A stretch of 64,000 nucleotides of DNA, from assembly GCA_002269645.1 (NCBI GenBank), contig NIVC01000205.1:7276-71275 (forward strand), written 5' to 3'. The position numbers and the translations under genes are program-made. The stretch comes from Macrostomum lignano. Lineage: Eukaryota. The notes beneath the pieces are model-generated. The model was not told where the DNA came from and searched no databases. It saw only the letters and a program-made list of their open reading frames with translations. This document shows positions 1 through 64,000 of this stretch, one piece after another; positions within the stretch are counted from its first letter, which is position 1; each line of letters opens with the position of its first letter.

Positions 1-431
1 GAACTCACTCTGTGAGCTCCAATGAACTCACTCTATGAGCCCTAATGAACTCACTCTATGAGCCCTAATAAACTCACTCTATAAGCTCCAATGGACTCAC
101 TCTATAAGCTTGAATGGACTCACTCTATGAGCTCCAATGGACTCACTCTATGAGCTCCAATGAACTCACTCTATGAGCCCCAATGGACTCACTCTATGAG
201 CCCCAATAGAGTCACTCTATGAGCTCCAATGGACTCACTCTATGAGCCCTAATAAACTCACTCTATAAGCTCCAATGGACTCACTCTATGAGCCCCGATG
301 AACTCACTCGATGAGCCCCAATGAACTCAATACAGTCACTCTATGAGCCCCAATGAACTCACTCTATGAGCCCCAATGAACTCACTCTATGAGCCCCAAT
401 GAACTCAATAGAGTCACTCTATGAGCCCCAA
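1..431. repeat. 23-bp minisatellite, unit ~GAACTCACTCTATGAGCCCCAAT, running off the window start
   Basis: Tandem units read directly; variants gaac/ggac and ccc/tcc/cct. Confidence 0.95.
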
Positions 432-1054
432 AGGTATAGGGCTCGGAAATTCGGCAGAACAAGTAAGCCTAAAAGAGGCAAAGTTAAGTAAAGACAGGCA
501 AGTCAGACAATAGAAGCACGAAAGCAAGCACAACAATGGAGGCCCCAGTGAATGCAGCAACGAATAACAAGACTACAGCAGCCCCCCATCCATTCGAGAC
601 TAAAAACAAAGGCGAGTTGAGCGAGGCGGATCAACAGGCGGGAGCAGCCAGGCGGAGAAGAATAATGAGCGCGTGGCCCGAGACCGCCAACGGGTGGGGC
701 ATCGAGCCGCACCAAAACACCTGACGGCAGTAAAAAACTCAAAGACTGACCTCCCGTAATTGCTCAAAATCATCTCAGGAGTTCGAGCCGTCAAACTGCT
801 GAGATCTCAAGGCTCACGGGGGAATTGTTGAGGAGGCCAAGGCTTATGGGGCGAATCGCTGAGATGTCAGTGGGCCATTGTTGGAACTTGTTGGTAGGCC
901 AAGCCCAAGGGTTAAGCCATGGCTTAGGCGGAGGCGTTGATGCCGAAGCTCACAGGGGATGCTGATATCTTTGGCATATTTAGCTACTTGTCGACTTGAT
1001 ATCTTTCTGGTCTGGTGCTTCTCTGCTTTAAACATCAGTTTCCTCAGGATACTA

Positions 1055-1516
1055 GCGCCAGATGGACTCCCCAATGAGCGCCAGATGAACTCCCCAATGA
1101 GCGCCAGATGGACTCCCCAATGAGCGCCAGATGGACTCCCCAATGAGCGCCAGATGGACTCCCCAATGAGCGCCAGATGGACTCCCCAATCAGCGCCAGA
1201 TGGATTCCCAAAGGAGCGCCAGATGGACTCCCTAATGAGCGCCAGATGGACTCCCCAATGAGCGCCAGATGGACTCCCCAATCAGCGCCAGATGGATTCC
1301 CCAATGAGCGCCAGATGAACTCCCCAATGAGCGCCAGATGGACTCCCCAATGAGCGCCAGATGGACTCCCCAATGAGCGCCAGATGGACTCCCCAATGAG
1401 CGCCAGATGGACTCCCCAATGAGCGCCAGATGGACTCCCCAATGAGCGCCAGATGGACTCCCCAATGAGCACCAGATGGACTCCCCAATGAGCGCCAGAT
1501 GGACTCCCCAATGAGT
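1055..1516. repeat. 23-bp minisatellite, unit GAGCGCCAGATGGACTCCCCAAT, about 20 copies
   Basis: Near-perfect tandem units; source of the GSPSGAHWGVHL pseudo-ORFs. Confidence 0.97.
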
Positions 1517-1947
1517 GAAGTGTGATATTTGAAACACGGATGCTCAATATCTGAATGAATTAAATAAGTTCACTTTTAAATATTTTTCTACTTGTCTGCT
1601 ACTGTTAGTAGGCACTAATGTACATGGACGGAGTTTTCTAACAAACAGATTAGAAAGGAATAAAGCAGCGCTTTCAAAATTCCTTTTTCATTTTAAATCA
1701 CCGATTTTAACGACAATTTAATCGACAGTAAAGTGGAGTTAGCTTGATCTTATGATAAATAATTTATAACAGTACAAAGTTAATTACCTTGCGGCATGTC
1801 CACTTTGACTTACAGTGGCACTAGAACTGTAACAGTTAAGTGGCTTTAAATTAATGGCTAATTAAAAACAAGGATCTCAAATCCTAAGACAGGGAAGGGA
1901 GGCTGAGCACTGAACCACTGATCAGCAGGATTCTCCCGCCAGCTTAC

Positions 1948-2115
1948 GTTCTGCTTGTCCGCCTCGCTCAGGCTGTGCCCCAACCAGTTTCAAATACCTT
2001 TCCTTCATCATCTCCAGCTGGCCTCCCATCCTCGCAGCCTCTTCCTCGGTATGGGAGAATTGATTCCTCGGATTGGTTCTCAGCCAGGGGTACAGAGAGA
2101 TCGCAAGCGGAGAGT
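1948..2115 (-). CDS. Candidate internal exon of an unidentified minus-strand gene (SPLAISLYPWLRTNPRNQFSHTEEEAARMGGQLEMMKERYLKLVGAQPERGGQAE)
   Basis: Pyrimidine tract with ctccag acceptor, GTAAGC donor, 168 bp, one frame fully open. Confidence 0.45.
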
Positions 2116-2212
2116 CTGGAGTGAAAAGCTCCGTACCAGGAGGTCAGTAAACGTTTTTTTTTACCTCAGGATTAGCTAGATAAATAATCCAGCTGCGGGC
2201 TGCCGGCCAGGT

Positions 2213-2640
2213 GGGAAAGGAGAGGAGAGAGAATGAGACGATAGACGGGATGAGAAATGAAAGGAAAGAGGAGAGAGGAGAGGAGATGAAGAGAGAGAGA
2301 AGAGAGAAGAGGTGAGAGGGGAGAGAAGAGGTGAGGGGGAGAGAGGAGAGAGAAAAGATGAGAGGGGAGAGAAGAGGTGAGAGGGAAGAGAAGAGGTGAG
2401 AGGGAAGAGAAGAGGTGAGAGGGGAGAGAAGAGGTGAGGGGGAGAGAGGAGAGAGAGAAGAGAGAAGAGGGGAGAGGGGAGAGACGAGAGAGAAGATGGA
2501 GATAGAAGAGGGAAGAGGGAGAGGGGAGAGAGGAGAGAAAAGATGAGAGATGAGAGAGGAGAGAGAAGATGGAGAGAGGAGAGAGAAGAGGGGAGATAGG
2601 AGAGAGAAGAGATGAGATAGGAAGGCAGCGAGCTGAGAAG
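2213..2640. repeat. GA-rich polypurine low-complexity tract
   Basis: Almost only G and A (gagaggagagagaag...). Confidence 0.95.
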
Positions 2641-3210
2641 AGACACAAACATGAGCGGGCCGGATTGCTATTGCGAAGTTTCAAAGAACCCGAGGGCCGG
2701 ATAGAGAGGCTTCGCTCATGGGATTTACACCCATTTTCAGAGAAGTAAATTCAATTTGCTTGTCGCTCTTTTGTGTAAAAAAACAACTTGATTTCTGCAT
2801 AAGAAAAGATAAAAATTGGATTGTAAACCAGTTCCCAGAAGGGGATGGTCCTTTGCGGCATCGGATTATTCCAGAATCCTCGCTCGAATAGGGTTCTCCT
2901 TGGCTGAGGGAGGAACAGTGGCGGATTCGAGACAGGATTCGGGAGGTCCCAGGCCTCTGCAAGGGTTGTCAGCCCCCGGACTATCAGCCACACATCTGCC
3001 TTCCCTCACTCATTTCTCAGCCTCATCCGTGACTCATCGACAGGGAAAGAAAAGTAAGCAAAAGTAATGGGATTCGCGAAGCGGCCAAGTGTTACACAGA
3101 TCCCCGCTACGTATTGATATAATAAGGCAGCTGGGCCGCATCATTGGGAAATCGATATTGGAAAATTGGGGTTCGGGCCAACGCCTTTTTGTGTTGCTGA
3201 TGAAATGACA

Positions 3211-3213
3211 CTG

Positions 3214-3275
<62 letters not shown>
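3211..3275. repeat. (CTG)n/(CAG)n trinucleotide repeat, about 20 units
   Basis: Read directly. Confidence 0.97.
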
Positions 3276-3278
<3 letters not shown>

Positions 3279-3294
3279 TGTTGCCAAAATCCAA

Positions 3295-4430
3295 TCGAAA
3301 TTCACGGTGACAGTCACCGATATCAGAGTCAGATTCACTGAAGTCGAAATGACATTTACTGAAGTCGGAGTCTGATCTGCTAATCACGGAGTGAGATTCA
3401 CTGAACTCCGAGTTAACTTCACTGAAATCAAAGCGAGTTTCACTGAAATCAAAGCGAGATTCACTGAACTCCGAGTTAACTTCACTGAAATCAAAGCGAG
3501 ATTCACTGAACTCCGAGTTAACTTCACTGAAATCAAAGCGAGATTCACTGAAATCAAAGCGAGATTCACTGAACTCCGAGTTAACTTCACTGAAATCAAA
3601 GCGAGATTCACTGAACTCCGAGTTAACTTCACCGAAATCAAAGCGAGATTCACTGAAATCAAAGCGAGATTCACTGAAATCAAAGCGAGATTCACTGAAA
3701 TCAAAGCGAGATTCACTGAAATCAAAGCGAGATTCACTGAACTCCGAGTTAACTTCACTGAAATCAAAGCGAGATTCACTGAACTCTGAGTTAACTTCAC
3801 TGAAATCAAAGCGAGATTCACTGAACTCTGAGTTAACTTCACCGAAATCAAAGCGAGATTCACTGAACTCCGAGTTAACTTCACCGAAATCAAAGCGAGA
3901 TTCACTGAAATCAAAGCGAGATTCACTGAACTCCGAGTTAACTTCACTGAAATCAAAGCGAGATTCACTGAACTCTGAGTTAACTTCACTGAAATCAAAG
4001 CGAGATTCACTGAACTCTGAGTTAACTTCACCGAAATCAAAGCGAGATTCACTGAACTCCGAGTTAACTTCACCGAAATCAAAGCGAGATTCACTGAAAT
4101 CAAAGCGAGATTCACTGAAATCAAAGCGAGATTCACTGAAATCAAAGCGAGATTCACTGAAATCAAAGCGAGATTCACTGAAATCAAAGCGAGATTCACT
4201 GAACTCCGAGTTAACTTCACTGAAATCAAAGCGAGATTCACTGAAATCAAAGCGAGATTCACTGAACTCCGAGTTAACTTCACCGAAATCAAAGCGAGAT
4301 TTTCTGAAATCGAAGAGAGATTCACTGAACTCTGAGTTAGCTTCACTGAAATCAGAGCGGGATTCACTGAAATCGATGTAAGATTCACTGAAATCCGACT
4401 TAGCTTCATTGAAATCGGGGTATGATTCAC
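3295..4430. repeat. 21-bp minisatellite with two interspersed unit types (TTCACTGAAATCAAAGCGAGA and TTCACTGAACTCCGAGTTAAC) and diverged flanking copies
   Basis: Strict 21-bp period with a homogeneous core at about 3394-4300. Confidence 0.95.
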
Positions 4431-5344
4431 AAAACTGTAAGTGCAGATATGCTGAAATCGAAGCAAGATTCAAAGCCAACTCAAAGCCATATCGAGAGCT
4501 AAAACTAGCAACGAGTAGAAAATGTTTTCTTTGCTACTTTTCATCAAGCAGTACTCTAAGTAGCGGAATAGAGCATAGCTGACAAGTTTTTCAATAAAAT
4601 AAAATAATTTCTCGTTTATGCTCGTGTAGTTGAGAAAAAACTTAGAAAAGACTACAATTATAAAGGAAGTACCCAAAGACTCAAAGAGATGTCTTAAGTT
4701 CCCCGTAGCGAAATGACTGCGAGATGCAAGCTCAAATGTCTACCAAAACTTTTACTTGAGTGGATAATCCGCGACACTGCATCGGCATCGTATGGATTAA
4801 GCAGAGAAAAAACACACTGTTTTCATTTCATTAATTCCGTTCACGCCCTTCCCCTCATCCTAAAAAGAGGCACTTCAGACTCTCATCTTCTCCATCATTC
4901 TCCTGGCTCATAGTAGAAGCCTCTCTCGTGCAACAACTGCGCCGCTGCGAAGCCAGACTGAGGCAGGCAGTTCCAAGATGGGGAATTCCGATAAAACAAA
5001 AAATTCCAACTCTTCTTACTGTCGCTCTCTCTCTCTCTCTTTCTCTCTCGAAAAGTAAACAAACCACTTCGATTAAACGGTATAATATTAATTTGTAATC
5101 AGCTGGACCATTTGCTTTAAAGTTGGCGTGAATAATTTAGAAAACATGCACCAATACGTTTATAAGAGCATTCGTACGCTCGTACGAGCTATAAAATACA
5201 AGCCTAATTTTTTTAATTAATAACTTATTTTATCGATATTAATTATCGTTTTTATGTTCGAGCCCGTAATCTAATCAATGAGCTAGGAGTACATGCTTTC
5301 AGTCTTTAATAGTGACGCCCTTTTAGCTTCCTGCTACACCATAT

Positions 5345-6690
5345 TGTTAAAAGCGATTTTATTGCCTGCATTTCTGCTACCCCAGATTGTTAAAGCGATT
5401 TTATTGCCTGCATTTCTGCTACCCCAGATTGTTAAATGCGATTTTATTGCCTGCATTTCTGCTACCCCAGATTGTTAAAAGCGATTTCATTGCCTGCATT
5501 TCTGCTACCCCAGATTGTTAAATGCGATTTCATTGCCTGCATTTCTGCTACCCCAGATTGTTAAATGCGATTTTATTGCCTGCATTTCTGCTACCCCAGA
5601 TTGTTAAAAGCGATTTTATTGCCTGCATTTCTGCTACCCCAGATTGTTAAAAGCGATTTTATTGCCTGCATTTCTGCTACCCCAGATTGTTAAAAGCGAT
5701 TTCATTGCCTGCATTTCTGCTACCCCAGATTGTTAAAAGCGATTTTATTGCCTGCATTTCTGCTACCCCAGATTGTTAAATGCGATTTTATTGCCTGCAT
5801 TTCTGCTACCCCAGATTGTTAAAAGCGATTTCATTGCCTGCATTTCTGCTACCCCAGATTGTTAAAAGCGATTTTATTGCCTGCATTTCTGCTACCCCAG
5901 ATTGTTAAATGCGATTTTATTGCCTGCATTTCTGCTACCCCAGATTGTTAAAAGCGATTTTATTGCCTGCATTTCTGCTACCCCAGATTGTTAAATGCGA
6001 TTTTATTGCCTGCATTTCTGCTACCCCAGATTGTTAAAAGCGATTTCATTGCCTGCATTTCTGCTACCCCAGATTGTTAAAAGCGATTTTATTGCCTGCA
6101 TTTCTGCTACCCCAGATTGTTAAATGCGATTTTATTGCCTGCATTTCTGCTACCCCAGATTGTTAAAAGCGATTTCATTGCCTGCATTTCTGCTACCCCA
6201 GATTGTTAAAAGCGATTTTATTGCCTGCATTTCTGCTACCCCAGATTGTTAAAAGCGATTTTATTGCCTGCATTTCTGCTACCCCAGATTGTTAAATGCG
6301 ATTTTATTGCCTGCATTTCTGCTACCCCAGATTGTTAAAAGCGATTTCATTGCCTGCATTTCTGCTACCCCAGATTGTTAAATGCGATTTTATTGCCTGC
6401 ATTTCTGCTACCCCAGATTGTTAAAAGCGATTTTATTGCCTGCATTTCTGCTACCCCAGATTGTTAACAGCGATTTTATTGCCTGCATTTCTGCTACCTT
6501 AGATTTTTAAATGCGGTTTTATTGCCTGCATTCCTGCTACCCCAGATTATTAAATGCGGTTTTATTGCCTGCATTCCTGCTACCCCAGATTATTAAATGC
6601 GGTTTTATTGCCTGCATTCCTGCTACCCCAGATTATTAAATGCGGTTTTATTGCCTGCACCCATCCTACCCCAGACATTACTAAATGCGA
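5345..6690. repeat. 43-bp minisatellite ATTTTATTGCCTGCATTTCTGCTACCCCAGATTGTTAAA(A/T)GCG, about 31 copies
   Basis: Period measured between successive GCG motifs (5438, 5481); the right end is degenerate. Confidence 0.95.
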
Positions 6691-7444
6691 TATTATATAT
6701 TTAGCCTAGTTTTCCTGTTTTAAAGCTAATTCTAGCTAAATTCTAGATTCTAGTCCGACACTACACTGAGAGTACAACAGGCCAGGAAACTAATGTATAC
6801 TTTGATAAATAATGCAGCTATAGATAGCATAGACTAAAAAAGTCAAAAACTCAATCTTCCCTAATTGACAGCCACAGCCGAACTATTAATGCATTAAGTG
6901 AGGAGAGAACTCCCAATTAGAGCTGTGTAAATGCACTTTTCCCTTCGTTAGTCTCGAACTAGATCTGCGAGAATTGGAAATGGGACGGGTCCTGCAATGA
7001 GGTTGCAATAGGAAAATTAATTGAGAACGATAAAAACTAATGGGATCGCGAGAACAGATTTCATGTGAAAATTTCCGCCTTCGCGGCTTCGGATTTTCAT
7101 TGTGCCATCAGACTGTCAGGCGCTTCCGCTTTTGCGATTCAAATGATGATAAAGGCGTCACAGCTCTTTTGGCCGAAATTGCGCAAATCAATTTCTATTG
7201 GTTGATTATTTATCAGCTTTAGTTTATGATGCAGCGCCGATGCCGATAATGAAGAACAGCCAAAGATGCATAAGCTTCATTATTATAGAAATTGTGAAAC
7301 TTTTTACTTTCAACAATAATGCACTTGATATATCACTCATTTATCGATCTGTTGATGCGCTCAGGGCGTATATATTTATTGTAAATAATTGGTTGATTTA
7401 ATGAATGATGTATTGATTGAGCGGTTAATTAAATGAGCGAACGA

Positions 7445-7963
7445 CGATTGATTGATTGCATGACTGATCGATTAATTGATTGATTGATTGATTGATTGCT
7501 TGACTGATTGATTGATTGACTGATTGATTGACTGATTGATTGATTGATTGCATGACTGATCGATTAATTGATTGATTGATTAATTGATTGCTTGACTGAT
7601 TGATTGATTGACTAATTGATTGACTGATTGATTGATTGCATGACTGATCGATTAATTGATTGATTGATTGATTGATTGCTTGACTGATTGATTGATTGAC
7701 TGATTGATTGACTGATTGATTGATTGCATGACTGATCGATTAATTGATTGATTGATTGATTGATTGCATGACTGATCGATTAATTGATTGATTGATTGAT
7801 TGATTGCTTGACTGATTGATTGATTGACTGATTGATTGACTGATTGATTGATTGCTTGACTGATCTATTGATTGACTGATTGATTGATTGATTGCTTGAT
7901 TGATTGATTGATTGACTGATTGATTGATTGACTGATTGATTGATTGCATGACTGATCGATTAA

Positions 7964-7994
<31 letters not shown>

Positions 7995-8265
7995 ATTGAT
8001 TGATTGACTGATTGATTGACTGATTGATTGATTGCTTGATTGATTGACTGATTGACTGATTGATTGATTGCATGACTGATCGATTAATTGATTGATTGCT
8101 TGATTGATTGATTGATTGATTGCTTGATTAACTGACTGATTGATTGACTGATCGATTGATCGATTGACTGATTGATTGATTGATTGATTGATTGACTGAT
8201 TGATTGACTTATTGATTGACTGATTGATTGATTGACAGATTGATCGATTGATTGATTAACTGAAT
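7445..8265. repeat. (ATTG)n compound microsatellite with recurring interruptions
   Basis: Read directly; source of the QSIN pseudo-ORF. Confidence 0.95.
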
Positions 8266-8597
8266 CGCTTGTTAACTGTTTAATAATGATGATGATAGAG
8301 AAACAGTCAAAAGTATTTTCAAATAGAAAATGCCACGTCCTTACAAAAGTGTTTTGTGCTCCATATTGAAGTGCTTATTTGTCCTAGGGATTAGGAATGA
8401 ACTTTAAAAGATTTAGGGAAACTCAACACCAATCCGAGATGCTTATTTGGTCAGCTGTATCAACTCAACTGCTCTTTGAGTTTTTTCCTCTTCGCATTTC
8501 ATTATTTATGAAGCTCTCTGATTTTATGCTGTATTTTTTCACCGCAGTTGGAAACTCTGTTTCATCTGTGGACTGCGAACTCCTGCTCGTGATCAGC

Positions 8598-9085
8598 TCC
8601 CTCTCCCCTCTTCCCACCCCCCCTCTCCCCCTCCCACTCTCTTCATCTCTACCTCTCTTTCCTCCGCCTCTCTGCCTTCCGCCTCTCTTCCTCTCTCCCT
8701 CTCTCCCCCCTCTAATTCTCTCCCCTCTGCCTCTTTCTCTCCCTCTCTCCCCTTCTACCTCTCTCCAGTCTAACTTTCTATCCTCTGCCTCTCTCCCCTC
8801 TACCTCTCTTCCCTCTGCCTCTCTCCCCTCTACCTCTCTTCCATTTGCCTCTCTCCCCTCTGACTCTCTCTCGCCTCTGCCTTTCTCCCCTCCGTCTCTC
8901 TCTCCTCTTCCTCTCCCCCCTCTACTTCTCTCCCCTCTGCCTCTCTCCCCTCTCCCTCTCTCCCCTCTCCCTCTCTCCCTTCTCCATCTCCCCCCTCTCC
9001 CTCTCTCCCCTCTACCTCTCTCCTCTTCTCTCCTTTCTACCTCTCTCCATCTATACCGTTTCCTTTCTATCCCTCCCCCTCTCTT
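8598..9085. repeat. CT-rich polypyrimidine tract
   Basis: Read directly. Confidence 0.95.
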
Positions 9086-9273
9086 CTGCACACACAGCGT
9101 CAGTTCTGCATTCACCATAGCAACACAGAGAGATGAACCTGAATTGCAGTCGATGGTAGTCAATAGTAACTCTTGCACTGCAAATGAAGTCACTGGAGGA
9201 GAAAATTGAAAAAAATTGAAATGCGACGCAGAAAAACTGCAACATATTATATATGCCTCCATCCTTCGCTTAC

Positions 9274-9559
9274 AAACAAACGATGGCCCAGTTCAAATCC
9301 CCTCCGCTGTACCGCCTGTCTCTCCGCGCTAAAAAGTCAGTTTTTATCCCAATGCTACGGATTTTGTATTCCTTCATTCCTTCTCAATTCTGTTGTTATT
9401 TACATATTGCAATACAGCCTTTTGCTTGTACTGCCTGCGGGAGGGATTATAATGGGGCACTCACCGCTGTAGTGGACACATATGAACGGGTGTGACAGGG
9501 GGTCTTGCTGTTCTGCTAGAAGCTGTGAAGCCCGCGTTTTTTGAGGAAATCCAGGATTA
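9274..9559 (-). CDS. Two phase-compatible candidate exons (9465-9559 and 9274-9328): NPGFPQKTRASQLLAEQQDPLSHPFICVHYS-A-RRDRRYSGGDLNWAIVC
   Basis: AG acceptors, GTGAGT and GTAAGC donors, and one open frame across the join. No homologue recognised. Confidence 0.4.
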
Positions 9560-9639
9560 CTGCATTGTGCAGATTACAGTTCTGGATCAGAAGAGATTAG
9601 ATCTGTTGGGGAGAAGTGATTAAAAATATAGATAAGAGA

Positions 9640-10612
9640 GATTAGATTTGTAAATGGGTGTTTAGATTTGTGAATTGGTTGATTAAATTTGTGAATGGGT
9701 GACTAGATTTGTGAATTGGTTGATTAAATTTGTGAATGGGTGACTAGATTTGTGAATGGGTGACTAGATTTGTGAATGGGTGGTTAGATTTGTGAATGGG
9801 TGCCTAGATTTGTGAATGGTTGATTAGATTTGTGAATGGGTGATTAGATTTGTGAATGGGTGACTAGATTTGTGAATGGGTGCCTAGATTTGTGAATGGG
9901 TGACTAGATTTGTGAATGGGTGATTAGATTTGTGAATGGGTGATTAGATTTGTGAATGGGTGACTAGATTTGTGAATGGGTGCCTAGATTTGTGAATGGG
10001 TGACTAGATTTGTGAATGGGTGATTAGATCTGTGAATGGGTGATTAGATTTGTGAATGGGTGACTAGATTTGTGAATGGGTGATTAGATTTATGAATGGG
10101 TGACTAGATTTGTGAATGGGTGGTTAAATTTGTGAATGGGTGACTAGATTTGTTAATGGGTGATTAGATTTGTGAATGGGTGATTAGATTTGTGAATGGG
10201 TGATTAGATTTGTGAATGGGTGACTAGATTTGTGAATGGGTGATTAGATTTGTGAATGGGTGACTAGATTTGTTAATAGGTGATTAAATTTGTGAATGGG
10301 TGACTAGATTTTTGAATGGGTGACTAGATTTGTGAATGGGTGACTAGATTTGTAAATGGGTGATTAGATTTGTGAATAAGTGATTAGATCTGTGAATGGG
10401 TGATTAGATTTGTGAATGGGTGACTAGATTTGTTAATGGGTGATTAGATTTGTGAATGGGTGACTAGATTTTTGAATGGGTGATTAGATTTGTGAATGGG
10501 TGACTAGATTTGTTAATGGGTGATTAGATTTGTGAATGGGTGATTAGATTTGTGAATGGGTGCCTAGATTTGTGAATGGGTGATTAGATTTGTGAATGGG
10601 TGATTAGATTTC
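9640..10612. repeat. 20-bp minisatellite TGTGAATGGGTGA(C/T)TAGATT, about 48 copies
   Basis: Read directly. Confidence 0.97.
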
Positions 10613-11261
10613 CAGATCATGGAGATTAGATACGTGGATGAGGCAGACTCGAGTTTAGGGAGATAATATATGGAAAATCGTATTTGTTAATTGTGGAGAT
10701 GTGTGACTTAAATAAGGGTTAATATTATTTGCATACCTAACTAAATGCATAACCAACTATAATACACCCCCAGCATCTAGTATGCCTCATCCGAGATGCA
10801 TTGTCAGCCTCTCATACTATGGCAGTTTTGCACAAACATGACAAGCCCTCCAGACTGCCCCCTCCCCGGCCTCTGGGCAGCCTGGCTGATCAATCCATGC
10901 GAGCGCTCTCTCTCTCCGATTGAGGAAGGCCCGGGGACAAGGCATTGTTTAAATGGAGGCCATAAAAATCACCCGGCCTAAACCCACCTCCAATTAAGTG
11001 CCAGATGCGCTGCTGGCCTGAGAGGGGGGTTAAAACACTGAGCTCATCCCCAATAGATCACCAAATGATGCCTGGCTGCCTGCAATACCATATAACATTG
11101 GTAGATATGGTTGACACTGTACAGCCACCGATAGCACTCTTGCAGAAACTTAGCACCGGGTGCGACTTGCGCTCCATCTTGACCCCTGAGGGAATTCATA
11201 GTCTGGCTTTGAGAGCACTTTATTTATTAAATGTTTTTCATTCATACTCCTGACTGTCTGA

Positions 11262-11886
11262 ACTTCTGACTCTCTCAACCCCTGACTCTCTCAAACCCTG
11301 ACTCTCTCAACCCCTGACTCTCTCAAACCCTGACTCTCTCAACCCCTGACTCTCTCAACCCCTAACTCTCTCAACCCCTGTCTCAACCTCTGACTTTCTC
11401 AAACCCTGACTCTCTTAAACCCTGACTCTCTCAAACCCTGACTCTCTCAACCCTGACTCTTCCAACCCCTGAATCTTTCAACCCCGGACTCTTTCAACCC
11501 CTGACTCTCTCAAACCCTGACTCTCTCAACCCCTGACTCTCTCAACCCCTGACTCTTTCAACCCCTGACTCTCTCAACCCCTGACTCTCTCAACCCCTGA
11601 CTCTCTCAACCCCTGACTCTCTCAACTTCTGACTCTCTCAAACCCTGACTCTCTTAACTTCTGACTCTCTCAGCCCCTGACTCTCTTAACCCTGATTCCC
11701 TCAACCCCTGACTCTCTCAGCCCCTGACTCTCTCAACCCCTGACTTTCTCAACCCATGACTCTTTCAACCCCTGACTCTTTCAACCCCTGACTCTTTCAA
11801 CCCCTGACTCTTTCAGCCCCTGACTCTCTCAGCCCCTGACTTCTCAACCCATGACTCTTTCAATCCCAGACTCTCTCAGCCCCTGA
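11262..11886. repeat. 16-bp minisatellite CCCCTGACTCTCTCAA
   Basis: Period 16 measured at 11283, 11299 and 11315; degenerate units present. Confidence 0.95.
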
Positions 11887-12169
11887 TGAAAAAACACGGG
11901 GTAATGTACTTGACTCTAAGCTACCTTACAATGAAGACATCGGGTGAAAACAGTCAAGCAAACTCCACTCCAACACCCGCATGTGGTTCGCCAAAAAATT
12001 CGAATTATATCAAAATCGACCGCCCACAGATGCTACTGACACATCACCGCCCCATAGTTTGTGAGGAAAACATTTCGGCAAAAGCATTTTTCCCTATCGT
12101 ACAATTCAGGCCGCGGGCTTGCTTTTTTCTTCCCTGGTGGAATTGTCAGAAAACCCTCTTTCTCCTTGA

Positions 12170-13014
12170 ATCTGATACCGCAGAAACACGTGCGGTCTCG
12201 GTGGCTGCGGGATGCCTGGCAGATGCTCGACTATAGCGCGAAATTGGCTCTAGCTATAAGGCTTATAGAGCCATTTTAGTTAGAAGTACTTTCTGTTCTT
12301 AATCTCACTCTCTCAGCTGCACCGTGCACTCACTTATCTCACTCACGTGGTCTCACTTTGAACCCGACTTCTCGTGTCTAATTCCGTTTGGTTAATAATG
12401 CTTGTGTTTGTCTTACCTGCTGGGGTTCTTGTCTTACAGCGTCCCTTATCCTATCTCAGCTGTGTCCCTTATCCCATCTCTGTGTCCCTTATCGCATCTC
12501 TGTGTCCCTTATCCCATCTCTGTGTCCCTTATCCCATCTCCATGTCCCTGATCCCATCTCCATGTCCCTTATCTCATCTCTTATCCCTATTCCAACATCT
12601 TATCTCTCTGTCTCTCATCTTATCTCTCTGTCTCTCATCTTATCTCTCTGTCTCTCATCTTATCTCTCTGTCTCTCATCTTATCTCTCTGTCTTTCATCT
12701 TATCTCTCTGTCTCTCATCTTATCTCTCTGTCTCTCATCTTATCTCTCTGTCTCTCATCTTATCTCTCTGTCTCTCATCTTATCTCTCTGCCCTTTAACT
12801 CATCACTGTCTTTCAAAACCATCTTAGCACCAGGCAAAACCCGATCAAATGCTGCAGTAAGAAACTTACCCAGCAGATCAATCTGAGGATCAACCACAGA
12901 GTACTTTCTCAATCTGGTGTGCTGCTGCTGCTGCCTCTGGGGCGGAGACTCCGAGCTGTCATTGTCATCACTGCCGTCTTTCATCACAACTACCGAGCCT
13001 CTAGCAGTGGTCAT
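12170..13014 (-). CDS. Candidate exon pair flanking the 20-bp array: ...RLRKYSVVDPQIDLL (donor after 12870) joined to VEHLPGIPQPPRPHVFLR (acceptor, exon starting 12230)
   Basis: GTAAGT donor in phase 1 and ctatag acceptor in phase 1 give a continuous frame. Outer exon boundaries uncertain. Confidence 0.45.
12440..12792. repeat. Two abutting 20-bp arrays (TGTGTCCCTTATCCCATCTC, then TGTCTCTCATCTTATCTCTC)
   Basis: Read directly. Confidence 0.9.
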
Positions 13015-13369
13015 TGCCTATTGACTATTGCTTAGCGAACGACTATTTGATGCACTTTTGATAGGGTTCAGTGGGACTAACTAGGCACGTTGAGAAGGCA
13101 GAGTCCATTCTCTCCGGGATCGCGGTTTTCTAGATTTCTGGTCCTCTGGACGATGTGGTAGGGCTAGGGCTGGCCAATCAGCTGGGGTGACGTGCTGCAC
13201 CCAATACCCCGCACTGCCGATCTGTGGAACTGCCGCGAGATGCGCTACTGGCATAGCAAAGTAGTGTGGCTAGAAAATATTTGACTATTCTAATGGAGAC
13301 AAAACTTCCCGGCTAAAAGTTAACTATGAATACTTCTTCTCATGATCTTAGAGCACCTTGTCTCTTACC

Positions 13370-14150
13370 CCTCTGGACACCTATCTGGACATTCATCTAA
13401 ATACCCATCTAGACGCTCATCTAGACACTCATCTAGAAACCCATCTAGACACTCATCTAAAAACCCATCTAGACACCTTCTAGACACCCATCAAGACGCT
13501 ATCTAGACACCCATTTAGACAACTATCTAGATACGCATCTAAACATCTATATATCTATTTAGATACCCATCTAGACACCCTAGACACCCATCTAGATACC
13601 AATCAAGACATCTATAAATCTAATCCAGACACCAATCTAGGCACTAATCCAGACACCCATCTAGACACCCATCTAGACACCCACCAAGACACCCAGACAC
13701 CCATCTAGACACCCACCTAGACACCCATCTAGACACCCACCTAGACACCCATCTAGACACCCAGACACCCCCATCTAGACACTTATCTAGATACCCATCT
13801 AGACACCCAGACACCCCCATCTAGGCACCCAGACACCCATCTAGACACTTATCTAGATACCCATCTAGACACCCAGACACCCATCTAGACACCCATCTAG
13901 ACACCCATCTAGACACCCATCTAGACACCCATCTAGACACCCATCTAGACACCCATCTAGACACCCAGACACCCATCTAGACACCCATCTAGACACCCAT
14001 CTAGACACCCATCTAGACACCCATCTAGACACCCATCTAGACACCCATCTAGACACCCATCTAGACACCCATCTAGACACCCATCTAGACACCCATCTAG
14101 ACACCCATCTAGACACCCATCTAGACACCCATTTAGACAGCTAGCCGTCT
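13370..14150. repeat. 12-bp minisatellite TCTAGACACCCA, degenerate on the left and homogeneous on the right
   Basis: Read directly. Confidence 0.95.
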
Positions 14151-14236
14151 AGAAACATTCAATTATTCTATAGGATTCAAGCAAATCGAGTAAAATTAAT
14201 GCATTTTCAGTTATATACAAAGTGCTACGAGCTAAC

Positions 14237-14736
14237 ATAAGAATAGATTGAAGACGAATCTTGATGACCTGGACAGAAAAAAAGTCGCCTAAAAGTCACG
14301 AAGGCCAACAGAAATGCTGATGGAAATTCTCTGTGGACTTCATAAGAATCTCTACAATTCTTAGCGTTTGGTTTCGCAAAATGTACACGCAAATTCGTTT
14401 TGTTCATAGCCGACTTTATTAAGATTTCTATACACACCCAGAAAGAAAACAGCTGTTATACTGTTGGCAAAACCAGTGCCCCTACCGTACCTAGACAGTC
14501 TGTCCGCAATGTCTTCTTGTCTTAACCTCTGCGTTTAAATGCTCCTACCAAAGGCTGTCACTGATGGTTGGGTATGCATTTTCCAGACTCGATTCTGTGA
14601 TTGATGTTTGGCAACACACATTTAGTTGCGTATGGGTTATTACCCGTTCATACTGACCGCCGGTGATTGATTAGTCATAGGTACCTTTAGCAAGCAGAGG
14701 GTATCGGGGTCCTGAAGTCCTACTGAGTCATACATT
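14237..14736 (-). CDS. Three small phase-compatible candidate exons (14685-14736, 14491-14528, 14237-14268): MYDSVGLQDPDTLCLLK-RLRQEDIADRLSR-SSRFVFNLFL
   Basis: Each has an AG acceptor and a GT donor, and the phases chain without stops. The donors are only moderately consensus. Confidence 0.4.
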
Positions 14737-14769
14737 CTGTAGCGAGAATCAAGCGAATTGAGTTCTCCG

Positions 14770-17305
14770 CATCCTGAGTCAAGCGCTACTGATCCTGAGT
14801 CAAGCGCTACTGATCCTGAGTCAAGCACCACTGATCCTGAGTCAAGCACCACTGATCCTGAGTCAAGCACTACTGATCCTGAGTCAAGCGCTACTGATCC
14901 TGAGTCAAGCGCTACTGATCCTGAGTCAAGCACCACTGATCCTGAGTCAAGCACCACTGATCCTGAGTCAAGCACCACTGATCCTGAGTCAAGCACCACT
15001 GATACTGAATCAAGCACCGCTGATACTGAATCAAGCACCACTGATACTGAATCAAGCACCGCTGATACTGAATCAAGCACCACTGATCCTGAATAAAGCA
15101 CCACTGATACTGAATCAAGCACCACTGATCCTGAATCAAGCACCGCTGATACTGAATCAAGCACCGCTGATCCTGAATCAAGCACCACTGATACTGAATC
15201 AAGCACCACTGATCCTGAATCAAGCACCACTGATACTGAATCAAGCACCGCTGATACTGAATCAAGCACCGCTGATACTGAATCAAGCACCACTGATCCT
15301 GAATCAAGCACCACTGATACTGAATCAAGCACCGCTGATACTGAATCAAGCACCGCTGATACTGAATCAAGCACCACTAATCCTGAATAAAGCACCACTG
15401 ATAGTGAATCAAGCACCACTGATAGTGAATCAAGCACCGCTGATACTGAATCAAGCACCGCTGATACTGAATCAAGCACCACTAATCCTGAATAAAGCAC
15501 CACTGATACTGAATCAAGCACCACTGATAGTGAATCAAGCACCACTGATCCTGAATCAAGCACCGCTGATACTGAATCAAGCACCGCTGATACTGAATCA
15601 AGCACCACTGATACTGAATCAAGCACCACTGATACTGAATCAAGCACCACTGATACTGAATCAAGCACCGCTGATACTGAATCAAGCACCGCTGATACTG
15701 AATCAAGCACCACTGATCCTGAATCAAGCACCACTGATACTGAATCAAGCACCGCTGATACTGAATCAAGCACCACTGATACTGAATCAAGCACCACTGA
15801 TCCTGAATCAAGCACCGCTGATACTGAATCAAGCACCGCTGATCCTGAATCAAGCACCACTGATACTGAATCAAGCACCACTGATCCTGAATCAAGCACC
15901 ACTGATACTGAATCAAGCACCGCTGATACTGAATCAAGCACCGCTGATACTGAATCAAGCACCACTGATCCTGAATCAAGCACCACTGATACTGAATCAA
16001 GCACCGCTGATACTGAATCAAGCACCGCTGATACTGAATCAAGCACCACTAATCCTGAATCAAGCACCACTGATACTGAATCAAGCACCGCTGATACTGA
16101 ATCAAGCACCGCTGATACTGAATCAAGCACCACTGATACTGAATCAAGCACCGCTGATACTGAATCAAGCACCACTGATCCTGAATCAAGCACCACTGAT
16201 ACTGAATCAAGCACCGCTGATACTGAATCAAGCACCGCTGATACTGAATCAAGCACCGCTGATACTGAATCAAGCACCGCTGATACTGAATCAAGCACCG
16301 CTGATACTGAATCAAGCACCGCTGATACTGAATCAAGCACCGCTGATACTGAATCAAGCACCGCTGATACTGAATCAAGCACCACTGATACTGAATCAAG
16401 CACCGCTGATACTGAATCAAGCACCGCTGATACTGAATCAAGCACCGCTGATACTGAATCAAGCACCGCTGATACTGAATCAAGCACCGCTGATACTGAA
16501 TCAAGCACCGCTGATACTGAATCAAGCACCGCTGATACTGAATCAAGCACCGCTGATACTGAATCAAGCACCACTGATCCTGAATAAAGCACCACTGATA
16601 CTGAATCAAGCACCACTGATCCTGAATCAAGCACCGTTGATACTGAATCAAGCACCGCTGATCCTGAATCAAGCACCGCTGATACTGAATCAAGCACCAC
16701 TGATCCTGAATCAAGCACCACTGATACTGAATCAAGCACCGCTGATACTGAATCAAGCACCGCTGATACTGAATCAAGCACCACTGATCCTGAATCAAGC
16801 ACCACTGATACTGAATCAAGCACCGCTGATACTGAATCAAGCACCGCTGATACTGAATCAAGCACCGCTGATACTGAATCAAGCACCGCTGATACTGAAT
16901 CAAGCACCGCTGATACTGAATCAAGCACCGCTGATACTGAATCAAGCACCACTGATACTGAATCAAGCACCGCTGATACTGAATCAAGCACCGCTGATAC
17001 TGAATCAAGCACCGCTGATACTGAATCAAGCACCGCTGATACTGAATCAAGCACCGCTGATACTGAATCAAGCACCGCTGATACTGAATCAAGCACCGCT
17101 GATACTGAATCAAGCACCACTGATCCTGAATCAAGCACCACTGATACTGAATCAAGCACCGCTGATACTGAATCAAGCACCGCTGATACTGAATCAAGCA
17201 CCGCTGATACTGAATCAAGCACCGCTGATACTGAATCAAGCACCGCTGATACTGAATCAAGCACCGCTGATACTGAATCAAGCATCGCTGATCATGAATC
17301 AAGCG
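14770..17305. repeat. 21-bp minisatellite GAT(A/C)CTGAATCAAGCACC(G/A)CT, about 120 copies
   Basis: Read directly; explains the 881, 635 and 423 aa pseudo-ORFs. Confidence 0.98.
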
Positions 17306-17404
17306 ACCTGAGTTATCCAAATCTTTAATCAGCTACCCTGTGTCCTAAAGCAAGCACCCTATACTTTGAGTCAATCGCTATTTTTCCTGAATCAAACGGT
17401 AATT

Positions 17405-17635
17405 TTTCAGAATCAAGCAACCCCGAATTCTGAATCAAGCAACCCGAATCCAGAATGAAGCAACCCCGAATCCAGAATGAAGCAACCCCGAATTCTGAAT
17501 CAAGCAACCCGAATCCAGAATGAAGCAACCCCGAATTCTGAATCAAGCAACCCCGAATCCAGAATGAAGAAACCCCGAATCCAGAATCAAGCAACCCAAA
17601 TCCTGAATAAAGCAGCCCTAACCCTGATTCAATAG
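17405..17635. repeat. 21/22-bp degenerate array GAAT(C/G)AAGCAACCCCGAAT(T/C)C, related to the adjacent 21-bp array
   Basis: Shares GAATCAAGCA; contains indels. Confidence 0.85.
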
Positions 17636-18794
17636 CACTCACGATAATCCTTATATTCAAACTTCTGCTTTTCCTCGTGATCTGCTGTCATGATTGATTT
17701 TCGTAATCACTTGCGATTGCACTCTTCTAATCTCAGAGGGGGAAAAAATTGGTACAAACGGAAGAGCGGTGAAGAGCGATACAAATCAATGTAGTTCCGC
17801 TTAAAACCATATCTGGTAAAAATATGCCACACGGAGGGGTAGGGTCACCAGCTCTCGATTCTGATTGGCTGCCATAATACTGCAGTACCGCACAGACCAG
17901 TGCCGTCCACCCACCCGCAGATATGTAGTGTTCGAATAGGGAATATGTGTAAATATGCTTGTGTGTGTATGTTATACTGTACCCCTCCCAACCCAGTTCG
18001 GACAAATTTTTATTCCCCATTTTCCCCATCTGGGGTAGGAAAGAGCTACTGCATGGGTAGCGGGAAAGTCAGCGAATATGTTGTTGATGCTGGCGGCACT
18101 TTACAGTTGTGCAGACTGACCGAGGTAAAAATATCGAGGAGGGGGGGGCCTTGGCGTGTGCAGTTCTTACGCGCGCGTGCGTGGACTTCTAAAAATATTA
18201 GACATCCGGATTGGATTGCTCAATGGTAAGCGCATCTGAGTCTCGCACAACAACTATTGGTTGGGCCTCATTATTTTGCACGCCTGTTGTTGCTCAGAAG
18301 TCAGCGGAATGGGCGGTCCTCGCAGCACTCCAGCAATTTATTTGTTTCCTATCCAGACGCATCGATTCTGAACTCCATGCGGGGCACGGGATCGCGGGGG
18401 AGGGGGGTTAAAAATTCCACGAAATCGGATACAGAGGGGCGGTTTCTCTCTGATGACTAATTGGCGCTTTGCCTCTTCCTCGCGTTCCGTCTCGATCGCT
18501 TCCCTCCGGATTGAAATGCGGTGTTGCAATTTTGTTATAAATTTGGCCTCGGGATGGGCCGCTGCGTCAGTCACTGCATTGGACTGCAGCTCCGGCTGCG
18601 GTGGCTCGTATTTTTTGGATACGAGCTGGAGTGGGGTTTGTCCACCTGGGCACTTCTGTAAGGGTTGCATGCGTTTTGACAAAATCCAGACAGTCCCGTC
18701 TGGGTTTGCAAATTGCCATCTGCTGCGCGAATGCACCGTCACTACGGATTTCTGATTTTATCCTGCATCCCACTGCAGGACTGGGGGCGGATGG

Positions 18795-19335
<541 letters not shown>

Positions 19336-19772
19336 CTACCAAAGGTCGAATGCACAGGCACAGAAAGGGGATGCAGCGCACAGCTTTGCCATTCCTAGTC
19401 CTATACAACCGATCCAGCAGACAAAAGACAGAGCAATGTTTACATTAACCCTGGCTATAGTAGGCAACCCTAAAGCTACGAAACTATTTACTGGCTAAAA
19501 AGAGATCCAGCAAATCGCTCTTATTTCTGTTTCGTTACAGATTATATAGGTTCCTTAATTTTGATTGACAGCCGGGAGACGGACAGGGTGAATGATTTGG
19601 TAAGAGCGGACTTCCTACCAAAGTCAAGGGACAGTTGATCGGGAGCTATTCAATATTTTCTTTATAAATAAGCGTACTACTGTGCATAATTTACGAACTT
19701 AGTACAGTATCCCAATGAAAACTGTAGTGCAACTGTAGTACTGTAGTGTAGTGATAGAACAGGGCGCCACTG

Positions 19773-20087
19773 CGCCAGCACCAGGGGCGCCAGCACCAGG
19801 GGCGCCAGCACCAGGGGCGCCAGCACCAGGGGCGCCAGCACCAGGGGCGCCAGCACCAGGGGCGCCAGCACCAGGGGCGCCAGCACCAGGGGCGCCAGCA
19901 CCAGGGGCGCCAGCACCAGGGGCGCCAGCACCAGGGGCGCCAGCACCAGGGGCGCCAGCACCAGGGGCGCCAGCACCAGGGGCGCCAGCACCAGGGGCGC
20001 CAGCACCAGGGGCGCCAGCACCAGGGGCGCCAGCACCAGGGGCGCCAGCACCAGGGGCGCCAGCACCAGGGGCGCCAGCACCAGGGG
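19773..20087. repeat. Perfect 15-bp minisatellite CGCCAGCACCAGGGG, 21 copies
   Basis: 315 bp with no variant unit seen. Confidence 0.97.
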
Positions 20088-20878
20088 CCTGAGACATACA
20101 ACGGGCGCGAAATCTATCTAAAAACTGTGCACAGTTTTACCAGCCAATTAGGGCAGGCAGCCTGGTTGGCCCCTTGCCTACGCCCTTTGGAACAATTGTT
20201 AATAAAATTTCATTGAAAAACAAAAACAAGGTCAGCAAACTCAAGTAGCTTCAGACTTGTCTTCGGTTATAAAACCCGTTTTTAAACGCGTTTCTTTTGA
20301 ATAATATAGAAAAATTGTCCAAATTCAAACGACCTTCAAACTGGAATGCTTGCTTGCAGTGGGCAGTAAAGAAGAGAGCAATAGTTTTAAAGCACGTTCT
20401 AACTAAAGCGATATTATTGAAGTCCGGGCATACCCCTAGACCCCCATCCCCACTCATTCCACCGCCGCCACCCACCCAGCCTTTCAAAGCTTTTTACAAA
20501 CCAACCCCACACTGATAGCGCGTCGTGCCGGGCTAGAATACAGACACGAACGTACATTCCTGCCCCGCAAATGTACATTCAATCTTTATAGTCAGTTTAT
20601 GTGTAGGGAGGGAGACGAAATGGAGGAGCCGAATGGGCGTGGGCGTTACGTAAGACTGCAAAGCTTCGCTCGCTCACCCGTGACAGGTTGGATATTTTCT
20701 ATTATAAAATCTACCGACCTCTTCCAAAGCTTTGCCCACTATAGGGCAATACTAGATGTGAGAGCCGTCAGTTCCAGCGCGGGCTTGTCCCGTCCGATAT
20801 TGCTTGCTTTGGCGAATTAAGACTCAGATTATTGTTAACAGTTATCGCAAAATAATATACTGTTTAAGAATTAATCCA

Positions 20879-22150
20879 ATGGATCCACAGAGAGGTGCAT
20901 TATCGACTCAAAATAATAACAATAACTCTCATCTAATTCAACATCCTACAATCGGCAAACGACCGTCTCGTTTCAAGCCGGTTCGATTCCAGGAATACCG
21001 AATGCAATGGGGCGGCTGCTCCAGTTTGTCCTCGATGGCCATCTCTGTTAGCGACGTGTACGTCCTCGATCCTGAATGTCCAGCACTAGCAGCGGCTGCG
21101 GCAGCCACCAAACTGGACGATGTCGACATCGACAATCGAAGTAGAATGGCGAGAAACTCGTCACGCCTTCCCAGCGACGCAGAACTCGCCGCTAAAGTGG
21201 AGGCCGCAGCCGCCAACGCCGCTGCCAACTGCGGCTGTCGTCGGAGATTCTGTGGTGACGCCGCTGCGCACCACCAGCGGCATTGGTCAGAAGACGACTG
21301 CGACCTGCCCGGTGACAACTATGGCGTTGGCGACGTTGTTTGGACGCTGCAACCATCGTCTAGTTTTGTCCACGAGACTCGATGCCCGAGACGCTCGACC
21401 GCTCGGTTCGGTGCACAGAATCAGAAGCGGCAGCTCCAGCGAATGCGTCAGCAGCAGCTTCGCTCAGGCTGGGCGAGTCAGACGAGGCCGCTTCTGCTGC
21501 AGACGGAGTCGCGACCAAGGGCTAATTCGGCGTTTTCAACTGTAGAGACCAGAGCCGGGACATCAAAGCCACCGCCGTCGAGTCCATCTGGGTTGCCGTC
21601 ACCTCATCTTCAGTCGGAGCTGCCTGCCCCGCCGCCAGCCCTGGAACAAACGCCGCCAGCACCGCCGCCGCCACCGCCGCTACCGCCACCGCCACCTTCA
21701 GACTTGCCGGCTTTGAAAACAGTATCGTCAACGACAACTGCCACGACGACGGCTTCGATAACTTCGCCCACTAATTCAGACGAGCCGTCCTCCACGTCTG
21801 GTGTTGGCAGCGCGGAGTCGTGCGCCGAGTCCTGCGTAGCCACTGTTGCTCAAGTGCTGCAGGACGCCCTGTTGGCTGCGGTTCGCGCCGAGACGGAGCC
21901 ACTGGAGCGTCAGCTAGCCGAGAAAGACGCCGAAGTGCGCCATTTGCGTCAGGAGTTGCAGGACCGGGACGCCCGTCTGCGACGACTCAACCGGCTGCTA
22001 ACCTGTCGACGAATGCTAATGCTAGATGATATCCAGCAGCATCAGCAGCTGGAAGGCGGGGGCGGTACGGGGCGGTCAGCAGGCAGCAAAAACGGCCGCG
22101 GTCGCGTGTCGAACAGCGCCTCGACATCTGCGCTTTCGTCTTTGCTATAA
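20879..22150 (+). CDS. Single-exon hypothetical protein (about 423 aa from MDPQRG) with a polyproline segment and a C-terminal coiled coil
   Basis: Long non-repetitive GC-rich ORF in AT-rich flanks; APPPPPPLPPPPP; heptads LERQLAEKDAEVRHLRQELQDRDARLRRLNRLL. Confidence 0.75.
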   Translation: MDPQRGALSTQNNNNNSHLIQHPTIGKRPSRFKPVRFQEYRMQWGGCSSLSSMAISVSDVYVLDPECPALAAAAAATKLDDVDIDNRSRMARNSSRLPSDAELAAKVEAAAANAAANCGCRRRFCGDAAAHHQRHWSEDDCDLPGDNYGVGDVVWTLQPSSSFVHETRCPRRSTARFGAQNQKRQLQRMRQQQLRSGWASQTRPLLLQTESRPRANSAFSTVETRAGTSKPPPSSPSGLPSPHLQSELPAPPPALEQTPPAPPPPPPLPPPPPSDLPALKTVSSTTTATTTASITSPTNSDEPSSTSGVGSAESCAESCVATVAQVLQDALLAAVRAETEPLERQLAEKDAEVRHLRQELQDRDARLRRLNRLLTCRRMLMLDDIQQHQQLEGGGGTGRSAGSKNGRGRVSNSASTSALSSLL

Positions 22151-24770
22151 TATTTCTTTTATTATAATCAAATTTAAGTCGCGGGATTCACGCGGAGTCG
22201 CGACTAAAATGCAAGTTTTAATTGCCCCTGCCTGTCATTATATTCCTCGTCTTCGCCCTATCACTCCATCCTAATTTCTATTTGGAATATGTTATTTTGT
22301 ATTATCAAATGTAATAATACAAGTCCGTTTATAATGATTGCATGAAAAAAAGTAGTTTTTGGATAAATCATCTTGCTTTTTTTTAAAAAGTTTACATGTA
22401 TCGTTCATGAGCAATCGTGGTTTGGAAAGATATTTCCAAGAGGTGCTTCATCATCTTTTGTATGAATTTAAAATATACACCTGCGACTGAAATAAATCGT
22501 TTATAAGTTTACCAGCCAATATGCCAATTCATAGTGGTGTCTGCAACAAAAAAGGATTTCTAAATATTTTTTTAATTTTCACGCACTTTTCAGGTACATG
22601 TACACTTTACATGTACACATACAAAGTATGTACATATACATTTGTATTGTAGTTGGATTCATTTTAAAAACCATTGCATTTTCATTTTTTAATTAACTGG
22701 CTTTACACAGCACCCAATAAATATTTATGCGATGATTCTACCTAGGATACGGCCAGAATTCAAGATCAATACATGTACATGTAAATAACATTACTGTGAT
22801 TTTTAAATGACAGGCCTATAGTACTAAGGTGTAAATGTGCATAACTGGATTCACTTATAAAGTAATAAAGCGATGCTTTTTAATTCGTAGCAAATCATTT
22901 AATGTTTGTATTTTTTGCAATGATTTTTCATAGTAAATTTGGGATGAACATACGAGCGAGTTTCCGAGGCAGTACGTAAACGAAAACACAACGTGTAAAA
23001 CAAACTACGAGCGTATTTTTTTACAAAAAAGTTACTGAAGCTATTTTCTACAACCTAAGCAGAAGCTATTTTATGCTGAATAATAAATAGTACATGCTTG
23101 AATCTATAATAATATAGTATCAATTGTGTATGCTTATGAAACTGATTTTCAACATTCATTTTTTTCGTTTTCTGTGTGCTACTACTACTTGAAGCCGTAA
23201 ACTTGAAGTCGTGAAAAGCTATTTTAGGATTGCAAAATGAACTCAGTTATTAACTGGCCTAAAAACGTTATCCTAAATAAATGTTATATATATATACATT
23301 TTGTAAATTTAAAGATTTTATTCACCAACTGTATCACTAACAAACGTATCCTCATTCTCATACATTTGTTTAACTGGAAGTAATCTAGTTGGAAAAAAAC
23401 GATGTAAGTCCATTTAAAAAGCGAGAAAGTAAAGCTTGCCTTTAATCGTGATCACCAGTAGAAGTGTAGTTACTGTGTTATTTTTACTGTATTAACATAG
23501 TGTATAGTTTTTGCTGTATAGTAGCTAGCATTCATTAATTTTCGAAACTGCTTTATTTTGCTTCAGCTTGTATACTTTATTAATTGAACACAGCCATGGC
23601 GACACTAGAAGATCTGCGAAAAATCAATCCGTGCAGGGTGTCAGCAGAGAACGTGAAATCCATAGTAGAGCGAATCAGTGATTTAAGGGACTATAATTGC
23701 GCCACAAAAATCTTAATTTCTCTCTCGATATTAAAATGCTTTTAAAACTTAAATCGGGTCTGGCAATTTCAGTTCGACCCCGGCTACATGGACGTCGACG
23801 GTGAGGCCGAGATGGTGCTGAACCTCTACGACGCCATCATTGACGCACAAAAGACGGCGCATGAGCGTTTGGAGAAAAAATGAGGGATCTGGAGACGACA
23901 CTTCATGATTTGGAGAAGGAGAATCAGTGCCTGCGGCGGTCGGCAAGTGATCGAGGATTGGACGCTGACAAGGAGCTCGGGCTGCGTAACGAGAATGAGA
24001 GGCTCAGCAAAGAGGTTGAATACTTGCTGAACGAAATCCGAAATAAAGAGATAACCGTTAGCAAGGTTTGTTTTGATGATGCGGTGCGATTTTAAACAAA
24101 ACAATAAAAGGGTTAAAAATGACTTGATATGCCTTCAGTGTGCATGCTTACAAGGCAGTCGACATTTACTCTACATGCATAATGCATTAGGGTATTAATT
24201 GCAGTGACAGTTGGGTATCAGGAAAATCAAGTGAATGTAAAATAAAAACTTGTAGCAGTCTATTGTCGTAGTAGTGTAGACCCACGGACTACTTAAGTAG
24301 ACTATCTTAAGACTATCCTATCTACCCACGGACTATCTACTAGTGGTCCTTGTGTAGACCCTGTCATTTTTGCCACGATCACCCCCTCTAACAGGTAACT
24401 GGAGTGGACAAAGACGAACAACCACACAGCCTGGAGCAGAAACTGTCCGATATGGAGATTGAGAACCGCTGTCTCCAAAATCGCATCTATAGTCTCGTTG
24501 AACGAATCGATCGCACAGAGAACAGCCAGGAAACCAAAAACACTATCAGAGACCTCAATCGAAAAGTTCGCCAACTGAAAGCTGAACTCGACTTGGCCCT
24601 GCAGGGTAAAGCTGAGCTGCAAGAGAAACTTGAAAAAGTCCAAAAAGAGCAGCTGGATGGAGCTGCTGAATACGAAAGCTTCTGCTCTCGTTACCAGGAC
24701 ATGAAGGTAAGATTGAGGATTGGTTAATCCGAGAAAGGTACCGGTTTTCGCTGATTAGTGAAAATAAATT

Positions 24771-25901
24771 CACTATGTCACGTGCCAGCCGACGGCTCCG
24801 TGGCAGCTGGTGCAGATCGACATCAAAGGGCCGCTTCCGCGTACGACTGATGGCAAGGCGTACATCCTGAGCATGTGCGACGCCTTTTCCAAGTGGATGG
24901 AGACGGCAGCCCTGGCGGCGATCGACGCGGTGACGGTGGCGGATGCACTGCTCAAGTCGGTGGTTCTGCGTCACGGCGCTCCTCAGGTGCTGCACAGTGA
25001 CCAGGGACGACAATTCGAGAGCGAGGTGTTCGGCCGGTTCTGCGAGCAGCTGGGCGTTGAAAAGACGCGCACGTCGCCGTTTCATCCGAGTGGCAACGGA
25101 ATCGTCGAGCGAGGCAACCGGACGCTCGGCGATATGCTGGCGACGACGGTGGCGGAGAACCAGCAGGATTGGGACAGCAAGCTTCCGTATGTGACCTGGG
25201 CCTACAACACCGTGCACAGCACCACCGGCCTCAGTCCGTACCAGGTCCTCCACGGCTGGCCACCGAGGCTGGATCTCGACAGCTGGCTGATAAGCGGCGA
25301 CCAGCCGGCAGCCGACGGTGGACATCACGGCTTCCTGCGGCGGACTCAGGAGAAACTGCAGAGCGCTTTCGACACGGTGCACGGCCGACTGCGGAGCGCC
25401 CAGGTCGAGCGCAACCGACTGGCCAACCAGGACTCTCGGTTCGTGCCGTTCGAAGAGGGCCAGCTCGTGATGCTGCGCAACTCCGTCGTCAAGCGCGGCC
25501 AGACGCGGTGCCTGAGCGCCAAGTGGAAGGGGCCGTACCGAGTCCTGAGGCGCCTGGGCGAGGTCAATTACCGCATCCAGGACGAGACCGGCCGCAGGCG
25601 CCGGCTGGTGGTGCACCACGACCGCCTCAAGCGCTTCGTGCAGCGGCGGGCGTCACTGGAGCTTCCGGCCGCAGCAGACCACCAGCCGCCGGCCGCCGAC
25701 TCCGACAACGACGGCACCGCCGCTGAGCCCCCCGGGCAGGCGGCCGATCCTGGCGGCGATGCAGTGACCTTCTGGCCCGAGCTGCAGGCAGACGAGGCAC
25801 CCGAGGAGCAGCCGGCGGCACCGGCCGAGCCGGTCACGGTTCCCCGGCGGTCGGCGAGAGAGCGGCGGCCACCTGACTTGTACATGGCGGGCTTTGCTTG
25901 A
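24771..25901 (+). CDS. Gypsy integrase: rve core plus GPY/F domain, lacking the HHCC finger
   Basis: DDE triad in QIDIKGP, LHSDQGRQF and GNGIVERGNR; KWKGPYRV GPY/F motif; terminal RRSARERRPPD. The frame is open from about 24771 (HYVTCQPTAPW). Confidence 0.92.
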   Translation, partial: HYVTCQPTAPWQLVQIDIKGPLPRTTDGKAYILSMCDAFSKWMETAALAAIDAVTVADALLKSVVLRHGAPQVLHSDQGRQFESEVFGRFCEQLGVEKTRTSPFHPSGNGIVERGNRTLGDMLATTVAENQQDWDSKLPYVTWAYNTVHSTTGLSPYQVLHGWPPRLDLDSWLISGDQPAADGGHHGFLRRTQEKLQSAFDTVHGRLRSAQVERNRLANQDSRFVPFEEGQLVMLRNSVVKRGQTRCLSAKWKGPYRVLRRLGEVNYRIQDETGRRRRLVVHHDRLKRFVQRRASLELPAAADHQPPAADSDNDGTAAEPPGQAADPGGDAVTFWPELQADEAPEEQPAAPAEPVTVPRRSARERRPPDLYMAGFA

Positions 25902-26132
25902 CTCTGGAACTGTCTTTTGCTTCTAGGGGAAAGTAGTGTAGTCTGGCTTGTTGGTGCGCGTGCACTTAGATGTGCACGTCTGGCTGTTTTGGGGGTTGGG
26001 GTTTAGCGCTGCAGCGTGTGCGTGCTTAGGGTGGTTACACCCACCCCAACTTTGGCATTAAATATATTGGCGTGAGCCAGTGAAGTCTCCTCACGTTTTG
26101 TTATTCACTGCAATTCAACCCACGGTCTTACA
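24771..26132 (+). mobile_element. 5'-truncated Ty3/Gypsy LTR retrotransposon: integrase, PPT and 3' LTR
   Basis: Integrase ORF; PPT AGGGGAAAGTAG at 25925-25936; LTR 25937-26132 bounded by TGTA...TACA with an ATTAAA near 26057. No 5' LTR, gag, RT or TSD. Confidence 0.9.
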
Positions 26133-27507
26133 CTGCATTTGCGCATACTAAATGCGCGAGAAATTAAATTTCCTTACCGGCCTGTGGCGATCAAGTCTAA
26201 AAAAATCGAGTAAATATAGCGTCCTAATCTACAATACTTTAGGTGTCCAATCTGTCCATGGATGATTGCAGTAAAGATGGAATTCAGGAAAACCAAATCG
26301 ACGTCTGGCCGACTTTCCCGATGTCTATCGACGTCGATGACAATTATCTGCTTTTACATTACATCGACGGATAACGTCATCATATGTCGGCTGAACGTCG
26401 ATGCAACGTAAAAGTACATATTTGTCATAGAGGTCAACCAGCATTACAACAACCACAACACATTACTATATTCTCGCCAACAACAGGCCTCTGTAGACGA
26501 GAAGGACAAGCTGGTGACAAATGCAACTGGTCGAATCCAAGTGCTCAATCTGCAGGTTCAGCAGCTTAAAGATGAAATCGCTATACTTCGCCGAGACAAC
26601 AACGAACTACATGTACAGTAGCTAGCTAGCTAGTGAACGAAAAGGTGGAAAAGTGGCGCAAACACCTCGCTGACAAGGACGCCGAGTTGTCCGAAGCTTC
26701 ACCCAGGTCCATTCGCATTTAGGGGAATAGTATTGATTGATTACGCACGTTTTTATAGATGTACATGTGTTATGTACAAATCGATATACAAATCGGATTT
26801 ATATGTGCAATACGCAATCCAAACTTATGATACATATATATCCGAGGCATACTAGGACCTCCATACAATATACAGTTTAAGGACTTTCTCGTCTTGTTAA
26901 TGCGCGCCAACGAAATTTTTAGAGCTATTATTTGACGTTTTTGAACCTGTACATGCAGTTTTGAGACCGACGGTTAATCTAATTAATCATGTTTCTATCA
27001 GCAGGGGTGTTGAATCTATTGATACTTTTACTGTAAACTGTACGTACATCAAGGTAAAAGCACGTGAAACAACTTTTCTTGAGAAATTTTAGGAGGCAGT
27101 AGCTTCTGTCGGAAAAAATTATGCATGTTTATTAAGGATCGAATTAGAAATGTTTCACAGATTTTTTAGCAAAAAAATTATTGATTTTTTGAGGAGGCAG
27201 ACTGGCCTGTGTTCATCTTTATTATGTCTTGCCTTTCTTTATAGCTCAGCTCTATTGATATTCATAGAGCTATTCGTTTAGAAAAGCTAATTGTTGTCGG
27301 AATAATACACATGAATTATTTTATTTGGAGTCGTGGGTCCTGCGCTTTAGGCTACTGATTTCTTTCTGATCTATTTTCTCTATCATGTGGATATTGGTTG
27401 AGTCGGTAGTTCGATCGCTGCCACCAGGTTCCTGACGTTCCTTAATCCCTAGTATAAGAGGTTAACGAACTGAGACAGGAATCCTAAGAGATGTATATAT
27501 TCTAGAG

Positions 27508-27784
27508 GGGGTGCTTTCACAAGGTCGAAATTTCACAACGTAGAAAACTCTAGCAAGAGACTTCAAGGTCGAAATTTCATAACATCGAAAACTCAAATAG
27601 CAGGCACTTTCACAAGGTCGAAACTTCATGAGCTCGAAATTTCAAAACGTCACGGTATTTGCACGGTTACCGTGAGTACTACTGAAGACCATGCAGTAGT
27701 TTTCTACGTTGTGAAATTTCGACCTTATGAAGTCTCTTGCTAGAGTTTTCGATGTTGTGAAATTTCGAGTTTGTGAAACCCCCC
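27508..27784. mobile_element. Foldback MITE with about 90-bp imperfect terminal inverted repeats and G-rich/C-rich ends
   Basis: The left arm (TTTCACAAGGTCGAAATTTCACAACGTAGAAAACT...) matches the reverse complement of the right arm; TTCTAGAG is directly repeated at 27500-27507 and 27785-27792. Confidence 0.85.
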
Positions 27785-28669
27785 TTCTAGAGACGCAAAA
27801 CAAATAGAAGAAGCATGCAATAGGTTTTACAAGTACTATTCACTCCTATGTGCGAGGTATAGTAATTCAAGCATTGACTGCCTTTTGCACTGTTACGGAC
27901 ATATGAGCTAGACTTGAGGTAACCCGGGCTGCATGAAAACACCTTTGCGACCCCTGGGCTCTGGCGCTGAAAGGAAATTAAGATCCCATTATCTAGACAG
28001 CGGCCGCCCGGGTTGTTTGAAGGTTCACGCCAGAGGCGCGGGCGTGATATTGAAGGTCGTGAATTGTCCTTTAGCTCCGTTACCAAGCAACCCTGATGAA
28101 GTCACACGTCAGCCGCGCTGCGATTGGACGAGAAATTGGGGTGGGGCACAGCGTAAAAAAATGATTAATGATGTGGGATCGCGTAACAGGCAGGAAAAAG
28201 CTTGGGGAGATAGGGGGTCGTAAAACTGTCATATGCATGAATGATTTCAAACAATAGAAAGCTCGTCTGGTTGGTGCTCGGGGGAGGGGGGTGGGCGATC
28301 GGAGTCATCGGAGTGATTCATCGCAATGAGTCATCATGGGGCGCGGGATCATCACAGAGAAAGAATTAAGGAGGCGGTGCGCAAAAATTAGTGCATGGGG
28401 CCCAGGACGTGCCTACATCAGACTACTACCTACCTGTAGCATTTTTACGTATTCCTAACTCCCAGCTTATTCCCAGTCCTTAAACTATCCTATTTGGGTT
28501 TTATGTCTTCTAAGTCAAAACTGACACGTGACACACTGCCTCCAGACTGGGCCGAGACCTTTTCTTCCCGAGCTTCAATCAAACTGCTCGATACATATGC
28601 TCGTATAATTAAAGGCACTCCCCAACAAAAACAACAACAAAAATATTCAGTCAGCGTCACAGGGTGCGC

Positions 28670-29012
28670 CTGCCTGGTCGGGGTACGAACGCCACGCCGC
28701 TGGCCGAATCCGGGGCGCCGGCGTTAGCCAGCACAGGCAGTCGACGAAACGCCGAGTGCCGGCCTGCCCCCGCCGGTAGGGTGCCTGCAGCGTCAGCAGC
28801 AGCACCTCATCTTGCACCGGCTGTGGGCAGTACGTCTCGGCGCGGATGATGTGGCCCGCCATGCAGCTGCAGTCGCCGACGTCGCAACAGGTCTCTTGGA
28901 CGGAAGGCCGGCGCGGTGATACAAATCCGCGCTGGTCACTCATTCGTAGCCGATCTTGAAGGCGGCGCGCGGCAGGCCAGTGTGCATCGCGTCGCAAACT
29001 TGTTGCTGCAGT
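28670..29012 (-). mobile_element. Degenerate 3' fragment of an RTE/RTE-X non-LTR retrotransposon ORF
   Basis: Across frameshifts it reads LPRAAFKIGY..VTSADLYHRAGLP..DLLRRRRLQL..AGHIIRAE..LLLTLQAPYRRGQ..RRFVDCL, the typical RTE post-RT motif series. Confidence 0.7.
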
Positions 29013-32000
29013 CAAACATTTACACGCTTACATAGTTAGCTAGATCTTTGCATGGCATATGTATAACAGCTTTAGAGGGTTTCAGTTGATAGGATGCCAA
29101 AATTCCAGAGTTTTATGATCCCTGTATTTTGCAGTCCATACCATAGTTTTATAAAATCTAGCAAAAAGTGTTAAAATCCCTGACATTGGTAAATTAATTT
29201 GCGACATTTATTTAATTTGCAGAATTGACAACTGGTAGTAGACCCTTCAGCAGCATCTCATCTCCAAGCCTGGGGATCTCAGCAGGCGGAGTCTACTATC
29301 TCTAAAGATTTTTAATAACCAGATAGTTAGATTTGCAAAATCACTTTTCTGTCACTTTGTCATTCGATCGCTTTTCTTTTTTGTGAGTGAGCACTTATTT
29401 GTAATGCTAACAAAAAAACACTATTCATCTTAGTATTTTGCTTATCCAAGTAGTACGCTACAAATCTCAAGCTACTTTTTAGCACACAATTGGACTACTC
29501 TAGGCTGTAAAGAAAACTTTTTGTTATAATGTAGCGTACTTTAATAACTTTCTCGAAATTTCGTTAGATTTCTAAAGTCAAAAAGATTTATATTTCCAGA
29601 AACTTCTTTAAGTTAGCATCCTATCTATAACATACGCACATAAATAGCAAATAATTAATTATTACTTAACTGTTAATATTCTACTCGTATTTGCGTAACG
29701 TATACAATTAAGTGTTTAATCGCTTTGTTAAGATGCGCTCAATCTTTCTAGAAATTTCCGGAAGACAGTTACAAATCTATAAATATACGGCGACGGCAGT
29801 GACACGAATCACCTTCCCCTTGTTTTCTCTTCGATCTGATTTCCGTTGATAAACTACCAAATGAACCACCGCCTTGCTCTTAGTCAATAACAAAATTAAA
29901 GAAAAATCTACAATAATACGCAAACACTTTAATTTGGGGAAATTTAAATTTTCCGCCGACTGATGAGCGCGGCCCGGAACAATTAAGTAGGCCCTACTCG
30001 CCCTAGTAGGTCGGAAAAGAAGAAAACCTCTTCTAATCGAATGCGCCAACATTATATCAATGAAACTGAGTTCCTTTAAGGTGAGAAAATACACTGTAGT
30101 ACACACATCAATAAGTAAAAAATCAATGTCTGAAAATGCCTATGAACAGACGCAAGGTTTCAAGTGCCGCTTACATTATGCTTAACCTTATCGCATTACT
30201 AACATCACATCACATGCAGCCATGCATGAGTTTTTTTAATGTTGATTTTTAATGCCTTATCTGTAATATAATTATAAAATATTGTAGCCTAGGCCTAGGC
30301 CTTAGCTTAAAACAATAACAGAATGTAAAAAGCTTTAGGCCTCCCGAGTTTATGTAATGCCCTATATTGTGTGGATCAAACTGACAAACTTCCAAAATGT
30401 CTAGGACTTTTTGAACTTTAGCAGCGTTTAGCCTAGGCTTAACTGGCTTTAGGACTAGTACTAGGTACATGGGGCCCTTATTTTGTGAAATATTTAATAG
30501 TTTGATAGTTTTAATTATTAATTTGATAGATAGGCCCTAGTTAAAGCCGTGGCTAGGTCCCTAGCCTTAGTATCTATAAAATGATAGGCAGTTGTTATTG
30601 TAGCGAGACATTTATTTTTACAGTCAACACTTAAAATGCCATTGAAGTGACAAACTTGCTATGTAAATACTAAGATGGTTAAATAAAAAAATAAAAAAAC
30701 TTAGTATTAATAAATACGATGGTAACTTCTAGTGGTTCTTGTCATGGTAACTTACTCTAGGTAATTGTCAACAAAGTTGGCTTTGTTAAAAATATATACT
30801 TTCTTATAATTTTTGAATGAAGCTTTATACTGTTACGCATTTTTGCCCTTTGTAATAAATGCATCTTGAAGGCATTTTTGTGCATTTGTGTAACGTCGTC
30901 GCTTCTGTATTGAAAATGTTCAATTTCGTATTTATGGTTTTTGCAATTAATATTTAAAACTATATCTATTTCGGTCTAATGTTTGTAACTATTTTTTAGT
31001 TACTTTCCCCATTTGGTTTAATTTTGTTTTTCTATTTTCAATTAGTGCGGTTATTCAAATTTTGCTTCTTGATAGTTTTCAAGTACTCATTTTTGTATTA
31101 ATATTTATACTCGTTGTTAGTTGTTAGTCGTCACTTTTCGTCCAAAAATACCGTAAAAATTCTGGCGCGCTTTCAAATACTTTATCTTTTACAATAACTC
31201 TAACTCTTACTACTACTAACTCGCGGCAAATCGTCTTTATAAACTTCTATTTCGAAAACTTTTCCAAATACATAGCTCTATAATATATTGGCCAAACAGG
31301 CTAATTGCCTGAGCCAAATTCTCTTACTACTACTACTTTGTGTATGGTCCTGCGCTCTGTGTGTTGGTCTTAGTTCCCGTAGGCTTGGTGGCATTAGCAT
31401 TATATTATCGTCTCAGATTACCCTTTGGTAAATAGTTGGCATTGCCATACTGCTTCTGACCTACTCACCATTATTCAGACTAGCAATTGAGTTGTTAAAT
31501 TAATAATACGTATATTGGCCTACGACAAGATCAACACTCACTCAGACTCAGCACGCGCACGCGCATCAGTCCCATGTTCTCGAACTAAATAAACTCGTCA
31601 CATTTGGAATAATAAATCAAGTAAAGGAACTTGTTACGTACATGCAAAGTGTATTCACTGAGTAGAGTATCATACATATATATATATATGTATGTATAGT
31701 GAGAAGTATCATATATATATATATATACAATACTATTTTATTTTGAAGTTGGTATTTTGCAAGTGATGCATTAAACAACTATAACAAAGTTAGGAACTCT
31801 ACTATGCTATAAGTTATTTGTTTGTTGCTGATATGACTTGATACTAAAACATCTGTTGCAAAAGTGTCTTGTTACAGAAGTGTCCAGAAACCTATGTCAG
31901 TTACTACATCTACTATTTAGCACTGGTAGACAAATAATCCACTGGCCATTTGCCCAGGGCAGATGAATAGTCTGGCAGACAAATATTCCTAGATCCTAGA

Positions 32001-33585
32001 TCTATTATAAAAAGGGGCCTAAAATATGCCCTAGGCCTAATCATGATGGAAAATAAAAAGGACAAAACAAAAACTTATTTCAAGGCATTTGCCTTCTATT
32101 CTCAGTAGTACAATCTGTTTTAATGAACTTAATAAAGTTTAGACTTAGAGATATTTTTTATCATTTTCCTAGTCATAGGCCTAGTCTTCACAGTTGTCAA
32201 AATGGTAAAGATTCAAGTCAATGGTCATCTCTATAAGCTTTTCTATAGGTATAGCCCATTTGGTAAAAGAATTTTCAGCAAAAGATGCTTTGGAAAAAGT
32301 GAATTTTTAGTTTATATAGATTGAACATTTTGGTGAAAGAAGGTGACCAGTTCAGCAAAAATATAGACTACTTACTTATTATAATTACAAGTATACCACT
32401 AGTGATTGTAGACCTAGCTTTTAATAAATTATTCATTGATTACTATATACATATATTTAGTTTGTAAATTTAAAGTCTTAGAACTTAGCTAGCTAGGCCC
32501 TAATAGTTATGTTATATATGCAAAGTGCAATCAATAGATCAGGCTAAGGATGATAGTTTGGTTTTTTGGTTTTATTTCCTAAATTATACTTTGAAATCTT
32601 ACTAGGCCTATAATAGGATGACACCTAATAAAACAACATTTTATTAATCTAATAATAATATTGATACAATAAAAACATATAAAGATAAAATAGTCTTTAA
32701 AATTTGTCTTTTTTCATTGTCAAAGTCGGTTGAAACCTCTTCTATAGTGGCCTTTAGTTTTTAGGTATAAATTTTAGGTGTCTACTTTCTATCTTATACA
32801 GAGAAACAACAATAGGCTAGAAATTTTCTATATAGATCCAAGTAATAATACAATAAATTTCAAGGATAAAAGATGAGTATAGGCCTAATGATTTTATCCC
32901 AAGTCATTTTGAATTTGAGTAAACAAGTTTTCATTTGACTTTAATCTATAAAAATTAGAATAATTGAAAATGATTAAAAATAAGCAAATTAGGGTTTACT
33001 TGGTATTGAGCATAGTATTAAGTTTGTTTGCCAATTGATTTAGTCACAAGCATGATTAGCCAGCTATCATTTGTTGCATCTGTCAGGTGCTCTATAGTGC
33101 AAAACTTTGCTAGGCAGTTACCAATGCTATAATATTAACTGCTAGTCTGCAAGGTTGATAGCAGCTATAACCTACAAGTGAGTGACATTTAGGCTGTCTA
33201 TTAGGTCTTAAAGAATTTATTTAATGACACCTCTAATGCTTTCTATTAGCACTCTAAAAACAAGTTGTATATGTCCTAATGACCTTGTTTGAAAATTGAA
33301 GACTACCTTGTTAAATCTGAAATGAAGCAACTCTATCTTGCAACAACTGCAAATCTAGCTCCAAGCTACTAAGCAGGTCTCAAATCTTAGACTTTTTAAT
33401 TAATTTCCTTGTAATATTATTGCTTTGCTATTACCCAATATACTTCTGCACCTATTCACAAAGCTTCTATAGTTTGCTGATTATATATTGCTGTTTGGAA
33501 ATAGTCTTATAACATTCAGCTTATTTTTTAGCCTTTATGGCTGCTTGATAAGTAATTTTCATTAGGAGTGCTAACTGGTAGCATC

Positions 33586-34655
33586 TAGGGAATACAAAAT
33601 CCCAAGTTTTGCCAATCCCAGGATTTAGGGATTGTGATATCCCAGGATTGAAGAGGTTTCTAATTTTTGTTAGTGCAATTTTGGCTTAAAAAGTCATCCA
33701 ATCTAGTTTTAAAGGGCTTTCAATGATAAAAGTACAACAGAATAAAAGATTTTGCAAACAAGAAACTGATAATGAGCTCTGAAATGGAGTGTAAATAGGC
33801 TGGCATAATAGAAGGTTTTTTACATGCAAGTATCAGCTCAAGAAAATCACACTTGATTGTGATATAACATGTGGAATGATAGCTTATAGAGCTATGGCAT
33901 AAGGTATTGATACCAGTTTAGAAAGGGATCAGACCTCACCCTCCCAAGGGCACCCACCCTAGATAAAGAATGGGTAGCTTGGGTTGTGGTCCAATAGCAA
34001 GGTCCCAAGTCTTGACTCCCATTGTTCTAATCCCAACTATAGCCAAGGAGGTTTTGAAGGTAGGGATTACTTAAAATAGTTTTGCTACCAACCCTATTCT
34101 GGGCATCTAAAGGGTGTCTTGACTGTGTTGAGAATGAGGTCTTTTGCATAGGGGGCTTCTGATCTGCACAAGGTCAAGACTTGAAACCCATTGACTTAGC
34201 TAGGTTTGGAATAGATAAAGAGTTCAAATGAACAATGAACAATGATCTGGCAAGCTATAGTACCATGATAGGAAACAATAAGGAATTGGCTTCTATTGCT
34301 TTAGGCTTTGTTCATAGGTTTTTGAATAATAATTAAATTTGTCTGCAATTAGCATATGCATATACTGTAGCTGCATGTACATTTATTATTATACCTGAGA
34401 TCTCCTTACAATCTGCCAATAGCTTCAGTTTTGTATCCATGTAGCCCTAACCTTCTCACTAGCTTGCATGTTTAAAAGATTAATAAATCAAAGCAAGACA
34501 AATAAGTGATGATTTTCACCTGACAAACAGCTTAGCTGCAGATACTACTACTAAGAATGAATGATTGAATTATTGCAAACTGGGATTAAGATCCCAATGG
34601 TCAATCCCAAGATTTTTTAATCCCAGACAATTGTGATCTAGGATTGTATTCCCTA
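33586..34655. mobile_element. Non-autonomous hAT-type DNA transposon, 1070 bp
   Basis: TIR TAGGGAATACAA / TTGTATTCCCTA; perfect 8-bp TSD GTAGCATC (33578-33585, 34656-34663); subterminal ATCCCA/GGGATT repeats. Confidence 0.9.
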
Positions 34656-35789
34656 GTAGCATCTTGCCAGTGCTATGCCTAATATTGAATATTATAGCTG
34701 ACTTCAAAGCTAACCAATTCATTAGCACCATTAGGCTTCTTCACATCAGATTAAATGTTAGATAATAAGTCCTTTGTCTTGATGCTAAGTATTTGCAAAC
34801 TATTGTAGGATCAAGTTCAAATGGCATTTAAATATCCTTTTTTGTGACTTGCTGTCTGCTTTTAGGTCTTGCTTATTATGTTGATGCCCTATCTTTTAAC
34901 TCCACCTTAAAATGATTGACCTTCCTCAATAGTATATACTTCTACTAGATGCTAAGGGCATTGCAATTAAGATTCATTGCCTGAAAGAGCCAAGTTGTAG
35001 CCTATACATCTTTTTTTCTTGTTTTTTGCCCTTTGCACAAAGTGCAATATACATTTTGGAGAAATTGTTATAGTGCTACATTAGGGTTTAGCATTGGGGT
35101 GGCTGCTATTGCTTTTGCCAACTAGGACCAGGTATAGATATTAATGACAATTGAGAAAGCTAAGTGTTGTATCAGTTATTTAGCTTTGCCTTGCATTTTG
35201 GCATTTTCAAATTCAATAAAAATACTAAGATTTGTGCCATATTTTGGGCTAGCTGAAATTTAAACTAAAGTGAATTTGTAGAGTCAATATAGCAAAGGAT
35301 AAAAGTTATAAAAGCAAAATCAAACAAAAAATTAAATATCTTTTTAATAAAAAACAAAGCAGATATAATATATGCATATATATCAGTCTAATAAATATCA
35401 TAAAGTTAAAAAACATGCAATTTTGAGATAGCCATCAAATTTTAGTAGCAAAAAGTCACAAAATAGGTGATTAAAATAGTTTCTAGCTTTTATTTTTTAA
35501 GTTTTTAATTTTGAAGTATAAAAAGTTTATTAAAATAATAAAACAAAAGTTTTTTTCCTGAAAAAATAAGCATAAGGCTATGCGGAGCTGGAGGTAAATA
35601 GCTCATAGCTCATTACTTAAGGAATAAAAAAGTGCAAGACTTATTTTATTGCAAAAAATAGTATATAACAGTGTATGGTATTAATAAAATATTTATGTTT
35701 TTTATTAGTACTTGCTGCATAAAACTAGCTTGAAGTCTGTTTGCAACAATGAATATCTACCATACTTTTTTCACCAATGCAATTCCCAG

Positions 35790-36925
35790 CATACTGGAGT
35801 TGAAGCCTGGCTGCCTTTCTGTCTAGCCTGCATAGCTCTGGCTCTGGGCAATTATGCCTATAGAAATGGCGCCCTGGACTTTATCACAGTTGCTAGGCAG
35901 TTTCGTAGACGCGATTGGCTATTGTATTTGTTGCAACGCCTAAGACGACAAGTTTCAACATGTTGGCCAATAAGAAGTTGTAAGCGTTCATCTACTGATA
36001 GTAGCAATCAAAGTAAAAGATGCGACTATCAATCAGAAAAAGCTACACAGCGATGGAAGCGTACAAGGCGATTGTCAGATGCAGCTATTAATTATTCGGT
36101 TATCAAATCGACAGCATCAGAGGCTACAAAGCTACAAAGCAATTTGCTAAGCAGTTTTGGCCTATCCAGCCTAGCGGAATTGTTACCCTGTCTGAAGCAA
36201 TTGAAACCAAGTCAGATTTCTCAGCTGGGCAAAGCTGCAGTGTCTAGTACAGTTGCTAAGGGCCAACAGTTGCTATGCCAGCCAACATACGGCGTGATAT
36301 TTATTGATTCTGGATTAATTGAGGTGCAGTTATTGAATGACAAGGATGTTATTGAATATATTCCACCTGGAGAGATTGTATTCAGTGCACTGATGCTGCT
36401 GAAATGGATTTATGCTTGTCAGGCACCAGGTGGTAGTCATAGTCGCTACCTGAGGCTGGCGGCTGTTACGGACACAAAGATACGCTGGCTGCCATTCGAT
36501 GCTTTGCTAGAGGCTCTAGCCTATGATCGCGAGTTTGATAATAACATATTGGTAATTCAATGTTGGCGCCAGTTTACTCGTGTAACAGCGCGCGGTCTGG
36601 CGCCACTGCTGCTGCCAGATGAGGCGCCGGTACCCTGGCTAAATAATGACAATGCTGTGAGCATTAATAATAATAATAATCATAATCATAAAACTGTCGC
36701 TGAGTTACTTGGAGTCGATGAAATCAACAGTTGTGCGTGTACTACTGTGAATTGTGGATCTGATCAAATTAAATTCGACAACAATTATGGACATGCATTA
36801 AGTACTACTGTTAGTAATGTTGACGTTGTTGTTCAAGCTGGTTCCGGCCAAGTTGGCGAATTGATTTGCGTGCTGCGAGGAAATTTATGGCAGCGCGTCA
36901 ATGGCCAGACCATGCTAGTTGGCAG
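35790..36925 (+). CDS. NTE/PNPLA6-7-like phospholipase, first identified coding exon: N-terminal hydrophobic segment and degenerate cNMP-binding regions
   Basis: Open frame over 1.1 kb; probable acceptor ttcccag at 35789; donor GTCAGT at 35790-frame phase 2 (36926). The start codon was not found. Confidence 0.7.
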
Positions 36926-37087
36926 GTCAGTATTGCTGGTTATCGATTGCGTATTTGATACGATAAAGTGGACTAGTGGAGGATTGTACAGCAACCCCTA
37001 ACTTCAATAATTTGTCAGTTTCCCGTTCACGCCTGTAAGGTTCTATCAGGTCTCCACGACATAATGTCTTTGAGACGTTTTAAGATC

Positions 37088-37320
37088 CCTTATATTGTCA
37101 GACCATGTCATATCCCCGATATTGTCAGACCGTGTCATATCCCCGATATTGTCAGACCAGGTCATATCCCCGATATTGTCAGACCATGTCATATCCACGA
37201 TATTGTCAGACCAGGTCATATCCCCGATATTGTCAGACCATGTCATATCCACGATATTGTCAGACCGTGTCATATCCACGATATTGTCAGACCATGTCAT
37301 ATCCCCGATATTCTCAGACT
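37088..37320. repeat. 27-bp intronic minisatellite GATATTGTCAGACCATGTCATATCCCC
   Basis: Read directly. Confidence 0.95.
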
Positions 37321-37355
37321 ACTTTCTGATCTTTATTCCTCCCAGATTCTGTTAG

Positions 37356-38168
37356 ACCCCCTGGCAGCCTTTCTCCTATACGTAGACTCAGAACCGGTCT
37401 TCAATTGAAGCAATCAATCCCCTTGCCACCAATCAGACCCGGAGACCTAGTGGGTCAGCTGGAATTTCTCAGCCGCCTGCCGTTGGCCTCAGGCGGTTCA
37501 ATCTACTGCCTGAGCAATTGTACTGCTCAGCTTGTTCGCATCAACCTGCCTCTGGCTGCCGCTACTGACAAGACCTTGATTCCCACTGTGGCCAATCACT
37601 TGGCTAAACAATTCCTACATTCCTTACTGTCGAGGCCGGATGTTCCGCTGACTGTCCTGCTAGAGCCTATCGCTCGCTATGTGTCACTTCGCATTGGCCA
37701 AGCGTTGCCCTTGGAATCTGTTGACAACTGCTATTTTTATGTGGTATCTGGCCGGCTGCAAGACTTTCTAAAATTTCCCTACGATGAAGCTTCTTCTGCC
37801 TCTGCATCGCCTGTTACTAAGGAATGCTATAGTGCTGGCTGTCTTGTTAATACCACTAAAGCCTCCTTGTACGCTTCATCATCATCGTTGGCCACCGTGG
37901 TAGCGGCAGTCCGGGACTCTGAGCTCATTAGACTGTCCCGTAGGCTGGTTGACTGTCTGTCTGTGCGCTGTCCGGCTTTTTCTCACCGACTGGTGTCAGC
38001 TGTAGCTCACAGACTGTTGGACTCGTATCGGGTTACGGCTGCTGATGATGCATCGACATTGCCTCTGTCAGATCGTCATTGCATTATTGCTCTGCTGCCT
38101 GGCCAAGCCTCTATTCCTGTGGATCTGTTTGCTCAACAACTGGCTGCCTGTCTGCCTGGAGTTGTCAG
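37356..38168 (+). CDS. NTE/PNPLA6-7-like exon: cNMP-like RPGDLVGQLEFL, VVAAVRDSELIRLS, CIIALLPG
   Basis: AVRDSEL motif as in NTE/SWS; phase-2 acceptor (gttag at 37355, alternative 37367) and phase-2 donor GT at 38169. Confidence 0.8.
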
Positions 38169-38224
38169 GTGTGTCATCTTTGCGGCATTTTGAATCAATG
38201 ATTCTCGCGCTGCAATCCACGCGA

Positions 38225-38645
38225 CTGATCCCCACTCACTGATCCTCACTCACTGATCCTCACTCACTGATCCCCATTCACTGATTCCTACTCACTGATC
38301 CCCACGCTGTAATCCCCACTCACTGATCCCCACGCTGTAATCCCCACTCACTGATCCCCACGCTGTAATCCCCACTTACGGATCCTCACGCTGTAATTCG
38401 CCACCCCCTGATCCCCACTCACTGATCCCCACTTACTAATCCCCACTCACTGATCCCCCCTCACTGATCCCCACTCACTGATCCACACTCACTGATCTAC
38501 ACTCACTGATCCCCACTCACTGATCCCCACTCACTGATCCCAATTTCTTTGATCCCCACTCACTAATCCCCACTAACGGATCCCCCCTCACTGATCACCA
38601 TTCACTGATCCCCACTCACTAATCCCCATTCACTGATCCCCACTC
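38225..38645. repeat. 14-bp intronic minisatellite CCCACTCACTGATC, with a short copy at about 39585-39645
   Basis: Read directly. Confidence 0.9.
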
Positions 38646-38766
38646 TTATCTCCCTAATTTTGTTTAGTGCGGCGTCTTAGTCCCCTATTTATCCATGTTT
38701 TGTACAATGCTTGACATTCTATTAAGATAAAAAAGCAGTATGCATTGCTCACAACTAACCTTTCAG

Positions 38767-39262
38767 GCGCCTCTCCTCAGACCGAGCCCGAAGTGTTTTC
38801 GGCGCCTCAGTAAAATGTTTGAACCAATCTTACCCATTGTCGTCAACGTCAGCAGACGAAATTCTCAAACATTGGATTGCAGCCGAAGAGGATTCTGTAG
38901 CTAGGCAGGATGAAGCTTCATCTAAGCGGCTGTTCCTATTGTTATCGCTAGACTATGCGCCAACCGCTTGGACCCGAGCTGCTTTACGCAGATCGGATAG
39001 AGTGCTGGTACTGCTAGAGCACAATGGGTGCTCAGTGCAGCCCAGCCTAGCCGAGATTTACTATTCCTCATTGAGCAGTTCGTGTGTATTATCTAGTAGG
39101 AGACGAATGGAACTAATACTGCTGCATTCGACTCGAAGGCGAGTGGTGCCAGCTGGTAGTACTCTTCCTTACCTGGTTGCTAGGCCCTGGCTTAGCGGGC
39201 ACCGGCATCTGCGACTGCCACTTAGGCTGCGACGGATCAGAGATCGGGGAAGAGTGGATGAG
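38767..39262 (+). CDS. NTE/PNPLA6-7-like exon: RLSSDRARSVFGAS...TAWTRAALRRSDRVLVL...WLSGHRHLR
   Basis: Matches the NTE linker (RLSSD..ARLG, PWTVRCLRQADCIL); tttcag acceptor in phase 2 and GTTAGG donor in phase 0. Confidence 0.85.
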
Positions 39263-39324
39263 GTTAGGGAGTTTTTGACAAGTCATTTATATGTATCCAG
39301 AAGTAAAATCCAGACTAAAAGATA

Positions 39325-39750
39325 AATCGTCCTAGACTAAATGAGAAATCCCCCCAGACCAAAAGAGAAATCGCCCCAGACTAAACCGAACGAGAACTCG
39401 CCCCAGACGAAATGAGTATTCGCTCCAGACTAAACAAGAAATCGCCTCAGACTAAACAAGAAATCACCTCCAGACTAAACGAGAAATCGCCCCAGACTAA
39501 ATCGAAGGAGAAATCGTCCGTGACTAAACGAGAAATCGCCTCATACCAAAAGAGAAATTGCCCCATACCAAAAAAGATTCACTGTTTCCCATTCACTGAT
39601 CCCCACTAACGGATCCCCCTCTGACTGATCCCCACTAGCGGGCGACTAAAAAAGAAATCGCCCTAGATTAAAAAAGAGAAATCGCTCTAGACTAAATGAG
39701 AAATCGCCCCAGACTAATCGAGAAATCGCCCCAGACCATGGGAAATCACC
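39325..39750. repeat. Degenerate ~20-21-bp intronic array GAGAAATCGCCCCAGACTAAA
   Basis: Read directly. Confidence 0.85.
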
Positions 39751-39789
39751 CCGGACTAAAGCAGATCGCACTCATTGCCAATCCTGCAG

Positions 39790-40746
39790 AAGTCGCCGCC
39801 CCCAGCTGCAGCCGACATGTGCCGTCTTGCCCGCCACCTGTCCAATGGCGCCATAGGCCTGGCCCTGGGCGGCGGGGGCGCCCGCGGTGCCGCCCACCCT
39901 GCAGTCCTCCGCCTGCTGGCCAACCGCGGAGTCCCCGTAGACGCCGTGGCCGGTACCAGCATTGGCGCCCTGGTTGGCGCGCTCTGGTCGATGGAAACCT
40001 GTCCACAATCTGTCCAACAAACTGTCAAGCAGATGTTTGCAGACAGCAGTAAGAAGTCTAGTCAGGCTTACGATGTCACCCTGCCATTGGTGTCGCTGTT
40101 TCGAGGCGGCCTGCTCAATAGCCTGCTTGCCCAGTGCTTCGATGTCAGGCGCGGTATTGAAGATCTTTGGTTGCCATGCTATTTTATAACTACAGAGTTG
40201 CGTAGTAGAAAGATTCGTGTTCTAAGCCGGGGCTCGCTTTGGAAAGCTGTTCGAGCCAGCATGTCCTATCCGGTGCTGCTGCCGCCTGTATGGTCAGACG
40301 ATGGTCAGGACTGTCTCGTTGACGGCTGCTTTGTCAACAATCTACCAGTAGATGTGTTGCGTCAGAAATCCGACGGCGTTATAAAAGTCATAGCCGTAGA
40401 CATATCGGATAGCAATCGGTTGGAACCTGGCAGGTTTCGAGTCTATGGCGACTGTTTGTCCGGATTCTCGGCTCTGTTGAGTCCGGCTGGTCGATATCCC
40501 AGGCTGATAGATGTGCAGATGCGATTGGCCAGTATAACCTCTAATATGCGAGTGACGGAGCAGCGGCTGCGGTCCATGCACTGGTGCTGGTATCTGACTC
40601 CTCCTGTGCAGGGCTTTGGTATAGCCAGTTTTAGCCAATTTCAGCCAGTCTACGATGCCGCTGTGGACTATCTGGAGGACAAATGGAGACGGGATTCCGC
40701 CGATGGCTCTTTGCCAACTTGGTTGATTGACGCCGCTAAACGATAG
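39790..40746 (+). CDS. NTE/PNPLA6-7-like last exon: patatin domain
   Basis: RLARHLSNGAIGLALGGGGARG, GTSIG nucleophile elbow, LWKAVRASMS, DGCFVNNLP; phase-0 acceptor cctgcag; stop at 40744-40746. Confidence 0.93.
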   Translation, partial: KSPPPAAADMCRLARHLSNGAIGLALGGGGARGAAHPAVLRLLANRGVPVDAVAGTSIGALVGALWSMETCPQSVQQTVKQMFADSSKKSSQAYDVTLPLVSLFRGGLLNSLLAQCFDVRRGIEDLWLPCYFITTELRSRKIRVLSRGSLWKAVRASMSYPVLLPPVWSDDGQDCLVDGCFVNNLPVDVLRQKSDGVIKVIAVDISDSNRLEPGRFRVYGDCLSGFSALLSPAGRYPRLIDVQMRLASITSNMRVTEQRLRSMHWCWYLTPPVQGFGIASFSQFQPVYDAAVDYLEDKWRRDSADGSLPTWLIDAAKR

Positions 40747-40799
40747 GGACAAATAAGATTGCGTTTGTGTAATTAATGGCAACAAAAATATGGCTCTGT

Positions 40800-41656
40800 T
40801 GCCATGTTGGAAATTCAGGGTAGCATAGAGAGGCTCAGTCCCGAATGGCTGTGTTGGAAATCCAGGACAGCATAGAGAGGCTCAGTCCCGAATGGCTGTG
40901 TTGGAAATCCAGGGCAGCATAGAGAGGCTCAGTCCCGAATGGCTGTGTTGGAAATCCAGGACAGCATAGAGAGGCTCAGTCCCGAATGGCTGTGTTGGAA
41001 ATCCAGGGCAGCATAGAGAGGCTCAGTCCCGAATGGCTGTGTTGGAAATCCAGGGCAACATCTGGAGGCTCAGTCCCGAATGGCTGTGTTGGAAATCCAG
41101 GGCACATCTGGAGGCTCAGTCCCGAATGGCTGTGTTGGAAATCCAGGGCAGCATCTGGAGGCTCAGTCCCGAATGGCTGTGTTGGAAATCCAGGGCAACA
41201 TCTGGAGGCTCAGTCCCGAATGGCTGTGTTGGATAGAGAGGCTCAGTGTTGGAAATCCAGGGCAGCATCTGGAGGCTCAGTCCCGAATGGCTGTGTTGGA
41301 AATCCAGGGCAGTATCTGGAGGCTCAGTCCCGAATGGCTGTGTTGGAAATCCAGGGCAGTATCTGGAGGCTCAGTCCCGAATGGCTGTGTTGGAAATTCA
41401 GGGCAGTATCTGGAGGCTCAGTCCCGAATGGCTGTGTTGGAAATCCAGGGCAGCATCTGGAGGCTCAGTCCCGAATGGCTGTGTTGGAAATCCAGGGCAC
41501 ATCTGGAGGCTCAGACCCGAATGGCTGTGTTGGAAATTCAGGGCAGTATCTGGAGGCTCAGTCCCGAATGGCTGTGTTGGAAATTCAGGGCAGTATCTGG
41601 AGGCTCAGTCCCGAATGGCTGTGTTGGAAATCCAGGGCACATCTGGAGGCTCAGTC
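40800..41656. repeat. 47-bp minisatellite GAGGCTCAGTCCCGAATGGCTGTGTTGGAAATCCAGGGCAGCAT(AGA/CTG), about 18 copies
   Basis: Read directly; begins about 55 bp after the PNPLA stop. Confidence 0.95.
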
Positions 41657-42529
41657 AAATCCAAATCCATCTCAGCAGGCTCTGGCAATCATTCAATTAT
41701 GTTGTGATGCACTATTTTTCATATTTGTCAGTCTTTCCATCTCTTTTAATTTCATATCCGACCTGTTATGGTGCCTTTAATTTCATTTGAATGTAGCACT
41801 TAGACGCGTATATTTTTTATAATCGATTAACTATAATTCCGTCTCTTATTCATACTACTAGCTGCTGACTTTCACCAGTAGTAGCTAAAGCGTTTATATC
41901 GCACCAGAATGTTTAGTCTCTTGTTTTATAAAGTTAGATTCTTGAAAGAGTTATTGTTAATTGTTTACTTTCTCTCATTAACAGATCAGTTATTAATTTG
42001 TTTTAGTTTTTAATTACTTCTACTTTTTGCTATTAATATGCAGTATTTTTGCACGTTTATATTTTAATGTAATTTTTATTAATAACAACACTTCCCATTC
42101 CTGTTGAAGTATCATATTATTGAAACTTAATAAAACTGCCATTTACATAGCATCTATATTGTTTAAGTTTTCATTTCTTTTCACTTTATCACTTCTTATC
42201 TACATCAGATTGTAATTTGCGCACATCAGGAGAAGGATGATGCATATTTTAAAGGCGAATTTGAAGGATTGGGGCCCCTTTCATACTCCCGAGCTCACTT
42301 CACTATTTTGTTTGGCAAAGATCGAGGTTTGAGCAACTCGAACTTCTCTTTGTTTAGACAAGATAAGTTTGAAGGTGAACTTTTGAGTCTGAGAATACGG
42401 GCCCTTTGATTCTTTTGACATGCAAAGGCCGAGTCTGACTTCTCCTCGAGCATGGCGCTTTACTGTCACTGGCTTTCTGAATCATTTAGATCAGGTCTGA
42501 ACCGGTTAGATCACTTTCAAACCACTTAA

Positions 42530-42880
42530 TTCAACCCTGAACCGCTCTTCAACATCAACCCGGAACCGCTCTTCAACATCAACCCTGAACCGCTCTTCCA
42601 CATCAACCCTGAACCGCTCTTCCACATCAACCCTGAACCGCTCTTCCACATCAACCCTGAACCGCTCTTCAACATCAACCCGGAACCGCTCTTCAACATC
42701 AACCCGGAACCGCTCTTCAACATCAACCCTGAACCGCTCTTCAACATCAACCCTGAACCGCTCTTCAACATCAACCCTGAACCGCTGTCAACATCAACCC
42801 TGAACCGCTGTCAACATCAACCCTGAACCGCTCTTCAACATCAATCCTGAACCGCTCTTCCACATCAACCCTGAACCGCA
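42530..42880. repeat. 24-bp minisatellite AACATCAACCCTGAACCGCTCTTC
   Basis: Read directly. Confidence 0.95.
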
Positions 42881-44004
42881 ATCAAACACCTGCCTGATCC
42901 ACGTAGTTAAAGTGACGAAATATTTATGAATAATTGAGTAGCGAAAGCAGGAAATGCCCAGATATGTGTTCAATTTAATACATATTTTCCCGCTGTCCAT
43001 CATTCTGTTCCAGGCCACGGTGTCGCAACAACAGTAACAAAAATGTTTAACACTGCATCGCGTTCAAATTATCTATATAAGCAAGGCAACCGAACACCCT
43101 TGAATTAATCAGAAAAGTAGAAATTGCAAGACGATATTATAATATGTTGCTGCTGAATCTTGCAGAGTTTTATTCCGTGAAATTAATGCTTTTTTTATTC
43201 TTAACAGATCTGTATTGGTTATATATAGATAAATAAAAAACGATTCTTAAAGTGCATTTATGCATGGCCTTCTAGAGGCTTATGCAATGAGTTATGCAAT
43301 CCTATTGTACATTCTGTTGTAAAAATCAAAATAGTTAACCATCGAAAACTGAACGTTTGATTTATTTTATTTTATTAGTATCAGATTTCAATATAAAGTA
43401 TCTGAAGTTGTTTATTAGTATATCTGATGTAGCAATAGTCAGTTCATTTACGAGCGTACCTCTATTTATCAAATTCTTTAGGGGTTGTTAAAGCTTTGGC
43501 CATAGACATAAGCGCGTTTTGATTTAGCACACAGGACGGGATCTTAAAGTGCTGTATGTACTCGCATATATAGTTTTCAGCCTACTTTTAGATCTGTCGG
43601 TTTAGACCATAGACAAAATCTCGAATAGAATTACATGCCCCATTTTTAGTATAGCTTGACTAAAAATCTAATTGTTACTGGTATCACTTTTGTCAGTAAA
43701 GTTTAGCTGCAAACCTTAACGTAACGTACAAACATTCCAGAGACTACCTTGTACTCGTAGTATACCTGTAAATATATAGCTGTTCTACATTAAGAAAATA
43801 GGCAATAATGGTCATTGTAAATCTCTTTGCATGGTATTGTCAGTTGAAAACGCCTGTACTGGTAGCAGAGCCGCCAGTCGCGGGCTTGCTGCTGCGGGCT
43901 ACGATGCCATTAAATCGGGGCCGATTCTTCATCTCGTAGCCAGCCTGCTTGCCTTCCATGCTGGGGTGCCTGCAGGCGGGGTTGTGAAAATATTCAGCAT
44001 TAAT

Positions 44005-44261
44005 TAATAATAATTTAATAATTGATTACAAGTGCCCAAATTGGGCCAGATGTGCAACCGACAGCTCCTGAAGGACTGGGGGGGGGGGGTTGCCATTCAC
44101 GCCTTCAATTACCCCAGCTAATGCTGGCACAGATTTTACAGCTGGGTGAACTGAAGCTGTATTTCTTGCTTAAGGATACAAATTGTTCCAGTGGGATCGG
44201 GAATCGAACCCTCGACCTTCAAGTCGTGAGTCCGACGCTCTAACCACTAGGCTACAAGCAC
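44005..44261 (-). mobile_element. tRNA-derived SINE
   Basis: Minus-strand A box TAGCCTAGTGG (44244-44254) and B box GGTTCGATTCC (44200-44210); central TCCTTAAGCAAG...CACCCAGCTGTAAA segment; AT-rich (ATT)n-like tail near 44005-44025. Confidence 0.75.
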
Positions 44262-44352
44262 TTAAGAACCCGATAAATGTCAGGAGCTCCATTTTAGCCA
44301 CCTCTCTTGGACACGGGGATTTGCATACCCAATTAACATCAAGCCTTCTCAC

Positions 44353-44802
44353 TTGAGCACAGTGTCGATGGTGGGCTGTAGCTCTCGACAGATCCGACAA
44401 CCGGGTCCGTGCAGCACCTCCGCAATGTCGAAAGCTCGCTGCAAATCTTGCAGCGCCTTCTCCAGCCGGCCTTGGCTGAGCCAGAGCGAGCCAAGAAGCC
44501 GGTACGAGTCCAGCACTTGCGGCGAGAAATCGCCGTGAACTTTCGCCTTGACCTTGACGTTCTCCTGCAGTAGGCGAGCGCCTTCGTCGATTTTGTCCGC
44601 TCTAATGAGCAGCTTGGCGAGCTCGTCCTGCGCCTCGCACACTGACGGGTGCTCAGGGCCGTGCAGTTGAAGGTAGGCGGTCAGGCACTCCTGCATGTAG
44701 CTCTCGGCAGATGCCTGGGCAGCCACGTCGCCGCACTTGGCGTAGGCTGTGGCCAGCGAGCGGGCTGTGCCAGCAGCTTCTTCAGTGAATTCGCCTTTGG
44801 CG
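44353..44802 (-). CDS. TTC23: TTC23-like TPR protein exon (KVHGDFSPQVLDSYRLLGSLWLSQG...LHGPG)
   Basis: Matches human TTC23 C-terminal KVEAFGDFSPEVAETYRLLG (recalled); tatgcag acceptor; GTGAGA donor, or AAG TGA stop if read through. Confidence 0.85.
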
Positions 44803-44904
44803 CTGCATAAGGTGGGGGTTGGATACTGGGATGAGTGTTTATCGGGTGTAATTGCATTGGTTCAACACAGATTTCTAAGAATTGAGCGTCTGTGTCTTGA
44901 AGGT

Positions 44905-45485
44905 CAGCGTCACACTGTCTTACAGGTGAGCGTCACACTGTCTTACAGGTGAGCGTCACACTGTCTTACAGGTGGAGCGTCACACTGTCTTATAGTTGAG
45001 CGTCACACTGTCTTATAGTTGAGCGTCACACTGTCTTACAGGTGAGCGTCACTGTCTTTCAGATAGGCGTCACACTGTCTTACAGGTGAGCGTCACACTG
45101 TCTTACAGGTGCACGAGCGTCACTGTCTTACAGGTGAGCGTCACACTGTCTTACAGGTGAGCGTCACACTGTCTTACAGGTAAGCGTCACACTGTCTTAT
45201 AGTTGAGCGTCACACTGTTTTATAGTTGAGCGTCACACTGTCTTACAGGTGAGCGTCACTGTCTTTCAGATAGGCGTCACACTGTCTTACAGGTGAGCGT
45301 CACACTGTCTTACAGGTGCACGAGCGTCACTGTCTTACAGGTGAGCGTCACACTGTCTTACAGGTGAGCGTCACACTGTCTTACAGGTGGAGCGTCACAC
45401 TGTCTTACAGGTGAGCGTCACACTGTCTTACAGGTAAGCGTCACACTGTCTTACAGGTGAGCGTCACACTGTCTTATAGTTGAGC
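44905..45485. repeat. 23-bp intronic minisatellite GAGCGTCACACTGTCTTACAGGT with a higher-order block duplication
   Basis: Read directly; the block at about 44985-45190 recurs at about 45210-45390. Confidence 0.95.
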
Positions 45486-45501
45486 CTAGACAACAACTTA
45501 C

Positions 45502-45711
45502 TGAGCAGTGGCAATCTCGTGCGCCTTGAGGTACATCTCGATAGCCTTCTCGTGATTGGGAAACTCCGGCCTACACTGCTCCGTAGCGCCCACGCCCTGG
45601 TAGAGAGGCACCAGCTCTTGTGAACCCTTGCCGTAGCGTTTCTCGCAGGCAGCGATCGCCTGTTCGTAATAGGACACCGAGGCCATCGGCTTGTTAAGTT
45701 TTGCACTGATC
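45502..45711 (-). CDS. TTC23: TTC23-like exon (ISAKLNKPMASVSYYEQAIAACEKRYGKGSQELVPLYQ...)
   Basis: gcgcag acceptor in phase 2 and GTAAGT donor in phase 2. Confidence 0.85.
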
Positions 45712-46107
45712 CTGCGCGATTGGACCGTGGGGTGGAGGGTTGATGAGCGATTTATGCATGTTATTTAAGTTCTTAATGACTTGTCACAGATGTGTTCTGC
45801 TCTGTTTTGAACTGGTCAGTGTCTAGCAGATGAGCGCTACTGTAGCTAGTCAGTTTTTAAGAGGCTTTTGGCTGCATTTGGTGAGCACTACTGTCTAGCA
45901 GATCAACACTAGCTCCTGTCTAACAGGTGAACACTACTGTCTAGCAGGTAAACACTACTGTAACAGGTGACACTATCCTGTCTAACAGGTAATCAGGTGA
46001 TCCATCAGTTGTGTACAAGTGGGAAATACTTATTCTGTTTGAAAAATAAGAGTTTTTGATAAAAGCCCAGAAATTGATCATCATTTCATTATTGCCATCC
46101 AACTCAC

Positions 46108-46429
46108 TTTGCCAGCGAAGTCCAAATTTTCTGCTTGGCCTCGAGAAGGAAGTCGAACTTCACAATCGACAGCTTGGACAATTCCTGCACAACCTTCTCA
46201 GCTTTGATCAGACTCTGCTCGGCATCTGGGAACTTTTTCAACAACGACTGAGCCCGGCCGAGAGTGTGATAGGTGACCAGACTGACCTTCAGGAACTCCA
46301 GGCGGGTCAGCTCAGAGCCAGCCAGGCCGGAGCCTGTGACATCCACTGCGGCACCGTCGAACGCTTCCTGCTGGCCAAGCAGGATGTTCTTGGCGTGCTC
46401 AGCGTGCTCCTCAGCTTGTTGAGAGAAGC
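46108..46429 (-). CDS. TTC23: TTC23-like exon (FSQQAEEHAEHAKNILL...YHTLGRAQSLLKKFPDAEQSLIKAEK)
   Basis: Matches human QAKQHAEKARQIL and FHTMGRALLSLQKFKEAAENLTKAER (recalled); canonical splice sites. Confidence 0.88.
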
Positions 46430-47251
46430 CTGCACGTAGGTTATAGTAGATTATAGTTAGAAATTTAAGCTGCGGAGAATGACCGCATTTAGCGTGTTTC
46501 TAATTAGAATAGAAATAAAATGCGATTCAACTACTCTTGTGTAGTGAAATGGTAAGTATAGTTTATCGTATCATTTTGGTGTTTTCAATTTTGCAACGAT
46601 TTTGACAGTTTCATAGCAAGTCAGGGCCGGGTCTCTCTTCCTTTACCAGCGGCCAGTTTGTTTTGACGTGAAGAAGCATGATGCAGACTACTTCATTTTC
46701 GAGCTTTGTTTAAATTGTATCCCCATTTTCGATGTCACATGAGTGGATTTGATCGCAGTTTTTTGTGCCCTGCTGTCAAACCATTGCTTTTACGATCTTA
46801 ACCTAACCCTGAGTTTAAATGCTCGTTCGCGTTGCCATCAATCGAGCTATACCGAATGACTTGATTGATCCTTGAACTCCTATATGCATAATGAAGATAA
46901 AGTGACCCGTGACCCGTTATGGAAATCAACAATTTTGCTTCAGAGCAACAAAACGTACAGCGCTTGCCGCGCCAAAATGAGCGCGCTGACAGCACCGAAT
47001 CTGAACGTACATAATGTACATGTTGAATTCTTTGTTTTGTCCCCCCCCCACCATAAAATCCATGGCGACGCCCCTGCAGCGTGCATCCAAGAGGAAATTC
47101 GCTATAGTTTCCCTTTCCGAGTTTTGTCTAAGTAACACTTTGTCAATACTGTTTACTTACAGCCTTTGAGTCAAGACCTCACCTGTGGGCATGCATTCGA
47201 GTTTTAAATTAAAATATTAAATTTCTTTTTTGTTTCAAAGCTTTAACTCAC

Positions 47252-47781
47252 TCGGCCCCTTGTAGTCCAGGTAGCCCTTGGCCAGTTCCGTGTAAGCTTC
47301 GGCGTACTTGAAGTGCTGCGGCCCGTAGACCAGCACGCAGAGCGCCGTCTGCCTCACCAGCTGGCGCATCGCGTTGTTCCACTGACGCCTGGCCGCAAAC
47401 TTCGTCGCCAATCGTTTCGCCCGTTCAAGCAGCTCGTCGGGCGCCTGCATCGACGATCTTGACGCTTCTTCATAGTCATCCTCATCGTCATCGTTGCCAC
47501 CGTTTTCGTCGTCGGCGCCTCGTTGTTTTCGTCCTCTTTTACGACGTTTGCGAGTCGCTGCAGCGGACGGAGCGTCCGCATCGGTGGGTGCTTCCGGATG
47601 ACGTGGTACGCCAGGGTCGAGGTCGGACTGGTATTCGTCCGTGTCTGTTGTGTCATCATAGACAGCGGCACGGCTGGGGCTATTGTTGTCTCCACCTTCT
47701 GCCGCGGCGCCTGAATGCTCTTCGGGGTCAGAAACGTCGCTAGTGCCATCGTAGTGGCCATCTCTGTCATCGGATTCGTAT
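47252..47781 (-). CDS. TTC23: TTC23-like exon: acidic extension plus LVYGPQHFKYAEAYTELAKGYLDYKG
   Basis: Matches human ICYGDSHWKLAEAHVNLAQGYLQLKG (recalled); ttgacag acceptor; GTGAGT donor in phase 1. Possible upstream mini-exon at 47882-47918; start codon unresolved. Confidence 0.85.
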
Positions 47782-49792
47782 CTGTCAATGGAAAGTTTTT
47801 TTGTCTTTTGCTTCTTAAGACACTTCAGACTAATTATAAAGAAAAGTCGCGATTAAACTCACTGGTCAGAGTGCAGACTACCTGGTATTTTGATTTCTTT
47901 GCTTGGCATTCTTCGAATCTGAAAGCAATAAGCAAATATTGTACGCTATTCTTAAACTCTTATATTGTAGCAAATAAATAATACATAAGGAAGAAAGTGA
48001 GGAAGTTATCTGCCGTTTTAAATTTGACGGCTAGATTTATTTAGCCTAAAATTTATTCTTCGATTAAGCTTTGAACTTAGCAAATTATTCGTAGGCTTCG
48101 ATCACAGGAAATTAGGGAGCTGTCTGTTTTAATTACATACATGTAATAAAATTATGAATAAAAAGCGAGGGCGATTCTTACTGAATGTTTGCACTTCGGA
48201 AACGCTGCTTTAGTCCAGGAGTTCCAAAAATATACTTTTTGTGATCCTAAAATTTGTATTTATTACTTTATTCCATTTACGGAGGAAATTCAGGCAAGGT
48301 CACTGTGCTATGTTAAAAAAAGAATAAAATTGTTGAACTTGAACCTGAGCTCAAACAATAAATGCTTAATAAATAATATATCTAAACTATAAAATAAACT
48401 AAAATGCAAAAATTAGGTTGTATAAAACATATAAACTATTTTATAGGCAAAAGCTTTAGTGCGTATTTAAAATTTCGTTTAAGTGCTCTAATGTGAAAGT
48501 TTTTAAATTGTGAATTTTAATTTTAAAATTCGCGAAACCGCATCATCCGCGAAACCTTGTAAACTTTTTATTTTGAGTTTATTTGAGTTACGTCTAGCGT
48601 AGCATTAATTTTGACAATCAGCAGATAGAGATATAAATAGACGCATGTGAAATGTTCGAAAGTTTTTTGCATCGTTAGCAGTTAGTGTATAATGACTATA
48701 ATGTTAGCTAACGAACAAAGCCTAGAATTAAAATTTTCCATGTCAATTTATTTCTAATTCTAATTTGCTGTCGTTTAGGCCAGGGTAGGCCTATACAATA
48801 CTATAATAGGCAGATATTTTGTATCACATTTTTAAAGAAATCTAACTAAATACAGAGTATTACAGACTAGTATTAAAAGGTCAGACCAAGAGCAAGACAG
48901 TTAGACAGTAGTAAGGCAGGTAGGGTAGGGTGGCTCCCTATCCTACAATTTGTTGTTTATGATTTCAGTGACAAGTAAATAGGCCCCTATTTGTGAGAAA
49001 AAATTAAGGTCCAACAAACATGCATAAATGATGATGATTAATAATCATTTTATTCTAGATGAGACAAGTCATCTATAAAAATATTTCATCTTGACTATGA
49101 CAATAGCAAACCAAAGCTTTTAGCCTAGGAGGGTCTAGGCCCCTAGTCTATATATTATACTAAAATTAAGAATGAGAATCTTGCTTGTATGTATATACAC
49201 AATCAATTATCGGCTATCTTCCTCTTTCGTTCGTTTAATTCCAACCCCCACCCCCCACCACCCTTGAATAGAGGGCGAAATAATTCCGGAAATAATTAAA
49301 TGAATGAAAGAGGAAGATTACCCAATAATCTCCTGAAAGACAACCAAATTTACAATTTTGTTACCAAAAGATGTCATATATTATATATATTATAGTATAT
49401 ATTTTTATTAAGGAGCCTCTTCATATTGCTAGTTCCGAATTGGTTCAACGCTCTTCATATTGATGGTTTGAAAAACAGAATCAGTTTTGGAACATGGTTC
49501 TGGTTCTAGAATATGGTTCAAGAAGTCAAGAACCATTGTCATGCTTATACTTTAACAGTAAAATACATTGAAATTGTCAATTTTAATTATTGTTATATAA
49601 TTATTCCATTTTTTGTCATATCCAAGAAGAAACAAACAAAGTCAAAGAATGACAAAATTAAATTGTAAAGACTGTCAAACATAAAATGGGTTTGAAGCTC
49701 CTCATTTCACACTGGTTCTAGTTCTAAAACTCAAATTTATTCTGGTTCTAGAACTGATTGCTGTGAAGAGGCACAAGTTCTAGCTCATTGCT

Positions 49793-50086
49793 CATACATG
49801 CGCAACCTCCGAAATTCAGTCGGCCATGCGACTTAGTTTTAACAAAAATGCGACGTAGTTTTTGGCCAAAAATGCGACTTAGATGTAAAAAAACCCTAAA
49901 GCAAAATTAACGCAACTTTGGGTAAATGGCAGGAGTAACTATGACTGTTTTATTAAGGCAAAATGCCTCATCAGCTACTTAGTACTACTACGTTATTTTT
50001 CGGGTGGGCATTTTTGCGACTTCTTTGGTTGGCCGCCAAATCGGTCGGCCAGATCGGCCAACTCGGCCGACTGTTGCGCATGTATG
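49793..50086. mobile_element. hAT-type MITE, copy A (294 bp, CpG-rich)
   Basis: TIR CATACATGCGCAAC / GTTGCGCATGTATG; 8-bp TSD TCATTGCT (49785-49792, 50087-50094). Confidence 0.92.
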
Positions 50087-50374
50087 TCATTGCTAAACTC
50101 CTAAACCCTATTGGAATAAGTGTAGGCCCAGAAAACCTGTGGATGCGCAATATGGGATCTAAAATTGTAGCTCAAAAATGCAATGCAACATAGAACATAT
50201 TAACTTTTATATCAAATACAAGTAGAGTACTAACTAATTAGATGACAGGCATTTAGCCTTAATATAAAAATAGTTTGTTACTCTTGCCATTTACATAAAA
50301 CTATACCATCCCATACCACTTGCCTCGATTTCAGCCACAATGCAACATTGGAAAGTTCCAAAATTGCAATAGAT

Positions 50375-50652
50375 CATACATGCGCAACCCCCTGATTTAC
50401 ACTGGCCATGCAACTTACTTTTTGACCAAAAATGCAACTTACCTGGGAAAGAAACCCTAGAGCAACATTAACATAATTTTGGGTAAATGGCAGGCAGGAG
50501 TAACTATGACTGTCTCATAAGTACTAAATGCCTTATCATCTAATTAGTACTAACTACTATGTTTGTATTCTTTAGGATGGGCATTTTTGCAACTTACCCT
50601 TGGTCTACCACAATTTACAGTGGCCAGATTGGCCAGCAGTTGCACATGTATG
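50375..50652. mobile_element. hAT-type MITE, copy B of the same family (278 bp, CpG-decayed)
   Basis: TIR CATACATGCGCAAC / GTTGCACATGTATG; 8-bp TSD CAATAGAT (50367-50374, 50653-50660); internal sequence colinear with copy A. Confidence 0.92.
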
Positions 50653-52185
50653 CAATAGATAGTCAAATGCCTTTTTTGTTTATTCTAATAAGCTCCTAAA
50701 GGGATTAAAAATTTAAAAAACTATTTTGAATAAGCTTTTTAGTATATTTGCAATTTGCATCTAAGTTTAATTTAATTGCTGGCAATTAAAAACTTCAAAG
50801 TTAATTTTAATGGTTGTAGGCCTATTAGAGCCAACTGATAAAATAAATTATTGTGTCCCATTGCCAAGATAATTACTTAATTTAAATTTCCCAATTATAT
50901 ATACCCAATATATGACAGGATAAGCAAAAAAATTTAGATGTTAGTAGATAGCTTTATATATATTATATATATAAAATTATATATTGGCAGTAAAGATATA
51001 TATATATATATACATATATGGCCTAGTTATATATTGGCAACACAAATGTGTACATTTTATTAAATATAGTCTCATGATTACTTATTGCTTTGTAGAAGTG
51101 TTATAGTTTTTTAAAAAGTAAATTTATGCCAATAGATGCCTCTAAATGCAATATTCAAATAGAAATCCATTGTTGAACAAGATCTTAAAATAGCCATATG
51201 TTCAGGTAGGTGACTGTAACTTAAAAACTGCTTAATAAAATAGATAATTCCTTGCATTAAAATCATATTAAATTGGTACATAAAATAGTTGCTAAATGCC
51301 ACATGAGGTTCTTCTAATTCTTGAAGCTTTAAAGCTTTCAATATTTATAATAAGTTTTTCCTTAAAAAGTAAATTACAGTGTATACCTTATTAGAATCCA
51401 TTTTTCTATATTTGATAAAAAATAGCAATTGTTTAATGCTATAGCTTTTTATCTGAAGTATATACAAACTCATTGTTTAATTTATTTAAAAGCAGGGAAG
51501 TTTTTGTAGATGGTGGACATAGCAGCAGGTCTAAGCTTAGGCCATGATTTTAGTCAGGATTCCTGACTTTTTAGAACAAGCAAGCCCTATAGGGCCTAGA
51601 TATAACTGTCCTCATCTTATCTCCTTTGCTACACCTCTTTTATCTTGTCATGTTTTATTGTGCTATGCCATACCTTTGTATCTCATTGTACCTTTCCTAT
51701 TTTGCTATGATACATCATGCAAGACCATACTTTTCCCTACCTTGCCCTTGCCATAATCTGCCACTATTATACCTGATTGTGTCTTTCCCTGCCTCACCAT
51801 GCCATACCACACCATGCTATGCTGTCACCAGACTGATCTATGCTAGATGCCATCTGCCAAAATGTCTATGCTGTGGTGGCCAGACTGTCCGCAACTGGCA
51901 GCACCAGTGCAGCCGCACTGGAAACCCCCCCCCCCAACCTCTGTCTAGCTGAGGTGGGGTGGTTGCCACCACGCTAGCCTGCTTGCTAAGCCAGGGGGTT
52001 GGCATAGCCTATCACCCCACGCCACCTGTTCGCACCTCCCTAGGCCCCTCATGAATCTCGCGCAGTTTGTGTAAATATAAATATATTTTTGGCACCCTGA
52101 AATAAGCCCCAGAATGCTAAATGACACTGTGATTTTGATGCTTAAAAAACAATGGCGAACATTCATGCTGTGCTAAGAAGAAGCC

Positions 52186-52392
52186 ATGGACTCAAAGTCT
52201 GGTCAGCCTCGGCTAGCTCGTGTCACCAAGGTGATCGGTCGCACCGGCTCCCAGGGTCAGTGCACCCAGGTGCGCGTCGAATTTCTGGACGAAAGCAGCC
52301 GGTCGATCATTCGCAACGTGAAAGGCCCGGTTCGTGAGGGTGACATCCTCACCCTGCTGGAGTCTGAGCGCGAGGCGAGAAGGCTGCGCTAA
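52186..52392 (+). CDS. RPS28: 40S ribosomal protein S28 (eS28), uninterrupted CDS
   Basis: [24 protein letters not shown]...[28 protein letters not shown] is near-identical to the eS28 consensus; good Kozak context GCCATGG. Confidence 0.98.
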
Positions 52393-52629
52393 GTGTTGCA
52401 AAATCGATGGAAGCGGTTCAAAAATAGTTGGCAAAACTTCGAATTTTGAAGAATTCGTATTGACTGAATGTTGAAATACAACAGCTAGATCAGCTTTTAG
52501 CTGTTTCGTTTCACCAATTCAAATCTTAGCTGTGTTTTGGCAATTGAGCTGCCCTGGATTGAAAAAATAACTGGTTAATTGACTACAGTTTGTTCTGCTG
52601 AGTTGATTCTTTTTTGTGCTATCGTTCTC

Positions 52630-53010
52630 TGATCCTGAAGTGGACATTCTGATCCTGAAGTGGACATTCTGATCCTTTAGTGGACATCCTGATCCTTAAG
52701 TGGACATTCTGATCCTTGAGTGGACATCCTGATCCTTTAGTGGACATTCTGATCTCTTAGTGGACATCCTAATCCTTTAGTGGACATTCTGATCCTTAAG
52801 TGGACATTCTGATCCTTTGGTGGACATTCTGATCCTTAAGTGGACATTCTGATCCTTAAGTGGACATCCTGATCCTTTAGTGGACATTCTGATCATTTAG
52901 TGAACGTTCTGCTCCTTCGATATTATTATCCTTCAGTGGACATCCTGATCTTTCAATGCATTTTGGTTCCTGATCATTCAGTGTACATTCTAATGCGGTA
53001 GTGGACATTG
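52630..53010. repeat. 20-bp minisatellite TGATCCTTAAGTGGACATTC
   Basis: Read directly; degenerate to the right. Confidence 0.93.
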
Positions 53011-53133
53011 TAGTCTCTCGCAGAGTCTTTTATCATACTGATATTCAATTAATTCCAACATTAGAAATGAGCTGCAGATAAGGGATCCAGCCAGCGTTCT
53101 TTTGTAGATGGTAATTGCATTCAACACATTCCG

Positions 53134-53809
53134 CAGTGGCGTATACAGCTAGTGGGGCCAATCGCTCCCACAAAAATAGCGCGAGACAGTGGTAAGGGGC
53201 GCTCAGCATGAGACAGGGGCGCTCAGCATGAGACAGGGGCGCCCTCCATTATACAGGAGCGCCCACCATGAGACAGGGGCGCCCTCCATTATACAGAAGC
53301 GCCCACCATGAGACAGGGGCGCCCTCCATTATACAGGAGCCCCCACCATGAGACGGGCACCCTCCATAAACAGGAGCGCCCACCATGAGACAGGGGCGCC
53401 CTCCATTATACAGAAGCGCCCACCATGAGACAGGGGCGCCCTCCATTATACAGGAGCCCCCACCATGAGACAGGGGCACCCTCCATAAACAGGAGCGCCC
53501 ACCATGAGACAGGGGCGCCCTCCATTATACAGAAGCGCCCACCATGAGACAGGGGCGCCCTCCATTATACAGGAGCCCCCACCATGAGACAGGGGCACCC
53601 TCCATAAACAGGAGCGCCCACCATGAGACAGGGGCGCCCTCCATAAACAGGAGCGCCCACAATGAGACAGGGGCACCCTCCATAAACAGGAGCGCCCACC
53701 ATGAGACAGGGGCACCCTCCATAAACAGGAGCGCCCACGAAGACACCAAATATTGCCTCCACAAAAGGGTTGCGGTCTCCTCCAATTAAAAATCTTTCGT
53801 ACGCCACTG
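53134..53809. mobile_element. Probable hAT-type MITE carrying an internal 40-bp minisatellite
   Basis: TIR CAGTGGCGTA / TACGCCACTG; flanks ACATTCCG and ACCGTCCA match only 5 of 8. Confidence 0.7.
53197..53745. repeat. 40-bp minisatellite CCACCATGAGACAGGGGCGCCCTCCATTATACAGGAGCGC
   Basis: Read directly. Confidence 0.93.
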
Positions 53810-54027
53810 ACCGTCCAATTTTGAATTTAAAAGGGTAAATATTTCCGATAGTCTTGCTGCGAAAGAAATGAAAAACACAGAAGTTCATTTGAAAACGTAA
53901 CGTGACATTTCTTGCGTATATTCTTTCAAGCCTTTACTAAACTCTCTAGATTTTTCTCCACGATCATGAAATTAATTTTGCCAATAAGTGGACATTGCGT
54001 AAGACAAACTAAACAGACAGAAGTTGA

Positions 54028-55917
54028 TCATTTGGAGTCGGTTCTTAACTCAACCGAGTCCTTGCTCCCCGGTCGTTTTACTAATATCGTTCGCTTAACT
54101 GTGATCCATTTGCATTTTCTTGCTGACTTTTCGTTTTTACTAGGCATTTCTTGCATTCCTTCTGGACAGCCCTTGCAGCCCAGCTTCCACACTTTGTTGG
54201 TTACCTTGATTGTTTTGCCGTCCTCTGACTTGAACCAATCGGTGGGCTGAAACGAATCGCACGACTGCCAAAAGGACGCACTTTCCGAGCCGGGTGGCTG
54301 CTGAATCGGCAGCTTCTGAAGATTGCGCGGCGTGTTCATTCTGTCTTCAAGACTCAATGCTGCAGCAGTGCTCAATGAACTCAGGCCTTTCTTTTCTATC
54401 AGACTTGTCATTCCAGCGCCATCAGTGACTTTTCTTGAGTCACTCTTGAAGTTCTTTTCACCTTGATTGGTTTGCTTCTCAGGTAAAGATGTCGTATTCA
54501 TATCTGCTGCAGTTTCAGCCAAGCGGCTTCGGTTTAATAGCCTGTACTGCTTGAGCAACTTCGGATCGATGTTCTGCGGATCGTCGTGGTCAACGATGCA
54601 GGCCATGTGCAGGAACAGGAACTCCTTGTACGCTCTGCGATCCATTGATGCCAAATCCTTATTGCGGTCACTGAAGCACATTGTCTTGCACGTGAACTTC
54701 ACGGCGTTTAAGTCTAGCCATTGCTTTAGCTCGTCTCCGGAATGGTGCTCAACGTTCATTGCGAGCCACTTTGTCGCAAGATCGTTAAAGTGGTTTCCAA
54801 TGCCAACAGTTTCGTCGCACCGGGTCAGCTTGTTCAGCACGGACTCCTTCCACTGAGATCTCACGGATGTAAGAAAGGAGACTGCCCAGTCCAGACTTTC
54901 CACCCTGCGGCACTCCTCAATGGCGTAGCTGATTGCGTCACAGAAGTAGCTCAGCAAGAAGTGACCGCAGCCAATCACTCGAAGCAGATCTTGTCTATTG
55001 GGCTCAATGTGGAAGTCTTTGTCAACGAGCACCAAAGTTTGGCCTTTTGCATGGTCGTGATAAAACATAGGACTGTCCGAATATTTGTCACTGCTGTAGT
55101 TTCTGAACCGGCGGACAAGCTCCTTGGCAAGTATGAGTTCCATTTCTCTCACAGACGCAACCATCTCATTGCTCACTGAATTGTCCTCGTCCCAGTGATG
55201 GACATAGTGTAGGCATTCGTCAGTTTTGAGCGAATTTATGACTGTTGCTACTTTCTGCGACTCGCTTTCCTTGTAGTTATTTTTCGCATACTTTTGTTTA
55301 GTATCAAAATCTTTATAAACTTTGCCTGGGGACAGTTTTGCTTGGTTTTTAATCAAGCTGTTAGTTTTAGTATCACTCGCAAGCGGAATCTTTTCGTTTG
55401 CTTTGGTGGAATTCTGTTTGTACTGCAACTCTTTTTGCTGCTGAAGTTGTTTCGCATCAATTTTACTCGACGCTTTGCCGCCCTGTCCTGATTCAATTTT
55501 TAGTGACGTCATTTCCATGTCCCGCTCAGATTTTATTGTATTACCTGTCTTCCCAGCAATAGGTACCTTCTCAGCCTGAGCGGTCTGAAACACAATGATA
55601 TCCTCTACACTTGTAGTCGTAGTGGTTTCAACGTCTTCAACTACCACGGATCTGATCTCGCTTACACTGGCGATGTTGCCATCCGGTTGGTTACGACTTG
55701 CGGTATCATTTTTGCCAGCTTTGAGTGCTACAACGGACGTAGTTTCGACGTAACTCGTTCTCTTGTGAACAGTGACGCTACTTGTACTTTTGATGCTGGA
55801 CACGCTGCTGATGCTAATGGTATCTTCGTCCTTGTCCTGCGAAGGTTTGTCTTTGCTGACTTTGACATTCTTGACGGCAACCTTCTTGGATTGATTTTTC
55901 GTGAAATTCTTTTTCAT
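54028..55917 (-). CDS. Single-exon hypothetical protein, 629 aa: K/S/T-rich N-terminus and a probably globular helical centre
   Basis: 1.9-kb non-repetitive ORF; no family recognised. Confidence 0.72.
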   Translation of the reverse strand: MKKNFTKNQSKKVAVKNVKVSKDKPSQDKDEDTISISSVSSIKSTSSVTVHKRTSYVETTSVVALKAGKNDTASRNQPDGNIASVSEIRSVVVEDVETTTTTSVEDIIVFQTAQAEKVPIAGKTGNTIKSERDMEMTSLKIESGQGGKASSKIDAKQLQQQKELQYKQNSTKANEKIPLASDTKTNSLIKNQAKLSPGKVYKDFDTKQKYAKNNYKESESQKVATVINSLKTDECLHYVHHWDEDNSVSNEMVASVREMELILAKELVRRFRNYSSDKYSDSPMFYHDHAKGQTLVLVDKDFHIEPNRQDLLRVIGCGHFLLSYFCDAISYAIEECRRVESLDWAVSFLTSVRSQWKESVLNKLTRCDETVGIGNHFNDLATKWLAMNVEHHSGDELKQWLDLNAVKFTCKTMCFSDRNKDLASMDRRAYKEFLFLHMACIVDHDDPQNIDPKLLKQYRLLNRSRLAETAADMNTTSLPEKQTNQGEKNFKSDSRKVTDGAGMTSLIEKKGLSSLSTAAALSLEDRMNTPRNLQKLPIQQPPGSESASFWQSCDSFQPTDWFKSEDGKTIKVTNKVWKLGCKGCPEGMQEMPSKNEKSARKCKWITVKRTILVKRPGSKDSVELRTDSK

Positions 55918-57860
55918 GTTTGATTTCGCACAGTCGAGTTGGGTTTTTCAGTGTCTCGACCCGAATTGATGATGCACCTTCATTTCTGGAATTGGTACTG
56001 GAATCGGTATTTTTAAATCAAGCTTGGATAGCTGCATGTGTAGACTAAATATTTAGTCTATGTTTGGAGCGAAATCCGGGATCCCTTATAGTTCTGCTAT
56101 TTTTAGTTGATTTTTCCGCTCAGTATGAGCCACGCAACGTTGAATTAATAAACAGACAGAAGTCCATAAGGCCCTACTCTTAATCTAGTAGTCTGCGCGA
56201 GTCTTGCAAGATTAATTTCCTTGACGACATTATAATAAAACTCGGTTCGACTGGTCCCTGTCGCGCTTCTTGGCGTAACATGCTACGCAATTAGGATGTG
56301 ATTACTGAGAAGCTTAAGAAAATATGTGCCTAACCGCGTCTCAGCACACGACACGACAGCTAGTTTCCCAACAATTGGTGAACAGGCTTTTCAGGGTTTG
56401 ACAGAGCAGGTTGGAGATGCGGAGGCGCCAACTAGCTGAATATTCAGCAAGCTATAGCCGCGGAATCAGTGGTCATTGATTTAACCAAAGTTAGTCTAGG
56501 AGTTTAGAAATTTGGGACATTAGTAGCTCGTAATTGCTGCAGACCCAGCATTGCCAAGCTAGGGAAACTGTTGGATCGTGTAGCTAAGTCTAGACCTACT
56601 TCTTGAAGTAGTTATTCTAAATTGGGAGCTGAAAGTGTAAACTAATGGATATGCTGCTACTGCCGCTGTTTAAGTCTTTGATCTTCGTGCTCTGACAAAT
56701 GCAGGCTAAATGTTTCCCAGACTATCAAGCCACAGATATTCTTTGCTAGAATTGTCTGCCTCATATCGTGAAAGAAAAGAGGAGAGGGCGTTTAGTGTGA
56801 ATTGGAATGTCGATAAAAAATGATTAACCCCGAGCATAGACCAATTATATTACAGTCGCTCGGAAGCTTAGCTAGAGCTCCGACGTGGGACCGATTTTCG
56901 AGTTGGACTCTAATACCATTCTCAGATAAAATTGCCTATCGCTTCCTAGGGACACCACAAAATCAAATGCCAATGTAATGGCTGACTGCCTAAGGCTCAG
57001 CACGTTGCGCCCAAGCGTTTGAATAGAACGATATCAATTATTTCAAGCCGCTGAAACGCTGCCCAGCAATTTGGTCCAGCGCCAGTTCGCCAATCTATCT
57101 CTTGCTCGCTCCGTTGCATCGAATAGAGTTCAGTTTATTCGGAAAGTTACAAAATTTTAAATTGAGCCTAGCAGACTACGCGACTAACAGTGGCCGCTCC
57201 CAGAGGAGAATTTGCTTGTCAAGTATAAGCACTAAACGAACGGCTTGGCTCCCTCCAGACGAATTTTGCATCCAGCTTGATGGTGGGAGCAGCTTTGGCA
57301 TATTAGAATTTTGCTACCAGTTTTTGTCTGTCGATTTCGATGACGGATCAGTAAAGTCGCGGCGAGCATTCGAGGGTGCTTGAAAAATACTACAGGGTGT
57401 CTCTGGAGACTGGGTCGGTCGGTTTTAGTGTCGTAAAGCGAAAAGAGGAGTAGGACTGCATGCAGTTTTAAAGCGGCACGGACGAAAATGCGTTATGGCG
57501 TTCGTGCTCCTATTTCTGAATTGCATTAGAAATCTGAGACGGCTGGCATAACGAATAGGCAAACTCAGCCACTATGCCACGTGTCCAATATGCATTAATC
57601 GAATAAATTTTAATAGCCGGTAATCGCATAGTACAATAAAAATGCTCATACATGCATAATGTAGCTTGCTATTGGCTAAGCGGGCTATGGACCAATCAAG
57701 TAGAGAGGATTCGGACCTGAGCTTGGTAGAAAAATTTGCGTGAATTCTGGAGTGCAGCTTACCAAACTGGGCTTATTTGGCTCTCCGATCTTGAGCCCAG
57801 CATTCAAGAACGAGTAGGACGAGTAAAAACCGAGACAATTTCATAGGAACAAGCAAGCAA

Positions 57861-59484
57861 ATGCAGTCGGATTTCGGCAAACGCCGTCAAATTCTGCGCA
57901 ACTACGTGGACAACTTCACCAGCAATACCACAGCGCACGGGTTCAGCCGAGCCAATGCCCAGCAGAACTGGGTGCGCCTTGTCTGGGTTGGCATTGTCAT
58001 GTCGGCCTTGTTAGGTGCAATTTTTCACGCTACTCAACAGGTGACAACCTACCTGCAGTATCCTGTGAGCAGTACGAATCGTATGGAGCCGAATTCGTTT
58101 GAGTTCCCAGACTTGACGATGTGCGATCCTCTTAATAAGCGCTTCTTTCACTTGACCAGCGCTGAACTGGCTGCGAAAAGAAATCGCTCAGAAGAGCTAG
58201 AAACAACCTACAGTCTGGTGTACAGCTACTTCAACACTGAGACCGATTGGCGCAAGGAGCGCAAAGCTATCGAGATGATTTACACAACCTGGGAGCACTT
58301 GCTGAATATCACGGATGTTAACATTCGGCCAATGGACATGGTGCTTTACTGCACGTTCGACGGTGTACCTTGTGGTCACGAGGACTTTCAGGTGTTCTAC
58401 CACCGAATGTACACCAACTGCTTCACGTTTCGCTCACCTGTACGCCGATTACGCAGCAGCGGCATGGACCGGGGCCTCTTTCTCCTGCTCTACGTGCCAT
58501 CTGCCGACGTCAGCCTCAAGATCGATAGTCTCGCCAGATTGGCCTCCGGCTTAGAAAACAATGGCATCCGATTTCAGATTCATCAGCGAGACACAATCCC
58601 GCATCCGCTGGAGTACGGCATCATGGCGCCCACGGGTACACTCACGGCTGTTGGTCTTGAACAGGTGACAACGTCGCTGGCTAACACACCCACACACCCG
58701 TGCATACCGCGGGAGCAGCTGGAGCTGTACGACAACCAGTTCGATTTTACGCGCACTTACGAGAGGCAGCTATTCGATTGCATCAAGGCCGAGTACCACC
58801 AGGAGGTGCGCAAACTCTGCCACTGCGTTTTGGAGAGTCATGTGATAGTAGATCACAGCTTCAACTGTTCATCTGTGACCTTCTGTCACGATCTGATTGG
58901 AATGCGCGATCCTAACAGGGTAAAGAAGATAAAGCAGCTGTACAAGCAAATCTCAGAAAAAGTAGGGAAGCGGGAAGATTTATCTGGCTACATCCGCTTT
59001 GGCCAGGAGATGCGACGCGCCGACCCAAGCCTAGATGAGGCGCTAAATCGCATGTTGTGTTCGGACAACGTCTCGGAGAATGTCGTCAAGCCGGAACTGT
59101 GCTACGATTCGTGCAACTATAATACGTACTCCTACAGCCTATCACAGTGCCCCTGGCCAGAGGACTCATTTAAAGTGCGCAATGCACAAATTCAAATGAT
59201 CAAAATCTCTGAAATGCTGGACGCCTATCGAGATCGACACAAGCATATTTTTCCGCGACCCGCTTTGACTAAGTCGATGCAGGAACACAACCTGAGCACG
59301 GCCAGTTGTCAAACGTTTGACACGCAGAATATGACGGTGCCGGATCAGGAAGAATGCAAACGCGTTCAGGGCTTTGTTCGACGATCCATCGTGCAACTGA
59401 GGGTCTACCCGGAAACTCTGACTGTCCGGCACACGATAGAGGAGCGGAGTTACGAGCTGGTGAACCTCTGCTCAGATTTTGGCG
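57861..59484 (+). CDS. DEG/ENaC (amiloride-sensitive, FaNaC/ASIC-related) channel, exon 1
   Basis: TTAHG motif, TM1 (LVWVGIVMSALLGAIF), FPDLTMCD, Cys-rich thumb, IVQLRVY...EERSYELVNLCSDFGG; GTAAGC donor in phase 1. Confidence 0.93.
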
Positions 59485-61611
59485 GTAAGCAGATGTGGAA
59501 TGTCTGTAAATTTGTATAAAAAACGATGCTATAAACATTAAGTGCTTCACAACTGTCACAAATAGCATGTCACGCATTCAGTTATGACTTCAGTTACTAT
59601 ACGAACAAGTAATCAACCAAAACCTTGAAACCCTAGTCAGCATCAAATCAGTAGCGGATCTTTCTGGATCAATCGCTATTTGTTTCAGTTCATTCCGGCA
59701 AGTTCTGAGAGTTCTTCGATATACTCTAACTGAATTTTGATTCTGACTAACTGAATCCGAGCTGCTATGGTTTAGCTAGGCTCACTAGCTGTAGAGTCAA
59801 AGTCGCCCACCCTGCACACAATACTTTCACGGGGCTGTTGTAGTGTCGTCAATAACTATTTGTACAGCACTAGCGAACCACTCCAGCACAAGAGGATTCT
59901 CTGTAAAACAGCAGGTGCCTGCAAAGTACTGACTAGTGTGTTTCAGCCCATTGAGAAGCTCTTTGACAGTACCGGTACTAGGGAATAGTAATCAATAGAG
60001 TCCTCTCCCGCTGCGTGCATTGCGCGAATGCAGATATGTTAATTACGCTCGTATTTATGGCAAGGCTCTCTCTACAAAGCGTGTATACGTATTTGTACAG
60101 TACTCGCTCGATTTGAGTCGGATAAGTTAGCTAGCTCATATTTTCACGTTTTAGCATTGCAGTCCTATTTACATTAAACTGCTGTTTCGTGCACATTAAT
60201 TAGATCATTGTTAATGATTACATCTGGCCAGAGAATATTATCGCTGTCTATAGCCATCCATGATCAATAATGTCATGCCCCGCTCTAATCCAAGCCCCGC
60301 TCATTTATCCAAATGATTTCTGCACCCGGTATCCATTGGCGAAAAATTCCATTAGTTTTCTTTCGAAGGCCAAATGTAAATAATAATAATTATTATTATT
60401 ATCATTATGACTTTTGTGCTTCGCTGGCAACAGTGTGCGACTTAAGCAGACTCTTTTTCAATTTTTAATGCCGGCTATTTGTCCTGGATAGCAAGGCCCA
60501 GTGGAGTGGGTGTCCATTACCTGGCCTTGTATGGGGCCTATCCCGGTCTGGCCGGGCTTCCCTAATCTAATTTGCCTCGGCGCCATACCGAATGCGGGGG
60601 CGCGGATGACTAATCTGCCTTTGTGTCCGCCTACCAGATCCAAATATTTTATTTGACTTTTCGCCATGCAGTCGCTAGCAAAGCTGGGATTTTGTGGATT
60701 AGGGACTCACTGAATTGTTAAATTTTCCCAGCTCATATTCTGCTACGAAGAGAGGAGATCGGCTTCTAGTTACAGAAGTGCTAAACTGAATTTTGCTACG
60801 AGTATTGAACTCAATCCTGCTCACTAGCAGGTAACGGCACCTGTACTATCTGAATGGATGACTCGATGATGCTTAACCATATCACATTCGATATATGGAG
60901 ATGCAATAAGTGTAGGTCAAGGGTGTTGAAATAAAAAAAAATGTCGATTACACGGCACTGTATATTTAGATCGCTTCGAATGCCGAGAAATAGCTGTCAT
61001 GCGGAAAGAAGCGATTTTATATTGATGACATTATCCAAAATGCTCTAAACCCTTGATTTTTATGTTGTAAGCATTTAAAACTGTAAGGTAAATATATAGA
61101 ATTTTAATAACAACTGTGAAGTTTTACCGTCCTATTGGTTTCATAGAAAATTACAAGACAATCTAGATGAAAAAGACAGTGACCAAGTGGTATTCCCGGG
61201 CGCGTCTCATGTATGCCAAGACTCCAAGCGCAAATTTTATCAATCACTGGTGAAAAAGCAGTGTGGTGCGAAACCGCTTGCCCTGGGTGTAAGCCGTGCT
61301 TTCATTTATTTGCCTTAAGACAATAAAACAAGTATTTCCCTTCAGTTAGAGGGCAGAGACATCCAGTGAAATTGTGACATAGGCTGGATATGTATCATGA
61401 ACGCTGTGCAATTGATCTGAAGCAGCTCGTATTTGTCCATCATACAAGTGACGCCGACATCCCTCGGCGTAATCCGTCATGTAAAAAGACCCAATTCGCC
61501 AGCAACGTCCATCCACTGGATTAGTTAGTAGAAGTCAGTTCTTAACGGTACTTCTTGCATTCAAAGCATAATCAAAATACAATCTTCAATTTTCATCACA
61601 AATTTTTTCAG

Positions 61612-62022
61612 GCGTACTGGGCCTCTGGATCGGATTCAGCATAGTGACTATCTTTGAGTTTATCGAGATATTCATAATCTGCGCCTCGTACTACTGGTAC
61701 AGACTGATTGGCCAGATACCCAGAGCCAAGCGCAACCCGATGCTCGTGCCAAAGAAGCCAGGGTTCCCGCGGCAACGTCAGCAGCAGCAGCAGCAGCAAA
61801 ACGAACAACAGCAACAGACTCGGAACTACGGCAGAGAGACGGAGCTGCTAGTCAGCGCTTCGCCTATCGTCCTGTCCTCGTCGGCCCCAATGAGCATCCA
61901 GTCGGCACTGAGCCCCTGCGACAACAATAGTCAGCCGCAGTCTTCGCAGCGGCCGAGCTCTCGTCGGCAGAAACAGCAACCGCACCGGCTGCAATATCAG
62001 CAGCAAGGCTACTTCTTCTTCT

Positions 62023-62055
<33 letters not shown>

Positions 62056-62057
62056 AA
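61612..62057 (+). CDS. DEG/ENaC channel, exon 2: TM2 with the GFS filter and a Q-rich tail
   Basis: ttttttcag acceptor in phase 1 gives GGVLGLWIGFSIVTIFEFIE. Confidence 0.9.
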
Positions 62058-63634
62058 GCTAGACCTGCCGATGAACCAATACGAGCTCGAGCATGGATAT
62101 TATCCCAGCAGAAAGAATCGACTCATGTCGCTTCTCGCTGATTAGGTGTAATAGAAATTAAAGGATAACTTTGTACATGCGAGCTCCAATCGAATATTGA
62201 TACCTGAGCCTGTTCTTCGAGTATAGATAAATCGCTCTGTCACTTTGCCTGCGTACGGGGAGGGCGGGTGTTGCGAATGTAGTGATGATGTAGTGGCTGC
62301 GAACACCATCGCCTCCGATCCTTAGACCATTCCACCTTGGTTTCTATCTTGCCCTTCCTGCGCTGCAGTGGTCTTCCACTAAACAATTAAAACAAGTCTC
62401 TATCCATTGCGCACCCATGGACAACTGACGTAGTAGAAGAATTTTAAACTTCTGTACAGACATAAGTAGGCTGTACGCTCATGATGTTCAAGATAACTTT
62501 GTAATGCAGCTTCTATATTCTTCTGTAAGAACTACATGAGAACTACATGAATGCATTCGAAACTAGAGCTACTTCAATTGAAGAAGTAACTTTTTCGCTG
62601 CGTTCATGCCGCTTCAATAGGCTCTTATACAGTAGCTATAGTTAAATAATTACCTACATGTAAGTAAGTTTTCATTTTAATTTCCTCAGCGCATTACTCA
62701 GCTTTCTTGTTTCTCTTGCCTATAGGGGCATACTGCTGTGCTCCCACACTGTTCACTGCAACAGCTACAGTTCGCTTCCGTATTACTGCCTAATTAGTTG
62801 CGACTGTCATCAACATTAATTAATAGAAATAAAAAATACGCTATCTTGATTATTTATTCCTAGCTAGTGTATTATTGCGATACCAAAAAATGTAATTACA
62901 CAAGCAATAAAGCTGCATCAAGCATGTATCACTATCCACTATCATTTCAAGACGATTTTGATTGCTTAAAGTCACGTTCTTTAATACCCTATTACCCAAT
63001 TCAGAGGGGATGCTCGACAAATTTCATCGCCCCTCCCTGGCCTGCCACCGTACGCTAATGAAGTCGGACAGTTAGTCTTTAAAAGAAAACTTTCATCGGC
63101 CTCAGCATCTGTGCGACTGACTTATCCATGCAACTCTCCTAGATAAAATTTAGCTAGGAAAAGAAAAGTTCATCTGATGGGGTAGGGGTTAAGGGTTGCT
63201 GAGTACGAGTCTACGAACCTATTGAGCGTTCCCCTGGGTCCTACGGTGGGTGTGGAGAGAGCACGAGCGGCAGATAGACAGCTATAGCTTCAAGGGGGCC
63301 GCGTATCCCCCATGGTTTCGAGTTCACCGTGACGTTAGAAAGTTGGTCAGAAAAAAGTTGCGAGTTTCTGTTGCAAACTGCTGCTACACGCGCATATTTT
63401 ATAAGTGAGGTTCGAATATAAGGCTCGGGTCGGGTGTGCTTGACATCTAGGGGCTCCACGGCTTGTCACCGTGGGTTCAATTTTCATCAGATAAATATGC
63501 GACCTATAGTAACGGTTGGTATTCGAACAGTTACATCTTTCGGCTTGACCACTTTACAAGTACTCTACTGAATTTATTCGCTACAGTACTTTTCACTATT
63601 TAGCTACTAATGTTTTGAAGCTAACTATATCATC

Positions 63635-64000
63635 GGATGATAGATCCCGGATGTACCAGCAGAATAATAGATCCCGGATACAGACAGGATGATAGATCCC
63701 GGATGTACCAGCAGAATAATAGATCCCGGATGTACAGACAGTAGGATAGATCCCGGATGTACAGACAGTATGATAGATCCAAAATGTACAGACAGTATGA
63801 TAGATCCAAAATGTACCAGCAGTATGATAGATCCCGGATGTACCAGCAGAATAATAGATCCCGGATGTACAGACAGGTTGATAGATCCCGGATGTACCAG
63901 CAGAATAATAGATCCCGGATGTACAGACAGATGATAGATCCCGGATGTACCAGCAGAATAATAGATCCCGGATGTACAGACAGTATGATAGATCCCGGAT
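63635..64000. repeat. 27-bp minisatellite with two unit types (ATAGATCCCGGATGTACAGACAGTATG and ...TACCAGCAGAATA), running off the window end
   Basis: Read directly. Confidence 0.95.

What the first reader, a model, noticed from the sequence alone, without database searches (positions are those of the whole stretch)
49785..50660. Twin MITEs record targeted CpG decay: 18 CpG versus 1
Seen: two independent insertions of one family (different 8-bp TSDs) lie 288 bp apart. Copy A has 18 CG and copy B has 1. Aligned changes include gCGact to gCAact (3 times), aCGtt to aTGtt, atCGg to atTGg, gCGcat to gCAcat and one apparent CG to TA, plus a few CA to TA changes. Established: this spectrum is the hallmark of 5mC deamination. 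Inference: this domain is or was germline-methylated, copy A is a later arrival, and the CA to TA changes hint at non-CpG methylation. This is the clearest internal evidence for a localised methylation system in the window.
Basis: partly seen in the sequence, partly recalled or inferred. Interest (0 to 1): 0.8.

Follow-up and report, generated by a model that had tools for sequence, protein, structure and literature searches.

The report
Two transposon copies, unequal CpG decay
Two neighbouring copies of a small DNA transposon differ 18 to 1 in CpG count through CpG-specific mutations, the ordinary footprint of DNA methylation, but the copies come from already diverged sublineages, so this pair cannot show that the decay happened at this spot.

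Summary
Copy A (49793-50086) has 18 CpG and copy B (50375-50652) has 1. Both have the 14-bp terminal repeat CATACATGCGCAAC and perfect but different 8-bp target duplications, and they lie 288 bp apart.

Of A's 18 CpGs, 10-12 align to TG or CA in B. B has no CpG that A lacks. Outside CpGs, transitions are not in excess (16 transitions, 19 transversions).

- A and B are about 80% identical, yet their termini and duplications are intact, so most divergence predates insertion (p about 0.001).
- B carries its own uniform motif, TGCAACTTAC three times, against TGCGACTTAG in A. A CpG-poor subfamily is therefore not excluded.
- Cytosines before A show no excess of change (2 of 35), so nothing points to non-CpG methylation.
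- Both copies sit in one CpG-poor block (48.8-51.9 kb, with no CpG from 50384 to 51889). The contrast is therefore one of age or lineage, not place.

Two things are new. A third, fragmentary copy lies between them. All three share a core of about 65 nt derived from 28S rRNA, which had already lost CpGs before the copies diverged.

This is an ordinary phenomenon in an unidentified eukaryote.

The parts
49785..49792 (.). Left 8-bp target site duplication of copy A (TCATTGCT)
   Evidence: Identical to 50087-50094.
49793..50086 (+). Copy A of the miniature transposon (MITE): 294 bp, 18 CpG, perfect 14-bp terminal inverted repeats CATACATGCGCAAC. It carries the subterminal motifs TGCGAC(T/G)TAG three times, TGCGACTTC once, and xTCGGCC.
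   Evidence: (I19). All 18 CpGs lie outside the 28S-like core.
49920..49983 (+). 28S rRNA-derived core of copy A (matches Rfam LSU_rRNA_eukarya at about 2246-2310); it has no CpG
   Evidence: Rfam E = 0.021, below the gathering score; local alignment score 65 against a shuffle mean of 15.3, z = 23.
50087..50094 (.). Right 8-bp target site duplication of copy A (TCATTGCT)
50214..50305 (-). Copy C: an old, partial, minus-strand fragment of the same family. It keeps only the core, with no recognisable terminal repeats.
   Evidence: A 130-206 against 50294-50214, 78.6% identity. (score 82 against a shuffle maximum of 35); it shares the family's derived states ATGG and GCAR relative to 28S, and the non-rRNA tail TTGTATT with B.
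50367..50374 (.). Left 8-bp target site duplication of copy B (CAATAGAT)
   Evidence: Identical to 50653-50660.
50375..50652 (+). Copy B of the MITE: 278 bp, with a single CpG at 50383 in the 5' terminal repeat. Its 3' terminal repeat carries CG to CA. Its subterminal motif is TGCAACTTAC, three times.
   Evidence: In B, TG o/e is 1.47 and CA o/e is 1.36.
50481..50548 (+). 28S rRNA-derived core of copy B
   Evidence: Rfam LSU_rRNA_eukarya 2255-2310, E = 0.059. (score 68, z = 25).
50653..50660 (.). Right 8-bp target site duplication of copy B (CAATAGAT)
48773..51889 (.). AT-rich, non-coding, CpG-poor block that holds all three copies. CpG o/e is 0.26 left of A and in the spacer, and 0.00 from 50384 to 51889.
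   Evidence: The CpG-free run 50383-51890 has 37.5 CpGs expected.
49216..49318 (.). Small hairpin element inside the same block. Its 25-nt arms differ at exactly two positions, and both are CG in one arm against CA in the other.
   Evidence: (I2).

Best explanation
The locus is a cluster of three insertions of one family of non-autonomous DNA transposon (MITE) that makes 8-bp target duplications. There are two complete copies and one old fragment. The family's internal core is a captured fragment of 28S rRNA, about 65 nt long.

The cluster lies in an AT-rich intergenic block that has lost nearly all its CpGs. The 18-to-1 contrast is real and comes from CpG-specific C to T and G to A transitions. 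The cause I think most likely is deamination of 5-methylcytosine in the germ line.

That decay has acted on the family for a long time. All three copies already share CpG losses in the 28S core, so some decay predates their divergence. A and B descend from source copies that had already diverged by about 15-20%.

Copy A is a recent product of a lineage whose terminal and subterminal motifs (TGCGAC, TCGGCC) still carry CpG, probably because transposition needs those motifs.

Copy B lost its CpGs partly in its source lineage and partly where it now sits; the split cannot be determined from this window.

Shown: the anatomy, the mutation spectrum, its one-way direction, the origin of the core, the pre-insertion divergence, and the CpG-void surroundings. 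Inferred: methylation as the cause, the youth of A, and any decay of B in place.
For: - Anatomy: TIRs and TSDs.
- Spectrum: 10-12 of 14 aligned A CpGs become TG or CA in B, and none go the other way. Non-CpG changes are 16 transitions and 19 transversions over 235 sites.
- Products: B has excess TG (o/e 1.47) and CA (o/e 1.36).
- Core origin: Rfam LSU matches; z = 23-25 against the LSU consensus, and only these three places in the window match it.
- Shared early decay: ACGG to ATGG and GCGG to GCAG in A, B and C.
- A has no CpG in its core and 18 in its terminal parts.
- Pre-insertion divergence: Jukes-Cantor distance 0.17-0.19, with no non-CpG change in 84 TSD and TIR sites of the two copies; P is about 0.0004-0.001.
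- Uniform motif difference: TGCAACTTAC three times in B against TGCGAC(T/G)TAG in A.
- Setting: no CpG in 50384-51889, o/e 0.26 in the left flank and spacer, against 0.9-1.4 in other AT-rich non-coding parts of the window.
- Independent CpG-only change in the same block: the two arm mismatches of the hairpin at 49216/49294.
- At least one likely decay in place: B's 3' TIR has CG to CA, while none of its 40 other TIR and TSD sites changed.
Against: - No methylation data and no methyltransferase gene are available. The organism is unidentified.
- Only two full copies exist here, and no further copies were found in the collections that could be scanned. The subfamily consensus sequences are therefore unknown.
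- A CpG o/e of 0.00-0.01 is far below the roughly 0.2 equilibrium of heavily methylated vertebrate DNA. This needs either an unusually high CpG mutation rate or another process.
- Exons in the window are not CpG-depleted (o/e about 0.7-1.07), so any methylation would have to be confined to certain non-coding blocks.
- CpG decay in the window's tandem arrays is uneven. It is strong in 14774-17304 (60 of 240) and absent in several others.
Confidence: 0.6

Rival explanations
1. Subfamily origin only. Copy B was already CpG-free when it inserted, because it belongs to a diverged subfamily whose source copies carry TGCAACTTAC and TGGCC motifs. Nothing about this site is recorded by B. Both copies landing in a CpG-void block reflects a preference for AT-rich targets or short-range hopping.
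For: Most A/B divergence predates insertion (P about 0.001). B has one uniform 10-mer, TGCAACTTAC, at all three motif positions. This includes the same TTAG to TTAC difference at both 5' positions, a transversion that CpG decay cannot produce. In B every GCGAC is GCAAC and every TCGGCC is TGGCC. Fragment C also lacks the rRNA CpGs.
Against: B's CpG level matches its flanks exactly (o/e 0.09 against 0.00-0.26). On this reading that match would be coincidence. B's 3' TIR has lost its CpG although a mobile source should keep both TIRs intact. The uniform direction of the motif changes could also come from a preference for the TCG context (6 of 6, note 3).
Confidence: 0.3
2. Decay entirely in place. 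A and B entered with nearly the same CpG-rich sequence. B has sat in a methylated block long enough to lose 17 of 18 CpGs, and A arrived recently.
For: The right flank is CpG-void and the left flank and spacer are CpG-poor. The spectrum and its direction fit. B's 3' TIR shows CG to CA.
Against: It requires all of the roughly 17% non-CpG divergence and the 8 indels to be post-insertion, while 84 TSD and TIR sites stayed unchanged (P about 0.001). It does not explain the uniform TTAC variant. It also needs a CpG loss rate at least 40 times the non-CpG rate (2.9 against less than 0.075).
Confidence: 0.1
3. A repeat-triggered hypermutation of the kind known in fungi (repeat-induced point mutation, RIP, or a relative with CpG or TCG preference) mutated the older repeat copies and leaked into neighbouring unique DNA. 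Ordinary methylation decay was not the cause.
For: The CpG loss is unusually complete and has sharp edges (o/e 0.00-0.01). Three related copies lie within 900 bp. Wherever the two strands of a lost CpG differed in context, the TCG cytosine was the one changed (6 of 6, note 3).
Against: CpA-context cytosines are not affected (2 of 35). Copy A is untouched. The larger void at 31638-35582 has no repeat partner in the window. The hairpin at 49216 shows ACG, not TCG, changes. The window encodes a DEG/ENaC channel and an NTE-type gene, which suggests an animal rather than a fungus.
Confidence: 0.04

Closest known systems
CpG decay of ageing transposon copies in methylated genomes (for example old against young Alu subfamilies in primates; established knowledge)
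   Same: Young copies are CpG-rich and old or diverged copies are CpG-poor. The changes are CG to TG/CA, run one way, and exceed other transitions. TG and CA accumulate as products.
   Different: The host is unidentified and its methylation is unknown. The surrounding depletion is far more complete (o/e 0.00-0.01) and is confined to sharp-edged blocks, while exons and other non-coding DNA have o/e near 1. In vertebrates depletion is genome-wide and stops near 0.2.
MITEs of DNA transposon superfamilies that make 8-bp target duplications (hAT, P; also Merlin at 8-9 bp)
   Same: The element is short (278-294 bp), non-coding, has 14-bp terminal inverted repeats and exact 8-bp duplications, carries repeated subterminal motifs, and occurs in a local cluster of the kind short-range hopping produces.
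   Different: The terminus CATACATG... is not the usual hAT (C/T)A(G/A)NG start, and the duplications do not fit nTnnnnAn. No autonomous partner is in the window, so the superfamily is not assigned.
Transposable elements carrying rDNA-derived modules: SINE28 (28S, mammals) and Pokey/mPok (rDNA spacer repeats, Daphnia); reviewed in PMC10946416, Table 2
   Same: A piece of ribosomal DNA is built into a non-autonomous mobile element.
   Different: Here the carrier is a cut-and-paste MITE, not a SINE. The piece is the segment of about 65 nt spanning the R2 and Pokey insertion region of 28S. That review lists no DNA transposon with a 28S fragment.
Ac/Ds subterminal transposase-binding motifs that contain CpG (established knowledge, recalled from memory, not tested here)
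   Same: Repeated short subterminal motifs containing CpG (TGCGAC, TCGGCC) could be kept by selection for transposition. That would explain why A's CpGs survive only there.
   Different: No transposase is known for this family, and binding and methylation sensitivity are untested.

Membership tests
MITE (non-autonomous class II element) | Terminal inverted repeats | tested here: met
   CATACATGCGCAAC is 14/14 in A and 13/14 in B. There are four occurrences in the window against 0.5 expected.
MITE (non-autonomous class II element) | Target site duplication of fixed length that differs between insertions | tested here: met
   8/8 for TCATTGCT (A) and 8/8 for CAATAGAT (B).
MITE (non-autonomous class II element) | Small size and no coding capacity | tested here: met
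   The copies are 294 and 278 bp, and no ORF of 50 aa or more lies within them.
MITE (non-autonomous class II element) | Many copies in the genome and a related autonomous transposon | not testable with these tools
   Only this 64-kb window is available. It holds two full copies and one fragment. Scans of the metagenome, GTDB and IMG/VR collections found no family members.
hAT superfamily | 8-bp duplication fitting nTnnnnAn and termini starting (C/T)A(G/A)NG (recalled from memory) | tested here: inconclusive
   The 8-bp length fits. The terminus CATAC and the duplications TCATTGCT and CAATAGAT fit the consensus only in part. P and Merlin elements also make 8-bp duplications.
Methylation-driven CpG decay | Transitions at CpG exceed transitions at other C/G sites | tested here: met
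   10-12 of 28 CpG sites against 7-9 of 87 other C/G sites; odds ratio 4.8-8.6, p = 0.003 to 8e-5.
Methylation-driven CpG decay | One-way loss with TG/CA products | tested here: met
   12 losses in B against 0 in A (p = 5e-4). In B, TG o/e is 1.47 and CA o/e is 1.36. The 28S consensus used as outgroup shows CG to be ancestral in the core.
Methylation-driven CpG decay | 5mC present in germ-line DNA and a maintenance methyltransferase in the genome | not testable with these tools
   There are no methylation data, no methyltransferase in the window, and the organism is not identified.
Non-CpG (CpA) methylation decay | Excess C to T change at CpA relative to CpT and CpC | tested here: not met
   CpA 2 of 35 against CpT plus CpC 7 of 52; Fisher p = 0.30, in the opposite direction.
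RIP-type repeat-induced mutation | C to T changes across repeated copies with a CpA (or TCG) preference, affecting all sufficiently similar copies | tested here: not met
   CpA is not elevated and copy A is unaffected. The TCG preference is 6 of 6 in A to B but 0 of 2 in the hairpin.
rDNA-derived module in a mobile element | Significant similarity of an internal segment to rRNA | tested here: met
   Rfam LSU_rRNA_eukarya positions about 2211-2312, E = 0.02-0.06, below the gathering score. Sequence alignment to the model consensus gives z = 23-25 for A and B and 13.8 for C.

The most novel reading that the evidence does not exclude
This unidentified and poorly sampled eukaryote confines a very strong CpG-destroying process, either dense germ-line methylation or a CpG-specific mutator, to sharply bounded non-coding blocks (31638-35582 and about 48.8-51.9 kb). 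It drives them to zero CpG while exons and neighbouring non-coding DNA stay at o/e near 1. The MITE family, whose CpGs lie in its transposition motifs, would then work as a dated probe of that process.
Probability: 0.2. Interest if true: 0.5.

Novelty: new member of a known kind. Interest (0 to 1): 0.3.

Why it matters
The pair itself is a textbook case: transposon copies of different age or lineage differ in CpG because methylated CpGs mutate fast. Its use is practical. It flags that this genome probably has, or once had, CpG methylation acting on some non-coding blocks, and it provides a repeat family that could date that process once all copies are collected.

Two side results may interest transposon specialists. 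One is a cut-and-paste MITE whose core is a 28S rRNA fragment. The other is a CpG landscape that switches between o/e near 1 and o/e of 0.00 within a few bases.

Tried and rejected
1. More family copies. A 20-mer from the core found six metagenome contigs, but they share only 20-29 nt of rRNA-like sequence. Scans of GTDB genomes and IMG/VR with the core and with two subterminal motifs gave nothing or chance hits, and BLAST of A and B against all fetched loci found nothing more.

2. Identifying the organism.
- The DEG/ENaC ORF has one relative (76%, metagenomic) and nothing else even at E = 1e-3.
- Neither that protein nor its relative is on record in the contig index.
- The patatin exon is only 35-47% identical to animal and bacterial NTE proteins.
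- No rRNA, tRNA or other Rfam family reaches threshold in the window.

3. Tandem arrays as an independent test of CpG hypermutability. The pooled CpG transition rate is 4.5 times that of other C/G sites, but two arrays drive it. Unit variants are not independent, so I did not rely on it.

4. Pfam on six-frame translations of the void blocks. The tool refuses sequences with stops.

5. A TCG-context rule for which strand mutates. It holds 6 of 6 in A to B but is contradicted by the hairpin, so I dropped it.

6. Strand asymmetry of decay products in the right flank as a test of decay in place (TG excess 19.9 against CA excess 1.6). My rough estimate puts the difference within sampling noise, so I rejected it.

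7. Literature. The TIR sequence appears in no paper. The coral MITEs of PMC2872659 are unrelated elements with TTAA duplications.
Full report
**What is there**

The region holds two complete copies of one short element.
- Copy A is 49793-50086 (294 bp). Copy B is 50375-50652 (278 bp).
- Each begins with CATACATGCGCAAC and ends with its reverse complement. A is perfect at both ends. B has one change in its 3' terminal inverted repeat (TIR).
- Each is flanked by an exact 8-bp target site duplication (TSD): TCATTGCT for A and CAATAGAT for B.
- The terminal 14-mer occurs four times in the window at up to 2 mismatches, against 0.5 expected.
- A has 18 CpG (observed/expected, o/e, 1.27) and B has 1 (o/e 0.09). 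They lie 288 bp apart.

These are independent insertions of a cut-and-paste, non-coding transposon (MITE) that makes 8-bp duplications. That length fits the hAT or P superfamilies, but the terminus and the duplications do not allow a firm assignment.

First, the 288-bp spacer contains a third, minus-strand fragment of the family at about 50214-50305. It aligns with A at 78.6% identity, with score 82 against a shuffle maximum of 35.

Second, the conserved core of all three copies derives from 28S rRNA.
- Rfam's eukaryotic LSU model matches A and B at model positions about 2211-2312 (E = 0.02-0.06, below the gathering score).
- Plain alignment to the model consensus gives z = 23-25 for A and B and 13.8 for the fragment. 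No other place in the window matches.
- The segment is GGGTAAACGGCGGGAGTAACTATGACTCTCTTAAGGTAGCCAAATGCCTCGTCATCTAATTAGT. From my own knowledge, this is the region of 28S targeted by R2 and Pokey.
- A 2024 review lists SINE28 as the only 28S-derived mobile element and lists no DNA transposon with such a piece (PMC10946416).

**The mutation spectrum**

Of A's 18 CpGs:
- 1 is kept in B (the 5' TIR);
- 10-12 align to TG or CA, depending on the alignment;
- 1-4 are transversions or ambiguous;
- 4 lie in indels.

B has no CpG that A lacks, so the direction is 12:0 (p = 5e-4). Outside CpGs there are 16 transitions and 19 transversions over 235 sites. CpG sites therefore change by transition 5-9 times more often than other C/G sites (p = 0.003 to 8e-5). 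B shows the expected surplus of TG (o/e 1.47) and CA (o/e 1.36).

The 28S consensus serves as an outgroup for the core. All three copies share ACGG to ATGG and GCGG to GCAG. At CCTCGTC, A has CCTCATC, B has CCTTATC and the fragment has CCT-GTC. CpG loss was thus already under way before the three copies diverged, or before the rRNA piece was captured.

The proposed hint of non-CpG methylation does not hold. Cytosines before A changed at 2 of 35 sites, fewer than those before T or C (7 of 52). One of the two lies at a former CpG of the 28S core.

**Where did B lose its CpGs?**

Several points favour a subfamily contribution.
- A and B are only 80-83% identical, with 8 gap runs, yet their duplications and termini are intact.
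- If all non-CpG divergence (Jukes-Cantor 0.17-0.19) had arisen after insertion, the chance of no change in the 84 duplication and terminus sites would be 0.0004-0.001. A and B therefore descend from source copies that had already diverged.
- B carries the identical 10-mer TGCAACTTAC at all three motif positions. A has TGCGACTTAG, TGCGACGTAG, TGCGACTTAG and TGCGACTTCT.
- At both 5' motif positions B has TTAC where A has TAG-type endings. CpG decay cannot produce that transversion, so it looks like a subfamily character.

Other points favour decay in place.
- B's CpG level equals that of its surroundings.
- B's 3' terminus has lost its CpG while none of its 40 other terminus and duplication sites changed.
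- The post-insertion non-CpG divergence of B is below 0.075 (95% bound). Decay wholly in place would therefore need CpGs to be lost at least 40 times faster than other sites change.

I conclude that both contributions are likely and their split is unknown.

**Copy A**

All 18 of A's CpGs lie in the termini and the subterminal motif regions. Its 28S core has none, although the rRNA consensus has four to six there.

This fits a lineage in which unconstrained CpGs decayed while CpGs inside motifs needed for transposition were kept. A would then be a recent transposition product. This supports 'A is young' as an inference, but protection from methylation is not excluded.

**The setting**

The window's CpG map is sharply two-state.
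- Most of it, including exons and several AT-rich non-coding stretches, has o/e of 0.8-1.4.
- 31638-35582 has 1 CpG where 99 are expected. That block ends at the 5' end of an NTE-type gene.
- 50384-51889 has none where 37.5 are expected.
- The left flank of A (48773-49784) and the spacer have o/e 0.26.

Within the block 48.8-51.9 kb the CpG-bearing patches are discrete elements. One is copy A. The other is a small hairpin at 49216-49318, whose two arm mismatches are both CG against CA.

Both MITE copies lie in the same depleted block. Their contrast is therefore about time or lineage, not place. The evidence for localised decay is the map, not the pair.

The completeness of the depletion is notable. 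It is far below the roughly 0.2 seen in vertebrate DNA (my own knowledge) and is not explained by anything I could test.

**Cause**

CpG-specific, one-way transitions are the known signature of 5-methylcytosine deamination (established knowledge).

General AT pressure is excluded, because changes outside CpGs are balanced.

A repeat-induced mutator of the fungal type is unlikely. CpA sites are unaffected and copy A is untouched. The larger void has no repeat partner in the window. The gene content (a DEG/ENaC channel, an NTE-type gene, TPR repeats and a Ty3 integrase) suggests an animal.

The organism could not be identified. Its proteins have almost no close relatives in the databases. Whether it has methyltransferases is therefore unknown.

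**Verdict**

The core inference, methylation-type CpG decay, is supported as the best explanation. The claims of decay at this site, of A's later arrival and of localisation are plausible but unproven. The claim of non-CpG methylation is not supported.

The phenomenon is a known kind. The 28S-derived core and the zero-CpG blocks are the parts worth a further look once the whole genome can be searched.

Noticed in passing
window 31638-35582: A non-coding, AT-rich block of 3.9 kb has a single CpG where 99 are expected. Its edges are sharp, and it ends at the 5' end of the NTE-type gene. Neighbouring AT-rich non-coding DNA has CpG o/e of 0.9-1.2.
   Followed up: partly
window 49920-49983, 50481-50548 and 50233-50294 (minus strand): The core of the MITE family is a fragment of about 65 nt of 28S rRNA, from the region targeted by R2 and Pokey. 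A 2024 review lists no DNA transposon with a 28S piece.
   Followed up: yes
window 49216-49318: A small hairpin element has 25-nt arms whose only two mismatches are CG against CA. It forms a CpG-bearing patch inside the depleted block.
   Followed up: partly
window 49498-49511, 49716-49729, 49740-49753: The motif TTCTGGTTCTAGAA (nTTCnnGAAn, resembling a heat-shock element) is repeated 45-295 bp left of copy A.
   Followed up: no
window 35712-40746: An NTE/PNPLA6-like gene on the + strand has very large exons. Every gap between exons is filled by a minisatellite (27-mer, 14-mer and 22-mer arrays). Arrays with 12-47 bp units make up roughly a quarter of the window.
   Followed up: no
window 57861-59519: A single-ORF DEG/ENaC (ASC) channel gene of 552 aa has only one detectable relative in a database of 5.8 billion proteins: 76% identity, of metagenomic origin. 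The relative is 88 aa longer, so the window's ORF may be cut short at its C-terminus.
   Followed up: partly
window 27509-27784: Another MITE-like hairpin (57-nt arms, 89% complementary, 162-nt loop) lies in CpG-normal DNA. Only one of its six arm mismatches is a CpG transition.
   Followed up: no
window 14774-17304: A 21-bp minisatellite of 120 units has transitions at 60 of the 240 sites that are CpG in its consensus, against 5 of 960 at other C/G sites. Several other arrays with CpG in the unit show none.
   Followed up: partly
L001 about 1330-1720 and L004 about 750-1160; L002, L003 and L006 around the matches: Two metagenome contigs carry, downstream of a eukaryotic LSU 3' end, spacer subrepeats that are permuted copies of the same 28S segment. 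Three others carry a 28S fragment that stops at GTAACTATGACTG. This 28S stretch seems prone to being copied elsewhere.
   Followed up: no
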